DNA of 64,000 nt, from contig JABTTV010000001.1 in assembly GCA_015075725.1 (NCBI GenBank), positions 3,461,223-3,525,222 of the forward strand, in the 5' to 3' direction. This DNA comes from Anaerolineales bacterium (GTDB lineage Bacteria; Chloroflexota; Anaerolineae; Anaerolineales; Villigracilaceae). The position numbers were made by a program, and so were the translations under genes. Below the pieces are notes generated by a model. The model had not been told where the DNA came from. It did not search any database and saw nothing but the letters and a program-made list of their open reading frames with translations. Of this stretch, positions 1 to 64,000 are shown in pieces (within the stretch, counting starts at the first letter, position 1; each line of letters starts with the position of its first letter).

Positions 1-866
1 GGAAGCCAAGGTATATCTGTTCGCACCATGACAGTTGTAGACTGATTGGCCGGAAGAATGGATGCAGTTTTGGTCAACAATGGCTTATGAACCCACCTGC
101 GAATATGAAGTTTGGGATAGATAAGTGGGTGATTGGTACTTCCAGGTATGGTTTGGACATCGATGGTTAGCACCAAAGACAGATAGCCATTCCCAAATGG
201 TTGCGGAGGCCAAGACACCAGTTCCAAACCTTTTCCATCAGGACGTTGGGCTCGTATCATCTTAAATGGTATATCTCTGATATAAAACACTTTTTCTTGT
301 AATTGCTTAACAATCCAGGCAGGTAAAGCCTTATAGAAATAACCTTCGTTTTCCGGAGATACACCAGGCCCACTTGGATCAAGGGGCAAGTCTATTTTTA
401 AATCTTGAAATTTCAGGTGAGACGGTGACATTCCGTTTAATAGATTGTTCAGACGGCTGTGAATTTCCGCATAAGTAGAACCTCCCAGGTTGGCGAGTTG
501 TTCCATCTCAAAATTTGCCCAGCCTCGTACAATCGTAGTGACAGGTGCAGCGTCTGGTGCATTATCGCCAGCAGTAATGAACGCGCGAAGCGATGTTTTG
601 TTAATCCATAAGGAATCAAAACCAGGGGTAATGCCGGATGGGATGGTGAGGAGAAGTACATTCCCAAGAGAACGGTACGGTAAATACCATTTTTGGGATT
701 TGGAAGAAATGTACTGAGCGATTGAATTCAACTCACTCTCCCATTCCGAAGGAAACCTTGCCTGCCACAAAATCTGGCTAGGCATACTGCCATCAACCAG
801 GTGATATGCAAAGCGACGATAGGTGGAATAATTTCCTCTTGGGCGAGCAGTGCGTTTGCTTTCCAT
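1..866 (-). CDS. pPIWI-RE (PIWI/Argonaute-superfamily) protein, N-terminal pPIWI_RE_X/DUF3962-like region; runs off left edge and is absent from the ORF track
   Basis: Translated by hand: ATG at 866 after an AGGAGG RBS, open to the window edge (MESKRTARPRG...GLELVSWPPQPF...SLVLTIDVQTIPG...IYPKLHIRRW...DIPWL). The ELVSWPP, QTIPG, IRRW and PWL motifs are typical of pPIWI_RE_X. It is the third gene after a REase and a DinG-like helicase. Confidence 0.85.
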   Translation of the reverse strand, partial: MESKRTARPRGNYSTYRRFAYHLVDGSMPSQILWQARFPSEWESELNSIAQYISSKSQKWYLPYRSLGNVLLLTIPSGITPGFDSLWINKTSLRAFITAGDNAPDAAPVTTIVRGWANFEMEQLANLGGSTYAEIHSRLNNLLNGMSPSHLKFQDLKIDLPLDPSGPGVSPENEGYFYKALPAWIVKQLQEKVFYIRDIPFKMIRAQRPDGKGLELVSWPPQPFGNGYLSLVLTIDVQTIPGSTNHPLIYPKLHIRRWVHKPLLTKTASILPANQSTTVMVRTDIPWL

Positions 867-874
867 GAAACCTC

Positions 875-3800
875 CTAATTAGTGTCGTGTCCTAGACCAT
901 GTATTTGCTGCAGCCCATGAATGGGCTCACCATACAGGGCAGTTGCAATTTGGTTGGCAGTAGTTGGTGTCTGTCCAATATGTATAAACTGTTCGTAGCA
1001 CTCACGCATGGCTATTAATAAACTTGTGCGGGCTGAGTCGGACTTTTCTTTTGTGCTCTCAGGTGCCCATTTTGAATCGACAAAGACAACGATTACAGGC
1101 ACATTTCCGCGAATACCACGTCCTACTGCTTGCCATACTCTGGTGAATAGTGTTGAAGCAAGCTTATTTCGGTCATCGTCTTCCATGTTCCGCCAGGTTT
1201 GTTTTGTGGACATGAGCCGATACCATTCCAGTCGAGCCTGTCTGCGAAAGTCTTCCGCGGCCACACCAAATAACTCTCGCGATACCATGACAGCTCTCTT
1301 GCTGAGAACCCAATGCATAAGATGACGTGCATCGGCAGAAGGATCGTTAGGTGGAAGAAGAGAACGAATCAGAAAGAATATGCTTCCAAAGGCTGCTTTT
1401 CCCGCTTGGTTTAAGATATTTCGCCCGCGCCCAATTGCATCAATAGGGGCGACGAGAACCTTACTTTCCGGATAAAGCAAAGCAAAGCGGTTTACTTCAC
1501 CTGTGCCTATTTTTAGAAATCCAGAATGGGCCGACTCCAGTAATTCATCACCTCGACTCATGCAGGCAGCATGTAAACTTGGTTGAGTCTGCTGAATAAT
1601 TGAAGTAACCGTAAAAGCTTCATCATAGCTACCAGTTAGGATAAGTATACGCTGCCTATCTCGCCATACTTCTACTACTCCATTTTGTTGACGATGGGAA
1701 ATTTCGGCTAGAACTTGTGAGATAGTTTGATTCGGTCTGGAAATCAGCCGGGCAGCAGTTTGTAATTGCTCCTGGCGTTGATCGCCGAACGCACCTGATA
1801 TGGAAACATATGTACCCTTTGATGTTGTAACAGGCTTGAAGAGCCAATCCGTAACATGTTTTTCATCGTGCCTTGTCTCCAAAATTCCTGTTGGGGTAAC
1901 ATGTACATGGAAAAATGGCGATGATGGAGACCAGGATGTCCCTGAGAGCAAGAGGGTTTGGGGTCCTTTTATTCCATCCACACTAAGAAACAGATCGTGG
2001 AAATGCATGATTGCCCAGCGTCCCATCCCGGCAAAACGGATACGCCGCAATATTCCATCAATGACGGGACGGTACTTTTCATGCTTGTATTGAAATCCAA
2101 AAATCCTGCCAGTGGGTGGCCCTGGGATAAACGGACGTAGCTCTCGATCGCGGTCTTGAAGTGAAGTGTAATCATCCAAGTTGAGATCTTGAGGCGCAGC
2201 AGACCAATTAAGCTCAACCAGAGTCAATTGATCATCAAGGAGGCAGACCAAAATTGCAAACTCAATCTTCCCGGCGGTAGATGACCAATAATTATCATTA
2301 TTCAATGACACAAGCCGAGGGTCCTCTTTGGTGTTTGCCCGCATATTTTTTCTGGCGAGTTGCACCCATTCAGCACACCGGACTTGAATTTGCTTAGTAT
2401 GTCCTGTAGCGATCAACGTTGACGCAATCTGGTTCAACTCGCGTAGAAGTTCTTCTTTTTCTAAATTCTCAAAATCTAAAGGTGCCGATGCAAATTGTCC
2501 CAGAATATTGAGCCATTCTTCGTGTTGATGTTTTTGCTGGTGTGTGCAATCTTCTGGCCTGATGCCCATCAATTCCCAGGTAATCATAGAAAACAAATTC
2601 ATGTTCCAAAAAACACCTTCACCTATCCATTTGCGAATTTGCCCAGAAGATGGGCCGGTTAAAACATCATAGATTTGATCGGTGACAGAATTTGCAATTT
2701 CAACAGCACGTACCCATTTTCGACTAGCTAGGTCTGGTAGACTGCGTTGATCATTTCTCATATGAGCAACCCGTTGTGCTAGGTCATTGAGAAGATGTCC
2801 TTGACCTGGTCCTGCAAGGATGCTATCAGGCAGGAAGATATCATCAAACGTTGATTGTGCCTGGTCACATTCATCGATAACTACAATATCACTTGCCCGA
2901 TAAACGAGCTCGTAGTAAGACATCTTGTACGGCAACAGGTTGCTGGGAATTTTTGATGAAACCAATGATGCCGGACTGCATACCCATATTGGCGCAGTTG
3001 GAATATCTCGCGAACTTTGGTGGACAGGACATATATTGACCAATGGACATAATTTATCCTGGGCGATTTGCCTCCCATCACTGGACGCCTCCCCTAATTT
3101 TTCACAAGGAAATTCGCCAGCTGGAATAGGGCCAGCATAATCATCAGAGACAAGGCTATGAGATTCGATGGCGCAAGCTGTATTCAGATAATGCCACCCG
3201 TAATGATTTATATGTGAGACATTCTTTCGTTTCGCTTCCTCATAAGAATCCTGGTAAAGCTGCTCGATATGTTTCGCTTTACTGCTCCTGCCCAAAATAG
3301 GAACGGCAAAAGAGGACCCTCGGATTGTGTTTTGGTAACGAGCGTAATTTGCCTTTTCAATCATGGGAAACAAGTGCGTTTTTTGGCGTAAAACTGGGTG
3401 TAATAAACGCTGATTGATTTCGTTGACAAACCGGAGGATTGAAGAAACATCATTCAATATCAAGGTTATTCTGTAACCTTTGTATACACTCCACACAGCT
3501 AGTAAAAAGGCAAGCGTAGATTTCCCGACCGATAATGTTCCTGGAAGATGTACAGTATTTTCCAGCAGTAACTCAGATGAGTCTTTAAGATGTCCTCTGT
3601 GTGAAAATATCTTTAACCCAATATTGTCGAGCCTCTCACGCCAATGACCAAGTGGGATCAGAGGGGGGTGAAGCTTGGATACTGCCTCGAGTTCATCAAG
3701 GAATCTGGCGATTTCCCTTAGTTCTGCAAACTTAACCATTATCTTTTCTGGATTAGGTAAATTTATATTCAGAAAATTTTCCGGTTTTTGTGTCAACTGC

Positions 3801-4327
3801 CCCCATTCATTAGGCAAGACTACTTCTCGAATAACTCTACGGTTATCAGCAGTCCTAATTTTATAAAAATATTTTTTGCCGGGTTCAGCAAATTCCTTGC
3901 CCGATCTGGTTAGTGGGGGAGGTGTCGTGGCAAGTTTTTGAAAAAATTCCAATCGCCTCTTTGTCAAAACATTGGGCGGAATTTGCTTGATACACTTTTC
4001 TTCGTTGTCCAAGTCAAAAAGCCTGATCTTTGCATCGAAAGTTTGGTAGCGTTGAATGTCTTCATTCCAACTTCTTCGATCATTGCTAATATAAAAACTG
4101 GAAATGGCGATAATCTTTTTTTCGTCATCTGTCCAATCGCCATCTATGAAATTTGCCATGCCAAACACAGCCCAAATGTCTTTAGGCAGTAAATTTAGTG
4201 TGAACGCAAGCCAAATGCCAAATTCCGTTTGGAAGAGTGTAGGTAAATTCTCCGGCAAATTCCCTTTTTCATAGAAGTCCTTCAAGTCATTGTATAGAGG
4301 ACGCCACCACTGGTTTGTATCACGCAT
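875..4327 (-). CDS. pPIWI-RE-associated DinG-like SF2 helicase (pPIWI_RE_Z-type N-terminus)
   Basis: 1150 aa. Walker A LSVGKST, Walker B VIDECD, and a Cys cluster (TAC...FPC...LCPLVNICP) like the DinG/XPD Fe-S site. Start overlaps the REase stop by 8 nt. Confidence 0.85.
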   Translation of the reverse strand: MRDTNQWWRPLYNDLKDFYEKGNLPENLPTLFQTEFGIWLAFTLNLLPKDIWAVFGMANFIDGDWTDDEKKIIAISSFYISNDRRSWNEDIQRYQTFDAKIRLFDLDNEEKCIKQIPPNVLTKRRLEFFQKLATTPPPLTRSGKEFAEPGKKYFYKIRTADNRRVIREVVLPNEWGQLTQKPENFLNINLPNPEKIMVKFAELREIARFLDELEAVSKLHPPLIPLGHWRERLDNIGLKIFSHRGHLKDSSELLLENTVHLPGTLSVGKSTLAFLLAVWSVYKGYRITLILNDVSSILRFVNEINQRLLHPVLRQKTHLFPMIEKANYARYQNTIRGSSFAVPILGRSSKAKHIEQLYQDSYEEAKRKNVSHINHYGWHYLNTACAIESHSLVSDDYAGPIPAGEFPCEKLGEASSDGRQIAQDKLCPLVNICPVHQSSRDIPTAPIWVCSPASLVSSKIPSNLLPYKMSYYELVYRASDIVVIDECDQAQSTFDDIFLPDSILAGPGQGHLLNDLAQRVAHMRNDQRSLPDLASRKWVRAVEIANSVTDQIYDVLTGPSSGQIRKWIGEGVFWNMNLFSMITWELMGIRPEDCTHQQKHQHEEWLNILGQFASAPLDFENLEKEELLRELNQIASTLIATGHTKQIQVRCAEWVQLARKNMRANTKEDPRLVSLNNDNYWSSTAGKIEFAILVCLLDDQLTLVELNWSAAPQDLNLDDYTSLQDRDRELRPFIPGPPTGRIFGFQYKHEKYRPVIDGILRRIRFAGMGRWAIMHFHDLFLSVDGIKGPQTLLLSGTSWSPSSPFFHVHVTPTGILETRHDEKHVTDWLFKPVTTSKGTYVSISGAFGDQRQEQLQTAARLISRPNQTISQVLAEISHRQQNGVVEVWRDRQRILILTGSYDEAFTVTSIIQQTQPSLHAACMSRGDELLESAHSGFLKIGTGEVNRFALLYPESKVLVAPIDAIGRGRNILNQAGKAAFGSIFFLIRSLLPPNDPSADARHLMHWVLSKRAVMVSRELFGVAAEDFRRQARLEWYRLMSTKQTWRNMEDDDRNKLASTLFTRVWQAVGRGIRGNVPVIVVFVDSKWAPESTKEKSDSARTSLLIAMRECYEQFIHIGQTPTTANQIATALYGEPIHGLQQIHGLGHDTN

Positions 4328-5402
4328 AATTCACTTCCCTTTTTATTAGGCGTAGAAACTGCTTCATAGATAAAAGGTTCACTCTGCTTTTTCTTGCGCC
4401 CGTCAACAATGCACCTTCCCAGAATAATTTTTCATAGTTTGGTAAGAAAAAATCATCTTCAATCACATAGAATGACCGATCCCAATGCAGATCCTGCAAG
4501 GCATAGTTCTGGATAAAACCTTTTTCGGCTTCCCTTCGACCCAATATCCACGGTGACTTGCTGGCTTTGACGTCCACCGCCCACACCTTGCCGTCAGGCA
4601 GGATAATTTGCAAATCATATTCATCAATTCCTGGCCATAACTTAGTTGTGAGTTTCATCTTAGATAGCTTATTATTCAGTTCAATTTCTGGTAGACCGGG
4701 GAGACAGACATACGCTTTTATGCCTCGCTTGAGACGTTTCAAGTCAGTAGTGAACTCGATGGATTTAGCCTTTGAAAAATCCCCGTGCTTTTCACAGATG
4801 ACCCAATTTCTGCAATACAAGTGCCCATCTTTCAAAAGCAGTGCGTCGTGGCAATGATGGCATAAGAAGACTCTACTGTTTTCAACGCATTCCGTAGGAA
4901 TAGATTCATAGGCATCCTGTACTTCGTTCAAAATGTTACCTCGGGAAATCTGATCAATAATTTCCTTGAGCCTAACAATTGGATTCTCGATTATAAAACG
5001 CCGGCTTTTCAAATAAAGTGGATAATAACTTGACCGGTCTGACCGGCAGATGTCCAGTATTTTTTTCATAACGCTTTCGTCAATTTCATCAATTTGAGCG
5101 TTTAGTCCTCGTAGTGAATAAGCCCATTCCATGCAGAATGTTGAGGGCTCCCCAAACCGTAACAGTACATCGTTTTCTACACAATTTGGTAACGAGCCCG
5201 GCCACCATTGCTTTATAGGGAATTCAAACTCAGAAAGTAAATCAAAACGACTGACAGGCAACGGCTTTTCCCCATATAAAAGATTTCGTGCTTGCAAATC
5301 CCGAATCCCTAGTTCCAAGATTTCCGGGAACTCAATTGCAGGTCGTCCTAAAAATGATAACCCTGTCGCAATCTTAGCAAGAACATCGTCTGCTTCAATC
5401 AT
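4320..5402 (-). CDS. pPIWI-RE-associated restriction endonuclease-fold protein (pPIWI_RE_Y + Zn-ribbon + PD-(D/E)XK)
   Basis: YDLQIILPDGKVWAVDVK nuclease motif and CHHC/CRNWVIC cysteines. Likely start is MIEADD at 5402, overlapping the upstream stop; the ORF track extends to 5492. Confidence 0.8.
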   Translation of the reverse strand: MIEADDVLAKIATGLSFLGRPAIEFPEILELGIRDLQARNLLYGEKPLPVSRFDLLSEFEFPIKQWWPGSLPNCVENDVLLRFGEPSTFCMEWAYSLRGLNAQIDEIDESVMKKILDICRSDRSSYYPLYLKSRRFIIENPIVRLKEIIDQISRGNILNEVQDAYESIPTECVENSRVFLCHHCHDALLLKDGHLYCRNWVICEKHGDFSKAKSIEFTTDLKRLKRGIKAYVCLPGLPEIELNNKLSKMKLTTKLWPGIDEYDLQIILPDGKVWAVDVKASKSPWILGRREAEKGFIQNYALQDLHWDRSFYVIEDDFFLPNYEKLFWEGALLTGARKSRVNLLSMKQFLRLIKREVNYA

Positions 5403-5991
5403 GTTTCGATTCCTCCAAGGGCCAAAACATATATATATATTGCAGCCCATTTTCGGTAATTTCAAAATCTCTACGGATGAGATGCATATCATAAAGGCGT
5501 TTGAGTCGCGTGCTTGCTGTATTCACCGCCAGCCCCAATTGTCTCGCTAAATCTGGCGCCGTAAGCTGTCCTTGTTTGAAAAGTAAATCCAGAGTTTCCC
5601 GCAGGTTTTGTTCTAATTGTCCAATGCAATCCCATTGGCCTGTCTGTTTTATCACCATGAAAGCGATTTTGAGCTTCTGTAATTTTACTGCTGCGGTCAG
5701 ATTCTCGATGGAGTCGTCCCCCAGCCCATACAAAATAATTCCTTGCCCTTCGCCGAACGCATCTTTATTTAATCCTTCCTGGAGACGAATGACCACTTCA
5801 TCTGCAAAGGACACATCCATAAGTTGATTTTCTGGAAAGATAATCCTGATTGGACAATTTGCAGGATCAGAAGCCTGTATGTGTTTTACCAATTCTATAT
5901 ACACTTTTTGCCCTTTTTCCCGAGTAATCAGGAGAGCAGAGTTTCCAATACCAACTTCACTACAAATCGTTCCAAGATTTATGTCCAACAT
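5395..5991 (-). CDS. capS: STAS-like + winged-HTH transcriptional repressor (CapS-like)
   Basis: N-terminal STAS-like domain with MDVSFADE (candidate phospho-Ser) and C-terminal wHTH (LTAPDLARQLGLAVNTASTRLKRLYDMHLI). It sits next to an anti-sigma-type kinase. Confidence 0.7.
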   Translation of the reverse strand: MLDINLGTICSEVGIGNSALLITREKGQKVYIELVKHIQASDPANCPIRIIFPENQLMDVSFADEVVIRLQEGLNKDAFGEGQGIILYGLGDDSIENLTAAVKLQKLKIAFMVIKQTGQWDCIGQLEQNLRETLDLLFKQGQLTAPDLARQLGLAVNTASTRLKRLYDMHLIRRDFEITENGLQYIYMFWPLEESKHD

Positions 5992-6029
5992 AGTTTTCTC
6001 CTACATGTATTCAAGTGTTTGTATTGACC

Positions 6030-6050
6030 GTTCAAGTAATTTACTTGAAC
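6030..6050. promoter_or_regulatory. Perfect 10-1-10 palindrome, candidate CapS operator
   Basis: GTTCAAGTAA-T-TTACTTGAAC, 40-60 bp upstream of the capS start. Related half-sites at 6010-6016 (TTCAAGT) and 6086-6095 (TCAAGCTTGA). Confidence 0.65.
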
Positions 6051-6106
6051 ACATAGGGCTATTTTACAACTTCTGTTGAGTTGAGTCAAGCTTGAAAAAT
6101 GTGTTA

Positions 6107-7000
6107 TTAGCTTTGCAGTAAAGAGAAATTGAGCCCCAGCGCGATTTGTGTTCCTGGAAAAAAAACTGTCTCAGATGTAAATACCCTACCCGCCTTAAAG
6201 TGGCTTAGTACCGTAGCGTCATGAGACCGCAAATAAAGCGAACCGTTATTATCTTGCAGGATTTGCTCAACCCGTCTTAAACCAAGTCCACCGCGTCCTG
6301 TGTCTCTGGCTGATTGTCCTTCCATAGCCAATTTGAGGTAATCAATTGCAGAGCCAGCTATGAGGCCATAGCGCGATTCTAAACTTCCCCTTATCCCGCA
6401 TCCAAGATCCCCAACTGCCACTTGCACATTGACCACGTTTAGTGCTTGTTTCTCGTATTTTTGTATTAGGACAATCCCATTTTTGTCAGCGCTATGTTGG
6501 TAGACATTTGAGCACAGTTCGCTTAAAGAACCCAACAAGCTATTTAATGCACTCTTGTTTAGCCAATGACTAAAAATATTCTCGGCTCTTTCAATAGTTT
6601 TTTCAACATCTGAATTTGTACTAATCCTGGTCATTTCCAATAATTGACTGGTGTGTGAATTTCGTGCCCACTCATCTGCACCTAAATTCTCTATTTCCAA
6701 CCAATCTTGTGCTCCAACAGGAATATCCATTCTTTGTAAATATTTTTGCACTTCTCGGGAAACATTTCTCAGCAACACCTTTTTTTTTGTAATCCCGTAT
6801 ATATGCCGGCAAACAAGAATTAATCCAAGAGCGCGAGATGGTGTGATAAATCCTGCTCTCTCCATGTTTATAGAAATAGTTGATGTTGAAGTAGTTTTAT
6901 TAGCAAGATCGAATAACAAATTTAAATCGGAAAAATTATCTTCCGACGTTGAAGTCGAGTAATTAATTTGTATTTCATGATTAATGTTCATGAAGTTCAA
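6107..7000 (-). CDS. capK: STAS-like + anti-sigma-type HATPase kinase (CapK-like)
   Basis: HATPase N-box ELCSNVYQH, G1 DLGCGI and G2 GRGGLGL; N-terminal STAS-like region. Confidence 0.7.
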   Translation of the reverse strand: MNFMNINHEIQINYSTSTSEDNFSDLNLLFDLANKTTSTSTISINMERAGFITPSRALGLILVCRHIYGITKKKVLLRNVSREVQKYLQRMDIPVGAQDWLEIENLGADEWARNSHTSQLLEMTRISTNSDVEKTIERAENIFSHWLNKSALNSLLGSLSELCSNVYQHSADKNGIVLIQKYEKQALNVVNVQVAVGDLGCGIRGSLESRYGLIAGSAIDYLKLAMEGQSARDTGRGGLGLRRVEQILQDNNGSLYLRSHDATVLSHFKAGRVFTSETVFFPGTQIALGLNFSLLQS

Positions 7001-7044
7001 ATCCTATTGAGCAAGAAAAATTGCTACAGAGCATTTTGCCTTGA

Positions 7045-9264
7045 CTATTTCTCATTTTGGTATATTTGATCCTTGTATAAATTAGAAACGATAATACCTT
7101 GTAAATCTTTTCTTGCCTGTTCCCAATCCAGCCATTCCTGTCCGGTGCGTCTCGCAATCAAATGATCAGGAATAAATTCATCGAATTTTTGGATGCGTTG
7201 GATCTCGACCGGGATCATGTTGACAATATCTTCCAAACCATATCCCGAATTGGCAACATCCTGCAATCTGGACGTAAACTGCTCTCTGGTTTCACCTTCT
7301 GCCTTGGCAATGGTCATAACCCAGGGAAACATCATCATGGGGAAGTCGGCTTTTAGTCCACAAGCTTGGAACCAATATTGAAGCGTCCGGGCAGAACGTG
7401 TGCCTGTCCAGGGGAAGATCACCCAACTTCCAGGAAGTTCAAATATCTGCTTTTGTCCAATACCCCAGTCTAAACTGAGCCGGCGCGTATCTGCCAAAGC
7501 ACGTTGCCCATTTGCATCCAAATATGAAAAGGTCTTGTCAGATAATAGAATTTCCAGAACACGCTGAGCAATACGCGGATGCATTTCAGGGATGCCTGCC
7601 CCAAGGAACATAACATCGCGGGAGTCTTTCGCCGGCTCCACCAGGACTTGCTGCTTGTCTTCAAATATCTGCTTTACCTCCCATATCCTGCCCACCAAGA
7701 GGAGGCAAGTACCGGGAGCCAAATCTGGACGAGGACTGATCCGTCCAAGAATGCGTTCCTTATGGAAAACATCCCATTCCGGCGGAGTGGTAAAAACAGC
7801 ATAGAAATCCCTGGAACGAACCACTTTTTCACCAGCCAGCCCCAGAATGATCTCGCCTGTTTCCAACTGTTCAATATGATCTGTAGCTCCCAAATGTTTG
7901 AGTAGATCGGCATATTCCTGCGATGTCACACCAGGGAAAACATTCGAGCCTAAGAAATGCCCCACCAAATCCTTGGGGGAACTGCCATGTGTCTCCACTA
8001 ATCTGGAAAGCATTTGGTGATAGAGAACATTGTAGGCAACGGTTCTCTCAAGGGGCGGCTCAAGCCAGCCTTCGAGGAAGAGATCCACGATTGCCAATGA
8101 CTTCAACAAGGAGAAGGGAATTCTTTCATAGAATTCATCACCTGCTTCGGACTCGATCTCTGATGTGTAAATCTGCATAATGCGGCTGGCATCCTGCCGC
8201 CGTCCGGTTCGTCCCAAGCGTTGTACAAAGGACATCACTGTGTGAGTGCTGTCCATTTGCACGGCAAGATCCAACTGACCAATGTCGATCCCCAATTCCA
8301 GCGTGTTCGTACAAACCACGGAGGAAGGTCGGTCATCATCCCGCATGCGGACTTCCGCGTCCTCGCGGATTTCCTTGCTGATCGATCCATGATGGGGAAG
8401 GAAATGTTCAGGCAGGCGTTCGCGTTGATTGCGGCGGTTCAATTCTGCCGTCAGAACCTCCACATGCCTACGGCTGTTGCAAAAGATCAGCGACCGTTTG
8501 TTCTTGGTAAGAGCATAGAGATCGTCAAGCAGTTCGGAAGGGATATCCTCTTTTGTAAGAGAAAAATGCAAATGGCTTAACTTCGTTGGGGGCAGGCTGA
8601 CATCTGGGTCGATGACCTGCACCTTCGAGGGGTCGGTTGGATTTAACCACCTCTTTGCCGCCTCCGTATCACCCACGGTGGCGGACAAACCAATCCGTCT
8701 CGGACGGTTGGATTTTGCATACTTCTCGATGCGTTGCAACTGGCTACGGAGTTGCACACCGCGATCCGATTCCATAAAGGAATGGACTTCATCTACTACG
8801 ATGAACTGCAAACCGCCAAATAAACGATGCAGGTGATTGGTTTTGTTGACAAATAGACTCTCAATGGATTCGGGGGTAATTTGCAGGACCCCGCCCGGCT
8901 GCTTGATGAGGTCGGCTTTTTGACTGCTGCCCACATCGCCATGCCAGCGGTGGATAGGAATATCGCCTGCTTCACACAATAGATCGAGCCTGCGGAATTG
9001 ATCGTTGATCAACGCCTTGAGCGGACCGATATACAACGCTTTGATCGATCCCATTGGCTCCTGGGCGATCAGGCTCAGAATGGGAAGGAATGCCGCTTCG
9101 GTCTTGCCGCTGGCGGTGCCGGTTGTGATCAGGACATCGTTCTCGCTGTCAAAGATCGCGTTAATCGCCTGGGCTTGAAGTTCCCGAAGCTCCTGCCAAC
9201 CAAGACGATAGACAAATTCCTGTACAAAGGGAGCGAGCCGATCAAATGCATTTGGGGAAGACAT
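7045..9264 (-). CDS. sngC: Lhr-like DEAD/DEAH helicase, Shango SngC
   Basis: TASGKTEAA, DEVH, LSAT, HHGS and QRLGRTGR motifs; third gene of a TerB-ATPase-helicase trio. Confidence 0.85.
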   Translation of the reverse strand: MSSPNAFDRLAPFVQEFVYRLGWQELRELQAQAINAIFDSENDVLITTGTASGKTEAAFLPILSLIAQEPMGSIKALYIGPLKALINDQFRRLDLLCEAGDIPIHRWHGDVGSSQKADLIKQPGGVLQITPESIESLFVNKTNHLHRLFGGLQFIVVDEVHSFMESDRGVQLRSQLQRIEKYAKSNRPRRIGLSATVGDTEAAKRWLNPTDPSKVQVIDPDVSLPPTKLSHLHFSLTKEDIPSELLDDLYALTKNKRSLIFCNSRRHVEVLTAELNRRNQRERLPEHFLPHHGSISKEIREDAEVRMRDDDRPSSVVCTNTLELGIDIGQLDLAVQMDSTHTVMSFVQRLGRTGRRQDASRIMQIYTSEIESEAGDEFYERIPFSLLKSLAIVDLFLEGWLEPPLERTVAYNVLYHQMLSRLVETHGSSPKDLVGHFLGSNVFPGVTSQEYADLLKHLGATDHIEQLETGEIILGLAGEKVVRSRDFYAVFTTPPEWDVFHKERILGRISPRPDLAPGTCLLLVGRIWEVKQIFEDKQQVLVEPAKDSRDVMFLGAGIPEMHPRIAQRVLEILLSDKTFSYLDANGQRALADTRRLSLDWGIGQKQIFELPGSWVIFPWTGTRSARTLQYWFQACGLKADFPMMMFPWVMTIAKAEGETREQFTSRLQDVANSGYGLEDIVNMIPVEIQRIQKFDEFIPDHLIARRTGQEWLDWEQARKDLQGIIVSNLYKDQIYQNEK

Positions 9265-9265
9265 A

Positions 9266-10600
9266 TCAGCTCACTTTGAAATCGCTGAAACGATCTAATG
9301 GATCTTCATCCTTTGGGATTGAAACATCTTGCGGCTGGTCTTCCTTCGGTGCCGGCAAGCCCATGACAATTTCCTGCCAGGTCTTCTCCGGATACTGGTC
9401 CAGCAAATTCGATAGATTGACAAACTCACGCACCAGTTCACGCGGCGTGGTAAATTCCCTGGCGCCCATCCTGCGCAGCGTTTCCTCCATGTAGGCATGG
9501 ATATCCTGGTCTGTCATTTTCACCGGAGCTGCAGCCTGGCTTAGGTGGATCTCGCGGATCTTTTGGAGCAGGACGAAAATCTCTTCCGCGGTTAGGGAAG
9601 ATAACTTGATAACTGGTCCGGTGAAATCCTGCAATCCCTCCCCGAGAAAACGATTACCTGCCAGACGGGAGCGTAATGCCTCATAGCTGAATAACCCGCG
9701 ACGTTGATCTTCCAGAAATTCGGGTGTTCCGCCAAAGATAAAGCCAATATGTGCCGCCTTGCCCTGCAAACAATCATTGATGATCGAGAGGATAGCCTCG
9801 TAATTATTTTTTCGGGAAACACTGTTGGTGATCGTGTAAAGATAAGCCGCTTCATCCAAACAGACCGTGAAGCCGCTGTAGCCGATCTTCCGGAAAAAGA
9901 TGGCAAACACCTTTAGATAATCATAGAAGTTATCGCTGTCAATGATCGTTCGGATCTTCAAGGCGGCGTAGGCTTCTGTCTTGGTGCCATATTCCCCGCG
10001 CATCCAGCGCAGGGCGCTGGATTTCAATTCTTCATTGTTTTCTGCATATCCCTGATAGTAGGCAGCCAGGACGGAACCAAAATCAAAACCGTGGATCAGT
10101 TCCTGCATGTCGTTGAGCGTGCTGAGGATCCGGCTTTTCACTTGACTGACGAACTCTGGGGAGCCGTGATCCAGACCACTCTCTGTGGCGACACTGGTTT
10201 GGATGCCGGAGATCCAGCGTTCGATGATCGTTGGCAACGCATTGCCATCCGGGCGTGTCTGGGTCGAGAGATTTTTCATCAATTCCCGATAGGTGGCAAT
10301 GGCTTCATCCCCGGAACCAAAGAGCCTGCGTTCGGGAGAGAAATCCGCATCCGCCACCACAAACTTGCTTTCCAGGGCATAGGTGCGCATCAGCTGTAGT
10401 AGAAAACTTTTACCACTGCCAAATCTGCCAATGACAAAACGAACGGTCGCGCCGCCCTCCCGGTTATGATCCAGGTCGCTTTTGAGGGCAGCCACTTCCG
10501 ACAGGCGTCCGACGGAGATGTGCCGAAGACCCGTTCGGGGAACCACACCGGCGCTTAATGAAGTCAGGATTGTTTTTGCTTCGCGTTTTGTGATCGACAT
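9266..10600 (-). CDS. sngB: DUF2791/BrxD-like P-loop ATPase, Shango SngB
   Basis: SLSAGVVPRTGL N-terminus, GRFGSGKS Walker A and CLDE Walker B; lies between the TerB protein and the Lhr helicase. Confidence 0.85.
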   Translation of the reverse strand: MSITKREAKTILTSLSAGVVPRTGLRHISVGRLSEVAALKSDLDHNREGGATVRFVIGRFGSGKSFLLQLMRTYALESKFVVADADFSPERRLFGSGDEAIATYRELMKNLSTQTRPDGNALPTIIERWISGIQTSVATESGLDHGSPEFVSQVKSRILSTLNDMQELIHGFDFGSVLAAYYQGYAENNEELKSSALRWMRGEYGTKTEAYAALKIRTIIDSDNFYDYLKVFAIFFRKIGYSGFTVCLDEAAYLYTITNSVSRKNNYEAILSIINDCLQGKAAHIGFIFGGTPEFLEDQRRGLFSYEALRSRLAGNRFLGEGLQDFTGPVIKLSSLTAEEIFVLLQKIREIHLSQAAAPVKMTDQDIHAYMEETLRRMGAREFTTPRELVREFVNLSNLLDQYPEKTWQEIVMGLPAPKEDQPQDVSIPKDEDPLDRFSDFKVS

Positions 10601-10601
10601 A

Positions 10602-12470
10602 TTATTTCACCTCAAGTCCAAGATGTCCGCGCAGGAGCGGGAGATATTCCTCCTCCACAAACCAGGTTGTCCCATCCAGGTAAAAGGGGAGTTGCCCAAT
10701 GTGTACCTGCGCCTTTTCATTCAATGAATCCATGACCGCGTTTCCCATTGCATTGTGAGTCCTGGCAATGACATCAAGTTCTGTTTCCTCCAATTGTCCG
10801 CCTGTTCCAAGAAGTTTCGTGATCTCCACTTCCACGGGGTCGAGTGCGTCAAAGAATTGCACCCACGGATTGAAGGGTTCATCCATGCCTTCCTGAGAGG
10901 CGTCATCCTGGCTGGGAGGCATCTCCTTTACGACAACTTCCAATTCGTCCATAAAATCCTCTGCCAGGTGGATGGCATCGGCGGTTTGATATACCATTTT
11001 ATCGCCAAGCACACTCAACGATTTCTTGTTGATCGATTCCAGAAGCACGAAAACTTGTTCCAGTTCCATGCCCAGGACGATTTTGATCTGTTCGAATGTG
11101 TTCCATTCCTTCGCAAGCAATCCGGCAAGCACCATCCGCTCAGAGGATTGCAGAGATTTCCATAAGGTACGGGTTTCTTCAAGATCGGTCAGCAATTCCT
11201 TTTCTGCACCGACCTGTTCTGTAGCCAGCATCTCGCTTACCACCCGACTCTCTTCATGCAGCGAGGCGACTCGCTCGTGATCGATGGTGATCTTGATGGG
11301 TTCAGGTTTTCTGGGACGGGTCTTTTCCTGTTGGAACGCCAGATCCAGCTGTTGGGCAAGGTCGGCGGGTAGTTCAATGCCGGATAATTTTGCCGAGAAC
11401 TTCAACTGTTTTCTCAGGATGTTTTCGGCATACTTCATGATGGATGTGATGTTATTTGCCAACCGTGTTGAACCGGCATATTCCCTCCCGGTCGCCAGAC
11501 GTGCGGAAGCCGGATGGGAAAAACCGATTAAGGCGGAGGCAAAGACAGGTTTCTCATAATTGAGAACACGTTCTGATACGAACTGGTCGATTAAAGATTT
11601 TCCGGTTGTTTTGAGGTAGTGAGCGTTGGCGACTTTGATGGCTTTCTCATAGGAAAGATCGACGAAGTGATCTGTGTTGTACTTTTGATAAAACTTGTTT
11701 CGTGGCTGGTAGTCGGACAATAGGGACCAGATCTTATAAGGAAGCGCATCGACGCCATTGGCGCGGATTGCTTTTTCCACAATGATATTGACAATGGAAT
11801 CGGGAATATCCACCCCATCCACGTTCAGGATGGACTCCCACCATGCCAATGCCTGGGCGCCACCAACTTTTACAGCCAGAAGATCGCCTCCCCAATCTGG
11901 CAGGTAGCGGTCCAGGTTTGGATATTTTTCGCGATATGCCAGCCAAAGGATACGAATTCTTTCAGCCGCCTGAATTGGATCGGGCGTTTCGACCAGGTTC
12001 AAGATCTCATATACATGGATGAAGATGTAACTTAGGTCACAGGGATGGAATGTATTCTGTCGGGTCTGGGATCTCCAATAAAAGTACCATTGTTGCTGCG
12101 AGCCATTCATGTCACTGTAGGTTGGCCAGTAACATTTGAAAGGCACATGATTGGCAAAATTTTCCTTCTTACCCTTCAATTTTTGCGCTTCTTTTACAAA
12201 GCTCGTCCCCCTGTTTTCATAGGTGATGGTGACGCCTATGGAAGGCGTATAGCCTTGCCTCCCGGCAGGCGTAACATCTACAAACCGATCCGCGCTTGTT
12301 ATCCTTTTGGTATTGGCAGGCGCGATCTTCTTCCTCTGTGTTGTCTGAGGTCGTGGGGTGGTATTCGGAGAACTGAGGGAATTAACAAGACTCTCCAACA
12401 ATTGGAACGGCCAAAGCACCAACGAAACCAGACAGCAACCTTGATTGGATTTTCTTTTTCGTTTTGGCAT
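10602..12470 (-). CDS. sngA: TerB_N/TerB_C domain protein, Shango SngA
   Basis: TerB_N-like VPFKCYWPTYSDM...YFYWR...YIFIHVYEILN; TerB_C-like AVMDSLNEKA; N-terminal hydrophobic segment. Confidence 0.8.
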   Translation of the reverse strand: MPKRKRKSNQGCCLVSLVLWPFQLLESLVNSLSSPNTTPRPQTTQRKKIAPANTKRITSADRFVDVTPAGRQGYTPSIGVTITYENRGTSFVKEAQKLKGKKENFANHVPFKCYWPTYSDMNGSQQQWYFYWRSQTRQNTFHPCDLSYIFIHVYEILNLVETPDPIQAAERIRILWLAYREKYPNLDRYLPDWGGDLLAVKVGGAQALAWWESILNVDGVDIPDSIVNIIVEKAIRANGVDALPYKIWSLLSDYQPRNKFYQKYNTDHFVDLSYEKAIKVANAHYLKTTGKSLIDQFVSERVLNYEKPVFASALIGFSHPASARLATGREYAGSTRLANNITSIMKYAENILRKQLKFSAKLSGIELPADLAQQLDLAFQQEKTRPRKPEPIKITIDHERVASLHEESRVVSEMLATEQVGAEKELLTDLEETRTLWKSLQSSERMVLAGLLAKEWNTFEQIKIVLGMELEQVFVLLESINKKSLSVLGDKMVYQTADAIHLAEDFMDELEVVVKEMPPSQDDASQEGMDEPFNPWVQFFDALDPVEVEITKLLGTGGQLEETELDVIARTHNAMGNAVMDSLNEKAQVHIGQLPFYLDGTTWFVEEEYLPLLRGHLGLEVK

Positions 12471-12641
12471 ACACTACTACTCAATTTGTTTCTGAACTCC
12501 CCGCAGGGCGGTTCCAATCTCAAAAAATAAAATGGTTGTTATCTCCACAATGAAGAAAGGCGTGCCTAAACAGGGTTTCTTGATTGTCTGTTATTGTAGG
12601 CTAGGGAGGCTGATTTGTCTAATGAATATTTCCGCTAATGA

Positions 12642-15600
12642 TTAGGATTGATTCGCGATATGCGTTCGCCCGTTGTTGTCCAGGAAACAAAGCGATAACT
12701 TCACATCCTGCCCAAATAGTTGCTTGATGGCACTGGCATATCGTTCCAGTTGCCTGGAATACGTCGCTACCAATTCCTTATACTGTTCTTCTGAGTGGAT
12801 CGCATCGGTCTTGAAGTCCAACACGAACCACTCGTCTCCCTTGCGGTAGAGCAGATCGATATATCCCGTCTCGGTATGGTCTCCATTCATGCGGGTATAC
12901 GGCACCTCATGGTGACGTTCATCAGCCTGTTCGATCTCTTCACGCAACGGGTGGGCACAGAAGCGCTCGATCAACTCACGCACACGCCGCACCGCCTCGA
13001 CGCGCTGCTCTTCGGTCGCAAGCCCGGCGTCCAGAGCCAGAGATTCCATCAGGGGAATTAGGAGAGAGTCGTCCACATGCAGCCAGAGTTCCAGGGCTTT
13101 ATGTGTCATCTGTCCGATCACACTGGGTGGTACATGTAATGTCGGCTCGGTCACACGCCAGACGCGTCGAACGGTTTCCTCATCCGCTTCAATGGAAATT
13201 TGTACAGGATCGATTATGGGCTTATACAGCGGCGGTGCCTGTGGTTCTGCTGGTAATGCAGATGGAGTAAGCGCCTCCGTTTGGGACTGCGCACCCTGCC
13301 CATGTGAACACCATACCAGGACGGGATGTTTTTGGGCAGTCTTGGGTTGAGAGTAGAGTCCTGTTTCGTCAAGAAGTTCATCAGGAGAGATTTCCAAAAT
13401 CCCACATAGCTCCTTCATCCAGCCGGCAATCTTGCTTCTGCCCTGGCTGACATGCCCACTGACGATCAACTTATCCCTGGCACGAGTCATGGCGACATAC
13501 AAAAGGCGTCCAGACTCAGCTTCGTTTTGCAGGTCATCCAATTGTTTGGAGAGACGATACAGCATCGGCTCCGGTTTTATCTGGATGGACAAGCCCATCT
13601 CCGGCAGAAGATAAACTGGGTCACTTCTATTCATGGTGGTGCGGGTGGCATCCGCCAGAATTACAACGGGGAACTCCAGCCCTTTGGATTTGTGGATGGT
13701 CATCAGACGCACGGCGCCTTGCGCATCAGCAGGGGCTTCTCCCTCGCGGGCGCCGGCATCGTTGAGGGTGATGAGATATTCCAGAAAATCACGCACACTG
13801 ACCAAGCTGCTACTCTGAGCATCAGCGAGCAGTTTGTCGAGATTGCGCCACAGTCGTCCACTTGAACCGCTTTCACCCTCAATGGCAAGAACGGCGCGGT
13901 AATCAACTGCATTAACCAGTTCCTTGAGCAGGTCTGCCACAGATTCGCGATCCACACGCGGGAGGAGATCATTCAAGATGGATACCGCTCGTCTGGTGCA
14001 GGCTTGATCTGATTCGTTTAGGTACGAATTATCTTCACGCAGGGCGTTCCAAAAAGATGACTTCTTCTCTCCGTGATGACGCAAGAGATACAGCGCGGAA
14101 TCGCTCAAACCGAACGCGGGGGATCGCAGCAAACCTGCCATTGCGAGGTCATCGGCAGGGTCCGCCAGGGCGCGCAGGATGTTCAGGATATCGCGGATCT
14201 CAGGACGTTCGTAAAATCCCCGTCCTGCCACCGTAACGAAAGGAATGCCGGCATCTTCGAAGGCATCTTCATACCAGGTATATCCGGTCGAGGCGCGAAA
14301 GAGCAGGGCAACATCATCCCAACTTTGGATCTGTCCCTCTTCACGGAGTTTGAGTAGGCGCTGGGCAAGGGCTTGCGCCGCTATGGGACGGGCATCTTCG
14401 GCATCCTCCCCGGCGCCCAGGATGAACTCGATATGCGGATCGGAGATATGATCTGGTTTTGCCTTGCGATGCGCGTTCAACGGACGGAATGGAACATAAA
14501 AGGGTTGCCCTGGACGATCTTCTGTTCCCATCACACCTGCGAGCAGGTTGCCGGTGGCATCCAACAGGGACTCATGGGCGCGGTAGGTGATATCCAGATC
14601 AAGGACCAGATCACCCTGGGCGCGAGCCCGCGACTGCACTTCACGAAAGACAGTGACATCGGCACGACGGAACCGATAGATACTTTGACGGTCATCGCCC
14701 ACCACAAAAAGCCGACCACCTGTGCCTGCCAGTGCATCCACAATGTTTCGCTGGCGCGGGTTGGTATCCTGAAATTCATCCACCAACAGGGCCTGCACTT
14801 CATTCTGCCAGACAGCACGAATCGCATCTTGTTGGAGCAGGGACATTGCACCATATTCAAGGTCATCGAAGTCGAGCGCGTGGCGCAGTTGTAATTCGGA
14901 TCGGTAAGCCTGATGCAAGGCTTCAAAACTTTTTTCGACCAGGGGCAGGATTGTCTTGAAGGTCGCTTCGGATTCAGCGCTAGGCGGTTCATCCTTGGAG
15001 TTGGCGCCGCCGATCAAGGGGTCAAGAAATTCATCATACAACGTCTGCAGGTCGGCATGGATTTCCTTTACCCTGCCTTTTTTGCCCGCGCCTTTTTTCA
15101 GATAGTCACGGCGGGCTTTATATAGGTGTTGGGTGCAGGCAATGATGTCTCCTTTTGCAAAGGCTTCTTCTGCACTTTCCCATTCCTTCAATAGATTGAT
15201 GATCTGTGGGGCGAGTTTATCGCCCGCGTCATCGAATACCTGTCGTTCTGTGAAACCACGTAATTTCTTGATGCAATCCATGACCGCTGGAGCATGAAAC
15301 CGGTCTTCAAGATGAGATCGCACGATGGTGTCGCCATCCAGGGCAGATGCGAATATCTCACTTGCTTCCAGTCGCTTGTCCAGCAGGGTGGCAAGCAGGT
15401 CTTGTACTCCCTGAGTTCCCAACGCTTGAAACAAGTATCTGTATTCTGTCTGGGAAACCATACCGATCACAGCCGTTTCCACCAATTGCTTCTTGAGGGT
15501 CTTTGCCAATCCCTCGTCGATCACATCAAAACGTGGATCGACCCCGGCTTCGGCGGGATGGGCGCGCAGGATCTCGGCGCACAGACTGTGGATGGTGCCG

Positions 15601-15929
15601 ATCCGGGCGGAATCCATTTGGTTGTTCAGGGATGTCCAATTGGCACGTTCATCCAAGGTATCCGCCTTGGATACCAGGTCCAGCAATGCCCCGCGCAAAC
15701 GCGATCGCATTTCCCGGGCAGCCTTTTCCGTGAACGTGATTGCCACCACCAGACGTGGGGAAAGCCCATCTGCCAACAAGGACGCGTACCTTGCGACTAG
15801 GGTGCGGGTCTTACCACTGCCAGCTCCGGCGGTTACGATAATATTTTTTCCGCGCTCTAATGCGGATGTACGCTGATCCTTCGTCAAACCAAAGGTGTTG
15901 ACTACCCGTTGTGCTAGAGTCTCAGCCAT
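12642..15929 (-). CDS. addA: AddA-like UvrD helicase-nuclease
   Basis: AGAGSGKT, VDEFQDTN, GDDRQSIYRFR, TIHKSKGLEF and YVAMTRAR motifs, with C-terminal GYIDLL...LDFKTD nuclease. Likely start is MAETLAQ at 15929 (TAATG overlap with the addB stop). Confidence 0.9.
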   Translation of the reverse strand: MAETLAQRVVNTFGLTKDQRTSALERGKNIIVTAGAGSGKTRTLVARYASLLADGLSPRLVVAITFTEKAAREMRSRLRGALLDLVSKADTLDERANWTSLNNQMDSARIGTIHSLCAEILRAHPAEAGVDPRFDVIDEGLAKTLKKQLVETAVIGMVSQTEYRYLFQALGTQGVQDLLATLLDKRLEASEIFASALDGDTIVRSHLEDRFHAPAVMDCIKKLRGFTERQVFDDAGDKLAPQIINLLKEWESAEEAFAKGDIIACTQHLYKARRDYLKKGAGKKGRVKEIHADLQTLYDEFLDPLIGGANSKDEPPSAESEATFKTILPLVEKSFEALHQAYRSELQLRHALDFDDLEYGAMSLLQQDAIRAVWQNEVQALLVDEFQDTNPRQRNIVDALAGTGGRLFVVGDDRQSIYRFRRADVTVFREVQSRARAQGDLVLDLDITYRAHESLLDATGNLLAGVMGTEDRPGQPFYVPFRPLNAHRKAKPDHISDPHIEFILGAGEDAEDARPIAAQALAQRLLKLREEGQIQSWDDVALLFRASTGYTWYEDAFEDAGIPFVTVAGRGFYERPEIRDILNILRALADPADDLAMAGLLRSPAFGLSDSALYLLRHHGEKKSSFWNALREDNSYLNESDQACTRRAVSILNDLLPRVDRESVADLLKELVNAVDYRAVLAIEGESGSSGRLWRNLDKLLADAQSSSLVSVRDFLEYLITLNDAGAREGEAPADAQGAVRLMTIHKSKGLEFPVVILADATRTTMNRSDPVYLLPEMGLSIQIKPEPMLYRLSKQLDDLQNEAESGRLLYVAMTRARDKLIVSGHVSQGRSKIAGWMKELCGILEISPDELLDETGLYSQPKTAQKHPVLVWCSHGQGAQSQTEALTPSALPAEPQAPPLYKPIIDPVQISIEADEETVRRVWRVTEPTLHVPPSVIGQMTHKALELWLHVDDSLLIPLMESLALDAGLATEEQRVEAVRRVRELIERFCAHPLREEIEQADERHHEVPYTRMNGDHTETGYIDLLYRKGDEWFVLDFKTDAIHSEEQYKELVATYSRQLERYASAIKQLFGQDVKLSLCFLDNNGRTHIANQS

Positions 15930-18900
15930 TACCAGCCTCCCTTTTGATAACGCCAACACCATTGCGCGGCGGGGCAATACTCGGGACAGCCGCCTTTGGG
16001 TGGGACGGGAGGAAAGTCGCCGGCGCGGATGCCTTTCAGGATGCGGGTGAGGTGCTCTTTTGAGGTTTGAATCGCAGTTTCAACGCCTTCGCCCGTTTCA
16101 GACTTGAAGGTGGAAAGCTTCAAAGAACCGGATTCTGCAGCTCGAATTTTCCAATACATTCCCTCAATAGGTTCACCCAACTTCAAAGCTTCTTTTGCAG
16201 CGAGGGCATACAACGGCAGTTGCAAACGCCTGCCGTGCATCAGATCTTCTTTGGATAAGTGAGAACTGCCAGTCTTGTAATCAACAACGCGCAGATTCCC
16301 GCCTGCATCCTGGTCAATGCGGTCGATCAAGCCTCGCAATAGCACCTTTTCTCCATCCAACTCGATCTCCAAGGGAGGAGTGTCCTGGATCCCAAAGGCT
16401 TGTTCGTATGCCATTGGTGTCCAGCCGTCCGAGGCTTTAGCAAGTGCAACAATTGTGGTTTCCAACATCGCAATGAATTGGTCCTGTTCGAGTTCCCACA
16501 ACTCGGAGGGACGAAAGCCAAAATCCTGTGGCGCTGTGGCAAAGACCGATTTGGCGACTTCGGGGAGACGCTTCAGCACTGAATCGACTTCCTCTGGATT
16601 ATTGGCAGTTCGGTATACCTCTTCCAGGACCTTGTGCAGGATCGAACCCACCTGGGCAATGTCCAATCCCAGGGATGGGAGTGCAGTTACCTCTAGGTCA
16701 AGTACGGTTTTAACGTAGAACATCTGCGGGCAAGTGCCATAGGTTTCCAGTCGCGAAGCGGACCAAACCTTCTCGGACGCAAACCGTTTGGTAAGTTCCG
16801 TTTGCAAATCATGAGTTGCGCCTTCGTAGGTTCCATCGGCAAGTTTGGCACGGCGGGATTGGATCACATCGCGTGCGTGTTGCAGTTGATGCCAGCGTGT
16901 TTCAAGGTCGGCATAATGTTGAGGCAAGCCTTTGCGCCGGACCGCCCAGAACAACAATTCCTGAGATGAGGCAGCATCCGTAAGAGGGCGCGAATCGTCC
17001 GGACGGATTTTTTGTACGGTGGTGTTTTTTTCAAACAATGATTCCACCGCGTTCCAATACGGTGAGGCTTCCCACAGTTCACCATCTTCTGAAAGATAGG
17101 GGCGTGTCAGCAGGAGATGGGCATCGGCGCGGGTGACTGATTGATAGAACAAACTACCCTGTTCACGTTCCAAACGCGAGTCCAGTCCCAATTCCTCCCG
17201 CAATGATTCAGGCAGGAAAGGATCAGGGCGTTCTACAGATGGAAAGAGCCCCTCTGATAGACCAAGGATCGCTACTGCCTTGAAGCGCAAGCCGCGTGCT
17301 TCACGAATATTTCCGATCAGGATGGAAGTGCCCGGAGCAGATGGTTCGGAGAGTGCACTGCCCGCCAGCGTGTTTTGCAGGTCGGAGAGATATTGTTGAT
17401 AGTCCACCACACGAGCACCCACAATGGATTCGCTCATTACCAGGGCACGAAGCGCTTCTCGGAATCCTTCCAAAGCAATTTCATCTTGTTCACCGTTGCT
17501 ATTTTCATGAAAATGAAGATTGGTCAGCAGGTCTTCCAGCCAACGTGTCCATTCCGTCTGCGAACGAACGTCTTCCGGTGGTGCGATCATTTGGAAGAAA
17601 TCATCGAGATGGGTTTGGAGCGCTTGGATAGCTATCCCATGCGGAAGCTTTTTTAGTGTGCGTTCATCGTCGAGATCAAAAGGGCTGCTTGTGCCGGATG
17701 GGGAGAGTCTCTCCCATATTTCATTCCATTGTTCCCGCCCTTCAACAACCATCCCGATGTGACTGATTTGTTCCAGCGAGTCGATTGTTTCCAAGGGCAG
17801 ACCAAAGGAAAAGTAGGGGGATCGCAGCACTTTGAATAATGCATTAGTTCGGAAGTTTTGTGTTGGCAGGCTCAATAGATGGAGAAGTGCTGTGATGGCC
17901 GGAGACGTAGTGAGAGAGTCGCTTTGAGTGAAATGAACTGGCATTCCGAACTCAAGTGCCGCGCTGTGCAGATAGGATCGATATTGATCAAGGTTTGGCG
18001 CAAAGATCGCACACTCCTGTAAAGGAATGGCAGTTCGTATGACAAGGGACTTGATCCAACGCAGAGCTTCCCTGGACTCTTCAGCAGGCGAGCGTAGTTC
18101 CCGCAGGAAGGGTTGAATGGGTTTTATGATGGAAGTGGGGATGGACGTAAAAAGATGGCTTTCCACATGGGCAATATCGGCGGGAAGAAAGTTTGTTGAA
18201 CTATCTATTAAGAGTTCCAGTGAAAATTCTTTTTGCAAAGAGGAAAAGGTGCGAGCAAATCGTCTATGTGCAGTTCGGGAAAATGTGACATCACCAGGTA
18301 GGGTGATCAGCAGGTTGGTGAATTTCTCCAGAAGCTGTAATATCCTTCTTTGTGTTCCGATGAAGGAGTCAAAGCCGTCCACTACCAGGAGTTGCATTGA
18401 ATTTTCCATCAGGTTTGGGGACTCTTCCAGGGCGGCGACAGCCAGCCAGCTCAGCCCTTCAAAATCCGCCCATCCCATATTTCGCAACTTTGTCTGATAG
18501 GCGACATACAGCTGTGCCAATTCCTGTTGGGCGAGTGATGTACCTTTTGAAGAATTGATGAAAGTTTCTGGGTAGATCAGGGCGCGTTTGAGTTCAGCAA
18601 AGACATCTTGCAAGGCAAGAATGAACCCCGGCTGGGTCCGCAGGGTTGCATAATGAACCAATGGGGTTGTATCCACAACATCCTGAACAATGCGGTGCAG
18701 GAGCGCATTCGAGGCAACAGGAACATATCCGCCAGATTTTTCCAGGATATTCTTATACAGGTCGTTGAATGTTCCAACGTATACACCGATTGATCCGCCG
18801 CTGGCCGACAAGCGACGGCGGAAATAGGCAGCCTGCAAACGATCCGGGACGATCACACGGATTTTGGCAAGCGGGTATTTTTCAAGTACGACGCGAATAT

Positions 18901-18961
18901 CGTCGATACAGGCATTTGTTTTGCCTGTGGCAGGGGCTGAAACAATCAAACGTGTCGGCAT
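15929..18961 (-). CDS. addB: AddB-like helicase-scaffold/PD-(D/E)XK nuclease with Fe-S staple
   Basis: SAPATGKT, GLIDRID...VVDYKTG, and Fe-S cysteines GTCPQ + GGCPEYCPAAQWC; directly upstream of addA. Confidence 0.9.
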   Translation of the reverse strand: MPTRLIVSAPATGKTNACIDDIRVVLEKYPLAKIRVIVPDRLQAAYFRRRLSASGGSIGVYVGTFNDLYKNILEKSGGYVPVASNALLHRIVQDVVDTTPLVHYATLRTQPGFILALQDVFAELKRALIYPETFINSSKGTSLAQQELAQLYVAYQTKLRNMGWADFEGLSWLAVAALEESPNLMENSMQLLVVDGFDSFIGTQRRILQLLEKFTNLLITLPGDVTFSRTAHRRFARTFSSLQKEFSLELLIDSSTNFLPADIAHVESHLFTSIPTSIIKPIQPFLRELRSPAEESREALRWIKSLVIRTAIPLQECAIFAPNLDQYRSYLHSAALEFGMPVHFTQSDSLTTSPAITALLHLLSLPTQNFRTNALFKVLRSPYFSFGLPLETIDSLEQISHIGMVVEGREQWNEIWERLSPSGTSSPFDLDDERTLKKLPHGIAIQALQTHLDDFFQMIAPPEDVRSQTEWTRWLEDLLTNLHFHENSNGEQDEIALEGFREALRALVMSESIVGARVVDYQQYLSDLQNTLAGSALSEPSAPGTSILIGNIREARGLRFKAVAILGLSEGLFPSVERPDPFLPESLREELGLDSRLEREQGSLFYQSVTRADAHLLLTRPYLSEDGELWEASPYWNAVESLFEKNTTVQKIRPDDSRPLTDAASSQELLFWAVRRKGLPQHYADLETRWHQLQHARDVIQSRRAKLADGTYEGATHDLQTELTKRFASEKVWSASRLETYGTCPQMFYVKTVLDLEVTALPSLGLDIAQVGSILHKVLEEVYRTANNPEEVDSVLKRLPEVAKSVFATAPQDFGFRPSELWELEQDQFIAMLETTIVALAKASDGWTPMAYEQAFGIQDTPPLEIELDGEKVLLRGLIDRIDQDAGGNLRVVDYKTGSSHLSKEDLMHGRRLQLPLYALAAKEALKLGEPIEGMYWKIRAAESGSLKLSTFKSETGEGVETAIQTSKEHLTRILKGIRAGDFPPVPPKGGCPEYCPAAQWCWRYQKGGW

Positions 18962-19095
18962 GGTATCTCCCTTATCTTTCCGGTCCGAGATTGTAAAGTA
19001 TAGCAGATGAAATTCTGTTTATGGTTTTAAATTTGTTTGCAATCAAAACAACATCTTCACCACTTGATAATCTGCTATATGGTCAATACTATATT

Positions 19096-20205
19096 TTAGA
19101 TAATCGTCACTTTTCCCCACTCAACATTTGGAAGTTTTCCATACTTTCGCCTATTCCCCATCAACACTGCAATGTCTTCAGGTAAATTTTTAAATGCCCA
19201 GAGAGCAGCCTTCTTGACCCAATCCGGGCTTACCTGTGCATAAACAAGCCGGACACCAGTTTCCCGACAGAATGCCAAGGCTTCTGTCCATCTCCTTCGT
19301 GTAATATCTTCTATTTCTTCCTTCTTTTTGTGCTCATCCCCAATTTCTAACCAGAACAAGGTCTCGAAACCCTGAATCCGACCCCAGGCAAGCCCGTCAG
19401 GGCGCACTGATGTTACAGGAAGTTGTACTTCGCTCCATCCCGTCCATATTTCAACTTGTGGATAGGCGGATCGTAACCATGCCGGCCACCTTCGGGAATT
19501 CGTCCTATGTGATGTTCCAATTAAGTGCGGGTTCAATTCCTTCACGCCGCTAAAATCCACTCCATTTGATGCCCCCCAACTGCGTAAGGCAACGGATACT
19601 CCTTTGCGGGTTGGATGCCACATCCAGTACGGATCCATTTTCTTTGACTTCGACTTATCTTTTTGGAACTGCTCGCCAAGTTTGAATACCACCATTTTTT
19701 TCTTTTGAAGCCTTTGCAAAACATCATAGGTCGTTGTTTCAGGAAGGCCTGTCAAAGAAGCGATCTCCTCCTCAATTCCTTTCCGGTTTCTTGCCAAAAC
19801 CTGGAGACATTTCAACTCTTCACGAGAGAAACGCGAGAACTCATCGTCCACCTTGGGAGGACGAAGAAGTGAAGAAGAAAATAATCTTGGACCAAAAGAG
19901 AAACTGCGATAATCCGGTGTCTTGTCTTTTGAAGTGACAACATATGGAATGGAAAACCCGGCTGTCATGGATCGTTTGACCTCCATCAGATACCATTCCC
20001 CAGGAGATGTCACACGGATCCAAAGAGACGCACCGGGTCTTTTTTTATCCAACTCGGCAACCAGGCGCTGCAAGAGGGGATGAAAGTCAAATGGTGGCAA
20101 TCCATTCAAGGCGTCAATATCGAATATGAAGGTATCGGTATAGCCGCCTTCAAATTTTAGGCTGATCCAATCGGAGAAGGTTACATCACCCAGTCGTACG
20201 GTCAT
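19096..20205 (-). CDS. wHTH + Replic_Relax-like (PD-(D/E)XK-type) protein
   Basis: Central HTH (EEEIASLTGLPETTTYDVLQRLQKK) and C-terminal VRPDG...LFWLEIG. It is the last gene of the transfer operon. Confidence 0.5.
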   Translation of the reverse strand: MTVRLGDVTFSDWISLKFEGGYTDTFIFDIDALNGLPPFDFHPLLQRLVAELDKKRPGASLWIRVTSPGEWYLMEVKRSMTAGFSIPYVVTSKDKTPDYRSFSFGPRLFSSSLLRPPKVDDEFSRFSREELKCLQVLARNRKGIEEEIASLTGLPETTTYDVLQRLQKKKMVVFKLGEQFQKDKSKSKKMDPYWMWHPTRKGVSVALRSWGASNGVDFSGVKELNPHLIGTSHRTNSRRWPAWLRSAYPQVEIWTGWSEVQLPVTSVRPDGLAWGRIQGFETLFWLEIGDEHKKKEEIEDITRRRWTEALAFCRETGVRLVYAQVSPDWVKKAALWAFKNLPEDIAVLMGNRRKYGKLPNVEWGKVTII

Positions 20206-20208
20206 GGG

Positions 20209-20910
20209 TTAATCCGAACATCCAATGTTGATGTACTCATCAACCGTAAAATAGTTTTGAGGGTTCAGCCAGACAGCGCTTTGTTCCCCTGTCTTCTGGC
20301 GAATGCCGTAATGTAAATGCGCACCGGTGCTGTTACCGGTGTTGCCGCTCAATCCAACGATATCGCCGTAGTTTACGATTTGCCCCTCCACTACCTGGAT
20401 GCTGCTCAGATGAGCCAACCAGACCTGATAACTATTGTTCTCAATCACCACCAGATTACCCCACGGACCGTTCGAGCCAGCCCACACGACTTTGCCTGCG
20501 ATGGTTGTATGAATAGGCGTGCCTTCATTCACGGGAAAGTCACTACCAGTATGCGTCTGGTAATGTGGGTCTTGGAACTTACATCCTAATAATGGCTTGT
20601 CATAGATATCACCCCAATGTGGAATGGGGCCGATCAAGGGCAAACCATAGATATCAGAACCGGGTCCAACATAGCCATCGAAGGGAACAGCGCTCATTCC
20701 AGATGGAAGCGAATTGCCATACGAACCGTTGTCGCTGGTCTCTGCATATTGGGGGATATCGAACAACCATTGCTCCACACCGGGCTGCGCCCATGCCGGG
20801 AGTTGCGGAATGGTCAGAACCACCAGCATGACATAACCCACCACCAAAGCCGCCCCGCATAACAACGGGGCGGTCATCAAGACAATGGAAAATCGGAAGA
20901 AACCTTTCAT
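20209..20910 (-). CDS. M23 family metallopeptidase (cell-wall hydrolase of transfer module)
   Basis: HTGSDF, HLS and TGNSTGAHLHY motifs; N-terminal membrane anchor. Confidence 0.9.
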   Translation of the reverse strand: MKGFFRFSIVLMTAPLLCGAALVVGYVMLVVLTIPQLPAWAQPGVEQWLFDIPQYAETSDNGSYGNSLPSGMSAVPFDGYVGPGSDIYGLPLIGPIPHWGDIYDKPLLGCKFQDPHYQTHTGSDFPVNEGTPIHTTIAGKVVWAGSNGPWGNLVVIENNSYQVWLAHLSSIQVVEGQIVNYGDIVGLSGNTGNSTGAHLHYGIRQKTGEQSAVWLNPQNYFTVDEYINIGCSD

Positions 20911-21842
20911 TACAGGACTCGTCCCAGCCGATCCAGGCGAATTTCGCCTTGTTGTCCAGCTTGTAAGCCCATCGAGGCTTCAATGGATAAGCCATTACGG
21001 ATCATGCGCATCGAGAGCCAGTAGGAAACTCCTGAGCCGAGAATAACGGGAGAAAGAAATAATGGATTACCAGAATACAACTTCCCGACTTCGGGAGTGG
21101 TGATGGCAATCAATACCAAAACGGCAGGAGGGAAAAGAGCAAGAAAACGCGCCTGCCATTCCACGCCTTTGGCGGCAGCACGCGCGCGGGATAAGACTTC
21201 AACCACTGTTCCAAGAGTCTTTCGCAAGGATGCAACCAACGGTCCGATCTCGATACGTCCTTCGATGGATGCTAATAATGAAGTGGCTACAATGTCCACG
21301 GCGGGGTTGTCCCAGGCGGTGGTCCATTCGCGTACAGCTAATGCCGCTTCATCGGCGGGTGCAGTCCGTAAACGCACAACTAAATCACCCAGCACCATCC
21401 TGCCATCCGGTCCCACGGCCTGTGCCGCATCATCCAGGGCATCGCCCAAAGGCTTACCTTGTGATAACAACGTCTCCACCACACCCAAGCCACGCAAAAT
21501 GTCCTTGGCTTGCTTCAAGCGGAATTCCTGACGTTTGTCGGAGAGCGTGCCTGCATATAACAGACCACCCGCAATCGCAAACAGGATCGCAGGAAAGACT
21601 CCGAAGAATATCCCTCCTGCCAGTCCACCACCGACCCACGCCAGAAACCCATACGCAATCTGGTTGAATGCCAGTCCCGTTCCGGTCTGTCGAGCGAACT
21701 TTTCAGGATCGAATTTTTTCTTTGGTTGGGCGATGCCCATCGCGCGTGCCATGCCCGCTTCATCCACGGTACGGCGCCAGCCAAAGGCGATGGGGATGGT
21801 TGCCAGCGCCAGGGCGCCAAGTATTGAAATCAACGTAATCAT
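20910..21842 (-). CDS. tadB: TadB-like type II secretion F-domain protein
   Basis: TM helices plus a T2SSF segment (LLSQGKPLGDALDDAA...); start MITLIS at 21842 after a GGAGA RBS. Confidence 0.7.
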   Translation of the reverse strand: MITLISILGALALATIPIAFGWRRTVDEAGMARAMGIAQPKKKFDPEKFARQTGTGLAFNQIAYGFLAWVGGGLAGGIFFGVFPAILFAIAGGLLYAGTLSDKRQEFRLKQAKDILRGLGVVETLLSQGKPLGDALDDAAQAVGPDGRMVLGDLVVRLRTAPADEAALAVREWTTAWDNPAVDIVATSLLASIEGRIEIGPLVASLRKTLGTVVEVLSRARAAAKGVEWQARFLALFPPAVLVLIAITTPEVGKLYSGNPLFLSPVILGSGVSYWLSMRMIRNGLSIEASMGLQAGQQGEIRLDRLGRVL

Positions 21843-21843
21843 C

Positions 21844-22335
21844 TTATCTCCACGTAAACCAGAATGCGAGTTCCTGCGCTCCACCATTTGCAAGCCAGAC
21901 GGCAAAGTAAATTCCCACGACTCCCAGCAGGACAGTCAACAGCGGATAGACTCCGACTTCGTTCCATGCGAGGTCAATGGGGCGCATGTTTGCTTGCGGC
22001 ATCTGTGGTTGGTATGAAGGAGCAGGACGTTCACGCTCCACTGTCGGACGCTGTGCCTTTTGTTTGGATGGAGGTGGATCGCCTTCGGTTCTGCGGGTGG
22101 CTGCTTGTTGGTTGACATACTGCCGGGTCTGCATCGAATAGCGAAAACGACGCATCAACCAGACTTCGGGCGGGACGCGGTCGGGTCCAAGTCGCAGGAG
22201 AGCCAGCGCCATGAACCCGACCAATACCAGAAAACCGATCACCACCTTTCCGGTGAAAGATAGCGGAAGGAATAAACATAAGACAGCCAGCAATGCGCCA
22301 GCGCCTAGGATGCCAAGATCACGGTCGTTGAACAT
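21844..22335 (-). CDS. PrgI-like membrane protein
   Basis: Two N-terminal TMs followed by GPDRVPPEVWLMRRFRY, as in the PrgI family; operon position. Confidence 0.55.
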   Translation of the reverse strand: MFNDRDLGILGAGALLAVLCLFLPLSFTGKVVIGFLVLVGFMALALLRLGPDRVPPEVWLMRRFRYSMQTRQYVNQQAATRRTEGDPPPSKQKAQRPTVERERPAPSYQPQMPQANMRPIDLAWNEVGVYPLLTVLLGVVGIYFAVWLANGGAQELAFWFTWR

Positions 22336-22342
22336 GACACTC

Positions 22343-22609
22343 CTAGAATGGGGGCTTGGGTTGGAAGTTCTTCAACATCTCACCCAGTTGGGGAAGGAAG
22401 AGGAAGGCAAACAACACGATAATGACCAGACCGACCACACCGATGATCGCCATCGAGGTCATGCGGCTGCCGCCGAAGGCCATGCCTGCTGTGCCCTGCA
22501 GAATGAAATAGAGACCGCCGAGTAAAGCCACGACAATTAAGAGTCCTGCCATGAATGCCCAGGCGTCGCGGGCAATCGCCAGAATTTGTTCCATGATGGG
22601 ATCGAACAT
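22343..22609 (-). CDS. VirB2/TrbC-like pilin
   Basis: 88 aa with two long hydrophobic helices, in T4SS context. Confidence 0.5.
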   Translation of the reverse strand: MFDPIMEQILAIARDAWAFMAGLLIVVALLGGLYFILQGTAGMAFGGSRMTSMAIIGVVGLVIIVLFAFLFLPQLGEMLKNFQPKPPF

Positions 22610-22631
22610 AAATATCTTCTCCTTTGAATTT

Positions 22632-23114
22632 TCAACAAGTACCGAGAAACCAGGCAGCTAGAGGAATGGCGGCGCTGGCAAGGATCATGCCAAAGAGCGC
22701 TTCACCAGATTCAATGAGTGCATTGGCAAATGAGGATGCACCGCCAATCGAAGCGGACAACATCGTCGTAAATGCCGCTTTCAACATACGCAAGGCTGCC
22801 AGTCCACCGATCAATCCAGAGGCAAGTGTGCCCAATTCACTGATCGGTCCACAACTGCCTCCACCTGGCAGGGTGGACTGCAAAGCGCTTACGATCTGCG
22901 GAATTCCAAGGAAGGCAAACAAGCCCAACACCAGAATGGAAATCAGCGCAGATATGGATTCCCACACCCAAAGATTCGCGCCTAATACAGAGGCGGAACT
23001 CACGCGCAACATCTGGGCAATACCCGCCAGCAACGCGAAGGCGACAAATGCGCCTGCCAGGGCAACCCAGGCTTCGCGCAGGAAGGTCAATAAAAGGGAT
23101 GTGACTTCACTCAT
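22632..23114 (-). CDS. Multi-pass membrane protein of transfer operon
   Basis: 160 aa, about 4 TMs, ATGA-coupled to the upstream gene. Confidence 0.6.
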   Translation of the reverse strand: MSEVTSLLLTFLREAWVALAGAFVAFALLAGIAQMLRVSSASVLGANLWVWESISALISILVLGLFAFLGIPQIVSALQSTLPGGGSCGPISELGTLASGLIGGLAALRMLKAAFTTMLSASIGGASSFANALIESGEALFGMILASAAIPLAAWFLGTC

Positions 23115-23920
23115 GACAATGCCATCGGATTATGTTTATGGAATTCCGCTTCGAGCGCGGGATAGAAACGTTCACCCCAGAACTGCATCGGGAAGCGGCG
23201 CGCAGGACCAGTGCGATCTTTGAGGGTCAGGACTTCCAGTGGAGCGCAGCCGCAATCGCGGACATCCCCGGTGCGGTTGACCACCAACACACGATCTGCT
23301 TCATAAGGGACACGTTCATCGCCCAGGAGAGCAGATAGATCATCACCGTCATTGAAGCGTTCGGATTTCAAGGCGGCTGCCGCGATGATCGCCCAACCAT
23401 GATGCCGCGCCATCTCACGCAACGTGGCGGCGGCTTCGCCACTGCGACCTTCTTCGTTCATCATGCCGGTCAAGCCAATGACAGGCACGCGGTTGAGGTA
23501 ATCCACGGCGATCAGCGCTGGTCCTTTGACAGGGAAGGCGTAATCATGGATTAGCATGTCTTCCAACGCGCGCACTGTATCCTCACGTGAGTTGAGCGAC
23601 AGCAATACCGCTTCACTGGCGCGTGCCAGGGCTGCTTCCACAACGGGTTGTGATGGTTGCGTATGAGGTCCACCAGTCATTGCCTCTGTTTGCAGAAACA
23701 GGCGAAAACGCAATTCTTCCGGGGTGTGTTCATAACAGCCAATGGCAGATGGAATATGCAGACAGGCAGACTCGAAGATCATCCGCAGCAGCCAGGAAGT
23801 CTTTCCGATTCCTGGCGCTGCGACGAGTAGAGTCAAGCCGCCGCCCCAGAAAGGCAGGCCAGCGAAGACACCAAAGGGAGTGTATGGTTGGGGATTGCCC
23901 AAAGTTCCAGAGCGTGGCAT
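23111..23920 (-). CDS. DnaB-like RecA-fold ATPase (C-terminal helicase domain only)
   Basis: AAPGIGKT, AVDYL, VPYEADRVLVV and LKDRTGP (DnaB H4/Arg-finger-like). No DnaB N-terminal domain. Confidence 0.7.
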   Translation of the reverse strand: MPRSGTLGNPQPYTPFGVFAGLPFWGGGLTLLVAAPGIGKTSWLLRMIFESACLHIPSAIGCYEHTPEELRFRLFLQTEAMTGGPHTQPSQPVVEAALARASEAVLLSLNSREDTVRALEDMLIHDYAFPVKGPALIAVDYLNRVPVIGLTGMMNEEGRSGEAAATLREMARHHGWAIIAAAALKSERFNDGDDLSALLGDERVPYEADRVLVVNRTGDVRDCGCAPLEVLTLKDRTGPARRFPMQFWGERFYPALEAEFHKHNPMALS

Positions 23921-23966
23921 GGGGTCATCTTATTCAATTGTGGAAGGGGGATGTGTGCCCGTGTCG

Positions 23967-24437
23967 CTATGGAGTCGGTAGGAATAAACGCAATAAGAGA
24001 TAGACGATCAATCCAAGCAACAGACCTGGCAGGGCTGGGATGTTCCCTTGTTGTCTACGTATCCAAAGCCTGCGCCAGAGTTCCAATCCCAGAAGAGACA
24101 GCAATACGGCAGGTAAAGGAAAAAGACAGGCAAGCCCGCTAATCGCAAGCAAATCTGCCCTGCCAATAATGCTCTTGCGATACCCATATCCGGTGAACAA
24201 CACCGGCCAGACAGGTGGGTAAAACAACATGGGTATGGCGAACCAACCGGATAGATTACGGAAGATGCTCCACAAACATGCCAGCAATACGATCCCGGTC
24301 TGAATGGGTGTGGCGGGAAATGTCAAAAGGATCGTTCCTAACAGAAAGACTTCGATTCCTGGAACCAGGCGATAACGCAGGTCGGCATAGCTGAATATGG
24401 AAAAGGAGACCAGTGCAAAGGTTTCTGCGAGGGTCAT
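23967..24437 (-). CDS. A24-like prepilin peptidase (TadV/CpaA-like)
   Basis: YADLRYRLVP and IGRADL, matching the two catalytic Asp motifs; hydrophobic. Confidence 0.6.
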   Translation of the reverse strand: MTLAETFALVSFSIFSYADLRYRLVPGIEVFLLGTILLTFPATPIQTGIVLLACLWSIFRNLSGWFAIPMLFYPPVWPVLFTGYGYRKSIIGRADLLAISGLACLFPLPAVLLSLLGLELWRRLWIRRQQGNIPALPGLLLGLIVYLLLRLFLPTP

Positions 24438-26140
24438 GAGCGATCCTCTTCATCCCTGGAGTTTGGCATGAATGTAAGTATCTCCTTCACCCGTGTTGCG
24501 TTGCCGATTTCAGAAGCGCGCATCAATGGATCGCGCGCTGTCATGATCTCTTCCGAATGATCCAGATAAGCACGTGTCATCTGCGCCGTTTCCTGCGGGT
24601 ATTGAGCGGCGAAAACATTCGGGTCCATCCCATGTTGAGAGATGTCTGCGGACATGGCTTGAAAGCCCTGCTGGAATTCTTGAGGGGAGCCGTTGAAGTT
24701 GGATTGAATGGAGGCATTCACCGATGTCGAGAAACCAAAGTCATCCGAAGGTGATGTGGGTGGCGCGCCATTGAAGCGTTGCATCCGTTCTCCCAATTCC
24801 GCCTGTCGCGCCGCCAGTTCGTGCCCATGTGCCAGAGAACGATTATAGGCAGCCGGGGCACGCAATCCCATTGCTTCCAAATTTCCGGCTTGTTGTGTCA
24901 ATTGTTGTGCTGCATTCAAATGACTCATTGCGGCTTCCGCGCCGGTAAGTCCACTCGTGGCAGTAGATGTTGCAGATGCGCCAGCACCTGTCGTGGCTCC
25001 TGCCGCGCCAACCGCACCAGCTCCCGCCGCTCCCACGCCGCTGGCAGCCAGCATCCCGATGGAAACGATCTGTTGCGCTGCCTTGATCATCCCGCCAAAG
25101 GCATCTGCTGTGGTGGAGATGGTCATTTTGCCCAGGATGCCTGCCAGTGACAGCAACAATCCGGTCGCCCCCCATAACCAGACCACACGTAGAATGGCAG
25201 ACAATAATCCCTGCTGACCCATCCAGGTGCTGGCTGCCATGCCTGCTTTGAAGACTCCACCCGCAACAATGGGAAGAAGCGCGATCAGGATCACTGCCTT
25301 CATCCATAACGAACGCAACCAGGTTGCTTGAGGCAGAACACTTGCAATAGCCAGTGGTGGAGCAAGAACAGCGAGGATGAAAAGAACGGCATTGGCGGAC
25401 GCAAACGCAAACAACATCCCGCCGATGGCGAGTAACGAACCGATGGATAGACCAATATTGAGCAAACTGCCAAGGAAGGTCTGGTTGGCAAGACCCAATA
25501 GAATGGAAGTTGCTGTCGTGTTCTCGACGAAGCTGATCGCCAGTCCTCCCGTTTCACCAATTACTTTCCCAACCATCCACCATCCAAGACGAACGATCAG
25601 ATCCAAAAATGGACCGGATGCAACCGCCAATACACCAGCAGTCACCCAATCCCCAACCACACGCAAGCCACTGTCATCATCACCGAGTAGCCTTCCCCAG
25701 TGATACAGCGCCAGTCGTAATAGGAACAAAGCGGGCGCTAACGCGGCGGCAACCGGCAAACTGGATTGTGCCACTGTGCTGTAGTCGCCCTGACTGGGAG
25801 CCTGTACGATCTCGCCGATCACGCTTGTCCAGCGTGCCACTTCCTCGCTCATGGCGCGCACTTCCTTGTCGGCGGCTTTATCGAAGATGCCCGCCAGGGC
25901 TTCGGAGATGGTTTCGGCAGGGAAGATCAGGTGATTGAAGATCTGCGAGATAGTGGTTGTGGTATTTCCTCCACCTCCCGTGGGTGGAGTCGGCGTGACT
26001 GTGACCGTCACAGTGGGTGTGGGAGTCAGGAGCAGGTTTGCGTTGGAGGCATACACTGGCGTGGCAGACATTGTCAATCCACTCAGGAACAGGACGGCAA
26101 GGAAGATTGTCAGGATGATAAGGATGCGAAGTTTTTTCAT
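24434..26140 (-). CDS. VirB6/TrbL-like polytopic membrane protein
   Basis: Signal peptide, PT-rich linker, multiple TMs and an Ala/Gly-rich C-terminal tail as in TrbL. Start MKKLRIL at 26140 overlaps the upstream stop (ATGA). Confidence 0.65.
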   Translation of the reverse strand: MKKLRILIILTIFLAVLFLSGLTMSATPVYASNANLLLTPTPTVTVTVTPTPPTGGGGNTTTTISQIFNHLIFPAETISEALAGIFDKAADKEVRAMSEEVARWTSVIGEIVQAPSQGDYSTVAQSSLPVAAALAPALFLLRLALYHWGRLLGDDDSGLRVVGDWVTAGVLAVASGPFLDLIVRLGWWMVGKVIGETGGLAISFVENTTATSILLGLANQTFLGSLLNIGLSIGSLLAIGGMLFAFASANAVLFILAVLAPPLAIASVLPQATWLRSLWMKAVILIALLPIVAGGVFKAGMAASTWMGQQGLLSAILRVVWLWGATGLLLSLAGILGKMTISTTADAFGGMIKAAQQIVSIGMLAASGVGAAGAGAVGAAGATTGAGASATSTATSGLTGAEAAMSHLNAAQQLTQQAGNLEAMGLRAPAAYNRSLAHGHELAARQAELGERMQRFNGAPPTSPSDDFGFSTSVNASIQSNFNGSPQEFQQGFQAMSADISQHGMDPNVFAAQYPQETAQMTRAYLDHSEEIMTARDPLMRASEIGNATRVKEILTFMPNSRDEEDRS

Positions 26141-27042
26141 AAGTCCTTCAAGGCGTGTTGGGAGATATAGTTCCTTGTAAAACACAATTGCTGGTATCCG
26201 CATTGTTTGCAGATCGATGGCTGCCGCAGGGCATTCATGGGTGGGTGCGGACCCTTCTTCGCAAGGTTGGACAGGGACTCCACCGTTTTTTCCAGATCCC
26301 TATTGGCAAGGAGTTGATCGAAATGCTTCGCTTCGCCGGTCTCCCGATCCAGGGCAACGATGGCAGGCGTGTTGGACCAGGGTTGTTTTCCCAACGTGGT
26401 GCAGCGGCTTAGCAAGGAAAAGCGCAGTTGATCCTGTTCGCCATTGGAGACGAGTGAACCAATCTTGGTTTCCGTGACATGTCCCACAGGGATCTGCCAG
26501 ACCCAGGTATCGAATTGGACAGGCAGACGTACCCCAGGCAGGGTCAGGCAGACTTTCTCCGCATTCAGGCTGTAGCCAGCGTCACGTCCGATCAGCATCG
26601 CGGCGCGCCAATCCTGGGAGAGGAACGCCCATGTGCGAACGTAAATAAACAGGTTGCGCCAATCGCCGCCGAGATGATTGATCGCATTCTGGGAACCATA
26701 CCGGCGACTCATGGAGATATTCCCGCCGCGAAAGAGGGGCATAAGTTCCGGGGCGCGAAGATTATTATGTTGCCTTCTATATTCCTCCACTTCGCGGATG
26801 TAGGTTCGAATTTCCTCAATCAAAGAGTCAAAGTCATACTTAATCAAGAATTCGAGCAGAGTCCCACCGGATGATAGATCTTCGAGGGATTTCCAGACGG
26901 GATCGAAGGGCGGGGTAGGGTCGGCGCCCACCAGCCACCAACGTGCGGCAGCGGGGCAGAAGGTATAAACCAGCGCGGAGAGAATGGGATTCCCGCGCGC
27001 GTTTTTGGGGTTGAGCATGGCAAGGAAGAGATCAGTGTACAT
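26137..27042 (-). CDS. Cas4/AddB-like PD-(D/E)XK-fold protein with putative Fe-S staple
   Basis: N-terminal TFCP plus C-terminal CKQCGYQQLC; possible catalytic FDT...ETK. Confidence 0.5.
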   Translation of the reverse strand: MYTDLFLAMLNPKNARGNPILSALVYTFCPAAARWWLVGADPTPPFDPVWKSLEDLSSGGTLLEFLIKYDFDSLIEEIRTYIREVEEYRRQHNNLRAPELMPLFRGGNISMSRRYGSQNAINHLGGDWRNLFIYVRTWAFLSQDWRAAMLIGRDAGYSLNAEKVCLTLPGVRLPVQFDTWVWQIPVGHVTETKIGSLVSNGEQDQLRFSLLSRCTTLGKQPWSNTPAIVALDRETGEAKHFDQLLANRDLEKTVESLSNLAKKGPHPPMNALRQPSICKQCGYQQLCFTRNYISQHALKDL

Positions 27043-27427
27043 GCCAGACCATCAGAAGAAAGAGAATCGTTCGCCAGGCGGCGGGGGATTTCATGCCAGT
27101 GAGGGATTGCTTCTGAAAGAATCTCCAGAAGAACTGAATGATGCTGGTGATCAGGAAGGAGAGGAATACAAGCAGGATCAGGGATGGGATATTGGAATTG
27201 GGTAAAGCCCAAAGAACTGCCATCCAGAGTTTGACATCCCCGGCACCCATCCATCCACTTGCCCAGACGGAAAGCAGCAGAAAACATGCCAGCCACAAAT
27301 CAATATGTCCGGGGAAATGCGCGATCATGCCCGCAAGAATCAATGGATACGTACACCAGTTCGGAATGCGATGGGTACGCAGGTCATACAGACTCACAGC
27401 CAGAAGATAAAAAAGCAACCAGGTCAT
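27032..27427 (-). CDS. A24 prepilin peptidase
   Basis: LYDLRTHRIPN and MGAGDVKL motifs. Probable start is MTWLL at 27427; the ORF track extends to 27487. Confidence 0.8.
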   Translation of the reverse strand: MTWLLFYLLAVSLYDLRTHRIPNWCTYPLILAGMIAHFPGHIDLWLACFLLLSVWASGWMGAGDVKLWMAVLWALPNSNIPSLILLVFLSFLITSIIQFFWRFFQKQSLTGMKSPAAWRTILFLLMVWHVH

Positions 27428-27543
27428 TGGTTGCTCATGATATTGAAGAATTTGAAAGGGTATGGTGGATGTGTCGCTTTTGCCCATGATCGGAATTGGC
27501 GACAGAAGTTTTATACTTGATGAAATATTTGGTAAAATATCTT

Positions 27544-27587
27544 TGCAACGTCTAGGGTGCCCCCCTCACCCTGGGCGTTGCATTTTT
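27544..27587 (+). terminator. 16-bp hairpin followed by T5 (plus-strand terminator or REP-like element)
   Basis: TGCAACGTCTAGGGTG-N7-CACCCTGGGCGTTGCA-TTTTT. The two mismatches are G:U pairs only on the + strand. Confidence 0.5.
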
Positions 27588-27612
27588 AATGCGTGATGCT
27601 TGACATGTAACT

Positions 27613-27832
27613 TAACCCATAGTTTCGCCGTTTTGGCAAAACTATGCTTCCAGAATCCTAGTTTTGCAAATGGCACATAGGTGAAAAAGCTATCTCCTCA
27701 GCGCGAATATTGAAAAAGCTCTTCATCGACGATCTGTCCATTAGGCAGATTCAAAGATTTGACTACATTTGCGGTAATTGACTGCAATTTGTGGCGAAAA
27801 CACTAAATAAATTCTGGCAAAACTATGGGTTA
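27613..27832. repeat. 220-bp segment bounded by 17-bp inverted repeats
   Basis: TAACCCATAGTTTCGCC (27613-27629) vs GGCAAAACTATGGGTTA (27816-27832), 16/17 match. A third partial copy GGCAAAACTATG is at 27635-27646. Confidence 0.6.
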
Positions 27833-27946
27833 CGCCACAGCTGTATTAGCAACTTATAAGCTTGGCATTTTGACAAACTTATATTTTCAAACAATTATTG
27901 TCGGGAAAATTGACAACAACCGTATGGTGCAATCCTGGATCAGATT

Positions 27947-28627
27947 TTATTTGACATTCTCTTGGAGGTAGTGTTCCAATTTTGATTGAAAATAGGTCAG
28001 GACTGTTGTCATAATGAGATAGAACATTGCCGCCATGATAAAAAGCTCCAGAGACTTATATGTGGAACTAATTAACAATGTTGTACGATGTAGAAGTTCC
28101 GAGAGGCTGATTGCTGATACTAGTGATGAGTTTTTCAGCATAGCAATAAATTCATTTCCCAAAGGCGGAACCGCAATGCGCAAAGATTGAGGCAATATGA
28201 TATGTTGCATAGCTTTAAGGTCGTTTGCCCCATCAATCCTTGCAGCTTCAATTTGACTTATGTCAATAGCATCGATACTAGCGCGAAATATTTCCGAAAT
28301 GTAGGCCGCACTGTTTAATCCCAATCCAATTATTGCTGATTGTATTTCAGTAAACCTAATTCCTAATTGCGGGAGTCCACTATAGATTATGATAAGTTGG
28401 ACAAGAAGTGGCGTACCGCGAAAAATCCAAATATAGGCTTTGGCAAAATTTTTCAGGATGGAAATTCGAGACGATTGTAACAGTGCAAGAATAAGACCCA
28501 AAAAAACACCAATAAATTGGGAAATGGTTGAAATAAAAAAGGTAATTAGCGCTCCCTGTCCAAGGAAGACATAGAAATCCCATCGCAGAAAAACACTAAA
28601 ATCAAACGGCATAATAATAATTTGCAA
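27947..28627 (-). CDS. Polar amino-acid ABC transporter permease (HisM/GlnP family)
   Basis: FRGTPLLVQL and EAARIDGA (EAA loop) motifs. Confidence 0.9.
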   Translation of the reverse strand: MQIIIMPFDFSVFLRWDFYVFLGQGALITFFISTISQFIGVFLGLILALLQSSRISILKNFAKAYIWIFRGTPLLVQLIIIYSGLPQLGIRFTEIQSAIIGLGLNSAAYISEIFRASIDAIDISQIEAARIDGANDLKAMQHIILPQSLRIAVPPLGNEFIAMLKNSSLVSAISLSELLHRTTLLISSTYKSLELFIMAAMFYLIMTTVLTYFQSKLEHYLQENVK

Positions 28628-28642
28628 GCTGCTTGAATATAA

Positions 28643-29446
28643 CTATTGTTCTACTTTTACAATCCAGTGTGAAAGTATCAGGTCGTAAGTCCCATCACTG
28701 CGCATTTCTGAAAGCGTTTTGTTTATTGCCTCCCGGAGTTTAATGCTGGCTGTATCTTTCCTGAAAGCAAATGCACTTTGGGTTTCTGTCCACGGCCCAG
28801 ATACAACTTTTAAGGCACCACCGCTTTTTTTTATATATTCAGATGCGACAGATAATTCAACGATAATCGCATCTCCGCGCCCTAACTGTAATTCGCGAAA
28901 ACATTCCGAGAGGAGCGAGTATGTTTTTACGTTCTCGGTATATTTCTTGGCCTCTTGCTCTTCAGTCGTTCCAATTGGAACAAGTACTATCCTCCCAGTC
29001 AGATCCTCAGGTTTATGTATATCTGTGTTGTCTGAACGAACTACCAACACATGACCGCTGGTAAAGACAACGTCCGAAAAATCAACGGTGCTTTTCCTTT
29101 CTTCCGTGATGTTCATTTCTGCTGTGATAATGTCGAACCTTTTTGCTTGTAAAGCTGGGATTATGCCTTTCCATTCAATTGTGACGAATTTGACCTCCAG
29201 CCCCAATCTTTCTCCAATCTCGTTCGCCAAATCAACATCTAACCCAACTAACTGTTTGGTATCGGCATCTAAGTATGTATGAGGCGGATAGGCAGCATCA
29301 GCACCAATAGTTAATACACCTGGCTCGACCAAATCGAACTCCGAAAGGGGAGCCTGTTTGGTCTCCGCCATTGACGAACAGGCAGTGATTAAAAATACAA
29401 ATACTAATAAAAAATAACCAATACAAGAGGACAGTTTTCTATTCAT
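28643..29446 (-). CDS. Polar amino-acid-type ABC substrate-binding lipoprotein (SBP_bac_3)
   Basis: Lipobox ITAC; GADAAYPP, GLDVDL and ITEERKSTVDFS motifs. Confidence 0.9.
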   Translation of the reverse strand: MNRKLSSCIGYFLLVFVFLITACSSMAETKQAPLSEFDLVEPGVLTIGADAAYPPHTYLDADTKQLVGLDVDLANEIGERLGLEVKFVTIEWKGIIPALQAKRFDIITAEMNITEERKSTVDFSDVVFTSGHVLVVRSDNTDIHKPEDLTGRIVLVPIGTTEEQEAKKYTENVKTYSLLSECFRELQLGRGDAIIVELSVASEYIKKSGGALKVVSGPWTETQSAFAFRKDTASIKLREAINKTLSEMRSDGTYDLILSHWIVKVEQ

Positions 29447-29460
29447 GAGGCACCTCCAAT

Positions 29461-30621
29461 TTACATTGTGGCTTCAATTATCCCAGGAATTTCATCTATC
29501 TTAGTGGCAATCCTGCTTGCTGAGTAGAGAAGCATCAAATTACGCATGGTAGGGGCACGATCACGCGCATTTGTTTGAATATTTCCAGAGTAATAAAGAA
29601 CCACTTCCTTGTTCAAGGCTTTTGCAGCTCCCTGGATAGCAGCAGTTCCACTGTCAGTTTCAACTGCATCTGCAGATAGTACAAGAACATCAGATGTTAG
29701 TGCCGCGTGAAGATCAATTTCGCCAAGACGATACGGATTTAGGGGAGTCCTCTCAACGCTATGTAGGTTCGATTGATGGTTAGGGTCATGTCGTTTACCA
29801 GTCTGCACAATGAACCCTTTTTTGGTTAACATTCCAGATAGTCGTTTAGTGTAATCTCTACTCCACTCGTACATCCCACCAGCGAAATCAACAAAGATTG
29901 TCCGCCCATTTTTTGGCTTTTTGGGGCTATTACTTTCAATTGACAATGGGTTTATAAAATCGTTCGGCTCTATTGCCATCCTTTTTACACGGTCTCGAAC
30001 CAAACTATATAATTGCTTGTTTGCAGCATTGAGTCTTTCCTCAAAATCAATCGTTACTCTTCTCATTGCATCATAATTGTTATCTTTTGGGAAGGTCATT
30101 TTGGTTCCAGGAAGATCTTTGTAGTGTAATACCTGATTGCACATACGAACTAATATGGGATCAAGAATAAACTCGATTTCTGAATTCGAGATTGATGAAT
30201 AATGAATGAAGTCTGTAACAATTGCTAAGACGGGGACTTTTTTGGCAAAAGCAAATCCAATTTCCATGCAAATTCCGTCATCTTTGCAAGGATCATTAAG
30301 ATAAGACACAAGGGCAAAAAGGCGTTCTAGCCGCTTTATGTCATCCAAATAAATCTCTCTTGCTCTATCTTCCCTTTTTATCGTATTTGCTATTTTTTCG
30401 TTATTTTCGACGGTGTCGCGAAAAGGCATAAATGCCGGAAAACAGGTTAGTGGTATTTGGAGATATTCGGAGGCGTCTGAAAGTCCTGCTAGAATCGCTT
30501 CTTCCAGTTTTATGGTTGCCAGTTTTTCTGTGTAATCATATAAGCGTGTGGCTATATATAAAATCTTTCTACCTGACGCCAAATCTGTAAACGGATGTTG
30601 TTCTGTGTAATTATTCTGCAT
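29461..30621 (-). CDS. Tandem nucleoside 2-deoxyribosyltransferase (NDT/DNPH1-like) domain protein
   Basis: Domain 1: YLDDIKRL...DDGICMEIGFA (catalytic Glu present). Domain 2: IDLHAALTSD...DSGTAAIQGAA (Glu absent). Confidence 0.75.
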   Translation of the reverse strand: MQNNYTEQHPFTDLASGRKILYIATRLYDYTEKLATIKLEEAILAGLSDASEYLQIPLTCFPAFMPFRDTVENNEKIANTIKREDRAREIYLDDIKRLERLFALVSYLNDPCKDDGICMEIGFAFAKKVPVLAIVTDFIHYSSISNSEIEFILDPILVRMCNQVLHYKDLPGTKMTFPKDNNYDAMRRVTIDFEERLNAANKQLYSLVRDRVKRMAIEPNDFINPLSIESNSPKKPKNGRTIFVDFAGGMYEWSRDYTKRLSGMLTKKGFIVQTGKRHDPNHQSNLHSVERTPLNPYRLGEIDLHAALTSDVLVLSADAVETDSGTAAIQGAAKALNKEVVLYYSGNIQTNARDRAPTMRNLMLLYSASRIATKIDEIPGIIEATM

Positions 30622-31471
30622 ATCTCTTCACTCTCGACTGGATCCATGTTGTTCTTTTGTAAATTTCTTCGCTGGATGCATTTGTAATCCGAGAAGCTCC
30701 CCAACCCTCCACGCAGATAGATGCCAAGGCAGATCCAACTGAAAGAGCGGCAACAAGATCTTTGTTTTGACAAAGCATTCCTACGCAACCACCTGCCAGT
30801 ACATCTCCTGCCCCTGTTGGGTCAACTAAGTGAGCCTTATATGCGGGAACATCAAGGATTACGTTGTTGTTTCTATAAACCTGTACCCCACTTTTGTCAT
30901 TCGTAACAATAACAGTTAAATTAGGATGGTCAGAGAATTTTAGCCAATTACTGCACTGGTGATATTCTTCCAAATTCAAGAAAATGTATTTGATGTATGG
31001 CAAAAGCAGTTGAATGGATGCGCGTTTTTTCTCAAGGCTCGACAATGAGACGTCTGTAGAAAAAACAGATGAATTAAAAGTCGTTATAAAATTTTCCGGG
31101 AGTATTGGATCTTTAGAGGTTAAATGCACAACATATGTGCCTTCAGCCAAAGAGGGGGTATCTCTTGGGTCAATTATTTTGGTGTTGAAATTGCTTATTA
31201 TATTTTTTAGTGCCTTTGTATCATCATATCGAAGAGTAAAACGTGTAGTGGACCCTGTTGTGGATTTTAGGTATTTAAGATTTAGTTGCTTCATCTTCGG
31301 CATCGATTCAAAAGGAAAATCAGTCCCTACAATTGCAGCAAGGAAAACTGTGCAGCCTGTAAGGCTTGCTGCATAGGCCATATAGTATCCCGTTCCGCCT
31401 ATGGTTTCCACTTTTTGGCTGCCTATCTCTATGGTGTCTAAAGAGACATTTCCTATGACTAGAAGATCCAT
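30611..31471 (-). CDS. PfkB/ribokinase-family kinase
   Basis: GNVSLD, GGTGYY, AIVGTDF and DPTGAGDVL signatures. Confidence 0.9.
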   Translation of the reverse strand: MDLLVIGNVSLDTIEIGSQKVETIGGTGYYMAYAASLTGCTVFLAAIVGTDFPFESMPKMKQLNLKYLKSTTGSTTRFTLRYDDTKALKNIISNFNTKIIDPRDTPSLAEGTYVVHLTSKDPILPENFITTFNSSVFSTDVSLSSLEKKRASIQLLLPYIKYIFLNLEEYHQCSNWLKFSDHPNLTVIVTNDKSGVQVYRNNNVILDVPAYKAHLVDPTGAGDVLAGGCVGMLCQNKDLVAALSVGSALASICVEGWGASRITNASSEEIYKRTTWIQSRVKRYAE

Positions 31472-31493
31472 GCTACCTCATGGTGTTGTGTTT

Positions 31494-32009
31494 TTAGGTG
31501 GCTATTTTCTTTTGTAACAACGAAACAAGTTCTTCTATTCTCAAGGATGATGCATTTTGAGAAAGGCCACTGTTATAAGTGAAAACTGGAAGATTTTCCC
31601 TGGCGACGGCAATTATCCTTTTATAATTCCTTAATGTTTCTGGAATTAGCGAAATGGGTAAATAATTCTCTTTTTCGCTTGTAAAGCGATCAGTAATTAT
31701 GCTGCGATTTGCAAAACAATAAATAAAACATCCGCCTTGAATCTGAATCATTTTGTTCAGATTGCGGAATTGCGAAATGCTCAGCCTTGAGTGCCCGCGA
31801 ATTAAAGGGCCATACACTAATTCGCTTGGGTAGAAGCGATCTGCTATCGTGGGACGATTTATTGAGCGGATTATATCTACATACTTTTCGAAAAGATTAG
31901 TCTCGACAGATATAGTTGCATGATAGTAGATAAGATCGACACGTGCCGCAAGTGTTTGCGCTAGTGTAGTTTTGCCGGCTTTATCGCATCCCTCCACGAT
32001 TACTATCAT
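31494..32009 (-). CDS. Thymidylate-kinase-like nucleotide monophosphate kinase
   Basis: IVEGCDKAGKTT P-loop and ADRFYPSELVY (DR motif). Confidence 0.8.
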   Translation of the reverse strand: MIVIVEGCDKAGKTTLAQTLAARVDLIYYHATISVETNLFEKYVDIIRSINRPTIADRFYPSELVYGPLIRGHSRLSISQFRNLNKMIQIQGGCFIYCFANRSIITDRFTSEKENYLPISLIPETLRNYKRIIAVARENLPVFTYNSGLSQNASSLRIEELVSLLQKKIAT

Positions 32010-32863
32010 GTTTTTGACTGCATACAGGTGTATTTCATTCGACGAGAAAGTGATGCATCTTTAGCTAGTGGACATTTCGAAGCATCGTGCAAGTTACAAT
32101 ATCTTCTTTTGAAATAGATTAATGTAAGATGTACCCACCATGTGTTTATTTGACCTTCCCTCATTTCTGAGAGTATATCTTGAAAGCCAGTTGCAGAAAG
32201 CAATGTTGAAAAGTCTAGTTTTGATGCAAGAGCTTCTATGTGTTTACGCATTCGCTCGTGCCCGCGTGCATTCTGTTCCGTTTCAAACCCCAGACAAGGC
32301 CCAAGTAAATCTTTCATGCCTGAGTCCACTGGGATAATTCCACATTGGTATCCTCGAATGTATAACGTGCTTCCTTCGGCAACTTTATAACCAACGCCCC
32401 TAATATGTTTTTGAAGAAATTCTATATGCTCATCATTGGATAGATTCTGAAGTTGTGGTGGAACTTCAGAAGTGTTCGGGAACGAATTTGCAAATATCCT
32501 TAATGACTCCCAGAACTTCCAACGACTTTCCGCCAACCCGAGTGGGGTCACAATGCTCATAAACTCCTTACTACTAAGTTTCATAAGACCATCAAAACCG
32601 CGATGTGCCAGATTATCTCGAACATTCTGGAATTTAGAAATGGCATTGTAATTGACTCGTGTGCTTAAACCCGCAAAAAGTATCTTTAATCTCCAATCTG
32701 TAATCTCTGTTGGCCACCATCGATTATTCCAGTAATTGTCCCTGACATCGGTATGTACGTTGGGCATGCTACCAGCAATGGTAAGTATCCGAGAAAGCTC
32801 TGATATCTGAAGAGGTGCTATGTCACTTAGATTGGTTCTATGTGTATTTCCTGTCTTAGGCAT
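32006..32863 (-). CDS. HhH-GPD (endonuclease III-like) DNA glycosylase family protein
   Basis: HhH IRGVGYKVA (Lys), catalytic PVD, and degenerate C-terminal Cys motif YCNLHDASKCPL. Confidence 0.7.
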   Translation of the reverse strand: MPKTGNTHRTNLSDIAPLQISELSRILTIAGSMPNVHTDVRDNYWNNRWWPTEITDWRLKILFAGLSTRVNYNAISKFQNVRDNLAHRGFDGLMKLSSKEFMSIVTPLGLAESRWKFWESLRIFANSFPNTSEVPPQLQNLSNDEHIEFLQKHIRGVGYKVAEGSTLYIRGYQCGIIPVDSGMKDLLGPCLGFETEQNARGHERMRKHIEALASKLDFSTLLSATGFQDILSEMREGQINTWWVHLTLIYFKRRYCNLHDASKCPLAKDASLSRRMKYTCMQSKT

Positions 32864-33204
32864 TTTACCTCGACACTTTTTTCAAATTTCGAACATGTGA
32901 TTTCTGTCTAGAAAATGGTCTTTTGGTATACACTTATTATTCTGCTTACACTAATCCCCACTAAAAGTACTTATTTGCCTGCGTTTTCTGGGTCACTTAT
33001 CAAGTGGCTCAATCCAAGTAGGTAGTATAGTCTCAATTTTCCCATATTGCAATTACATTTATCCAATATAGATACAACCTGAGGGTTTACTTAATTTCTT
33101 AGCTTTGATTTTCAATAAATCGCTATTTCGCTTCTATTTATTTATAGTTATATTGGATAGATTGGTTTTGTAAATTAGCCTTTACAAGGAGAATAGCCCA
33201 CTCC

Positions 33205-33234
33205 TTGACTAAAGAACATTTGTTCTACTATAAT
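33205..33234 (+). promoter_or_regulatory. Sigma70 promoter with LexA (Gram-positive-type SOS) box in the spacer
   Basis: TTGACT (33205-33210)-N18-TATAAT (33229-33234), with GAAC-ATTT-GTTC at 33214-33225. Confidence 0.75.
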
Positions 33235-33241
33235 CCTTTTT

Positions 33242-33661
33242 ATGTCTATCTGGGATCGTCTTCTGTACCTGATAGGCTTGCGCCCTACGCCCGGTCCTCG
33301 AACCTACCACTTTGATGCGAGTGAAAGCCTGCAAGTCACGCTTTCCACACTTTCTTCTGACGAAGGCCGTCCTGAATACGATTTGATCCCCGATATCCTG
33401 GTCGCCGGCCTGACACAATACACCGCCAATGAAAGACTCTGGAATACTTGGGAGTCTCTCTCTCAACGCGAAAAGGATGTCACCGCGCTGGTGTGTCTGG
33501 GTTATACCAACCGCGAGATCGGGGCAAGATTGCATATCTCGCGTGAAACGGTCAAGGATCGTCTGGAAACAGCGTTTCGAAAATTCAAAGTACACAAGCG
33601 GAATGATCTGCGCGTTCTTATGTCCCACTGGGATTTTAGTGAGTGGGATCGCCAGCAATAG
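33242..33661 (+). CDS. LuxR-type HTH regulator (no receiver domain)
   Basis: LSQREKDVTALVCLGYTNREIGARLHISRETVKDRL. The ATG is only 7 nt after the -10 box, so the transcript is probably leaderless. Confidence 0.85.
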   Translation: MSIWDRLLYLIGLRPTPGPRTYHFDASESLQVTLSTLSSDEGRPEYDLIPDILVAGLTQYTANERLWNTWESLSQREKDVTALVCLGYTNREIGARLHISRETVKDRLETAFRKFKVHKRNDLRVLMSHWDFSEWDRQQ

Positions 33662-33767
33662 GGGGTTACCCCGTGTTCATCCCCTAAATCTAGTACCCCC
33701 ATTTTCCCCCCATCTGATACCCAGGTGGGGGCTGTTGTTTAATAGTGAAAGATATTAATCTCACAGA

Positions 33768-34298
33768 ATGGAAATCCTCCCTGTTCTTAAAATAGGCAAG
33801 CTGATCGTCCTCTACACCCCGGACGCTGCACGCACCGAAAGCATGGTCTTGATCGCTGAACTTGGCTTGCGCGGCGCAGTCACCATCATGGATGGTGGTA
33901 ACCGGTATCGTCCGTATCAGGTTGCTAAATTACTGCGCACGAAAACGGTGGATATTTCAACGGCAGCAAACCGCTTGTTCAGCCGGCGCGCCTTTACCTG
34001 CTATGAGATGAATACCTTGTTGAGTTCCACACCATCCCTGAACCAGCCCTATTTGATCCTGGACTTGTTGAACACATTCTATGACGATCATGTACCAGCC
34101 TATGAAGCGGATCGACTGTTGAAATCCTGCCTGTCTCAGATTCAACGCCTCGGGCTATCCGGACCAGTCGTTGTGACTCTTGCTCCACCTCTGGCAGAGG
34201 AACGCGGTTTTCTGCTTGAGCAGGTCTGCCGACAAGCAGATGAGGTCATCATCAAAGAAGTGCCTATTTGCCAACCCACCCAACCAGCGCTTTTCTGA
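33768..34298 (+). CDS. Inactive RecA/RadA-fold protein (PolB2 accessory, ImuA-analogous)
   Basis: VTIMDGGNRYRPY and SRRAFTCYEM motifs; no Walker A; first gene of the PolB2 trio. Confidence 0.7.
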   Translation: MEILPVLKIGKLIVLYTPDAARTESMVLIAELGLRGAVTIMDGGNRYRPYQVAKLLRTKTVDISTAANRLFSRRAFTCYEMNTLLSSTPSLNQPYLILDLLNTFYDDHVPAYEADRLLKSCLSQIQRLGLSGPVVVTLAPPLAEERGFLLEQVCRQADEVIIKEVPICQPTQPALF

Positions 34299-34307
34299 TC
34301 GAACCAT

Positions 34308-34574
34308 ATGGGTCGCACTCTCGTCACCATCACCCAACTTCTGACAGAAACCGAAGCCAACCTTTCGGCATTTCGGCGTACCTTGCGTCGCAGTGATCAG
34401 TATATCTTCGATGGTCTCTTTGCTGCTGCGCGTCGGCACATCGCTGCCATCGGGCAGGCGGAGTCTCTATTGCCTTTTGAAACCGCCTTGCTTGCCATGT
34501 TATTGGAGCAATCCAAGGAAATCGCGGTGCTTCAGCAGGAACTTGATGAACTGAAAAAGAAAAATCTGGGTTGA
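34308..34574 (+). CDS. Small helical PolB2 accessory protein (arCOG07300-like)
   Basis: MGRT...FRRTLRRSDQYIFD...PFETALLAMLLEQ pattern, characteristic of the small gene preceding PolB2. Confidence 0.75.
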   Translation: MGRTLVTITQLLTETEANLSAFRRTLRRSDQYIFDGLFAAARRHIAAIGQAESLLPFETALLAMLLEQSKEIAVLQQELDELKKKNLG

Positions 34575-34595
34575 CTGGCGGAGCCGTGTCGAAAT

Positions 34596-36776
34596 ATGGC
34601 TGAGGCAATTGGCTGGCTCCTGGATGTATATGCGGAGGAGGATGGAATCACCCTATGGTTGCTGACGGATGATGACAAACGCCTGCACCTGCGTATGGAA
34701 TTTGACATCACGTTTTATGCAGCGGGGGACTTCAATTTATTACGGCAGGCGTGGAAATACCTGAAAGAAAAAGATGTTAAATTGGAACGAACCGTTCGTC
34801 GCGATCTCTTTCTCGGCGAACGGGATGTAATGGCAGTTACTACATCCAATCCAGCCGGTCTTCAAAAAATGTTCGGGGAACTACAAAGGCAATTCCCTTC
34901 CCTCGATTACTACGATGCGGATATTCCCGTCACCCTGCGTTTTATTGCCCGGACAAATACCTATTTGTTGGGGCGCTGCCATGTCAGGTTTGATGAGGAA
35001 TGGATTCAATCCATCGAGCCTTTGTCCTCGCCTTGGGAGATCGACCCTGCGCCCATTCCCCTGCGCATTCTGACTCTCGCACCGGACTGTAATCCTGCGA
35101 TCCGGAAACCCAAACAATTGCATGTGAAATACGGGCAGAGGGAATACAGTCTGTCCCTTGATTCACCCAGACCCTTCCTGATCGGCTTGAAAGCCGACCT
35201 GCAGCGACTTGATCCCGATCTGATCCTGACCGATTACGGTGATACCTGGTTGTTCCCGCAACTTGGTGCATGGTCTGAGGAAACCGGCATTGAGTTGAAT
35301 CCGAATCGTGTTGAGAACAGACAGATCATGACGCGCAAAGCCGATAGCTATTTTGCCTATGGTCAAGTCACTTATCGCGGCGCACAATCCCATCTGTTCG
35401 GACGCTGGCACATTGACCGCAAAAATGCCATGTCTTTTGGGGAATATGGGCTGGAAGGCGCGATGGAACAGGCACGTGTCACAGGCATTGGTGTGCAGGA
35501 GATGGCGCGTAAATCTCCTGGCGCAGGCATCACTGCCATGCAGATGCTGACTGCGTTATGCAACGCAGTCATGGTTCCTGTTCAAAAGCAGCAGGTTGAA
35601 GGGACGAAGACGCTGTCCGAATTGATCCGTGCTGATCATGGCGGCTTGATCTATCAACCCCTCATTGGATTACACGGGAATGTAGCACAGATCGATTTCT
35701 CTTCCATGTATCCTGCGATCATGGTGAAACACAATATCTCCCCGGAAACCGTTGGGCTGGAAAGTGCTCCAGAGGGATTGATACCAAAAACTTTGCGACC
35801 TCTGTTGGAAAAACGCCTAATGCTCAAGAACATCCTCTCCGATCTCGACCCGCGCGATTGTAGAGTCGAAATCCTCAAGGCCCGTGCTGTGGCGCTCAAG
35901 TGGTTGTTGGTCGTGTGCTTTGGGTATTTGGGATACAAGAATGCCCGTTTTGGGAAGATCGAATCCCATGAAGCCGTGACTGCCATGAGCCGCGAACTGA
36001 TGCTGCAAGCCAAGGAGGTGGCAGAGGATATGGGATTCACGATTTTACATATGTATGTGGATTGTTTGTTCGTCCAGCAGGATGGGTTTCACAAGCCATC
36101 AGAATTTACGCCACTTATGAATGCCATCGAAGAGAAAACAGGCATTCCCATTGCATTGGAGGGAGTATTCAAGTGGGTCGCATTCCTGGCTTCGAAGCGG
36201 GATTCACGTGTTCCCGTGCCCAACCAATACTTTGGTGTGTTTCAGGATGGAACGCTCAAGTATCGCGGCATTGAGTTGCGCCGAAAGGATACAACCCTGT
36301 GGGTGAGAAAGATTCAATTGAAGGCGCTGAAAATCTTGGCACATGCAGACACCCCGCGTGAATTTGCCGACCGTGTTCCAGATGTGATGAAGTTGGTGGA
36401 AGATGCAAAACGAGACCTTAGAATTGGACGTGTCCCATTGGATGAGTTGATTGTCCGTCAAAGATTAAGTCGGGCAATTGAAGCATACAAGACTCCATCT
36501 CCAGCTGCACGCGCCGCCCGGCAGTTGCAGTCACACGGCAGGCAGCTTTTCCCCGGTCAATCGATGGAATTCTTGTTTGCTCGTAATCTATCCGGGGTGC
36601 ATGCCGTGGAATTGGGGATACCGACTGATCATCAAAGCATAAACTTCAAACGGTATTTTAGGTTGTTGGATCGAGCCATACAGTCTGTTGTATCATCATG
36701 TGAATCGCCTGGTATCCACGAACAACTATTGTTATGGGATTTTCCAAAGGTGCTCCATTCAAGACTTCCAAAATAA
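34596..36776 (+). CDS. Family B DNA polymerase, archaeal PolB2/Dpo2 (G2)-type, exonuclease degenerate
   Basis: Motif A IDFSSMYPAIM, motif B KWLLVVCFGYLGY, and atypical motif C HMYVDCL instead of YGDTDS. Confidence 0.85.
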   Translation: MAEAIGWLLDVYAEEDGITLWLLTDDDKRLHLRMEFDITFYAAGDFNLLRQAWKYLKEKDVKLERTVRRDLFLGERDVMAVTTSNPAGLQKMFGELQRQFPSLDYYDADIPVTLRFIARTNTYLLGRCHVRFDEEWIQSIEPLSSPWEIDPAPIPLRILTLAPDCNPAIRKPKQLHVKYGQREYSLSLDSPRPFLIGLKADLQRLDPDLILTDYGDTWLFPQLGAWSEETGIELNPNRVENRQIMTRKADSYFAYGQVTYRGAQSHLFGRWHIDRKNAMSFGEYGLEGAMEQARVTGIGVQEMARKSPGAGITAMQMLTALCNAVMVPVQKQQVEGTKTLSELIRADHGGLIYQPLIGLHGNVAQIDFSSMYPAIMVKHNISPETVGLESAPEGLIPKTLRPLLEKRLMLKNILSDLDPRDCRVEILKARAVALKWLLVVCFGYLGYKNARFGKIESHEAVTAMSRELMLQAKEVAEDMGFTILHMYVDCLFVQQDGFHKPSEFTPLMNAIEEKTGIPIALEGVFKWVAFLASKRDSRVPVPNQYFGVFQDGTLKYRGIELRRKDTTLWVRKIQLKALKILAHADTPREFADRVPDVMKLVEDAKRDLRIGRVPLDELIVRQRLSRAIEAYKTPSPAARAARQLQSHGRQLFPGQSMEFLFARNLSGVHAVELGIPTDHQSINFKRYFRLLDRAIQSVVSSCESPGIHEQLLLWDFPKVLHSRLPK

Positions 36777-36849
36777 TATGCGCTATCTAAATTGTATAAA
36801 GTTATTAAATTGGCGCTGTACATGATATGTATTCACTTACACATTTTAT

Positions 36850-37437
36850 TTGAAGGATACGAATATGGTTAACAATGATTGGAAAAGGTGGCAGGAAAAT
36901 AAACTTCGGGAGCAAAGGATTGGAGAATGGACATCGCGATTTGAAAAAGCCGATGGGAATAGCCGGGAATGGCAAAATGTCTATCGCGCCTATTTGCAAT
37001 CTGATGTTTGGAAAGAAAAGCGCAGGCAGGTCTTGGATCGCGCAAATGGCAAATGTGAAAAGTGCGGGGTAATTTTGTTGGACCCCGACGTGCATCACCT
37101 GACCTATGACAGGGCGGGTGGGAATGAGCGGCTTGATGATTTAATGGTTCTCTGCTTTCCCTGTCATAGAAAGGCAGATAAACAAAGAGATAGAGAAACG
37201 GATGAACGGCGAACAGCCTCATATTATCAAGCAAGGCTGCATGGATTTGCGACCCGGATCTATGGTGATATGTGGTGGTATGAAAAGGACCACGAAGAAG
37301 TCGAAATAGAATTTATTAAATTCCTGTATAAAAAGTATTGTGAAGAATATGGGCTCGAATTTGATCCGCATCTCGACCCAGAAAGCAACATTGATTTCAT
37401 GGAGTTTTGGAATCAGGTTTTAAATGGGGGTGGGTAA
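36850..37437 (+). CDS. HNH endonuclease
   Basis: YLQSDVWKEKR...CEKC...VHHLTY...NERLDDLMVLCFPCH. Confidence 0.85.
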   Translation: MKDTNMVNNDWKRWQENKLREQRIGEWTSRFEKADGNSREWQNVYRAYLQSDVWKEKRRQVLDRANGKCEKCGVILLDPDVHHLTYDRAGGNERLDDLMVLCFPCHRKADKQRDRETDERRTASYYQARLHGFATRIYGDMWWYEKDHEEVEIEFIKFLYKKYCEEYGLEFDPHLDPESNIDFMEFWNQVLNGGG

Positions 37438-37611
37438 TATGGGTAAAATTGTTCTCGTTGGCCAGCATATGGTCACGAAGTCGGTGACAAAACATTATGA
37501 AAGGTATTGACATGTGGATCGGTTTTCCAGTTTCGGAATCATTCCCGTCAGATGAATAACATCATCAGTTCCGGTATTTGTGTGTCAGATAATCAGGTGT
37601 AGCGAATACAT

Positions 37612-38472
37612 ATGAACCATCCATTTCCTCCATCATTCATTACCGCTGAGTCACGCCTTGTAGATGTTTTCCATGATGAGGCTGCCGGTCTTGGCATTGG
37701 CAGATTTGATTCAGAACAATTGTTGAAAAAAATACCCGCATCAGTTAGGTCTACAAAAGCTATAAAGTTTGTGTTCGATCAAGAATGGCGTTACATTTTT
37801 GGTAAGCAATTCCATTTTGATGGAAATTCCCGTGGTTTTGGAGTTCCTCATCAGGCACCGCTAGTCGCAAATCTTGTACGCGCGTCCGCCCTGGCAGATC
37901 GTGTTCTTACTGCTTCGCAGTTCCGGCGTTGGTGGCAACAACTCGACATACCAGCAAAGCACCTCGATGCAATAGTGGAAATGCTGTCTATTTCCAACGT
38001 TGCCCTTGACCACGATCTTGCATATGAGCAAGCAGGGTTGGGAATTGGTTCCCAAAAAATCGACTGGTTACTGAAAACCAAGGAAAAAGGTGGATTTTTG
38101 CTCGAAGTCAAGAATAGACCGGGGCAGATGGCGCGGGAAATGACGAGAAAAAAAGCAACTTCTCCGTCAATGCCAAGCGATCCCATTACGGATTTCCCCG
38201 CTCTCTTCAGAAGCACGACAGGCAAATTCCTTCCCTTGCATGAAACTGAATACACCCAAGGAGTTATACTGTTTCTGGGAATTAAGGTGCCTGCGACTGC
38301 ATTAGATAATTATTTCCGTAATCATCTTCAATCTCATCTTCATTTTATCGCCCTCGGCAAGGAGGATAAAGCAATGGGTATCAGTGTTAATCTTTTTGTA
38401 AAATCCACTGAAATTGCGGACCATGTCCGCTTTGCATTTAGATGGAATGAAGGTGCAGATTTGCTCTATTGA
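37612..38472 (+). CDS. Hypothetical protein, possible PD-(D/E)XK nuclease fold
   Basis: KIDWLL...LLEVKNR D...ExK pattern. Confidence 0.45.
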   Translation: MNHPFPPSFITAESRLVDVFHDEAAGLGIGRFDSEQLLKKIPASVRSTKAIKFVFDQEWRYIFGKQFHFDGNSRGFGVPHQAPLVANLVRASALADRVLTASQFRRWWQQLDIPAKHLDAIVEMLSISNVALDHDLAYEQAGLGIGSQKIDWLLKTKEKGGFLLEVKNRPGQMAREMTRKKATSPSMPSDPITDFPALFRSTTGKFLPLHETEYTQGVILFLGIKVPATALDNYFRNHLQSHLHFIALGKEDKAMGISVNLFVKSTEIADHVRFAFRWNEGADLLY

Positions 38473-38579
38473 AAACAATACTAGCAAAATGCGCATGATA
38501 TTGAAGATTTCGTAACTGAAATTTTCTGCTTTGATGAAGAAGCGTTTTGCTTGTCCATAGATTCTGGTGTATCCGGTGA

Positions 38580-39407
38580 ATGAGACAAATGATGGCAGTG
38601 GAAATTATTGACTTTGATAGTATTGATGAATGGTTCGGGAGTCTTGAGAGCATCCTATATCCTTTAATGACGGATACAGCAAGAAGGGAGCTTGCAGAAT
38701 CAAAGTTGCAGTATATAGAAGATACTCGGGACTTAATGCTTGAACTAACAAATCGCGATGCGACCATAGACGCTGTTTTGGATTGGCTTCGTTCAAAAAG
38801 GTTGATGGCCTATCATGGTACTCGAACGATTGAGCCTGAAGATATTTCAATTTGGGAAAATGGATTGCTTCCACTAAGTGCATCTGCCCGGCATATAAGG
38901 ATCAGCAGGGCGCTAACATCCCATCCAGGATGGCACGAGGTATCACAGCGACTTGGTGAATTACTGCAATCCCACGGACCAGGTAATCGTGAAGGAAAAC
39001 GGGAAGGCCAGGTGCATCTTACACTTTCAATGACCGGGTTGGTTTATGGATTCAATCATTATTTGTCTTACGGCTCTGAATTCGATCAACATGTAGCCCG
39101 AAAGCTTTTGGGGCAAGATGGCATGAAACTTCTTTCGCTTGACGGTGAGCCCAAAGTGGTCAAGGTCGCCGTCCCTGGCGAGGCGGCATTAAAAGCCGCG
39201 CATCCATTTATCAGCATGGATGATATTCGAGCCAGGGGCGATATTCCCAATATTGTTAAAGAGTTTTTGGAGGCATGGAGTTTTAAGTTATCCCATCCCA
39301 AATTTCAATCAGGACAATTAAAGCTCGATTGCGGTATGATTTTTTGGAATGCAATTCCCTCAAATTGGATAGTAGAAATCGAAAGAGTGGATATTCCCAT
39401 CAATTGA
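38580..39407 (+). CDS. Hypothetical protein, possible ADP-ribosyltransferase fold
   Basis: LMAYHGTR, later VHLTLS, and a terminal WIVEIE strand; ART-like spacing judged by eye only. Confidence 0.4.
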   Translation: MRQMMAVEIIDFDSIDEWFGSLESILYPLMTDTARRELAESKLQYIEDTRDLMLELTNRDATIDAVLDWLRSKRLMAYHGTRTIEPEDISIWENGLLPLSASARHIRISRALTSHPGWHEVSQRLGELLQSHGPGNREGKREGQVHLTLSMTGLVYGFNHYLSYGSEFDQHVARKLLGQDGMKLLSLDGEPKVVKVAVPGEAALKAAHPFISMDDIRARGDIPNIVKEFLEAWSFKLSHPKFQSGQLKLDCGMIFWNAIPSNWIVEIERVDIPIN

Positions 39408-39464
39408 CAGGGCTTACCAACAACATATATTTGAAACTACTAAAATTTTATTTGAGAGGCAAAC

Positions 39465-39743
39465 ATGAACATAACATTCGAAATAACGCTGACTGATGAC
39501 GAAAGGGATCCATATACCGCCCGGGAAATCAAACCGGTAAACGACGGAGATGTATGGCGATCATCGCCTCTGGAAGGTCAATTTAAGAGTATGTATAGTG
39601 CGATTGCAAAACTATGTTTTATGAATCTGGAATTGGCGGAAAATACGGAAGAAATATTTTTACTGTTCAAATACTATGCTCGCCTGTATCCAGAGGCGGC
39701 TCAACGGGCAATCGATGCGAGCAATTCTTTTAACAAAGAATAA
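39465..39743 (+). CDS. Hypothetical protein
   Basis: 92-aa ORF with a GAGG RBS; no recognisable motif. Confidence 0.6.
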   Translation: MNITFEITLTDDERDPYTAREIKPVNDGDVWRSSPLEGQFKSMYSAIAKLCFMNLELAENTEEIFLLFKYYARLYPEAAQRAIDASNSFNKE

Positions 39744-39890
39744 TCAAATGTGGAAGTATCTCGTTTTGTTGGATAAAATTTCATATACAAGATGCTCCCA
39801 ACAAAACGAGATACTCTTATTGCCTCAGATCTATTTTGTTCTCCAGTAACCCGATATCAATTATCCCAATGATCATCACAATTGATGTAA

Positions 39891-41093
39891 TTATTGTCCC
39901 GGCCAGCCGATCTGTCCCTGCCCTTCACGCACTGCCCAATAGATGATCCCGCCCCAATTCCAGGAACGCTGATATTGAGGATTGCTGATACTGCCGGCAT
40001 CATCCATGCGTCGCAGGGTTAGGCTGGTATCCCAATAGGCGTCTGGCGTACCATCATTGTTGATATCCGCCATTCTTGCCGCAGGTAGATTTGCCACGGC
40101 GGACGGGGGAATCTCGCCACCGCTTGAATGACTCTTCCATTCATAGCCTGTGATGCCCCGATGTCCGGTTCCGCCGCCGCAGTTGTAATTTCCGTTGCCA
40201 TTCGGACCGGCAAGACAGCCCTCGATGGCTTCATACTCCTGATAACGCAACTCCCAGAACAACTTGTACGGAGCGCGTCCGTTGCCAACGAACAGGGGCA
40301 TGTCCCCAGGCAGTTCATCCAGCCCACTGACACTCCCTGCGAGAGTGGTCGCTCCCACAGCCGGATGGGATGGTACTTCCCATTGAATGGTTTGGCTTGC
40401 GCCATTGGATAACATCAGGTCTCCAACTAGAGGCAGAGTCACAAACATGGGACCAGCAGGTCGCAAGGTCAGGATCAGGCGAAGATTTTGCCAGTCGCCC
40501 ACCTGTGGATGACTGGGCGATCCGCCGCCATTGGGAATATAGTTCACGCCACCTGATCCGGAGGATTCAGGCATACCGCCATTGCGGACAACGGTCGGCC
40601 AACGAACAAGAGTCGCAGGATATGGGCGCACATCCAGATAGATCTCGGGAAATGTGACACGCGCACTTACGTTCCAGCCGTTGTTGGCACAGGTGATACC
40701 GCCAGCCGTCACAGAGAACGATGTACAGGGATGTTGAGGCGGCGTGGTATTGGGCAGTTCACAAGGCATGACTGCCGGCTGCTCGATGATATGCAGAACC
40801 TGCCCGGTACAGTTATCCACCCGGATGGGAAACACCTTGCAGGAACTGCTTTCCGAATAATATTCAACGACTTGGAATGCTAGATGATTGCCGGGTGTGC
40901 AAGCGCCACCGCCATTGTTGTTATTGTTATTTCCACCGCCTTCCTCTCCGCCTCCTTCATTTCCTCCACCTGTGGTGCAAATGATGCTTCCATCCGGTTG
41001 AAAGGAACAGGATGGGGCAGACTGTGCTAGGACGGATAAAGGTTGAACGGAGATCAGGACGATCAGAAGAAGAAATAGACTCGCCCGTTTCAT
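39891..41093 (-). CDS. Secreted Cys/Gly-rich protein (pilus-associated adhesin candidate)
   Basis: Sec signal peptide, paired Cys and poly-G/N linker; end of the flp-tad operon (ATGA overlap). Confidence 0.65.
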   Translation of the reverse strand: MKRASLFLLLIVLISVQPLSVLAQSAPSCSFQPDGSIICTTGGGNEGGGEEGGGNNNNNNGGGACTPGNHLAFQVVEYYSESSSCKVFPIRVDNCTGQVLHIIEQPAVMPCELPNTTPPQHPCTSFSVTAGGITCANNGWNVSARVTFPEIYLDVRPYPATLVRWPTVVRNGGMPESSGSGGVNYIPNGGGSPSHPQVGDWQNLRLILTLRPAGPMFVTLPLVGDLMLSNGASQTIQWEVPSHPAVGATTLAGSVSGLDELPGDMPLFVGNGRAPYKLFWELRYQEYEAIEGCLAGPNGNGNYNCGGGTGHRGITGYEWKSHSSGGEIPPSAVANLPAARMADINNDGTPDAYWDTSLTLRRMDDAGSISNPQYQRSWNWGGIIYWAVREGQGQIGWPGQ

Positions 41094-42106
41094 GGTGCGG
41101 CTCCCGATAAGACGGAAAGGATGTACTGCTTTTCGTTTTCATCCGTGAAAGACTGCCAGTTTTCCGGCAGCGGTTGCATGTCAAGATGATAAGTGTTGCT
41201 CAGCCACTTCGCATCCCAGGGCTGGGAGTCGTATAGGGTTGCCACGGTTAGACGGTCGCTGGCATTTTCCTTTGCATCGGTGATTTCCAACTTGGGTTCC
41301 GTCTGTGTTCCCAGCCAGACCCACTGCCCATCACCCAGATACCCAAAGAGCAGAAACGAACGGATCGGCGTTGCGGTCGATGTGTATATGTGATCATTCA
41401 ACGCGTAGAGGATGTGCGTATTCTCGGCATCCTCCACCACCAGACAGATTACCGGATATTCACCGCCCCAAATCTCCACACGATTGCCTTTCACTGAGGA
41501 TGTCTCGAAACAGCCGCGCAGTCCATATGCTACTGCCGCTTTGCCATTGGCATTCAGACGCCATTCCTTGAAATCGGGATTGGGTGGGATGAAACTAACC
41601 GGCACATCCACAAGATCATTTGTATCCTTTGGAAGGGTGACGGTTTCCATCTGTCGCATGGGCATTTCGCTAAACCCAAGTAGTTCTGTGGCTTCAGCGC
41701 GACTATATCCTTCACGGATTGCTAGTGCCCATGCAATGGTTTTCTCCAAGCCTTGATATACACAAGCCGGCTGGATGATTTGGTAATTCTCGCTGATCAT
41801 GGTCGGCGTGAATGACCACTCCGATGAATCGGTTGGACAACCAAACGAATCAACACCTCCCGATGGGCTGGTCACAATGGTTTCCGTTGCCACCGGCTCC
41901 ACCGTCTGTGTCGGGAGGGTGACTGCTTCCGGAGTTGCTTGTACACGGCTCATCAACAGATACCGATTCAATCCTGCCATCCCTCCAGCCATAAAAAGCA
42001 GGAGCAGGATCAGCCCGGTGACAACGGTGTAAATGCGGGGTTGCCGTTTCCCGGCAAGGTCTTTATAGGTCAATCCATCCAGGATTGTTTTCCAAAGGGA
42101 TTTCAT
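41090..42106 (-). CDS. Membrane-anchored extracytoplasmic protein of the tad operon
   Basis: Single N-terminal TM and PT-rich linker. Confidence 0.65.
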   Translation of the reverse strand: MKSLWKTILDGLTYKDLAGKRQPRIYTVVTGLILLLLFMAGGMAGLNRYLLMSRVQATPEAVTLPTQTVEPVATETIVTSPSGGVDSFGCPTDSSEWSFTPTMISENYQIIQPACVYQGLEKTIAWALAIREGYSRAEATELLGFSEMPMRQMETVTLPKDTNDLVDVPVSFIPPNPDFKEWRLNANGKAAVAYGLRGCFETSSVKGNRVEIWGGEYPVICLVVEDAENTHILYALNDHIYTSTATPIRSFLLFGYLGDGQWVWLGTQTEPKLEITDAKENASDRLTVATLYDSQPWDAKWLSNTYHLDMQPLPENWQSFTDENEKQYILSVLSGAAP

Positions 42107-42121
42107 TCTTCTCCAAAAAAA

Positions 42122-42538
42122 TTATTGATCTTCGCGGGTCACGCCATGCGCCAGATATCCAATGGCGCGCACGGTCACCCAGCGTGCGGGGAACAAGTAC
42201 CCCGCCGATTGAACTTGCGCCGTGACATAACAGGCAGGGCGCCCTTGATGTCGTCCACAAGAGACCGAGGTAAGGTGCGCGGACCCCGGTCTCTGTGAAT
42301 TGAAGTAGGCAGCGGCAATCCCGTTGCCAGCAGTGGTGGCGGTGATGGTCCCATCCGGCAAGACTGCGATCTCCTGTGCGCCGGCATGAGCGGCAAGGTC
42401 GGCGGCAGCCACGGTCTCCATCACGCGCGCGTTGGTCACCATGTAATCGAGGATGCCTAACAGAAAGAGCGACATGATCGGCATCAGGATGGCGAACAAG
42501 GCAACAGATTGTCCGCGCTCTTTGAGTTTGATCTTCAT
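42122..42538 (-). CDS. TadG-like pseudopilin
   Basis: KERGQSVALFAILM prepilin motif and AAADLAAHAGA; start at 42538 by ATGA overlap. Confidence 0.7.
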   Translation of the reverse strand: MKIKLKERGQSVALFAILMPIMSLFLLGILDYMVTNARVMETVAAADLAAHAGAQEIAVLPDGTITATTAGNGIAAAYFNSQRPGSAHLTSVSCGRHQGRPACYVTAQVQSAGYLFPARWVTVRAIGYLAHGVTREDQ

Positions 42539-42963
42539 CGCCACTTTGCCTTCCAGGTCTCCGAGCGCGAGATGAACCACTCGCTGTTCCATCCGCTTTG
42601 ACTCAAACCAAGTAGCCCATCGAACAAGGTTGGTGCTTGAAACGAGACCAGACACTGACCCGGCTCTCCCGGCCCACTGGGGGGTGAGACCCGCACGCGA
42701 TATTGCACGCCTGCGGTGGCGGACCAATCCGCATTCAGGGTTTGCCAGGCGACATTCACCGCATTATTTCGGGCGCGTGCCGGATCCGGCGATTGTGACA
42801 GGAACTGTGAGCAGGCATACGCAGCGGCAGTCGCGGCAGTACGGGCGCGATGGGTCGGAATCCATGCCAACAAACCGAATGCCATAATGACTGCAAGCAT
42901 TGCGAATAAGGCAGTCTCTGCCAGTGCCTGTCCGCGTTCGCCCATTCGATGATGGGCCTTCAT
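42535..42963 (-). CDS. TadE-like pseudopilin
   Basis: GERGQALAETAL prepilin motif; start at 42963 by ATGA overlap. Confidence 0.7.
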   Translation of the reverse strand: MKAHHRMGERGQALAETALFAMLAVIMAFGLLAWIPTHRARTAATAAAYACSQFLSQSPDPARARNNAVNVAWQTLNADWSATAGVQYRVRVSPPSGPGEPGQCLVSFQAPTLFDGLLGLSQSGWNSEWFISRSETWKAKWR

Positions 42964-43352
42964 TCGAACCCTCCAGCAGGAGGCGGACCGGGGTAGAACC
43001 GCCAAAGACGGAAATTTGTTTCGGCACGTTGCGCCTCAATCAGGCGAATACCAAAGATCCAATTGCGCGAGTCCTCCACACTGATCAACGAGCGCACCTG
43101 ACGCGGACCGGTCTGCCCGGCATTGATTCGATCCGCCAGGTCGGGCCATAAGACATTGTCACGAGCGTGCTCGGTGGCAGGTGTGTTGTATGAACCTGAA
43201 GCAACGCCCGTGATGAACACGCCCCAGTCCGTGGCAGCGGATCGGAAGGCATAGAACGCGGCGAAGGTCATGCCGAACATAAGCAGAATCAGAATCGGCA
43301 TGACCAGGGCGAACTCTGCCATCGTCTGCCCCTTTTCCCTGCGGCGAATCAT
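42960..43352 (-). CDS. tadE: TadE-like pseudopilin
   Basis: EKGQTMAEFALVMPILILL. Confidence 0.8.
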   Translation of the reverse strand: MIRRREKGQTMAEFALVMPILILLMFGMTFAAFYAFRSAATDWGVFITGVASGSYNTPATEHARDNVLWPDLADRINAGQTGPRQVRSLISVEDSRNWIFGIRLIEAQRAETNFRLWRFYPGPPPAGGFE

Positions 43353-43532
43353 TTATCCGCCTCGCGCCATGCGCAGGGCTTCGATGCCGGCTTCGAAGGC
43401 GGCGATCAGTTCATTACGATAGCGGGCGATCACGGCAATCGCGACCACGCCGATGGCGCCCAGGATCAGGGCGTATTCGGCAAAGTCCTGACCATCCTCT
43501 TCGCGGATGAAACGTTTGAACAAAGTGAACAT
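43353..43532 (-). CDS. flp: Flp (type IVb) major pilin, 59 aa, below the ORF-track cut-off
   Basis: MFTLFKRFIREEDGQDFAEYALILGAIGVVAIAVIARYRNELIAAFEAGIEALRMARGG; G/Q-x-x-x-EY Flp motif and AAGGAG RBS. Confidence 0.9.
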   Translation of the reverse strand: MFTLFKRFIREEDGQDFAEYALILGAIGVVAIAVIARYRNELIAAFEAGIEALRMARGG

Positions 43533-43547
43533 GGAATCTCCTTTTTG

Positions 43548-43584
43548 AAATAAAAAATCGGCTGACAGTTTTTCTGCCAGCCGA
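43548..43584 (-). terminator. Intrinsic terminator between the metal ATPase and flp
   Basis: Minus strand TCGGCTGGCAG-AAAAA-CTGTCAGCCGA-TTTTTTATTT. Confidence 0.7.
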
Positions 43585-43669
43585 CATCATATAGAGTTGA
43601 GTATTGGGGAGGTTGATCCGTGTCGCTTATAGTTGCAAGGTATTTATCCGATGATGGGAATGGGGATGG

Positions 43670-45757
43670 TTATTTTTGTTTCAGCAATCTCGCTGAATTT
43701 CCCATGATGCCGATATCGGGCAGGGACTGCGCGGCGGCGGCAAGGACAGGGGGAAGAAAACCCAGGGCGGCAAGTGTCAGCCCAATGACATTATAGGCAG
43801 TCGTAAACAAGAGATTTGTTTTTACGACCCGCATGGTGCGTTGCGCGATCTTCAAGATATCGGGCACCAAATTCCAATCCTCGCGCATGAGGGCGATATG
43901 CGCCGCTTCGATGGCGACATCCGTGCCTGCCGCACCCATTGCCATGCCAATATCCGCCTGGGCAAGCGCGGGCGCGTCGTTCACGCCGTCACCGACCATC
44001 ACAACCACATGTCCCTTTGCCTGATATTCCTTCACGATGTCAATCTTGTTTTCGGGCAACAAATTGGCGCGATAGGACACACCCAGTTTATCGGCAAGGG
44101 CCGAGGCAGTGCGTTCATTATCCCCAGTGAGCAACTCGATATGACGGATGCCCAAGGAACGCGCTTCTTTCAGTGCGGCGGGAACTTCAGAGCGCAAGGT
44201 GTCCGCGGCGGCAAACACGCCAACAAGTTCGTTATCTCTTTCCATGAAAAGGAGAGTTTTACCCTGCGCTTCGAGTTCACCAGCAATGGACAATGCGACA
44301 GCGGCGGGGATCAAACGACGATTGCCTACAGCAACACGACGAGAGTCGATGACGGCGCGCACTCCATACCCAGGCACGGATTCAAAATTCTGGGGTTCGA
44401 CCAACGAGACATTCTCTTCACGGGCAAGCGTCCGAACCGCTTCCGCCAATGGATGTTCGGAATAGCGTTCGACAGAGGCGGCAAGGGAGAGGATTTCAGA
44501 GCGTGAGAGTCCATTCAAAGGAACAACATCCGTCACCTGCGGCTGACCGAGGGTGAGTGTGCCTGTCTTATCTACGAGTAATACATCAGCACGCGCGAGC
44601 AATTCAAGATATTTGCCGCCCTTGATGAGCAATCCGCGTTTGGCGCTTGCGCCCACTGACGCAAGCATGGCAACGGGCGTCGCCAGTGCAAAGGAGCACG
44701 AACAGGCGACCAGCAATACCGCCGCAGTTGATAACGGATTGCGTGTGAACAGGAATGTTAACCCAGCAATGACAGCGACTACAGGAAGATACCAGGCGCT
44801 GAACTTATCTGCGAGTTGTTGTACATCAGCGCGATGGGCTTCGGCTTCCTCCACCATTTTGACCACGCGCCCAAAGGTGGTGTCCGATCCAATTCTTTCA
44901 GCGCGGATGCGCAGACTGCCCAGTTTGGCAATGGTCGCGGCGTAGACATGCGTTCCATTCGCCGCTTCGACGGGCATGGACTCGCCTGTGATGGCGGATT
45001 GGTCAATGGTTGCCTGCCCGCTGACCACTTCACCGTCCACGGCGATCTTTTCTCCAGGACGCACGATGATGGTCTCGCCGACTTTTACTTCGCTGACTGG
45101 GATTTCCACTTCCGTACCGTCGCGTTCCACGCGGGCGGTTTGCGGGGAGAGGGCGGTCAATTCCTTGACTGCGCGTCGTGCGCTCTCGGTGGTGAAGTTT
45201 TCCACGTAATCACCAATGCGCATGAATACCACGACCAATGCCGCAGTGACCCATTGACCAACAACCAGCGCGGCGATGACACCGAGCGTCATCAAGGTGT
45301 GAGAGATGATCTGGCGTTTGAGAGTGGCTCGGATGACATTCTTGAAGACAGGATAACCGCCCGCGATCACTAACGCAAAACCAAACAGGAAGGGGACGCG
45401 TTCATTCAGGAAGTCGAACAATCCGAGGACTTCACCAAAGATGACCACGCTGATAATGATCGTGAACACGCCGACCAGCATGACAGTTAATCGGCGGTTG
45501 AAATCGCCCATTGAAACGGGATCAGCTTTCGGGGCATCTGAAGCAGGAACGTCATATCCGGCACCTTGAACTGCCGCGCGTATGATCGGAATATCCACCT
45601 GAGCCGGGTCGAGTTTTACGACTGCCTTTTCCGTGCCGAGAAATACATTCACCGATTGCACGCCGGGCAGTTTCTCAATGGCATGTTGAACGTGCTGGGT
45701 GCATTCAGCGCAATCCATGCCGGAGATGGGGATTTCAAGGGTTTGTGTGTTAGCCAT
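43670..45757 (-). CDS. Heavy-metal-translocating P1B-type ATPase
   Basis: HMA GMDCAEC, TGES, CSC in TM6, DKTGT, SEHPLA and GDGVNDAP motifs. Confidence 0.95.
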   Translation of the reverse strand: MANTQTLEIPISGMDCAECTQHVQHAIEKLPGVQSVNVFLGTEKAVVKLDPAQVDIPIIRAAVQGAGYDVPASDAPKADPVSMGDFNRRLTVMLVGVFTIIISVVIFGEVLGLFDFLNERVPFLFGFALVIAGGYPVFKNVIRATLKRQIISHTLMTLGVIAALVVGQWVTAALVVVFMRIGDYVENFTTESARRAVKELTALSPQTARVERDGTEVEIPVSEVKVGETIIVRPGEKIAVDGEVVSGQATIDQSAITGESMPVEAANGTHVYAATIAKLGSLRIRAERIGSDTTFGRVVKMVEEAEAHRADVQQLADKFSAWYLPVVAVIAGLTFLFTRNPLSTAAVLLVACSCSFALATPVAMLASVGASAKRGLLIKGGKYLELLARADVLLVDKTGTLTLGQPQVTDVVPLNGLSRSEILSLAASVERYSEHPLAEAVRTLAREENVSLVEPQNFESVPGYGVRAVIDSRRVAVGNRRLIPAAVALSIAGELEAQGKTLLFMERDNELVGVFAAADTLRSEVPAALKEARSLGIRHIELLTGDNERTASALADKLGVSYRANLLPENKIDIVKEYQAKGHVVVMVGDGVNDAPALAQADIGMAMGAAGTDVAIEAAHIALMREDWNLVPDILKIAQRTMRVVKTNLLFTTAYNVIGLTLAALGFLPPVLAAAAQSLPDIGIMGNSARLLKQK

Positions 45758-46100
45758 TTTTAGAAACCTTTATGTTGTAACGTGTGCATTCATAGACACC
45801 GCGCGCGACATCAGCGAGCAACGACTCGGCAAGCGCAATCAGTTCACCTACCCGGTCATCGCTCAAATAGTAGGTGACATATCGTCCCTGCTGTTCAGCC
45901 GTGACCAATCCACAATCACGCAAACAACCCAGGTGATTTGAAACATTAGGCTGAGAGAGACTGGTAGCCTCGACGATTTCGCTTACGGTTAACGGTCCAT
46001 TGCGCAACGCATCCAGGATTCCCAAGCGCGAGGGGTCGGCGAAGCCACGAAACAGTTTGGCTTGCAGGTCAATGCTGGAGGTGGTGGAAGTGATTAGCAT
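45750..46100 (-). CDS. ArsR/SmtB metalloregulator, CmtR-like
   Basis: ADPSRLGIL, SNHLGCLRDCGLV and a C-terminal Cys (VYECTRY), the three-Cys pattern of CmtR. Confidence 0.85.
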   Translation of the reverse strand: MLITSTTSSIDLQAKLFRGFADPSRLGILDALRNGPLTVSEIVEATSLSQPNVSNHLGCLRDCGLVTAEQQGRYVTYYLSDDRVGELIALAESLLADVARGVYECTRYNIKVSKNG

Positions 46101-46249
46101 ATTTCCTCATATCATCGTATCAGTATGTAATGATATTTTACTCAATCAAGATGAATTGTCAAGGCATATATCAGACTTTTACTTTTTCTACACAACTTCT
46201 ATATATCTGACGGGTATCCTGTGTATAACTTCACAAACAGGAGATACCC

Positions 46250-46972
46250 ATGAAATTCGTAAAAATTATTCTCGGACTGGTCGCGGCAGGAGTATTGCTA
46301 GTGGGCGGCTTTGTGGCTGGGACATTCATCACGCAGACACGAAATGCCAACATCCCTGCTCAACAATTTTTTCAGCCGACATTTATTCCGCAACAGCAAT
46401 TTCAACCCACGATAGTTCCACAACAGCCCCAGGTAACGCCCGTCCCGCAGACTACGTCGCCTGTCATTCCGTCACAGGGACAGTGGGGACGCGGCGGGTG
46501 GATGATGAATCCCCAGGGAGAATGGGAACATGGCTGGATGATGAATCCTCAGGGACAGTCAGGTTGGGGAATGCACGACGGGGATTATGAAAATTGGAAT
46601 GGTATGCACGGCGGCATGATGAACGGCTGGCAGTCCAATCCCAATTGGAATGCCACTCCCAATGTTTCCAACGACTCAACCACATATTCCACTCCTTCCA
46701 CTCCCGTTTCTTTCAAGGATGACGTTCAGCCCATCTTTGCCGCGCGTTGTATTGCCTGTCACGGCGGGACGAATGGATTGTTTCTCGACACATATGAGAA
46801 TGTTATGAAGGGTGGTGTAAACGGTGCAGTCGTATTCCCCAGTGATGTCAATAACAGCCGCCTTGCTTATTACGTGTACAGCGGTTACATGCCCTTCCGC
46901 AGCACACCGCTTACTTCAACAGAAATTCAAACCATCCTGGATTGGATCGCCTTGGGCGCTCCAAATAACTAA
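46250..46972 (+). CDS. Membrane-anchored c-type cytochrome with Met/His/Trp-rich linker
   Basis: RCIACHGG heme motif in a planctomycete-type cytochrome c domain; WMMNPQG repeated twice (46499-46519, 46535-46555). Confidence 0.8.
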   Translation: MKFVKIILGLVAAGVLLVGGFVAGTFITQTRNANIPAQQFFQPTFIPQQQFQPTIVPQQPQVTPVPQTTSPVIPSQGQWGRGGWMMNPQGEWEHGWMMNPQGQSGWGMHDGDYENWNGMHGGMMNGWQSNPNWNATPNVSNDSTTYSTPSTPVSFKDDVQPIFAARCIACHGGTNGLFLDTYENVMKGGVNGAVVFPSDVNNSRLAYYVYSGYMPFRSTPLTSTEIQTILDWIALGAPNN

Positions 46973-46997
46973 CTGCTCAAATTAAGGAGATGATAAA

Positions 46998-47309
46998 ATG
47001 AAAAACATTGCACTCTGGATCGTAATTGGCGCAATCACCCTCTTCGTTCTTGGACTGTTCGGCGGCATGTTCCTGCCCTTCGGAGGAAACAGCTCCGCCT
47101 ATGGGTATGGTTGCGCAAACGGCTGGAACGGTTATGGAAATATGATGGGCGGTTATCGCGGCTTCACACCCATGATGGGCAGCTGGGGTATGATGCCCTT
47201 TGGATTTTTCGGCATGCTGTTCATGTGGTTCATTCCGCTCGGCGTTCTCGCACTGGTCGTTGGTGGCATTTTCTGGATCGTTCGTACTCTGACGCAAAAA
47301 CAGGCATGA
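46998..47309 (+). CDS. Small Gly/Met-rich membrane protein
   Basis: Two TMs flanking a GYGNMMGG...MMGSWGMM segment. Confidence 0.7.
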   Translation: MKNIALWIVIGAITLFVLGLFGGMFLPFGGNSSAYGYGCANGWNGYGNMMGGYRGFTPMMGSWGMMPFGFFGMLFMWFIPLGVLALVVGGIFWIVRTLTQKQA

Positions 47310-47345
47310 GCTTCACAGTCGGGTGCGAATAGCAGGAGATAGATC

Positions 47346-48044
47346 GTGGCAGATAAAATCTTGGTTGTAGAAGATGAGGCGCATATCACGCGGACCCTGC
47401 GTCTGTATCTCGAACAGGCTGGCTATCAGGTCGTCATCATCGCCGATGGCGCATTGGCTCTGCCAGCCTTTCGGCATGAGAAGCCCGACCTTGTGATTCT
47501 TGACTTACACCTACCGCACGTGGATGGCTGGGAGATTTGTCGCCAGATCCGCCGCGAGAGGGATACACCTATCATCATGCTCACCGCCCGCAGCGAAGAG
47601 AGTGACAAATTGATCGGATTGGAACTGGGCGCAGATGACTACGTCACCAAGCCGTTCAGCCCGCGTGAGGTGACAGCCCGTGTCAGGGTGGTGCTACGCC
47701 GAAGTCGTGGACAGGTACAGCCACCTCCGATCCTGCACGCGGATACGCTCATTCTGGACCTCGACGGTCATACTGTAACGCAAGCGAATCAAACTCTCGA
47801 ACTGACTCCCACTGAGTTCGAAATCCTGACTGCCTTGATGCGCCATCCAGGTCAGGCATTTACCCGATTGCAATTGGTGGAAGCCTCTCAAGGTGTGGCT
47901 TATGAAGGGTACGAGCGCGTGATCGATCAACACATCAAAAATCTGCGCGCCAAACTGGATGACGATGCCCGTGCTCCACGCTTTATTCAAACTGTCTTTG
48001 GCGTGGGATATCGATTCTCCGCGGAGTTCCGACATGATGCGTAG
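47346..48044 (+). CDS. OmpR-family response regulator
   Basis: LVVEDE, LILD, GADDYVTKPF and wHTH TVFGVGYRF. Confidence 0.95.
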   Translation: MADKILVVEDEAHITRTLRLYLEQAGYQVVIIADGALALPAFRHEKPDLVILDLHLPHVDGWEICRQIRRERDTPIIMLTARSEESDKLIGLELGADDYVTKPFSPREVTARVRVVLRRSRGQVQPPPILHADTLILDLDGHTVTQANQTLELTPTEFEILTALMRHPGQAFTRLQLVEASQGVAYEGYERVIDQHIKNLRAKLDDDARAPRFIQTVFGVGYRFSAEFRHDA

Positions 48045-49479
48045 TCTGTGGCTTAAGTTGATGGGCGCTTTTCTGCTGATCGTATTAATCGGCGGCGGGA
48101 TTGACACGTACCTGGTTAGCCATTCAACGCGGACTCAATTCAGCCAATACATTGATCAAAATGGAAGAGCGTTTGCGCAACAACTTGCGCCGACGCTTGC
48201 TCAGTATTACAGCCGACAGGGAAACTGGCAGGGTGTGGAAGGTCTTCTCAATAACCCCTGGGGCAATTCCATGATGGGGGATGGCATGGGGATGATGGAT
48301 GAGGGAAGTTGGGGCATATGGGACGGCATGGCGATGAACGGCGAAATGGGCATGGGGGACTCCAATCCGTGGAACATGATGGGAATACGCCTTCTGCTTG
48401 CCGACGCGCAGGGAACCATCGTTGCAGACGGTGCCGCGCTGGATAGAGGGAAGACCATTTCCTCGGCGGACCTCGCGGCGGGTGTGCCCATTCTGGTAGG
48501 AAATCAGCAGGTGGGAACGCTCCTGCCAGTTTATGCAGGGACGAATGTATCCAATCCAGCAGGGGATTTTATTTCATCGGTCAATCATTCCACCTGGCTG
48601 GCGGGAGTGATAGCGGCTGTTGTAGCATTAGTCCTTGGCTCGATCTTATTCTTTCAAATTGTTTCCCCTGTGCAGAAGTTGACCAATGCCGCCCAGAAAA
48701 TCGCGGCTGGAGATTTGGGACAGCGCATTCCCACCCAGTCACAAGATGAGATAGGGACACTGGCAACCGCGTTCAATCAAATGGCGGACTCGCTCGCACA
48801 ACACGAGGAACTACGCCGCAACTTGATCGCTGATGTCGCCCACGAACTGCGGACTCCCCTTACGATCATCCAGGGAAATCTCGAAGCCATGCTGGACGGC
48901 ATCCTGCCGACCAGCCCGGAGGAAATTGCAACCCTTCGGGACGAGGCGGCAATGCTGACACGCCTGGTCACGGACTTGCGATTGCTCTCACTGGCTGAAT
49001 CGGGACAACTGAAACTCGAACGCGCCAAAATCAATGTGGTTGAACTAATAACCCGCGCGGTTGAACCATTCCGCCTTCAGGCGCAATCCAGCGAAGTGCA
49101 GCTCAATCTCGACCTCGCTTCCAACCTTCCACCAATTGAAGTGGATGTTGATCGCATGACACAGGTCATGCGGAACTTGCTTGGCAACGCCCTGCGTCAC
49201 ACTCCCGCAGGTGGGTGTGTGACTGTTGCCTGCCAAAGCCATAAACCTCAGGAGTTGTCCGTCACCGTATCCGATACGGGCGAGGGGATTCCGCCTGATG
49301 ATCTGCCTTATATCTTTGACCGCTTCTACCGCGCCGACAAATCCCGTTCGCGCGCCAGCGGTGGGTCAGGGATCGGGTTGGCTATCGTCAAGCAACTGGT
49401 GGAAGCGCATGGCGGCAGAGTGTGGGTGGACAGTAAACCTGGGCAGGGAGCAACATTCGGATTTACACTGCTGAATTGA
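48034..49479 (+). CDS. HAMP sensor histidine kinase with Met-rich sensor domain
   Basis: ADVAHELRTPL H-box, NLLGNALRH, DTGEGI and GSGIGL. Start at 48034 or 48037, overlapping the regulator stop. Confidence 0.95.
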   Translation: MMRSLWLKLMGAFLLIVLIGGGIDTYLVSHSTRTQFSQYIDQNGRAFAQQLAPTLAQYYSRQGNWQGVEGLLNNPWGNSMMGDGMGMMDEGSWGIWDGMAMNGEMGMGDSNPWNMMGIRLLLADAQGTIVADGAALDRGKTISSADLAAGVPILVGNQQVGTLLPVYAGTNVSNPAGDFISSVNHSTWLAGVIAAVVALVLGSILFFQIVSPVQKLTNAAQKIAAGDLGQRIPTQSQDEIGTLATAFNQMADSLAQHEELRRNLIADVAHELRTPLTIIQGNLEAMLDGILPTSPEEIATLRDEAAMLTRLVTDLRLLSLAESGQLKLERAKINVVELITRAVEPFRLQAQSSEVQLNLDLASNLPPIEVDVDRMTQVMRNLLGNALRHTPAGGCVTVACQSHKPQELSVTVSDTGEGIPPDDLPYIFDRFYRADKSRSRASGGSGIGLAIVKQLVEAHGGRVWVDSKPGQGATFGFTLLN

Positions 49480-49534
49480 TTTAATGGAGTTACGGCACAT
49501 ACAACTAAGTAGTACGAAATCATCAGTGTGCGTT

Positions 49535-50983
49535 CTAATACCCTGCTGGCAATCTGCCGACCCAATCCTCTCCAATGCGAATCTCAATATCCACCGTTGA
49601 TGCAGGATCAGGCTGGATGATTACCTGTTGACTCCCCACCCCAAAGAGTTCCGTCAAATACCGCAGGGCATATAACTTTGAGGTGTACAGAATTATTTTG
49701 GTGGTGTTGGACGCATCAGTCGGTGGACCAAATTCCACCACCTGCATACCCTGGGTGGATAGAAAAGAGGCTGTGCTTTGCTCCAATCCGGCAGTATAAG
49801 TGTTATTGATAATCCTGATCCGCGCCTGATCAGATTGCATCAGCGCCATTGGATCACCTTGCGCCAATGGACTGAGAGGTCCGCCGGGAACGAAGATCTC
49901 ATCGCGCAGGATGCGAATGAGATCGGGGACCGGGCGCAGGACATTGGCAGGCACACCGTTGATGGTTGTATCCGCCGGGATCGCCATTGTGGTATCGATC
50001 ACGCCTCGCTTGATGTCCTCCACCCGAATGTCTTTCCCCAACACTGCCAGTTGGATCGCATCTTCCAACGACATGTTGGTGTGGATCCCAGAGGAAAATT
50101 CTGCATACAACTGCGGCGCCTGGGTAATCAAGGTGGCAAAGGTTTCCCCTTCCAGCACCTTGTCGCGGATCGCAAGGATGACCTGTTGTTGGCGTTTGGC
50201 GCGTCCCACGTCTCCGCCCGAACAGCCTTGTGATTCATGCCGGCAGCGTGCATACGCCAGGGCGCGCGGTCCGGTCAGGTGGCGGTAATCTCCCGGCTTC
50301 AACACAAAATGATCTGGTCCCTCGCCGAGCGGATCAAGCACCATGCGTTCCTCGACATACACATCGATGCCGCCAATCAGATTGATGAACGAAACAAAGG
50401 TCCCAAAATCCACCTGCACATAATAATGAATCGGAACCCCGATGAATTGCGAAACGGTCTGCATTGCCAAGGCAGGTCCGCCGCCCGGCAATTTGGCATT
50501 CTCGCCAATTGCCCAGGCGGTATTGATGCGACTGTATCCTGCACCGGGGATGTTGACCCACATATCACGCGGGATGGACAACATGCCCGCAGTTTTTGTG
50601 ACCGGATCCACAGTCAGAACCATGATCGTATCGGTGCAGGTCGGGCAACCTTCTCCGTGTCCATCGTCGCCGCGCAAGCCAAAGAAGGCGATGTTGATCC
50701 GACTGGCGCCGTCCCATTGAGGCAGCTCCATTTTCGGCGCGGATATTTCAATTGGAAGATCGTTTGCAGTTGCCGGATCGGGAGATGTCGGCAGATCGGA
50801 AGATGGTTGGTTTTGTAAAGTGCACTCTGCGGATGGCACACCTGGCAGGGCAGTCAGGGTCCAGCAGAGAGTCAGTTTGCGGACGATGAAAAACGCAGCA
50901 AGCATAGCCGCCGTAACAAAGATCCAATAGGCAAGCGAACGCCAAAAGGGATGATAAATATTCGGAGTTCGTGAACCTGGCAT
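49535..50983 (-). CDS. LCP (LytR-CpsA-Psr) family protein with LytR_C domain
   Basis: TDTIMV, SIPRDMWV, RINTA, ALAYARCR and DVGRAKRQQQV motifs. Confidence 0.9.
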   Translation of the reverse strand: MPGSRTPNIYHPFWRSLAYWIFVTAAMLAAFFIVRKLTLCWTLTALPGVPSAECTLQNQPSSDLPTSPDPATANDLPIEISAPKMELPQWDGASRINIAFFGLRGDDGHGEGCPTCTDTIMVLTVDPVTKTAGMLSIPRDMWVNIPGAGYSRINTAWAIGENAKLPGGGPALAMQTVSQFIGVPIHYYVQVDFGTFVSFINLIGGIDVYVEERMVLDPLGEGPDHFVLKPGDYRHLTGPRALAYARCRHESQGCSGGDVGRAKRQQQVILAIRDKVLEGETFATLITQAPQLYAEFSSGIHTNMSLEDAIQLAVLGKDIRVEDIKRGVIDTTMAIPADTTINGVPANVLRPVPDLIRILRDEIFVPGGPLSPLAQGDPMALMQSDQARIRIINNTYTAGLEQSTASFLSTQGMQVVEFGPPTDASNTTKIILYTSKLYALRYLTELFGVGSQQVIIQPDPASTVDIEIRIGEDWVGRLPAGY

Positions 50984-51864
50984 TACATCAACCCCGACCC
51001 CATGAACGGCGCGATGATCGCCAGCACCAGACCCAGCACCGCCATCACCCCGAATAAGCCGGCGCGCTGACGCACGAGAGCTGCACGTTCCTCAGTTGAT
51101 TCCACCACGGAACGGTGAACAGACTCCTGCAGCCCCTGCACGCTCGACAGGACTGGACGATTGTTGGCGAAGAAGTCATAGATGTCACGCAGGAATAGAT
51201 TCGCCTCCACATCCTTTGGATCTGGCAAATGAGCGCGGGTCACATCAATGGCTTTGGTGAAGTCCTCCACTTCCATGCGCGCAACAAGCAAACCAAGTAA
51301 ATTACAGAATGGTCCACCCACGGTCGAAGCGCGGCGCAGGGCTTCCTGCACCCCAACGCCGGAAGAAAGTAATGAACTCAATACAGAGAGACCGATCAAC
51401 ATGTTATTGCGCAGCGACTCGGCGCGTTTCTTTGCGAGTGTCTTCAGGCGCACATAGGGTCGGCGTAATCCCAGTAAGACGAAGATGCCGGCAATCACTG
51501 GCGCAACAGCGATGATGTTCATGGCGGCTAACGCTCCTGCCAACATCCCGCCCACCAGCAGAAAGGTCGAGAAATCGCGGATCGCCACGGCATAGAATTC
51601 ACCGGGGGTATCGTAGGGATAGCCAGCACGTCTCAAGAGGCTGATCACATCCCCCATGTTCTTCGCCTGATCCGGATCGAAGCGTCCCGGCAGGATAGCG
51701 ATCAATAACGCTTCCCATGTGGAACGGCGTTTGGTTTGGGGTTGTGAAGTGAAGTTGCTCAGGCGGTTCCCACCAAAGGTGCTGAAGGCATTCTGAAAAA
51801 CGTTCAGCAGTTCAAATGCGAGCACGCTCAAACTAAGCGCGCCGAGAAAGGCAAAAAAAGTCAT
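50983..51864 (-). CDS. tadC: TadC-like type II secretion F-domain protein
   Basis: LLRRAGYP, TMs and LLSSGVGVQEALRR T2SSF segment. Confidence 0.7.
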   Translation of the reverse strand: MTFFAFLGALSLSVLAFELLNVFQNAFSTFGGNRLSNFTSQPQTKRRSTWEALLIAILPGRFDPDQAKNMGDVISLLRRAGYPYDTPGEFYAVAIRDFSTFLLVGGMLAGALAAMNIIAVAPVIAGIFVLLGLRRPYVRLKTLAKKRAESLRNNMLIGLSVLSSLLSSGVGVQEALRRASTVGGPFCNLLGLLVARMEVEDFTKAIDVTRAHLPDPKDVEANLFLRDIYDFFANNRPVLSSVQGLQESVHRSVVESTEERAALVRQRAGLFGVMAVLGLVLAIIAPFMGSGLM

Positions 51865-52991
51865 CGAGGTTCTCCTTGTGAAATATCGAGACGGAAGTCT
51901 AATAACTTCTGCAAGGGGGTCTCCCCCGGCTGTCGCCCGCGAAACTTTTTGCTGTACAACCCACGGCGCAAGGCTTGCATGTGTTTTTCATCCCGGATAA
52001 CCTGATGAGGCGGACGCGGTTCGGCGAACTTCAAAGCGCCGCTGCCCGTCTCCCACTGTTCTCCGCCAAAATCTGCCGGCCAAAGCGGGTGGGTATACAT
52101 ATCCCACTCCTTGGACAAACGGTTATTCTTCTTTGCGCGATGCCATCCCCAAAAGGCTTCGAAGCGCGGACCCCATAGGCCCCAGACCAGGTCAAGTTGC
52201 AATGACTCATCCCGCAGCAAGTTCAAGGTTTCCGTGCAGTGATGGCAGATCGGGATGGCATTCTCCGGTCGCTGATACCGCCACAGAATTTCCACCGGGG
52301 CATTCGGGGCAGGGTTGAGGATCGGTCGCCAGGAAGCGGACTTGCCGCAGCGAATGCAGTGATTGGGAAATTCGTGTCGCCAGGGGATGCCAGCCACGGA
52401 CGCCGCCACGATCTCATCCAGATAGGGTTCCTCGGCTTTCAAGACGGAATACGATAACTTCACCGCGCCATCCGGCAGATGCCAGGCATGCGAAAGATCC
52501 AGGATGAACCCGGCAGAACTCACGATTTGCCCGCGTTCCCAGGCTTCGAATCTGCGCCGTTGGACCTCGGGACGAACCTCGCCGCGATGGGCATCGCGGA
52601 TGCGTCGGATGTCGGCAACCGCTTCTGCCAACAGTGCGAACAACAAACTGTCCATGCGCAGGCTCGGGTCGATTGAACCTTGTTGAGGCAGGTCCGGCGC
52701 AACGGATAAAACTGTTTGGAGATATGGGCGATAGTCCACCTTGGGGCCGGTCTCGATCACGTACTTACAAACGGGCAATTTCACCCAGCGCCATTTGGTG
52801 ATGACTTCATCGAATATCACCTGTCCATCTGCGGTGAGTGCAAGGATCCGCATGGGCGGGCAGAAGAAGGTGTGGAAGGTGCGCGTTCCATCTGTCGGAT
52901 AGATAAACGCCAGCACGGTATCGTTCAAAGACTCCATGAACATGGCGCCGGAGGCGCGTTGTTCGGAGGTGATCAGAAACTGTAATTGCAT
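51861..52991 (-). CDS. DUF192-like N-terminal domain fused to a CxxC...CxxC (HNH-like) domain
   Basis: RASGAMF...FHTFFCPPMRIL...YVIETG (DUF192-like); HCIRCGK...ENAIPICHHC. Likely start is MQLQF at 52991. Confidence 0.55.
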   Translation of the reverse strand: MQLQFLITSEQRASGAMFMESLNDTVLAFIYPTDGTRTFHTFFCPPMRILALTADGQVIFDEVITKWRWVKLPVCKYVIETGPKVDYRPYLQTVLSVAPDLPQQGSIDPSLRMDSLLFALLAEAVADIRRIRDAHRGEVRPEVQRRRFEAWERGQIVSSAGFILDLSHAWHLPDGAVKLSYSVLKAEEPYLDEIVAASVAGIPWRHEFPNHCIRCGKSASWRPILNPAPNAPVEILWRYQRPENAIPICHHCTETLNLLRDESLQLDLVWGLWGPRFEAFWGWHRAKKNNRLSKEWDMYTHPLWPADFGGEQWETGSGALKFAEPRPPHQVIRDEKHMQALRRGLYSKKFRGRQPGETPLQKLLDFRLDISQGEPR

Positions 52992-52992
52992 G

Positions 52993-54957
52993 TTATTCAC
53001 TGGCTCCTTCGCCAAAGAGGATTTCGCGCACAACGGGCAGCCTGGGGTTATTGGAACCCATTGCCTTCTTCCAGGCGTGCGCGAGTGGGTGTTCAATTTT
53101 CGCGGGCAGTTCATATGCCCGGGTGGGGGTGGAGTCGATCAAGGCCAGCAACTCTTCCGGTGGCAGGTCGGCAAATTGCCGGAAGACTCCGCGTGCTTCA
53201 CGCAGGGGATGTTCGCGCAAGCGGCTGATGGCATAGCCCAAGGGATCGGAAAGATTTCCACTTTGCGGGCTGGCAACGTACAGCACCCACGAGACAAAGG
53301 CATGCACAGAGGCCTGGATTTCGAGTAGTTCTTTTTGGACTTTGGGATGCACATCGTTTTGTGCAAGCAGGGTTTCGAGTTCCCAAAAATCAGGAGCGAC
53401 CGCCTCCGCCGCTTTCGCGCAGCGGCTTTGCGTGTGCTGGGTGGTGGAAGTGTTTTTCTTGTAGGTGTTTAAGGGGTGTTTAAAAGAGTTTAAATCACTC
53501 CCATTTGCGTCCACCATATGACTCCCATTTGCGTCTGCTAATACTCCCATTTGCGTCCAGCTAATACTCCCATCTGCGTCTGCCATATGACTCCCATTTG
53601 CGTCCACCTTATTACTCCCATCTGCGTCCAGCGGTTCGTCCAGCAACACCCGAAAGGCGCGCGGCATCGACTCCACGCGCAGGTCGGCGTAGGTCTTTGA
53701 ATCGGGCAGATCGATTTCTTGCAGAAAGCGGGAGAGGTTGCCCCCGCGTTGTTGCGAAGTCCAATGCAGATGGAGCCAGGCTTGTACGGTTTTGTAGCGG
53801 TTGGAACCGATCAGTTCTGCCATCTCCTGATATCCATGCTTGAAGGTCACCACATCCCGCCGCTCGCCAGTGCGGGCATTGATGAACGCCATATCGCGCG
53901 CGACCGTGATCAACCAGGCCTGCGCGGGCGTCAGGTTATAGCGGTGGATGGTCTCTGTGATGAAGTAATGTGGGATGTGAATGTCACCCAGGCAGTTGAT
54001 GATCCTGCGATGCAGTTCCTGCGCGAGACGCTCGATTTCAGGTGAAAAGTTTTCACCTGTTTCCAAACGCGCCATATCCATCACCGTGTTCACACTTGCA
54101 CCTGGCGCAAGTGCAGGTGTGGGTGCATGAGGCAGTTTCATATCCAGCGGAGTAAGCAGATCCATGACATCCTCCACGGCGAGCAGCTCCTGCAGGGCAT
54201 TGGAGACGGAGTTATGTTTTTCGATCCATGCTTTCAACCGCAGATGAACCGCAATGGCGTCGGCGCGTGTCAGGCGCGGAGTCATGAAGACCTGATAGCG
54301 GATCGGTGCGCGATGAGGGCGTCCGTCCCGTCCACGCCGGAAACGGCGTGCATCCTGTGGATCCACGCGCTGAACCAACCCATTCAACTGATCCTGGATG
54401 CCGGCATGTTTCAACAACCGCCAGAAGGCGCCATTGCTCAGTGCGCTGAAACGCATCACCTCGCGGCTGTGCAATGGTTTTCCAGATGTCTGGTGCTGAT
54501 CCTGCACCCGCCATGCTGTTTGATGAAATCCAACATACAACCAGACCGCCTTGGGTCCGATCTCCATTCCCAGTCTTCGCAAGTAGCCCTTCACCACGAC
54601 CTGCTTGTGCGGCTGGACGATGCGGTCATAATCCAGCCATTGCACCGGCTCAATGTTCAATTCAGGTTCGTCCGTTTCCTCCGCTTCTGTTTCCATTTCT
54701 TCCTGCGACTCATCACCGACAACGAACTTCACAGAGACGGAACGATTCAGAATGCCAACCAGCAATCGCTGCACCGTGCTGGTCAGGCGGGACTCCAGCC
54801 AGTCACGGGCATAGGCATTGCGCGTGGAAACAAGCAGTACATCGTTTTCCAATCCCAACGCAACCGTGCCCAGCACCCAGGTTTCGAAGGAGGCGCGCGG
54901 CATGTCCATCTGTAGTTGAGTCAACACGGAACTCCAGGCTTGTTGAAGATCGCTCAT
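52993..54957 (-). CDS. Replication initiator with DnaA N-terminal-like domain and internal iterons
   Basis: N-terminus QAWSSVLTQLQ...SFETWV...NAYARDWLESR resembles DnaA domain I. It carries an internal direct-repeat array and lies next to ParA. Confidence 0.7.
   Translation of the reverse strand: MSDLQQAWSSVLTQLQMDMPRASFETWVLGTVALGLENDVLLVSTRNAYARDWLESRLTSTVQRLLVGILNRSVSVKFVVGDESQEEMETEAEETDEPELNIEPVQWLDYDRIVQPHKQVVVKGYLRRLGMEIGPKAVWLYVGFHQTAWRVQDQHQTSGKPLHSREVMRFSALSNGAFWRLLKHAGIQDQLNGLVQRVDPQDARRFRRGRDGRPHRAPIRYQVFMTPRLTRADAIAVHLRLKAWIEKHNSVSNALQELLAVEDVMDLLTPLDMKLPHAPTPALAPGASVNTVMDMARLETGENFSPEIERLAQELHRRIINCLGDIHIPHYFITETIHRYNLTPAQAWLITVARDMAFINARTGERRDVVTFKHGYQEMAELIGSNRYKTVQAWLHLHWTSQQRGGNLSRFLQEIDLPDSKTYADLRVESMPRAFRVLLDEPLDADGSNKVDANGSHMADADGSISWTQMGVLADANGSHMVDANGSDLNSFKHPLNTYKKNTSTTQHTQSRCAKAAEAVAPDFWELETLLAQNDVHPKVQKELLEIQASVHAFVSWVLYVASPQSGNLSDPLGYAISRLREHPLREARGVFRQFADLPPEELLALIDSTPTRAYELPAKIEHPLAHAWKKAMGSNNPRLPVVREILFGEGASE
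53497..53632. repeat. Six direct repeats ACTCCCATYTGCGTC (iteron array / oriV)
   Basis: Copies start at 53497, 53521, 53543, 53566, 53590 and 53614 (spacing 24, 22, 23, 24, 24); an AT-rich stretch TTTAAAAGAGTTTAAAT is adjacent. Confidence 0.85.
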
Positions 54958-55181
54958 GCATAACCTCCTCGCAAAACAAGCCTGTTTTTTTTCACAGGTC
55001 TCACAGACCGTTCGCGCAGGATTTCTTTCGCCTCAGCCCTTCCTGTGCGTTCAACGTAGGCGGCAACGCAGGCGGATGCGTGGGCGGAACGTGGACAGGG
55101 CGCAGGCGGCACGTTGTCTCTGCCGCCCACGTTCTTCATCTCATTCCATTGATAAAGTAATTTTTGGCGGAACGTCATCAT
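54954..55181 (-). CDS. Small hypothetical protein
   Basis: 75 aa; stop overlaps the Rep start and start overlaps the upstream stop. Confidence 0.5.
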   Translation of the reverse strand: MMTFRQKLLYQWNEMKNVGGRDNVPPAPCPRSAHASACVAAYVERTGRAEAKEILRERSVRPVKKNRLVLRGGYA

Positions 55182-55786
55182 TTGCCTTTGTGCGCTAAAG
55201 TAAATGTGGTGGATTTCGGTTTGGGTTCAAGCACCAGCAATCCGGTTTCATACGCTTTCAGACCAAAGCGTAGCAGAGCCGTGATCAATTCCCCAATGGG
55301 TACATGCAAGCCATCATCGGAGGCAAGCGCTGCCAGTTCCTGTTTGAGTTCAGGAGAGAAGCCGCGCCAGGTGGTGATGACCCGCCACAAGGCTTCCGGT
55401 CGTTTATGTTTGGCAGTACGTTGAGGTCTGTTGATCGAATGTGCGGAGTCGCTTCGTGGGAAGAGGGTCATGCGCATGCGTTCCGGATTGGGACGCGGGT
55501 GGAGATCATAATCACCGCGTTCATAGGACCGCAGCGCGTATTCGAGCACCGCACATGCCACCTCTCCTGCGGGGACTTGTAGATCATCCGCAATTGCCTT
55601 CACCTTCAATGCCAGTTTGGGATCGATGCCGCGATAGACCACCTTGCGGCTCTGTTGCTGTTTTTCCCACTGGCGGCTGCGTTTGCGCGGCGCTGCCACA
55701 CGCAGGGAGTCATAGAGGCTGGGTGGTTGAACAGGGATGGGCGTTTCGGTCTTGTCAAAAGGGTCGCGTCGTCCGGTCATATCCAT
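55178..55786 (-). CDS. Tandem ribbon-helix-helix-like protein (ParA partner candidate)
   Basis: Two similar units: VVYRGIDPKL...VPAGEVACAVLEYALRSYERG and TTWRGFSPEL...VPIGELITALLRFGLKAYETG. Confidence 0.6.
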   Translation of the reverse strand: MDMTGRRDPFDKTETPIPVQPPSLYDSLRVAAPRKRSRQWEKQQQSRKVVYRGIDPKLALKVKAIADDLQVPAGEVACAVLEYALRSYERGDYDLHPRPNPERMRMTLFPRSDSAHSINRPQRTAKHKRPEALWRVITTWRGFSPELKQELAALASDDGLHVPIGELITALLRFGLKAYETGLLVLEPKPKSTTFTLAHKGK

Positions 55787-55789
55787 CTC

Positions 55790-56560
55790 CTAAAATTTCA
55801 GCACGTGCTGGGTCAATGTTTGATATTCCTTGGCAGCCCGGCACACAGGATCAAACTCAAAAATGGTTTTTCCCTCGGCGGCGCATTCCCGTAACAACGT
55901 GGAGCGATGGATGGGTGGCAGAACACTTGCATCAAACCGTTCCTTCAGGTTTTCCATCGTGGCTTTGCTCTCGCGGGTTTGTTCATCAAAGAAGGTCGGC
56001 AGGATGCCCAATAGATTTCCGCGCCAGTTTTTCTTTTCCTGAAGCACGCTCATCATGAGCAGCACCTTCGAGACGCCGTCGGCGGAAAGGAACTCGGTGG
56101 CAGTCGGCACGATCACGAGGTCGGAGGCCCAGACCGCGCGTTCCTGGATGCCGCCGACACTGGGCGCGGTGTCGAAGAGTATGTAGTGGAGTCCGTCCTT
56201 GAAGAAGCGCTGGATCGATTGGCGAATGGCGGAGATGGGTTTGTCCTGCGCGTTGAGCACGGTCTGGGCAGCCATCGTCTGTTGGTTGCCGGGCAGGAGG
56301 TATAGTCCTTCCCGACCGGAGAAACGCACCCATGACTGCACAAAGGTGGTCTCCTGCGGTGTGCTTCCCATTGTGAGCAGATAAAACGCGCCGGGTTCGG
56401 GGTTGAGTCCCTGTGCCGTGGCGGATTGACCTTGTGGGTCAAGATCGATCAGTAATACGCGCCGGCCTTTTTGAGACAGGCAGTGGGCGAGGGATACGGC
56501 AGTCGTGGTCTTGCCGACCCCGCCTTTTTGATTGGCAATACAGATGACTTTGGTGGACAT
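55790..56560 (-). CDS. parA: ParA/Soj family ATPase
   Basis: NQKGGVGKTT, IDLDPQG and FDTAPS motifs. Confidence 0.95.
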   Translation of the reverse strand: MSTKVICIANQKGGVGKTTTAVSLAHCLSQKGRRVLLIDLDPQGQSATAQGLNPEPGAFYLLTMGSTPQETTFVQSWVRFSGREGLYLLPGNQQTMAAQTVLNAQDKPISAIRQSIQRFFKDGLHYILFDTAPSVGGIQERAVWASDLVIVPTATEFLSADGVSKVLLMMSVLQEKKNWRGNLLGILPTFFDEQTRESKATMENLKERFDASVLPPIHRSTLLRECAAEGKTIFEFDPVCRAAKEYQTLTQHVLKF

Positions 56561-56611
56561 GATATGTTCCTATTTTTGAAAACGATGAAGATGGATCAGG
56601 CTCTGAGGGGA

Positions 56612-56695
56612 TCAGAACAAAAGAAAGAAAACGATCACCCCGATAAGGATGCTTCCGCCAAATATGGCGAGTCCGACGAAAATTCCTGTGAACAT
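56612..56695 (-). CDS. Possible 27-aa single-TM peptide
   Basis: MFTGIFVGLAIFGGSILIGVIVFFLLF; ATG 1 nt after the upstream TGA. Confidence 0.35.
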   Translation of the reverse strand: MFTGIFVGLAIFGGSILIGVIVFFLLF

Positions 56696-56696
56696 C

Positions 56697-56900
56697 TCAG
56701 GACTCGCTTTCTGTCTGTTCGGCGGAACCCGATTCAGTCTGTGGTGATTGGTGTTCTCCGGACATCGATTCGGATACAGGTGGGGATGCTGTTTTATTTT
56801 TACGATCCCTTCGCCAGCCAAGGATCATGCGATATACATGCCCCAGATTGCGGCGTTGTTCGGCGGTCAGTTCGATTTCCTGGGTGGGCTGTTCTAACAT
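56697..56900 (-). CDS. Small hypothetical protein
   Basis: 67 aa; start overlaps the upstream stop. Confidence 0.55.
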   Translation of the reverse strand: MLEQPTQEIELTAEQRRNLGHVYRMILGWRRDRKNKTASPPVSESMSGEHQSPQTESGSAEQTESES

Positions 56901-57103
56901 GCTGCACCCCTGTCATCGGTTTCGGCAGATAACTCGGTTTGTTTGTCTCCGCCTGCCAGTTGTCCCTCGATCAGTCCAAGACGCTTGAGTTCATTTCTGA
57001 TGATCAATGCTGCCTGTGACTTCACGGGTCGATATTCCTGTTGGGCTAATTGATTGAGTGCGTTCATTTCTGGTTCGAGAAGGTATATGACAACTCTGGC
57101 CAT
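56894..57103 (-). CDS. Small RHH-like DNA-binding protein, first gene of the backbone operon
   Basis: MARVVIYLLEPEMNALNQLAQQEYRPVKSQAALIIRNEL; CGAGG RBS. Confidence 0.6.
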   Translation of the reverse strand: MARVVIYLLEPEMNALNQLAQQEYRPVKSQAALIIRNELKRLGLIEGQLAGGDKQTELSAETDDRGAAC

Positions 57104-57126
57104 GTTCAACCTCGCTTGGGTTAAGA

Positions 57127-57155
57127 TAAAAGAGCCACGTACAGCGGCTCTTTTA
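57127..57155. terminator. Terminator-like hairpin upstream of the backbone operon
   Basis: TAAAAGAGCC-N9-GGCTCTTTTA. Confidence 0.5.
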
Positions 57156-57712
57156 CACGGCGGGAGTCAATTAATTCCCCATTATGAGTCACAGGAATTC
57201 TACGGAAATTCCGGCGGCATTATTTGATGGGTATTCTCGATACTCATGTAGCCCCTGAGAGTATTTTTGGAAAATGTAGTGGAGTGAATTAAAGATGAGT
57301 CTTATATGGGCGGGTTGGATATGATTGAATATCATCGTCTCTTTTCCTGAATATCCATCTGATGCGTACAATCAGGATAAAGAACAACACTATTCCAATC
57401 ACAATGGGGAAAAGGAAGAATACAATGCCCACGAGGAGACCGATAAATAATGAATTCATTTTTTACCCGTTAGGTATGATACTGGGTCAAAAAAACACTA
57501 CGTTAAGTACCATTTCATGCAGTATGAATTGAAATCGGGATGGTAAACGCCTCTATCGTTAGTGTAATGGACCCCATTTGCGTGAAAAATAATTGTATTT
57601 CAAAAAGATTAATGCCAAGTAGAAACCGCCATAGACGCAAATCACATAAATCCTATGCTAAATGTAATGTTTTTTAGGCGTTGTTATCAACTTGGATTTA
57701 CAGATCTCGTTG

Positions 57713-57749
57713 AAAAAAAATAAAAGCCGCATGAGCAGCGGCTTTTATT
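57713..57749 (-). terminator. Intrinsic terminator of 57771-58403
   Basis: AATAAAAGCCGC-N7-GCGGCTTTTATT followed by a T-run on the minus strand. Confidence 0.75.
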
Positions 57750-57770
57750 GGGGATTACTCTCTCTTGATT

Positions 57771-58403
57771 TTATGTTCCAGTTTCCTGTTGTAGGGCAGC
57801 GTTTTTGCGAAGTTCCTCAAATACCTTTTTTCGATTCTCGTAGAAACTGTTCTCAGACATGCAGGGAGTACCGTCAGCATACGTACCAAATTCCTGGGAA
57901 AGGAATTCGGTCAAGGTCATGGGGTTTCGGAATGGATCGCGATTTTCCCAGGCTAATACGACCCGCATCCAGCGATCAAGCGAGTGGGTGGGAGGTCTGC
58001 CGCGCCGTTTCCGTCTATCCATGCTTGCCAGCATTTGGGTTGTGTTTGAAATCCCTGATTCGAGCAGGCTCGTCTGAGGTTGAACTTCCTCATATCCCAG
58101 CAACGAAAGGAAATATCCGGTCTTTCTGATGGATCGGTGAATTTGCCAAAGGTCGATTCTGCGATGTCGAATGAAACGGTCCAGGCTCCAGCCGGCGCGC
58201 ATTCCAACCATTATTAACGCCAGGATAAGAATGGACATGAGTGCTGCCGCAACTTCGGCGAGTTCCTCCCCAAATCTTGTTTGAATTCGATGGAAGACCC
58301 AGAGGATCGAACCAAACAATAATCCACCGAATATGGACAAAATCAAATACAGCACCATCCGTAATTTAGGATGAATATGACTACGTTTGGTGTATTTAGA
58401 CAT
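57771..58403 (-). CDS. Membrane protein with basic C-terminal putative DNA-binding domain
   Basis: Two N-terminal TMs, RRKRRGRPP and a helical C-terminus; divergent from the Xis-like gene. Confidence 0.6.
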   Translation of the reverse strand: MSKYTKRSHIHPKLRMVLYLILSIFGGLLFGSILWVFHRIQTRFGEELAEVAAALMSILILALIMVGMRAGWSLDRFIRHRRIDLWQIHRSIRKTGYFLSLLGYEEVQPQTSLLESGISNTTQMLASMDRRKRRGRPPTHSLDRWMRVVLAWENRDPFRNPMTLTEFLSQEFGTYADGTPCMSENSFYENRKKVFEELRKNAALQQETGT

Positions 58404-58579
58404 AAGGCTAAAATTTTAATTGAGAAGCCCGAAAAAATGAATGTGAAAAAACTTACAATCACCTAACTACGAATTCATGAAATTCCCCAAGCCAATGGCC
58501 GTCGTATCGAATACATACTCCTTGCGACAAGCAAACTTACTGCCATCCAAGTTATAATTAATTTTGGGAGAATTGTTTT

Positions 58580-58795
58580 ATGGACGATTGGTTGACTACC
58601 TATGATGCTGCGCGTGTAAGCGGCTATAACCCGGATTACATCCGTCAATTGATTCGATCTAACAAAGTGGTGGGGCGAAAGTGGGGACCGTCATGGCAGG
58701 TCAGCCGGCGTTCCCTGGAAACTTATATAAAGCATGCAGAGAAACTGGGGGAACGTCGCGGAGCAAAGCCAAAGCCTGGTTCAAAAAGACGATAA
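58580..58795 (+). CDS. HTH_17/excisionase-like protein (RDF candidate)
   Basis: WLTTYDAARVSGYNPDYIRQLIRSNKV...KWGPSWQVSR. Confidence 0.85.
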   Translation: MDDWLTTYDAARVSGYNPDYIRQLIRSNKVVGRKWGPSWQVSRRSLETYIKHAEKLGERRGAKPKPGSKRR

Positions 58796-58815
58796 ATCGA
58801 TGGGGCGGGGGATTA

Positions 58816-58867
58816 TTGACTTTTGATTTCTGTGTAGTATAATTATCGTATCAGTACGATAATTATA
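58816..58867 (+). promoter_or_regulatory. Sigma70 promoter for the integrase region, overlapped by a 13-4-13 perfect palindrome
   Basis: TTGACT-N16-TATAAT (58816-58843); TATAATTATCGTA-TCAG-TACGATAATTATA (58838-58867). Confidence 0.7.
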
Positions 58868-58982
58868 TCTGTTGAAACGGGCCGTGAATGTGGTGGAACA
58901 CACGCACGACCCTGACCCAACCCACCGATAGAAGCGGAGGGACGGGCTGACTTCATTATATCAGCCCAGTTTTCACGCCCTG

Positions 58983-59297
58983 GTGGGATTCACCGGGGCG
59001 ATTTCTTTTCTGACCGGGCAGAATGAGGTCGCTCCAATAATCAAAAGGAGCCATCTGATGCTAAACATGAATCCAAGTCCACGAACAAAAGCTATTTCGA
59101 TCCTTTCCAAATTCCGCCAGGAGTGGCAGGAGGCAGCAAGCGGAAAGAGCCTGTTGGAGGTTGAAGGAAATATCGGCATGGTATTAGCCGATCTTGTGAA
59201 TTCCTTTGAACTTGCCTCCCATGAACAATCCCTTGTGTTGGGACCACAGCTCTTTGAGGAAATGCGGGAAATCCTTTACCAGCCGTCCCGCAACTAA
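58983..59297 (+). CDS. Hypothetical protein upstream of the integrase
   Basis: Helical ORF; true start may be MLNMNP at about 59057. Confidence 0.55.
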   Translation: MGFTGAISFLTGQNEVAPIIKRSHLMLNMNPSPRTKAISILSKFRQEWQEAASGKSLLEVEGNIGMVLADLVNSFELASHEQSLVLGPQLFEEMREILYQPSRN

Positions 59298-59373
59298 GCG
59301 ACAGCCAGCCCGGTCTGGCACTGCTAATCCTATACCATTCCCCCAAAAATAATATTACCCCTGAAGGAAGATT

Positions 59374-61074
59374 ATGAATACAATTAAACGTGCTGTACTA
59401 TATGCAAGAGTTTCCAGCGATGACCGCGGCAAGGAAGGACGTAATCTGGCAGGACAATTGGAAATGTGCCGGGATTTTGCACTCGACAATGGATGGCAAG
59501 TCATTGCAGAATTAGCCGAGGATGATCGTGGTGCATCCGGCGCTTCATTTGAATTACCTGAACTTAATCACGCACGTGATATGGCGCAAAAAGGGGAGTT
59601 TGATGTATTGGTGGTTCGCGAGATTGACCGCCTCAGTCGTAAGCTTGCGAAGCAACTTATCGTTGAAGAACAATTGAACCGGGCCGGTGTCGAAGTTGTT
59701 TATGTACTTGCCAGTTACGAGAACTCGCCGGAAGGGCGTTTGAACAAACATATTCGTGCGACTATCGCTGAATACGAACGTGAGAAAATTGCCGAGCGCA
59801 TGGTGCGCGGAAGGCGGCAGGTGGTCAAAAACGGGAAGATTATGCTTCACGGAAATAAGCCCCCATTTGGTTATCGCTTATCAGAGGATGGAAAAAATTT
59901 GGTAATTCATGAAGAGGAGGCAGCAGTCGTACGAATGGTTTACAGGTTTTATGTTGAGGGCGACGAACGTGGAAAACGTCTGTCTGCACGTGATATTGCC
60001 AAAAGATTGACCGCAATGAAAGTTCCCACCTGGGCGGATATTCGCGGGATGTTCAAAAAGCGCGGAAAAGGAGAATGGTCCGGGAGGTTGGTCATGCGGA
60101 TTTTGGGTTCAGAAACATATGCAGGCCATTGGCATTACGGAAAGCGAAACACTTTCGGAGGTTACCACCCGAACAACGCCCGTGAATGGTGGCTGTCCTT
60201 TGATGTACCGGCGATTGTCTCTGAGGAAACATGGAAACGCGCACAAATTCAACGAAAGTTGAACACCAGTGAATCACTTCGCCATATAAAGAGAGAGTAT
60301 TTACTTCGGAGTCGGGTTAGGTGTGGTTTGTGCAAAAGCAGTGTCAATTGCTATGCTACTCGACCAACTGGTAAGGAGCTTCGATATTATCTTTACTATC
60401 GTTGTAATGGTTATATGGGGAACATTGCCAATGTCGAGTGCAACCTTCCGAGTTTTCGAGTCGATATTGTTGACCCATTGGTTTGGAACTGGGTAAAAGA
60501 TCTCCTCACGAAACCCGGGGTGTTGGAGCATGGACTTGCTGAGTATCAGGAAGGAAGAGAGCAGTTCTGCGCTCCGATTCGCGATCGCTTGATTGTTTTG
60601 GAGGATCTATGGCAGGGTTCAAAATCTCAACTGGATCGTGTTCTCGATCTATATATATCTGGACAGGTTCAAAGGGAGTTGCTGATTGATAAAAAACAAC
60701 AATTGGAATCGACCCTTGCAGCTTTTGAGAAGGAACGTGATGAATTGAATTTGAACCTGGAATCGGAAGCTTTAACAGATAATGAGATTCGTCAAATTGT
60801 GGAATTCGCTGCTCAGATTGCAGAGGGGTTGGAGCCGGGCGACGAATCGTTTGAAGATCGCAGGAGAATTATTGAACTGTTGGATGTGAGAGCATCTTTT
60901 ATAGTGGAAGACAATCAAAAATATGTAGATGTATGGTGTTTCTTGGGTAGAAACAAGTTATCGATTGGGGACCCTACTTCTCGAAATGCGGAACGCGCCA
61001 ATGATCGTCGGTGCTGTAGCGAGAGAAGCCGCCGCCGACCACATCGTACATCCCGCCGCGCGCCATGGTTTTGA
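59374..61074 (+). CDS. Large serine recombinase (integrase)
   Basis: YARVSS catalytic Ser, IDRLSR, recombinase domain PFGY, Zn ribbon CGLC...C...C and coiled coil. Confidence 0.95.
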
Positions 61075-61771
61075 GACAGTGTTCGATGAGTTTGAGATAT
61101 TCATCCTGTTTGCGCGCAATCGCATGATGAAGTAAAAATTCGAGCGCCATGGGCTGGGGGAATTTCGGCGCGTCACCCCAACCGCCCGTGCCCCAGTAAT
61201 ACGCCGCCTGAATGGCTTTTGCGATGGCGTCGAGATGTTCTGACGTCAGTCGTTCATCCCCGTCGAGTTTTACTTGAGAATGTAGATGCTGATAGACCTT
61301 GACGCCGGTATCTTCTATTTCATTGCGTTGATTTTCCCAGGCATTTGCAAGCCCTTCCAGCACCTCCCGAAATGATGGCATGTTGTATCTGCGGGTCGGC
61401 GGGAAGTACGTGCCTGCGTAAAACGGCTTGAGGTCCGGCGTCAGGAACACGGACATGGGCCAGCCGCCCGAGCCAGTCATTGCAATGGTCGCCTGCATGT
61501 AGATGTTGTCGAGGTCGGGGCGCTCCTCGCGGTCCACTTTGATGTTGACGAAATGCTCGTTCATGAACGCCGCGGTTTCGGGGTTTTCGAATGACTCATG
61601 TGCCATGACGTGACACCAGTGACATGCGGCGTACCCTATGGATAGAAAGATCGGTTTGTTTTCGATTTTGGCTTTATTCAATGCTTCATCCCCCCAGGGA
61701 AGCCAATTCACCGGGTTTTCTGCATGCTGGAGAAGGTAGGGGGAGGTTGCAGTTGCAAGACGGTTGGACAT
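60974..61771 (-). pseudogene. yyaL: 5' part (265 aa) of a yyaL/DUF255 thioredoxin-domain (SPATA20-like) gene, truncated by the ICE
   Basis: [19 protein letters not shown] and KVDREERPD motifs. It ends at HWRVPHFEK*, whereas the family continues (HFEKMLYDN...) to roughly 680 aa. Confidence 0.85.
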
Positions 61772-61881
61772 ATTGCCTTTGAAAGGAGTGGTCTACGAAT
61801 TATATCGGATAGCACGTATTTTCAATTCCTGGATTTACGGGTATCATGCCCGCACAATGAAACAAGGACTGGTCAACTGAA

Positions 61882-62463
61882 ATGATGGAAAAAAACAAAC
61901 CGATCTATATCGTCTCCGGCTTGCCGCGCTCGGGGACATCGATGATGATGAAGATGCTCGAAGCGGGCGGGTTGGAAATCCTCACCGATAACATCCGCAC
62001 GGCGGACGACGATAATTTGCAGGGCTATTATGAATTCGAGCGGGTGAAGCAATTGAAGGAAGGGGATATCGCCTGGGTGGGCGATGCACGGGGGAAGGTC
62101 GTCAAGGTCATCTCCGCATTACTGGAACACCTGCCTTCGGAATATTCCTATAAGGTCATCTTTATGGAGCGTGAGATGATGGAGATCCTCGCCTCCCAGC
62201 GCAAGATGCTCGAGCGGCGTGGAAAGACAGGGAATCCCGCGGAGGATGGAAAGTTTGCCGAATTGTATGGGAAACACCTGGACAAGGTCAAAGCCTGGCT
62301 GGGGGCGCAGCTCAATATGGATGTATTATTCGTCCGGTATAACGATCTTTTGAAGGCGCCTGCTGAATTTGCAGCAAAGTCTGCGGACTTCTTGGGAATC
62401 CCGTTGGATACCCCGGCCATGATCGCTGTCCCTCAGGAGCAGTTTTACCGCCAACGGAAGTAA
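61882..62463 (+). CDS. Sulfotransferase-family protein
   Basis: IVSGLPRSGTSMMM PAPS-binding loop and VIFMER...ILAS. Confidence 0.8.
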   Translation: MMEKNKPIYIVSGLPRSGTSMMMKMLEAGGLEILTDNIRTADDDNLQGYYEFERVKQLKEGDIAWVGDARGKVVKVISALLEHLPSEYSYKVIFMEREMMEILASQRKMLERRGKTGNPAEDGKFAELYGKHLDKVKAWLGAQLNMDVLFVRYNDLLKAPAEFAAKSADFLGIPLDTPAMIAVPQEQFYRQRK

Positions 62464-62482
62464 AACGGAGTTGCAATCCGGC

Positions 62483-64000
62483 TCACAAATACGGTTCGTT
62501 CGACTCGTCCAACCGGGTCTTGACCATGTCAACCATTTCGGCAGCGGTTTCCCTTTTCGTTTGGGACAATTCGCTGAGTTCTTCCGGGTCTGACTTTACA
62601 TCGTATAGTATGAATCGTTCCTTATCCGCGTCGATTTCCTTATAACCGGTGTAGTAGACGAGTTTGTAATTGTCCTGCACGAGCATCACGCTGGCTTCGG
62701 TAAGAGGCAAGGCCGGGTCGTTATATCTTGCCTGCACAGCCATCACACCGCTTGTCCCTGAACCAGAGGCGGAGGCGTATGGCGGCAGGATCGATCCCTC
62801 TGCCCAGGCGGGAATCTCGTGCCCGGTGAGATGAAGAAGCGTGGGCATCAGGTCGATGGCTGAGGTGGGAGCGTAGACATCCCGCCCGGTCTGATTTCCC
62901 GGCTCGAAGATCAAAAGCGGCACGCGCACGACGGGCTGGTACAACGCCGCAGTGGAATGGGTCCAAATGCCGCGCTCGAAGAGTTCGCCGTGATCGGAGG
63001 TGAAGACAAGCCAGGTATCATCCAGCAAGCCCGAGGATTCGAGTTTGTCGAAAAATCTGGCGAATTCGTTATCGAGATCGAGAATGAATTCGTCGTAGGG
63101 AACCCGCCATTTGTTCAGGAAATCGTCCGACCTGCCTTCGGTGAACAGGTCTTGGGGTTTGCTTAATGGTTTGAACGAATCGTATGAAAAGACCCCGGCG
63201 AAATCTCTGTTCGGCTTGTAGGGGTAATGCGGCGGCAGGAAGTGGAAGTACCCCATGAAGGGTTGGGGGATTTCAGACATTCGAGCCCCAAGAGCGTCAA
63301 TGCTCTGGTCGAGCATGAAGTAATTGTCCTTGTTGACGTTGGGTAATCCGTACGGATACCGGTCAGCGACGTCCTTAACTTTGCTGTTGCGGTATTGTTC
63401 GTAGAACGACGAAAGGAACAATGAATAGGAATATCCCTCGGTGCGTTTAATGGTCCGCGCCCAGGCGACAGTGGCGGCGTCTTGATCGTTCCTGAAGGCG
63501 GATTGGATGAAACCATCGTTGAAGATAAAGAACTTATCCTGCGGGATGCGCTCGTCCATGTCGCTTAAAAACTGACTAAAGAGCGTGTTGACGAGTGTGT
63601 TGTGGGAGTAGCCGATGCAGTAATAATCGTCGAAGGCGCGGAAGATGCTCTTCCCGGCGAAATCATCTTTCATGCCGTCATTGAATCGGATGGCGCGATG
63701 GGTCCAAGGAAGGGTCCCGGTCAGGAGAGACGCCGTTCCAGGCGTGGTGTAATTTCCGCCGGCGTAATGATTGTGAAAGACCGTTGCGCGTTTCGCCAGC
63801 CGCGAAAGATTGGGCATGGTGTCGCGCTCGTATCCATACAATGAAATGTTATATGCGCTCAATGCGTCGAAGACGACGATCACAACGTTCTTCTTATCAC
63901 CCTGCAAGCGACTCCCGGCAAGTTGAATGGAGGGCGGGATGACCAACCCGAGTGAAGCAAGCCCTGCGAGTTTCAGAAAATCGCGCCTGTTTATTCCGCC
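62483..64000 (-). CDS. Tat-exported sulfatase/alkaline-phosphatase-fold protein (start beyond the right edge)
   Basis: The frame stays open to 64000, giving GGINRRDFLKLAGL (Tat motif). Also VVFDAL, TTPGTASLLTG, HFLPPHYPY and TSDHGE. Confidence 0.85.
   Translation of the reverse strand, partial: GGINRRDFLKLAGLASLGLVIPPSIQLAGSRLQGDKKNVVIVVFDALSAYNISLYGYERDTMPNLSRLAKRATVFHNHYAGGNYTTPGTASLLTGTLPWTHRAIRFNDGMKDDFAGKSIFRAFDDYYCIGYSHNTLVNTLFSQFLSDMDERIPQDKFFIFNDGFIQSAFRNDQDAATVAWARTIKRTEGYSYSLFLSSFYEQYRNSKVKDVADRYPYGLPNVNKDNYFMLDQSIDALGARMSEIPQPFMGYFHFLPPHYPYKPNRDFAGVFSYDSFKPLSKPQDLFTEGRSDDFLNKWRVPYDEFILDLDNEFARFFDKLESSGLLDDTWLVFTSDHGELFERGIWTHSTAALYQPVVRVPLLIFEPGNQTGRDVYAPTSAIDLMPTLLHLTGHEIPAWAEGSILPPYASASGSGTSGVMAVQARYNDPALPLTEASVMLVQDNYKLVYYTGYKEIDADKERFILYDVKSDPEELSELSQTKRETAAEMVDMVKTRLDESNEPYL

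Follow-up and report, generated by a model that had tools for sequence, protein, structure and literature searches.

A candidate replication origin inside the gene of an initiator-like protein from an integrated mobile element of Anaerolineae

Organization of the locus

The window (the whole stretch of 64,000 nucleotides of Anaerolineales DNA that was analysed) contains a partition-replication module that belongs to an integrated mobile element. The genes and the intergenic region that define the module and the right end of the element are the following.

55790..56560, minus strand: parA, a ParA-type partition ATPase, first gene of the par-rep module (Pfam AAA_31, CbiA, ParA)
55178..55786, minus strand: ORF of 202 aa that separates parA from rep, possible partition adaptor or regulator (conserved in 56 loci)
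55044..55175, no strand assigned: intergenic direct and inverted repeats upstream of rep, putative operator or centromere (repeat searches)
52993..54957, minus strand: rep, coding for an initiator-like protein of 654 aa (ORF)
59374..61074, plus strand: large serine recombinase, right end of the element (Pfam Resolvase, Recombinase, Zn_ribbon_recom)

The ParA-type gene upstream of rep is kept in 51 loci, and some distant relatives have a ParM-like actin (ALP_N) in its place. Partition genes of one or the other type were found upstream of rep in all nine loci compared (the window and eight distant relatives), and seven of the eight relatives have a par gene followed by one or two small ORFs upstream of rep, an arrangement shared with the window. 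The exception is L074, in which an ORF without known family and an integrase gene separate rep from par genes located a few kb away on the upstream side. A gene for a single-stranded DNA-binding protein (SSB) directly follows rep in two of the nine loci, both distant relatives. The 202-aa ORF of the window has no Pfam or NCBIfam match, and the neighbouring ORFs without known family gave no useful match in PHROGs or NCBIfam. The intergenic region upstream of rep holds three copies of GGCGGAACGT, two of CAACG(T/C)AGGCGG and the pair CGTGGGCGG/CCGCCCACG, all of them distinct from the array within rep that is described below. In L067 and L069, arrays of period 11 separate rep from the small ORFs that come after the par gene.

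As in integrative and conjugative elements (ICEs), a site-specific recombinase sits at the boundary of the element; its homologues are found in 41 related loci, and a contig from another metagenome diverges from the window sequence at 61102. The element is present in several copies per genome. No relaxase, coupling protein or VirB4 was recognised by Pfam or NCBIfam in the window ORFs scanned, which do include Tad-like parts (TadC-like, TadE-like, prepilin peptidase) and an M23 peptidase. Among relatives there were weak matches to AAA_10/DUF87 (L073), FtsK_SpoIIIE (L074) and T2SSE (L071).

An initiator-like protein with a DnaA domain I

Three regions of Rep could be delimited within the gene.

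54760..54942, minus strand: DnaA domain I, aa 6-66 (Pfam PF11638, E 4.9e-9)
53770..53835, minus strand: candidate helix-turn-helix, aa ~375-396, GYQEMAELIGSNRYKTVQAWL (model helices 375-382 and 388-395)
53404..53625, minus strand: predicted disordered linker, aa 445-518, which holds the array, the AT-rich tract and the conserved box (pLDDT below 50)

The layout of the protein is thus a DnaA domain I, a helical body with the candidate helix-turn-helix (HTH), a linker predicted to be disordered and a C-terminal helical domain. The only Pfam match is DnaA_N. With Foldseek, domain I of Rep superimposes on that of Bacillus subtilis DnaA (4tps) with TM scores of 0.87-0.90 and an rmsd of 1.1-1.2, at 33% sequence identity, and a profile search against PDB sequences also retrieved DnaA (E 7e-19). 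In DnaA, this domain contacts the helicase or its loading partners. Domain I is all that Rep shares with chromosomal DnaA, since Rep lacks, according to Pfam and NCBIfam, both the AAA+ domain III and the DnaA-box-binding domain IV; another difference is that rep resides in a mobile element, in several copies per genome.

The AlphaFold2 model of Rep, built from an alignment of 91 sequences, has a mean pLDDT of 82.4 and replaced an earlier one from 24 close sequences (pLDDT 46, usable only for aa 1-80 and about 230-320). Only two long segments fall below a pLDDT of 50, aa 84-96 and aa 445-518, the latter without predicted secondary structure. Foldseek searches of the whole model against PDB and BFVD, together with the PDB profile search, recognised DnaA domain I only, and in these same searches the body and the C-terminal domain matched no solved initiator fold. 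The candidate HTH GYQEMAELIGSNRYKTVQAWL is likely the sequence-specific DNA-binding element of the protein. Along these lines, weak matches to HTH families (HTH_23, Sigma70_r4_2, HTH_28, YdaS) recur among family members, at positions that the searches did not report, and a weak sigma-70 NCBIfam match covers aa 343-378, just upstream of the candidate HTH. The motif GGxxxLAxWxGxxxKxxxxWL is conserved across subfamilies.

A repeat array within rep

The segment of rep that codes for the linker contains, or coincides with, a series of features that are more easily described at the level of the DNA.

53497..53628, no strand assigned: candidate iteron array, six 15-bp direct repeats, gene strand GACGCARATGGGAGT (motif search, Tandem Repeats Finder)
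53455..53496, no strand assigned: AT-rich tract, candidate DNA-unwinding element, gene strand GATTTAAACTCTTTTAAACACCCCTTAAACACCTACAAGAAA (sequence; GC minimum)
53438..53454, no strand assigned: conserved box AACACTTCCACCACCCA (gene strand), beyond the AT-rich tract (near-invariance in 37 related genes)
53383..53637, no strand assigned: block of DNA-level constraint, codons 441-525 (synonymous change is suppressed nowhere else in the gene)

On the plus strand, six exact copies of ACTCCCATYTGCGTC occupy 53497-53628, starting at 53497, 53521, 53543, 53566, 53590 and 53614, that is, at spacings of 24, 22, 23, 24 and 24 nt (24, 24, 23, 22 and 24 on the gene strand). Tandem Repeats Finder delimited the array as 53497-53630, with a period of 24 and 5.7 copies. 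When up to two mismatches were allowed, these six remained the only sites in the whole 64-kb window, for a chance expectation of 0.32, and no shuffled sequence reached six. Read along the gene, the GACGCARATGGGAGT copies fall in frames 0, 0, 0, 2, 0 and 0. The five in-frame copies encode DA(N/D)GS, while copy 4 (53543-53557) is out of frame and encodes TQMGV, and the 23 + 22 pair of spacings around it restores the frame.

The array is followed by the AT-rich tract. Positions 53440-53499 have a GC content of 0.37, against 0.56 for the gene, and the 50-nt stretch of lowest GC in the whole gene (0.30) starts exactly at the end of the array. AAAC recurs within 53455..53496 with a phase of 10-11 nt, and the DNA of the tract is nearly invariant among relatives. 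Beyond it lies the box AACACTTCCACCACCCA, whose near-invariance in the 37 related genes extends to four-fold third positions. Some of these features had been noted by the initial annotation, which described six repeats at the spacings given above, one copy shifted out of frame with the frame then restored, and an AT-rich tract adjoining the array. The exact matches, the presence of DADGSISWTQMGVLADANGS in the translation of rep and the GC values bear out this description; of the limits given there for the array (53497-53632) the start is correct and the end overshoots the last copy by 4 nt, which is immaterial.

There are no DnaA boxes near the array and no enrichment of them in the window, a promoter scan found no promoter-like sites in or near the array, and no Rfam family matched there. 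A terminator-like hairpin is located at 53395-53413. GC skew does not switch at the array, an uninformative result because the element is mostly replicated passively.

Selection on the DNA rather than on the peptide

Within codons 441-525 the fraction of identical codons is 0.76-0.88, compared to 0.41-0.69 elsewhere in the gene, and four-fold sites differ in 0.24-0.33 of the pairs, compared to 0.48 elsewhere. The stretch of 69 codons that begins at aa 444 has a four-fold score of 0.300, and the minimum among 449 such stretches outside is 0.430. Amino-acid divergence in the block equals the gene average. Since it is not reduced, neither selection on the peptide nor recent recombination, which was considered as a cause of the low synonymous divergence and rejected, can account for the pattern.

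The repeats themselves tell a similar story. The architecture of the array is kept down to 53% protein identity, and in 210 copies of the motif positions 1, 3, 5, 10 and 11 are invariant and position 9 is the same in 208, even though a change at position 3 or 9 would be silent in the five copies that are in frame, both being third codon positions there. Variants of the motif co-vary across all six copies within each element, including the copy that is out of frame, where changes that are silent in frame (GCA to GCG or GCC; GGG to GGA or GGC) alter the amino acids: TQM becomes TRM in L057 and L027, TPMAG appears in L046 and MG becomes ME. At the variable positions, copy 4 agrees with the in-frame majority of its own genome at a rate of 0.731, against 0.615 after shuffling (reached in 0 of 5000 shuffles), a statistic that takes no account of shared ancestry. 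Short-tract gene conversion among the repeats could add to the similarity within an element.

Judging from these comparisons, the array is selected as DNA, independently of the peptide that it encodes. The earlier proposal that the DNA motif is conserved regardless of its translation is thereby upheld, by the suppression of synonymous change, by the shared variants and by the arrays of distant relatives that are read in several frames (see below). We looked for orthologues that keep the peptide and lose the nucleotide motif and found the opposite.

Arrays in distant relatives

Homologous proteins were searched for and the contigs that encode them were then retrieved. This provided the DNA of eight distant relatives (about 30-40% protein identity), and all eight have 5-7 repeats at the same place within the gene, with a different motif in each. 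The copies recur every 21-23 bp, except for one interval of 43 that skips a degenerate copy, and two or three reading frames are therefore used along an array. For example, L067 has six copies of GGAAAAAGTGAGACTCG at exactly 22 bp, which are read as EKVRL, GKSET and KSRDS. What follows the array is also preserved. AT-rich sequence comes after it in all nine genes (window included), in eight of which the 50-nt stretch at the array end has a GC content as low as any in the gene, and phased A-rich repeats with a period of 10-12 are found at the same place in distant relatives. A CCACC-like box is located 45-68 nt beyond the array in the nine subfamilies examined (9/9).

Closely related motifs (GAAAAAGTGAGACTC, GAAAAAATGAGACTC, GACAAAGTGAGACTC and AAAAAGTGAGACTC) are found in L067 and L071, which have ParA-type systems, and in L070 and L074, which have ParM-like systems; because related motifs span both, the motif follows the Rep lineage and not the type of partition. 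The motif does change along with the Rep lineage and the HTH sequence, a correlation that is confounded by shared ancestry.

A putative replication origin and the alternatives

The locus has several attributes of an origin embedded in the gene of its initiator: at least four direct repeats at roughly helical-repeat spacing (six at 22-24 bp in the window, 5-7 in relatives), placed inside the initiator ORF in a segment that the model predicts to be a flexible linker, an AT-rich tract beside them as judged by composition only, and selection on the DNA independent of the peptide. We therefore consider it probable (at roughly 0.7) that the repeats are iterons bound by the protein of their own gene and that, together with the AT-rich tract and the CCACC box, they form the vegetative replication origin of an integrated Anaerolineae mobile element. 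The initial annotation had proposed the oriV for extrachromosomal theta replication of an excised ICE; this is upheld in part, for the repeats within an initiator-like gene and for their selection as DNA, while a theta mode and an ICE would be conjectural. By analogy with lambda O/ori-lambda and pSK41 Rep, we infer binding by Rep, unwinding, helicase recruitment and origin activity. The initiator would bind the six repeats through its helix-turn-helix body, and a spacing of 22-24 bp, about two helical turns, would place the bound proteins roughly on one face of the DNA. This complex would then strain and open the adjoining AT-rich tract, the N-terminal DnaA domain I would recruit the replicative helicase of the host or the partners that load it, and the upstream ParA system would segregate the free copies of the element. 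The gene would tolerate an origin within it because of its location in the segment of the disordered linker, the peptide of which would then be largely a by-product of the DNA. Several results count against this reading: plasmid and phage records yielded no full-length homologue, the body and the C-terminal domain of Rep resemble no solved initiator fold, DnaA boxes are missing near the array and GC skew does not switch there.

Another way to read the array is as a target of the initiator that serves only copy-number control, autoregulation or handcuffing, with the true origin elsewhere in the element. Iteron arrays outside origins are known, incA of P1 being an example of the control type, and since the motif forms a single cluster in the window an array for control would look no different from an origin on that count; short repeats of another kind do exist upstream of rep. 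However, the same single cluster means that there is no second array of the same motif in the window that could act as origin, and the AT-rich sequence (for eight of the nine genes the GC minimum) and the conserved box that directly follow the array in every subfamily are the layout of an origin, which makes pure control an unlikely function. A partition centromere, bound by an adaptor of the upstream ParA system, appears still less probable. Centromeres are often phased arrays of direct repeats near par genes, and here ParA and the small ORF lie about 1.5-3 kb upstream of the array. Yet related motifs persist across the swap between ParA-type (L067, L071) and ParM-like (L070, L074) systems, so that the motif is not specific to a partition adaptor; in L067 and L069 separate repeat arrays lie within the interval from par to rep, and an AT-rich GC minimum is not a feature of centromeres.

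The two remaining explanations place the constraint on something other than duplex DNA, and we give little credence to either. Structured RNA, an sRNA target, a rolling-circle origin hairpin or an oriT would also leave synonymous sites constrained, and this signal alone does not tell DNA from RNA; the terminator-like hairpin mentioned above could be taken in the same sense. Against such a role in mRNA or single-stranded DNA, the 261-nt block shows no excess folding stability over shuffled sequence (z = +1.3) and matches no Rfam family, the strict spacing of ~22 nt suits the repeat of the DNA helix and not an RNA fold, and no relaxase or rolling-circle Rep domain was recognised in the protein; we regard it as very improbable. 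The least probable of all is that the repeats matter as the peptide DA(N/D)GS, possibly a metal-binding or interaction module, and that the similarity of the DNA is a by-product of recent duplication. Five of the six copies in the window subfamily are in frame and form a regular repeat of eight residues, which we take to resemble calcium loops of the DxDxDG type, and the peptide is conserved among close relatives. This reading is already largely refuted by the extra conservation of synonymous sites next to a merely average amino-acid divergence, by the out-of-frame copy that keeps the DNA motif and by the distant 21-23 bp repeats that encode unrelated peptides in two or three frames. Moreover, the segment is predicted to be disordered and the equivalent peptide of pSK41 Rep is dispensable (PMC5703833).

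Returning to the origin as the preferred reading, the conserved layout of repeats, AT-rich minimum and CCACC box defines a testable minimal origin, a candidate drawn from sequence comparison. Whether the reading extends to the whole family we consider evenly balanced: these Chloroflexota mobile-element initiators may all be a DnaA domain I fused to a DNA-binding body of their own, with an origin (iterons, unwinding tract and CCACC box) in the linker-coding segment at a spacing of about 22 bp. If so, the linker peptide would largely be a translation of the origin, each repeat in the frame where it happens to lie, each gene would carry its own initiator-iteron pair, providing hundreds of natural specificity pairs, and the family would be a source of ready-made minimal replicons for Chloroflexota, a phylum for which, to our knowledge, there are no established genetic tools. 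Under the same reading, the passenger peptide of the window subfamily, in which five of six repeats have shifted to a 24-bp, in-frame register, could be starting to be used by the protein. For Anaerolineae vectors, parA, the small ORF and rep, with the putative origin inside it, make up a candidate self-contained replicon. A practical corollary is that linker repeat peptides of this kind should not be annotated as protein repeats.

Comparison with known replication systems

The principle of an origin inside the gene of its initiator is not new (lambda O, pSK41 Rep). What appears to be new is the family itself, of initiator-like proteins with a DnaA domain I, the unusual clarity with which comparison proves that a repeat within a coding sequence is selected as DNA, and the conserved three-part layout of repeats, AT-rich minimum and CCACC box. 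A full-text literature search retrieved precedents for the principle and no description of this protein family, and none of the curated families covers more of Rep than its N-terminal domain.

Lambda iterons are themselves inverted repeats, and lambda O recruits the helicase through P; the repeats of the window are plain direct repeats and its initiator carries an N-terminal DnaA domain I, unlike lambda O. The initial annotation had invoked lambdoid O-type initiators, which carry origin iterons in their gene, and the comparison is apt: ori-lambda lies in the middle of the gene of initiator O, with four iterons in lambda and six in Stx phages, and has on one side an AT-rich tract that is unwound (PMC7466680). 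The likeness consists of an iteron array with a one-sided AT-rich tract inside the initiator's own gene, whereas no sequence or detected fold relationship links the proteins. Pfam and NCBIfam give only DnaA domain I and the weak sigma-70 HTH-type match, the PHROGs match of Rep is weak and limited to the DnaA_N part, and nothing O-like was matched in PDB or BFVD. In addition, the element is not a lambdoid phage but an integrated island bounded by a serine recombinase and equipped with partition genes.

Rep of pSK41, to be grouped with the RepA_N plasmids of Gram-positive bacteria, is a closer precedent than lambda O, and the closest in logic to a position in a disordered linker. Its gene has four Rep boxes in the centre, in a linker-coding part that can be deleted in frame, and the linker is flanked by an N-terminal DNA-binding domain and a C-terminal host-interaction domain (PMC5703833). 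The window protein is twice as long, its hosts are Chloroflexota, the element is integrated, and its DNA-binding part is apparently the HTH-containing body after DnaA domain I, unlike in pSK41 Rep. Pfam found no RepA_N domain in the window protein, nor in 24 diverse members of its family.

Classical iteron plasmids have direct repeats of ~22 bp beside an AT-rich unwinding element, with par genes nearby. These plasmids (F RepE, R6K pi, RK2 TrfA, pSC101 RepA, P1 RepA) have been reviewed (PMC4980987). All three features have counterparts here, the unwinding element as a candidate, but the plasmid iterons are not within the coding sequence of rep and the origin usually includes host DnaA boxes, whereas the array of the window is intragenic, has no DnaA box nearby and is accompanied by an initiator that itself carries a DnaA domain I. 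Among integrated elements, SXT replicates by a relaxase-driven rolling circle from oriT; unlike it, the layout of the window points, by analogy, to an iteron, theta-type origin. SXT/R391 ICEs and SGI1 are reported to be integrated elements with their own replication and active partition for the excised circle (PMC4489591, PMC7826253). Like them, the window element is integrated and carries partition genes and a putative replication function of its own. The ssrA islands of Dehalococcoides were considered as a counterpart and rejected, as they carry a different module.

Distribution of the family

Rep has more than 562 close homologues, and a search at E<=1e-10 retrieved at least 629 clusters defined at 50% identity; a family profile matched 1489 proteins, one per 90%-identity cluster. 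In PLSDB and INPHARED, no plasmid or phage record has a full-length homologue, so that these records offer no example of a free replicon that uses this initiator; the plasmid of Leptolinea sp. HRD-7 carries only a short DnaA_N protein of 295 aa, without internal array. In two sludge metagenomes (contig-level data) the core at 50-56.6 kb of the window has a depth 3-6-fold higher, which reflects many related copies in the community and not replication. Metagenome assemblies tend to break right at the array block.

The rep gene and its repeat array

Rep, an initiator-like protein, is encoded by a gene that holds the array within its own coding sequence. The features are as follows:

52993-54957, minus strand: rep, open reading frame of 654 aa, containing the array
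53455-53496: AT-rich tract, directly after the array on the gene strand
55790-56560, same strand as rep and upstream of it: ParA-type ATPase gene
same strand as rep and upstream of it: open reading frame of 202 aa

Six exact copies of ACTCCCATYTGCGTC (GACGCARATGGGAGT when read on the gene strand) are found in the window, with starts at 53497, 53521, 53543, 53566, 53590 and 53614 and spacings of 24, 22, 23, 24 and 24 on the plus strand. Tandem Repeats Finder recovered the same array, and no other copy with two or fewer mismatches was found in the 64 kb. By chance 0.32 copies are expected, and six were reached in no shuffle. The reading frames of the copies, in gene-strand order, are 0, 0, 0, 2, 0 and 0; five encode DA(N/D)GS and the fourth TQMGV. 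The peptide that the initial annotation had reported, DADGSISWTQMGVLADANGS, is present in the translation of Rep, and the window sequence agrees in every detail with its description of the copies, their spacing, the frame shift and the AT-rich neighbour. The GC content of the 60-nt bin 53440-53499 is 0.37 (0.56 for the gene), and the minimum of the whole gene in 50-nt windows (0.30) begins exactly where the array ends. After the AT tract comes a conserved box, AACACTTCCACCACCCA in the window's subfamily, which is near-invariant, four-fold sites included. A terminator-like hairpin (AGCGGC...GTCGCT and a T run) is also found inside the rep gene at 53395-53413 (minus strand), on the downstream border of the synonymously constrained block described below. 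In the origin of lambda, an inverted repeat is located past its AT tract.

Selection on the DNA

Of 43 full-length genes in the codon alignment, 37 were used, all below 95% nucleotide identity to one another. Where two genes share an amino acid, the fraction of cases in which the codon is identical too was 0.76-0.88 in codons 441-525 and 0.41-0.69 in every other 15-codon window.

Fraction of four-fold sites and of amino acids differing along the gene
Rest of gene: four-fold sites 0.479, amino acids 0.30
Array, aa 444-490: four-fold sites 0.327, amino acids 0.29
AT tract and box, aa 491-512: four-fold sites 0.244, amino acids 0.32

Four-fold differences amount to 0.300 in the 69-codon window starting at aa 444, and the minimum of the 449 windows outside the block is 0.430. 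Since synonymous change is reduced while amino acid change is average, selection on the peptide is ruled out as the cause of the block, and so is recent recombination, which would reduce both alike.

In 210 copies of the motif (six from each of 35 genomes), positions 1, 3, 5, 10 and 11 are invariant throughout and position 9 is conserved in 208; in the five in-frame copies, positions 3 and 9 fall on third codon positions where change is synonymous. Variants co-vary inside each element, and the out-of-frame copy 4 (53543-53557) goes along with them. For example, the in-frame copies of loci L057 and L027 have GACGCG (silent, Ala) and copy 4 also has the G, its peptide changing from TQM to TRM, and in L046 the in-frame copies are GACGCCAATGGCGGG (DANGG) and the identical DNA in copy 4 is read TPMAG. 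With GGA or GGC in the in-frame copies, copy 4 encodes ME, not MG. Copy 4 agrees with the in-frame majority of its own genome at 0.731 of the variable positions; with genomes shuffled the value is 0.615, and none of 5000 shuffles reached the observed one. Kinship is ignored in this comparison. The low synonymous change and the tracking of in-frame variants by the out-of-frame copy thus bear out the earlier proposal that the motif is conserved as DNA, independently of its translation; orthologues that retain the peptide and lose the nucleotide motif were looked for, and the opposite was found. We regard a cis-acting function of this DNA as virtually certain.

Among the related loci, L053 has lost exactly one 24-nt unit with the frame intact. 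Two others look decayed: L051 (gene 10001-11809), whose reading frame stops after an array cut to two copies, and L034, with a stop at aa 172.

The protein and its linker

Pfam identified in Rep the DnaA N-terminal domain alone (aa 6-66), an assignment backed by Foldseek and a PDB profile search (domain I of Bacillus subtilis DnaA, TM 0.87-0.90). Neither an AAA+ domain nor a DnaA-box-binding domain is present in Rep, which was rejected as a DnaA because it has only domain I. Family members give repeated weak matches to helix-turn-helix families, and GYQEMAELIGSNRYKTVQAWL (aa 375-396) has a helix-turn-helix-like form kept across subfamilies. The AlphaFold2 model, based on an alignment of 91 diverse relatives, is of high confidence (mean pLDDT 82.4) except at the acidic aa 84-96, at aa 445-518 and in the last three residues. 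The stretch aa 445-518 (pLDDT about 30, no secondary structure) is predicted to be a disordered linker between a large N-terminal body and a helical domain at the C-terminus. Since these residues cover them, the array, the AT tract and the sequence that follows are all encoded in the predicted linker.

An origin inside the gene of its own initiator is a principle already known. In pSK41, four Rep boxes are located centrally in rep and the encoded central domain is a dispensable linker (PMC5703833). The Rep described here shares this logic with lambda O and pSK41 Rep, but its family is unrelated to them, very large, and found in integrated elements of Chloroflexota. Membership of either family was rejected on family, profile and fold searches, NCBIfam has no model for the Rep family and no description of it was found in the literature; we have therefore classed it by the logic of lambda O and pSK41, outside both families.

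No full-length homologue was found on any PLSDB or INPHARED record. The nearest plasmid match is a 295-aa DnaA_N protein (196974-197861), 45.6% identical to Rep across the first 80 aa. It is encoded on a circular plasmid of 212 kb from Leptolinea sp. HRD-7, an Anaerolineae strain (AP024711.1, locus L075). Upstream of its gene are an AAA_22 ATPase gene and a 108-aa ORF, with a 27-nt repeat (2.2 copies) just upstream; an internal array is absent from the gene. This protein may be a shorter cousin of the Rep family on a free replicon.

Distant relatives

An exhaustive search among cluster representatives gave 2703 clusters at E<=1e-3, of which 629 reached E<=1e-10 and 128 reached E<=1e-30; a profile search gave 1489 proteins at E<=1e-10. 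A short repeated peptide of some kind is found at the position of the array in every relative at 27-43% identity, and after it comes a segment enriched in L, N, K and F, amino acids with AT-rich codons. For the DNA survey, eight distant relatives (L067-L074) were picked for their long contigs. All eight have 5-7 repeats about two-thirds along the gene, with a spacing not divisible by three.

Repeats within the rep genes of eight distant relatives (motifs on the gene strand)
L067: GGAAAAAGTGAGACTCG, 6 copies, exactly 22 bp
L068: GATGGCGCAAATGGCAC, 6 copies, 22-23 bp
L069: TGGCGCGATTTTCAG, 7 copies, 23/22 bp alternating
L070: GAAAAAATGAGACTC, 7 copies, 21-22 bp
L071: GACAAAGTGAGACTC, 7 copies, 21-22 bp
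L072: GGACAAAGTGAGCAAC, 7 copies, 21-22 bp
L073: GGACAAAGTGAGCAAT, 6 copies, 22 bp
L074: AAAAAGTGAGACTC, 5 matched, 22 bp, one of 43 (degenerate copy skipped)

At about 22 bp, the repeats are two helical turns apart, as is usual for the iterons of plasmids. The copies of L067 use all three frames (EKVRL, GKSET, KSRDS). Counting the window's gene, the lowest GC of any 50-nt window lies at the array end in eight of nine genes, and a CCACC-like box is found 45-68 nt past the array in all nine; the AT tract of several relatives has phased A-rich repeats with a period of 10-12. The window's subfamily is unusual in that the spacing is shifted to 24, 24, 23, 22 and 24 (gene strand), so that five of the six copies share one frame.

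In seven of the eight relatives, rep is preceded by a partition ATPase gene with one or two small ORFs; the par genes of L074 are a few kb upstream, separated from rep by an unassigned ORF and a gene for a tyrosine integrase. The ATPase is of ParA type in L067, L068, L069 and L071; in the other four (L070, L072, L073 and L074) it is a ParM-like actin (ALP_N). Elements with either type have related repeat motifs, so that the motif goes with the Rep lineage rather than the kind of partition system: partition cassettes are swapped while the initiator and repeat type stay related. An SSB gene directly follows rep in L067 and L068. Tad-like genes and an M23 peptidase also occur near rep in these relatives, together with a weak VirB4-like AAA_10/DUF87 match in L073 and FtsK_SpoIIIE in L074.

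A putative origin and its alternatives

The overall evidence fits an iteron-type origin inside the linker-coding part of the initiator gene, and we give a probability of roughly two in three that the array is an origin bound by Rep itself. The model builds on what was observed: the repeats themselves, selection acting on the DNA, a layout shared across the family, the position in the linker and the par-rep(-ssb) gene neighbourhood. The helix-turn-helix-containing body of Rep would bind the six repeats, the two-turn spacing would line up the bound proteins, and the complex could open the adjoining AT-rich tract; DnaA domain I might bring in the host helicase or loading partners, and free copies would be segregated by the ParA system.

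Rep might bind the array for control only, with the origin elsewhere, which appears unlikely since it would not explain why an AT-rich minimum and the conserved box adjoin the array, or why a second array is absent. A partition centromere is an improbable alternative, because the motif follows the Rep lineage and persists in related form when the partition type is swapped. Better candidates for a centromere or operator are the short repeats at 55044-55175 of the window (GGCGGAACGT three times and a 9-bp inverted repeat), separate from the intragenic array, and the period-11 arrays of L067 (1727-1788) and L069 (5872-5934), located between the small ORFs of the par genes and rep.

An RNA or single-strand structure, an oriT or a rolling-circle origin is very improbable: shuffled sequences fold as well as the block does (z = +1.3), no Rfam family matched, and no relaxase or rolling-circle domain was found. 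That the array matters as a functional peptide repeat is scarcely credible, contradicted as it is by the synonymous constraint, the tracking by copy 4 and the multi-frame repeats of the distant relatives. An origin bound by Rep is the likeliest reading.

The element carrying rep

The order serine recombinase, 210-aa ORF, ParA, 202-aa ORF, Rep, 417-aa ORF, TadC-like, LytR is kept in 66 related loci. These come from genomes that represent their species, almost all of them from Anaerolineales or other Chloroflexota, and several genomes have two or three copies. In the window, rep is likewise followed by the 417-aa ORF (51861-53114, minus strand), the TadC-like gene and the LytR-family gene. The 417-aa product is Cys-rich, with several CxxC pairs; it has homologues in 48 related loci and no family match. 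As listed, this ORF overlaps the 3' end of rep by 122 nt, and its real start is probably further downstream.

A contig of the public metagenome run X2 matches the window at 56495-61102 and then continues in unrelated sequence; the recombinase stop is at 61074. The right end of the element lies probably within 61068-61102, beside this stop and overlapping the DUF255 gene at 60974-61771. This is an integrated mobile element with the recombinase as its right boundary. A contig of run X5 ends at 60988, and run X4 has a form without 61068-61398. The same DUF255 thioredoxin-like gene adjoins the recombinase in L012 and L043, which suggests a common insertion site.

The cargo includes a metal-transporting P-type ATPase, a two-component system, a pPIWI_RE island, BrxD, TerB, AddAB-like genes and a family-B DNA polymerase. 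Defence-type genes are stacked at 875-18961 on the minus strand, and Tad-like or secretion-type genes are dispersed at 20209-27487, 39891-42727 and 50983-51864:

875-5492, minus strand: pPIWI_RE three-gene-island set
7045-12470, minus strand: DEAD-box helicase, BrxD and TerB-domain genes
12642-18961, minus strand: AddAB-like helicase-nuclease pair
20209-20910: M23 peptidase
23111-23920: DnaB_C/RecA-like ATPase
27032-27487: prepilin peptidase
42122-42727: TadE-like
50983-51864: TadC-like

Several large ORFs (589, 400, 338 and 331 aa) gave no family match. The scattered Tad-like and secretion-type genes may be an unrecognised transfer apparatus. The polymerase gene (726 aa) adjoins an HNH endonuclease gene at 34596-37437, where GC is lower (about 0.40-0.46), and has homologues in four related loci, L057 among them.

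Recovery in metagenomes and assemblies

In X4 and X5, sludge or wastewater metagenomes (public runs kept as assembler contigs), the conserved core from LytR to ParA (50000-56600) exceeds the neighbouring cargo and chromosome 3-6-fold in contig word depth, which reflects many related elements coexisting in the community. The core is broken into many small contigs in run X1, the listed contigs of which leave 53404-54091 uncovered. Short-read assemblies seem to break at the array block, the best-conserved DNA of an element present in several copies. The contigs of 12 of the 66 related loci end inside the gene, at aa 401-508, at or near the array (L017, L023, L026, L037, L040, L042, L044, L048, L050, L058, L061 and L062).

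Follow-up and report, generated by a model that had tools for sequence, protein, structure and literature searches.

In the 64,000-nucleotide stretch of DNA analysed here (the window), a yyaL gene ends at the conserved motif HFEK against a large serine recombinase (LSR) gene that runs towards it, which raises the question of what has broken the gene and whether the host loses its function. The original prediction was that a serine-recombinase element had integrated there, that the 3' part of yyaL lies at its far end and that excision would make the gene whole again. We arrive at an account with three parts, namely an LSR island in yyaL, a complete paralogue (yyaL-1) beside its other attP arm and a change of the LSR tail upon integration, to which we give a probability of roughly four in five. 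The coordinates of the features are collected in Table 1.

Table 1. Features of the window, with strand where one applies.
Feature	Position	Strand	Remarks
Integrated island body, visible part	1..60980		Mosaic cargo, GC 0.39-0.57; assigned from composition and gene content
Conserved island backbone	50983..56560	-	Domain search; same order in L084
417-aa and 293-aa proteins	within 50983..56560	-	Island backbone; no assigned function
DnaA_N-domain protein	52993..54957	-	Island backbone
202-aa ParA partner	55178..55786	-	Island backbone
ParA ATPase	55790..56560	-	Island backbone
71-aa HTH_17 (excisionase/MerR-like) protein	58580..58795	+	PF12728 at 21.8 bits against a Pfam cut-off of 27; adjoins the LSR gene
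LSR gene	59374..61074	+	Convergent with the yyaL fragment; adjoins the break
Hybrid att junction, recombinase-proximal island end	60950..61010		Empty-site and other-host contigs diverge here
TAG stop codon	60974..60976	-	From the island attP right arm; same TAGGGTCC arm in L084
Host yyaL N-terminal fragment	60977..61771	-	265 codons; thioredoxin-like DUF255 domain with CHWC motif
Host chromosome flank	60983..64000		yyaL 5' part, sulfotransferase, sulfatase
Sulfotransferase	61882..62463		Host flank
Sulfatase	62483..63946		Host flank

The minus-strand open reading frame (ORF) 61771..60974 comprises 265 aa and a stop, and the window encodes residues 1-265 of a protein that measures about 683 residues when whole. 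Its product matched PF03190 (Thioredox_DsbH) and PF13899 and is 98% identical to an NCBI MAG protein, 'Chloroflexi bacterium CFX2'. The C-terminus ...WRVPHFEK is encoded by ...CGCGTTCCG CAT TTC GAG AAG, with TAG GGT CCC CAA TCG immediately behind it; full-length relatives of 681-685 aa read on as HFEK-M[LT]YDNA. No match to the yyaL 3' half was found within the window by tblastn and motif searches for MLYDN.... As a contig of 24 kb and 720x depth from the sample of the window (run X1, SRR11593520) runs through the junction unbroken, and the junction recurs in independent assemblies, an assembly chimera is ruled out.

Breakage at this codon was found in 86 of the best 120 homologues of at most 464 aa, of which 59 end no more than two residues from HF and another 27 have a tail at this point that is not from yyaL; in 11 of these 27 the tail is an antisense reading of the 3' end of a homologous recombinase. 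Since the comparison was confined to targets no longer than about 1.75 times the query, its absence of full-length YyaL is an artefact and was not used. Judged by these homologues, the break at the HFEK codon is not a chance event. The same breakpoint was also observed in L001 with no LSR nearby, which indicates that some copies have decayed or been rearranged; L001 was ruled out as a rearranged copy of the window island, to which it has no similarity.

The convergent gene encodes a recombinase of three domains, a catalytic one (PF00239 Resolvase, 1.8e-29, residues 7-155) with the motif YARVSS at residues 10-15, followed by PF07508 Recombinase (2.5e-12) and PF13408 Zn_ribbon_recom (9e-07), both above Pfam cut-offs. 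This domain content is that of a serine recombinase only, with no tyrosine recombinase fold, and the protein shares 84% amino acid identity with the LSR of L084. Truncated yyaL and LSR gene abut at 60976, in agreement with the predicted LSR element inside yyaL, and the att junction, expected near 60976, is placed at about 60976-60983.

Serine integrases act on att sites some 40-50 bp long, whose imperfect inverted arms flank a non-palindromic 2-bp crossover, and long direct repeats are absent from the ends of their islands. The attB region is the conserved yyaL stretch ...CCG CAT TTC GAG AAG ATG CTN TAC GAC AAC... (PHFEK MLYDN), which has 7 bp, CTTCTCG (60977..60983), in common with the junction. 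Within the window the 11-bp arm motif CGATTGGGGAC has a single occurrence, at 60962..60972. In L085, L106 and L119 the left arm reads CGATTGGGGAC, of which the window right arm, GTCCCCAATCG, is an exact inverted repeat; 18 bp separate the two arms, with GA at the centre. In a composite attP, with arms from different genomes, an 18-bp spacer with GA at its centre separates perfect inverted repeats of 11 bp, and only CGAGAAG is common to this attP and attB; the two sites were reconstructed as ...CATTTCGAGAAGATGCTTTACGAC... for attB and ...CGATTGGGGACAGTATTACGAGAAGTAGGGTCCCCAATCG... for attP. The Glu and Lys codons at the far-end junctions vary in their third positions as host DNA does, and at near-end junctions the tails vary like island DNA (HFEK*, HFEN*, HFD*). 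The central dinucleotide is predicted to be TC/GA at 60981..60982 and the crossover is most likely the GA within the Glu codon, hence the last 1 1/3 codons of the fragment (60977..60980, the G of GAG and AAG) are predicted to be island DNA. That the stop after the lysine comes from the element is thus borne out, with the amendment that the lysine is most likely island-supplied too. Fragment (60977..61771), stop (60974..60976) and predicted crossover are kept apart, and the start at 60960 given earlier for the broken gene has been corrected, as it lies 17 nt inside the island.

An LSR end at least 99% identical to that of the window was found in public metagenomes in three host yyaL alleles; runs X5 and X3 show it joined to different host alleles, one reading YSTDVAWRTPHFEK. 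Empty sites were also found, where contigs with the N-side sequence of the window read on into ATGCTTTACGACAAC (MLYDNALLAR). A contig of 456 nt in X6, at 41x, matches 60977..61099 without mismatch and then continues as ATGCTTTACGACAACGCCTTGCTCGCACGC, with the occupied junction at about 4x in the same run; in X4 the depths are 10x for the empty site and 7.5x for the occupied junction, and in X14 a 12-nt loose end equals ATGCTCTACGAC. The same end in three host alleles, together with the empty sites, supports the reading of the break as an integration. The presence of empty and occupied sites in one sample could reflect separate strains rather than excision. No circular attP form was seen in the Logan contigs searched, which is weak evidence as Logan drops rare variants.

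Intact yyaL reading through this codon is present in relatives and in near-identical strains, and homologous integrases target the same codon in many Anaerolineales, as the original prediction had proposed to check. Related islands are, on this comparison, users of the same yyaL codon in many sludge Chloroflexi and Anaerolineales. The only yyaL in L087, which comes from a complete genome, is intact; upstream of it lies a PabB-like gene, as in the window, where such a gene is found further out in the host flank (L125), and downstream lie TatA, KAS and HAD-DinB genes, as in the loci with a C-fragment. A scan of genome contigs with a chimeric YyaL returned intact genes only, from many phyla and at 46-62% identity; it gave no split yyaL pairs, matches of full coverage outranking fragments.

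The island continues for at least 9.1 kb past the left window edge (L003 extension), which brings its size to at least 70 kb, and no yyaL was found in these 9.1 kb. The gene order in L084 is that of the window (yyaL-N, LSR, HTH_17, ParA, DnaA_N protein, LytR), with an N-fragment 82% identical and with 78% nucleotide identity over 50379..54024. The window island carries plasmid-like partition and replication genes, defence cargo and metabolic cargo. There are weak hints of conjugation-type genes (PrgI-like, 19 bits; M23 peptidase; Tad-like pilins; T2SSF-like, 16 bits), and Pfam/NCBIfam scans of the window ORFs gave no relaxase or VirB4, part of the island being outside the window. A scan of viral contigs with the LSR found no relatives, so the island is not represented there as a virus.

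The far ends were delineated in relatives. In 30 of 33 metagenome loci retrieved with the P-left-arm pattern, and in L085, L086, L089 and the P0229 contig, an 86-bp spacer precedes a displaced host C-fragment that begins at residue 265, and yyaL-1, a complete low-GC yyaL paralogue of about 684 aa, ends 43 nt before the pattern wherever there is enough upstream sequence, with 85-97% identity from locus to locus. In pairwise comparison of its copies yyaL-1 is 83-100% identical with a GC3 of 0.42-0.48, as against 40-100% and 0.45-0.82 for the host fragments beside it, and its GC3 is uniformly low from the first codon, with no host-like 5' part. Genomes of the L087 type may represent the lineage that donated it. 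In L089 the junction coincides exactly with a step in GC content, about 0.48 before it and about 0.65 after, and the low-GC side extends over at least 8 kb. An island-derived leader, ..LYDW[VG][HQ]YYEK ahead of MLYDNA, is common to twelve C-fragments. L085 and L086 have frameshifts in yyaL-1, which could be assembly error or decay.

The sample of the window, X1, contains a 4050-nt contig at 772x (window contig 720x) that spans the 3' part of yyaL-1, the spacer and the C-fragment, as aligned to L110. From the matching depth in one metagenome and the symmetry of the arms we infer that the far end of the window island carries yyaL-1. The expectation that the yyaL 3' part lies at the far end is thus confirmed for the relatives, where MLYDN... 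was found, and for the window island it is made probable by the X1 contig. No contig examined carries both junctions of one island. The DNA immediately upstream of yyaL-1 differs between loci, which makes the adjoining island body variable cargo or, with lower probability, host DNA. The site in yyaL-1, CACTTTGAAAAAATGACATATGAT, differs from attB at most synonymous positions around it, and we speculate that yyaL-1 may be immune to the island's own recombinase; a specific recoding of this site was dismissed, low GC running through the whole gene.

The conserved part of the LSR protein reaches about 60982 and the last ~30 codons (60983..61074) are antisense host yyaL, a tail that would exist only in the integrated state. 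On its antisense strand the 86-bp far-end arm continues the LSR frame with a conserved 27-codon tail and a stop in 35 of 35 loci (RN[GT]VPNRTNGV[VL]FSARLSVGSYGLMAH*). Across these loci the antisense frame has 20 synonymous and 20 non-synonymous codon variants and no new stops, and the sense 'leader' frame has 7 synonymous and 32 non-synonymous variants and 2 new stops. That the leader MLKTQLRLYDWVHYYEK is kept as a start codon for separate expression of the C-fragment was rejected on these grounds, as sense stops occur in some loci (L089), synonymous changes are few and the antisense strand behaves as coding. As attP lies within the recombinase reading frame, which integration thereby alters, the C-terminus would differ between the circular and the integrated island, and this exchange of tails could act as a built-in directionality control. 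The HTH_17 protein, whose gene is placed alike beside the LSR in L084, is a candidate regulator or directionality factor, such as serine integrases need for excision.

We propose that positions 1..60980 make up the recombinase-proximal portion of an integrative island in Anaerolineales (Chloroflexota) of wastewater sludge, whose LSR would join attP, overlapping the 3' end of its own gene, to attB in yyaL, with the crossover probably at the GA of the Glu codon. Integration would leave a 265-codon N-fragment closed by the island's AAG-TAG and would displace the MLYDN... C-fragment to the far end, outside the window; precise excision by the LSR would rejoin HFEK and MLYDN in frame. As the island family places a complete yyaL-1 directly beside the other attP arm, the host probably keeps YyaL function with its own gene split. 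The circular island would encode an LSR with one conserved 27-residue C-terminal tail, and the integrated island one with an arbitrary tail from antisense host yyaL.

A different view is that integration keeps yyaL silent and that a programmed excision, tied to a certain cell state, switches the gene on, as with skin in sigK. It would account for an LSR that disrupts a conserved gene where excision restores the frame, for occupied and empty sites in shared samples and for a window-proximal attP arm without a replacement fragment. We nevertheless hold it to be very unlikely. Regulated gene integrity entails an abolished target function and no replacement, but a complete yyaL lies beside attP in 30 of the 33 far-end loci and four contigs and probably in the window strain too, and the loss of host yyaL should be masked because the islands carry it; the switch analogy of the original prediction is given up for this reason. 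One island end in three host alleles moreover points to horizontal spread and not to a domesticated element, the island bears partition/replication genes of plasmid type and defence cargo, and we know of no developmental programme in these bacteria.

The insertion might instead be a fixed relic, ancient and immobile, with short HFEK-ending alleles normal in the clade and the fragments pseudogenes. Very many 265-aa alleles exist (64-98% identity), L001 is broken with no LSR nearby, and some copies of yyaL-1 or the C-fragment have frameshifts or stops, all of which would suit a relic. It is highly improbable, however, in view of the near-identical island ends in three different host alleles, the empty site whose N side is identical to the window, the intact LSR ORF, the excised-form tail that is open in every locus with an excess of synonymous changes, and the N- and C-fragment ORFs, most of which are intact. 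Scarcely credible is the reading of yyaL-1, spacer and C-fragment as a deletion product of recombination between host N-fragment and yyaL-1 that says little on the window island, for although conservation is missing upstream of yyaL-1 and the content there often seems metabolic, not mobile, yyaL-1 lacks a host-like 5' part from its first low-GC3 codon on, the low-GC region of L089 extends far upstream, metabolic cargo is also found on the window's own island and the 772x contig occurs in X1 alongside the 720x LSR junction.

LSR islands at conserved coding motifs are known, and the usual view is that the gene is disrupted, with switches or a fitness cost as the outcome; the other usual view is that the gene is rebuilt with a short replacement segment, mostly by tyrosine integrases. 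An LSR island that brings a whole spare copy of its target beside attP would be a third solution, one that lets the island exploit a landing site that is extremely conserved and does not depend on the host. The island family has a wide host range within a group of sludge bacteria that are abundant but genetically intractable. A recombinase whose C-terminus changes with the integration state would offer a directly testable mechanism of directionality. We regard it as an even chance that wastewater Chloroflexi harbour a widespread group of very large LSR islands that combine a full-length spare yyaL by attP, maybe immune, with a state-dependent LSR tail as possible directionality control. The island family would further supply an attB/attP pair that has been proven in nature and has a clear arm motif, and for annotation the '265-aa thioredoxin domain-containing proteins', of which Anaerolineales MAGs contain hundreds, signify island junctions, not a short gene family.

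Phage A118 in comK and SPbeta in spsM are LSR elements within protein-coding genes. Like such gene-targeting elements, the window island has a three-domain LSR encoded at its extreme end and what is predicted to be a short common core without long direct repeats, and many related LSRs use one conserved coding site across diverged hosts. LSR clusters have been described that target a Mg-chelatase/ComM-like gene or a prolyl isomerase gene (Durrant et al. 2022, PMC10083194). Thioredoxin, DUF255 and Chloroflex have no mention in the main text of that paper, and the island differs from its clusters in target (yyaL/DUF255), in host (Anaerolineales), in the whole spare target copy and in an attP inside the LSR ORF.

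The island also resembles skin in sigK, the cyanobacterial fdxN, hupL and nifD elements and SPbeta in spsM, in that a gene is interrupted by an element with a serine recombinase and regains its frame on precise excision. Elements of this kind are largely domesticated, excise in a terminal cell type and are without a copy of the interrupted gene. In contrast to them, the window island family spreads between hosts and brings a replacement; regulated gene integrity is treated in general terms in PMC10111431. With target-restoring islands (Islander/TIGER; PMC4383910, PMC10111431) it has in common that target function would be kept and that a displaced host fragment marks the far end. Those islands fuse a short island-borne 3' (or 5') segment to the host part, mostly by tyrosine integrases (PMC4383910, PMC10111431), whereas here no intact hybrid gene results from integration: the N-fragment runs into AAG-TAG and antisense LSR, and a separate, complete and diverged paralogue lies at the other end.

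An attP inside the element's own integrase gene has been reported for myxophage Mx8 IntP (PMC6070905) and for the SSV-type 'suicidal' archaeal integrases (PMC7253208, PMC8371274). A limited literature search found no description of an attP inside its own ORF for an LSR, and no literature match for yyaL together with a serine recombinase. As in Mx8 IntP and the SSV integrases, the recombinase frame of the window island crosses attP and integration changes or splits the protein; unlike these tyrosine recombinases, the enzyme here is a serine recombinase and only its last ~27 residues are exchanged.

The yyaL gene of the window was found to be cut at the HFEK/MLYD motif, as originally predicted: the ORF of its 5' part (N-fragment) ends there (...CCG CAT TTC GAG AAG TAG GGT CCC CAA TCG ATA AC), while uncut family members are 681-685 aa long and read on as HFEK-M[LT]YDNA across the break point, so that the gene is broken after ~39% of its length. 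The fragment shares 98% identity with a protein of the NCBI MAG 'Chloroflexi bacterium CFX2', and no 3' half was found anywhere within the 64-kb window by motif and tblastn searches. The domains and YARVSS motif of the convergent ORF identify it as a large serine recombinase (LSR), the frame of which crosses the break and extends 30 codons further, antisense to yyaL.

Features of the window and its left extension, from the interrupted yyaL to the defence genes
Feature	Position	Strand	Annotation
yyaL N-fragment ORF, 265 codons	61771..60974	minus	Thioredox_DsbH (PF03190) + Thioredoxin_7
LSR ORF, 566 codons, convergent with yyaL	59374..61074	plus	Resolvase + Recombinase + Zn_ribbon_recom; N-terminal YARVSS
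HTH_17 protein, candidate excisionase or regulator	adjoining LSR		below Pfam cut-off
ParA, DnaA_N-domain protein, conserved unknown proteins	near LSR		
Cargo: LytR, two-component system, Cu-ATPase			
Cargo: Tad-like pilins			
Cargo: family-B DNA polymerase + HNH endonuclease	34596-37437		NCBIfam NF004416, 397 bits, below its cut-off
Cargo: nucleoside and ABC-transport genes			
Cargo: DnaB-like protein, PrgI-like protein, M23 peptidase			
AddAB-like helicase-nuclease pair	12642-18961		adjoins Shango
Shango system, complete	7045-12470		SngA (TerB), SngB (BrxD-like ATPase), SngC (helicase); PADLOC E-values 1e-68 to 1e-225
pPIWI_RE (Ppr) prokaryotic Argonaute defence island	875-5492, continuing left of window (L003 13462-16233)		in window: PprDinG-like 1150 aa (875-4327), PprRE-like 390 aa
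pPIWI_RE Argonaute, 923 aa	beyond window's left edge		

The proposal that an island had integrated within yyaL was supported by four lines of evidence (shared architecture, three host alleles, empty sites and a recurrent break), which indicate that the insertion is real and mobile. The activated-sludge contig L084 carries an N-fragment 82% identical to that of the window and the same gene order (yyaL-N, convergent LSR, HTH_17, ParA, DnaA_N protein, LytR), with 84% amino acid identity between the LSRs and 3.7 kb in common (window 50379..54024) at 78% nucleotide identity. The window junction is also present in public sludge and wastewater metagenomes, and an unbroken 24-kb contig of run X1 spans it at 720x. 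Contigs of runs X5 and X3 match the window at 99% identity or more on the island side but, past the conserved 15-24 nt of yyaL, carry host alleles other than the window's (one reads ...YSTDVAWRTPHFEK); three hosts thus have a near-identical island end at one and the same nucleotide. The empty site, in frame, occurs in either the same host or one almost identical to it: a 456-nt contig of run X6 (41x; occupied junction ~4x) shows no difference from window 60977..61099 and continues ATGCTTTACGACAACGCCTTGCTCGCACGC, encoding HFEK/MLYDNALLAR, and in run X4 the depth is 10x for the empty site and 7.5x for the occupied junction, with a SNP common to both forms. Run X14 has a 12-nt loose end, ATGCTCTACGAC. 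Among the best 120 homologues of the N-fragment, 59 end at most 2 residues from HF and another 27 have a foreign tail from that point; these were targets of up to ~1.75x the query length, so the information lies in how many distinct alleles there are (64-98% identity), not in the proportion, which is meaningless. Eleven foreign tails (e.g. WASQPITSFDPRNTIYL) are antisense readings of the 3' end of a homologous LSR, and a 16-residue stretch is read in the window after its stop.

The far end of the island was still not reached in L003, a 9.1-kb leftward extension of the window encoding pPIWI pAgo, an SMC-like protein and type I R-M, and the island therefore measures at least 70 kb. In relatives, 12 proteins of the 3' part of yyaL (C-fragment) start with a common foreign leader, ..L[RH]LYDW[VG][HQ]YYEK, followed by MLYDNA.... 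A complete yyaL paralogue (yyaL-1) precedes this leader in 4/4 loci inspected (L085, L086, L089 and the JGI contig of P0229), its stop codon lying ~86 bp upstream of the junction; yyaL-1 carries the motif HFEKMTYDNAQLALAYLHGY. Scanning of JGI metagenome contigs with a 28-nt spacer pattern yielded 33 loci, in 30 of which the host C-fragment comes next, beginning at residue 265, and yyaL-1 ends 43 nt before the pattern in every locus with enough upstream sequence. The same arm and LSR-tail sequence is joined to unrelated, non-yyaL DNA in L094, L114 and L121, with yyaL-1 absent upstream of the arm in L114; these joins may represent integration at secondary sites, or rearrangements. On its host side the C-fragment is flanked by TatA, KAS III, KAS and HAD-DinB, and so is the only yyaL, an intact one, of the complete genome OW818655.1, where leader and yyaL fragment are both absent; a PabB-like gene lies upstream of this yyaL and likewise in the window's host flank.

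The yyaL-1 copies share 83-100% mutual identity and a steady GC3 of 0.42-0.48, whereas the host fragments beside them share only 40-100% identity with GC3 from 0.45 to 0.82, and in L089 the GC content jumps from ~0.48 to ~0.65 precisely at the junction, the low-GC side extending over at least 8 kb. By these measures yyaL-1 behaves like part of the mobile DNA, and a reading of the far-end loci as a 'scar' is disfavoured by the same base composition. In L089-L123 the yyaL-1 site is CACTTTGAAAAAATGACATATGATAAT, encoding HFEKMTYDN (Thr for Leu), and ~10/24 positions right of the core differ from attB, the host recombination site. Such differences could shield the spare copy from the island's recombinase; yyaL-1 is low-GC throughout, and they need not be specific recoding.

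The near-LSR arm of the window reads, in yyaL sense, GAGAAG TAGG GTCCCCAATCG, and the far-end arms of L085, L106 and L119 read CGATTGGGGAC AGTATTAC GAGAAG; combined into a composite attP, the island's recombination site, they give perfect 11-bp inverted repeats 18 bp apart. The arm motif occurs once in the window. Among X1 contigs placed on L110, one of 4050 nt (88% identity; 772x, against 720x for the window contig) runs from yyaL-1 (1.1 kb) through the spacer into the C-fragment (at least 346 nt). Arm symmetry and matching depth, rather than read-through, make a strong circumstantial case that the window's island has a yyaL-1-type far end. The sequence common to attB and the composite attP is only CGAGAAG, and the attP symmetry is centred on the GA starting the Glu codon (window 60981..60982, plus-strand TC). 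Far-end junctions continue after TTACGA with AAAAA, GAAA, GAAG or AAAG, synonymous Glu-Lys variants, and near-end junctions after HF with EK, EN, DK or D and a stop. The variation fits host DNA at the far end and island DNA at the near end, consistent with crossover at GA. A crossover there would make Lys as well as the stop island-supplied, so that the originally predicted HFEK/MLYD cut is right to within four nucleotides.

Extended across the crossover, the window's LSR frame (...SIGDPTS-R) reads RN[GT]VPNRTNGV[VL]FSARLSVGSYGLMAH in the reverse-complemented far-end spacer, up to a stop overlapping that of yyaL-1. This frame is open in 35/35 loci, and its codon variants in 19 distinct spacers comprise 20 synonymous, 20 non-synonymous and 0 new stops, as compared with 7, 32 and 2 in the sense 'leader' frame, which is interrupted in L089. 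The open frame and variant pattern indicate that the spacer owes its conservation to the LSR tail that it encodes for the excised form. On integration, this tail is swapped for an antisense reading of host yyaL; the integrated-state tail is QNGARANGHLCYSARSHR in L084 and differs in the window. Since this frame is unbroken only in the circle, selection on it speaks for the biological relevance of the circular form.

The best-supported reading is that of an LSR island that is mobile now or was so recently, with yyaL as its host-portable landing site and its own yyaL as a compensation. The highly conserved HFEK/MLYDN-coding DNA would offer a target portable between hosts, and loss of the split gene would be made good by the island's copy. 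The suggested analogy with a skin/sigK-type switch was not supported, since the spare yyaL carried by the islands and the evidence for horizontal spread make such a switch unlikely. A fixed relic is improbable in view of the near-identical island ends in three alleles, the existing empty sites and the intact reading frames.

The HTH_17, ParA, DnaA_N and conserved unknown proteins form a plasmid-like backbone common to the window and L084, and the remainder of the mobile island is mosaic cargo. Beyond the pPIWI_RE Argonaute, to the left, come an SMC-like ATPase and a type I R-M system. An exact copy of the 1150-aa PprDinG-like protein is recorded on another contig of >1 Mb, for which the window's yyaL N-fragment is not recorded; this defence module, at least, is thus present in a second genome. 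As no relaxase or VirB4 was recognised among the window ORFs in Pfam and NCBIfam scans, the island is not called an ICE; an IMG/VR search with the LSR returned no relatives of it.

The 450-aa yyaL allele P0032 has an in-frame internal deletion that joins the integration codon (PHFDN) straight to KWFTSA..., the DFNNKWF motif ~260 residues downstream, and may have arisen by aberrant recombination at a pseudo-site. In four proteins of a more distant yyaL clade (P0193, P0215, P0222 and P0232), MLYDN[AS]Q... is preceded by a fused leader of a second kind (..SGKPDVLDCAPHFEK), unrelated to the first, which suggests another island family using the same codon. In L001, a 3.1-Mb contig of GCA_013112685.1, yyaL is broken at the same nucleotide (10795-10815; GAGAA/A TAC ACT..) and a LysM/M23 peptidase gene comes after it; no LSR within 10 kb of the break and no similarity to the window island were found, and the element may be decayed or different.

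The interest of this family lies in its spare-gene strategy, its tail-swapping LSR and its breadth in Anaerolineales. LSRs with a common conserved coding target are already documented (PMC10083194), and the main text of that paper makes no mention of a yyaL target or the Chloroflexi phylum. Integrase ORFs that span attP are known from Mx8 and SSV-type elements, whose enzymes are tyrosine recombinases (PMC6070905, PMC7253208); a limited literature search found none described for a serine recombinase. The yyaL island likewise has attP within its recombinase ORF, but its enzyme is a serine recombinase. As a general rule, a replacement segment is part of attP except where the element works by regulated gene integrity (PMC10111431; PMC4383910). 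The yyaL island fits neither pattern: its junction makes no gene fusion, and the paralogue, whole and separate, lies at the opposite end.
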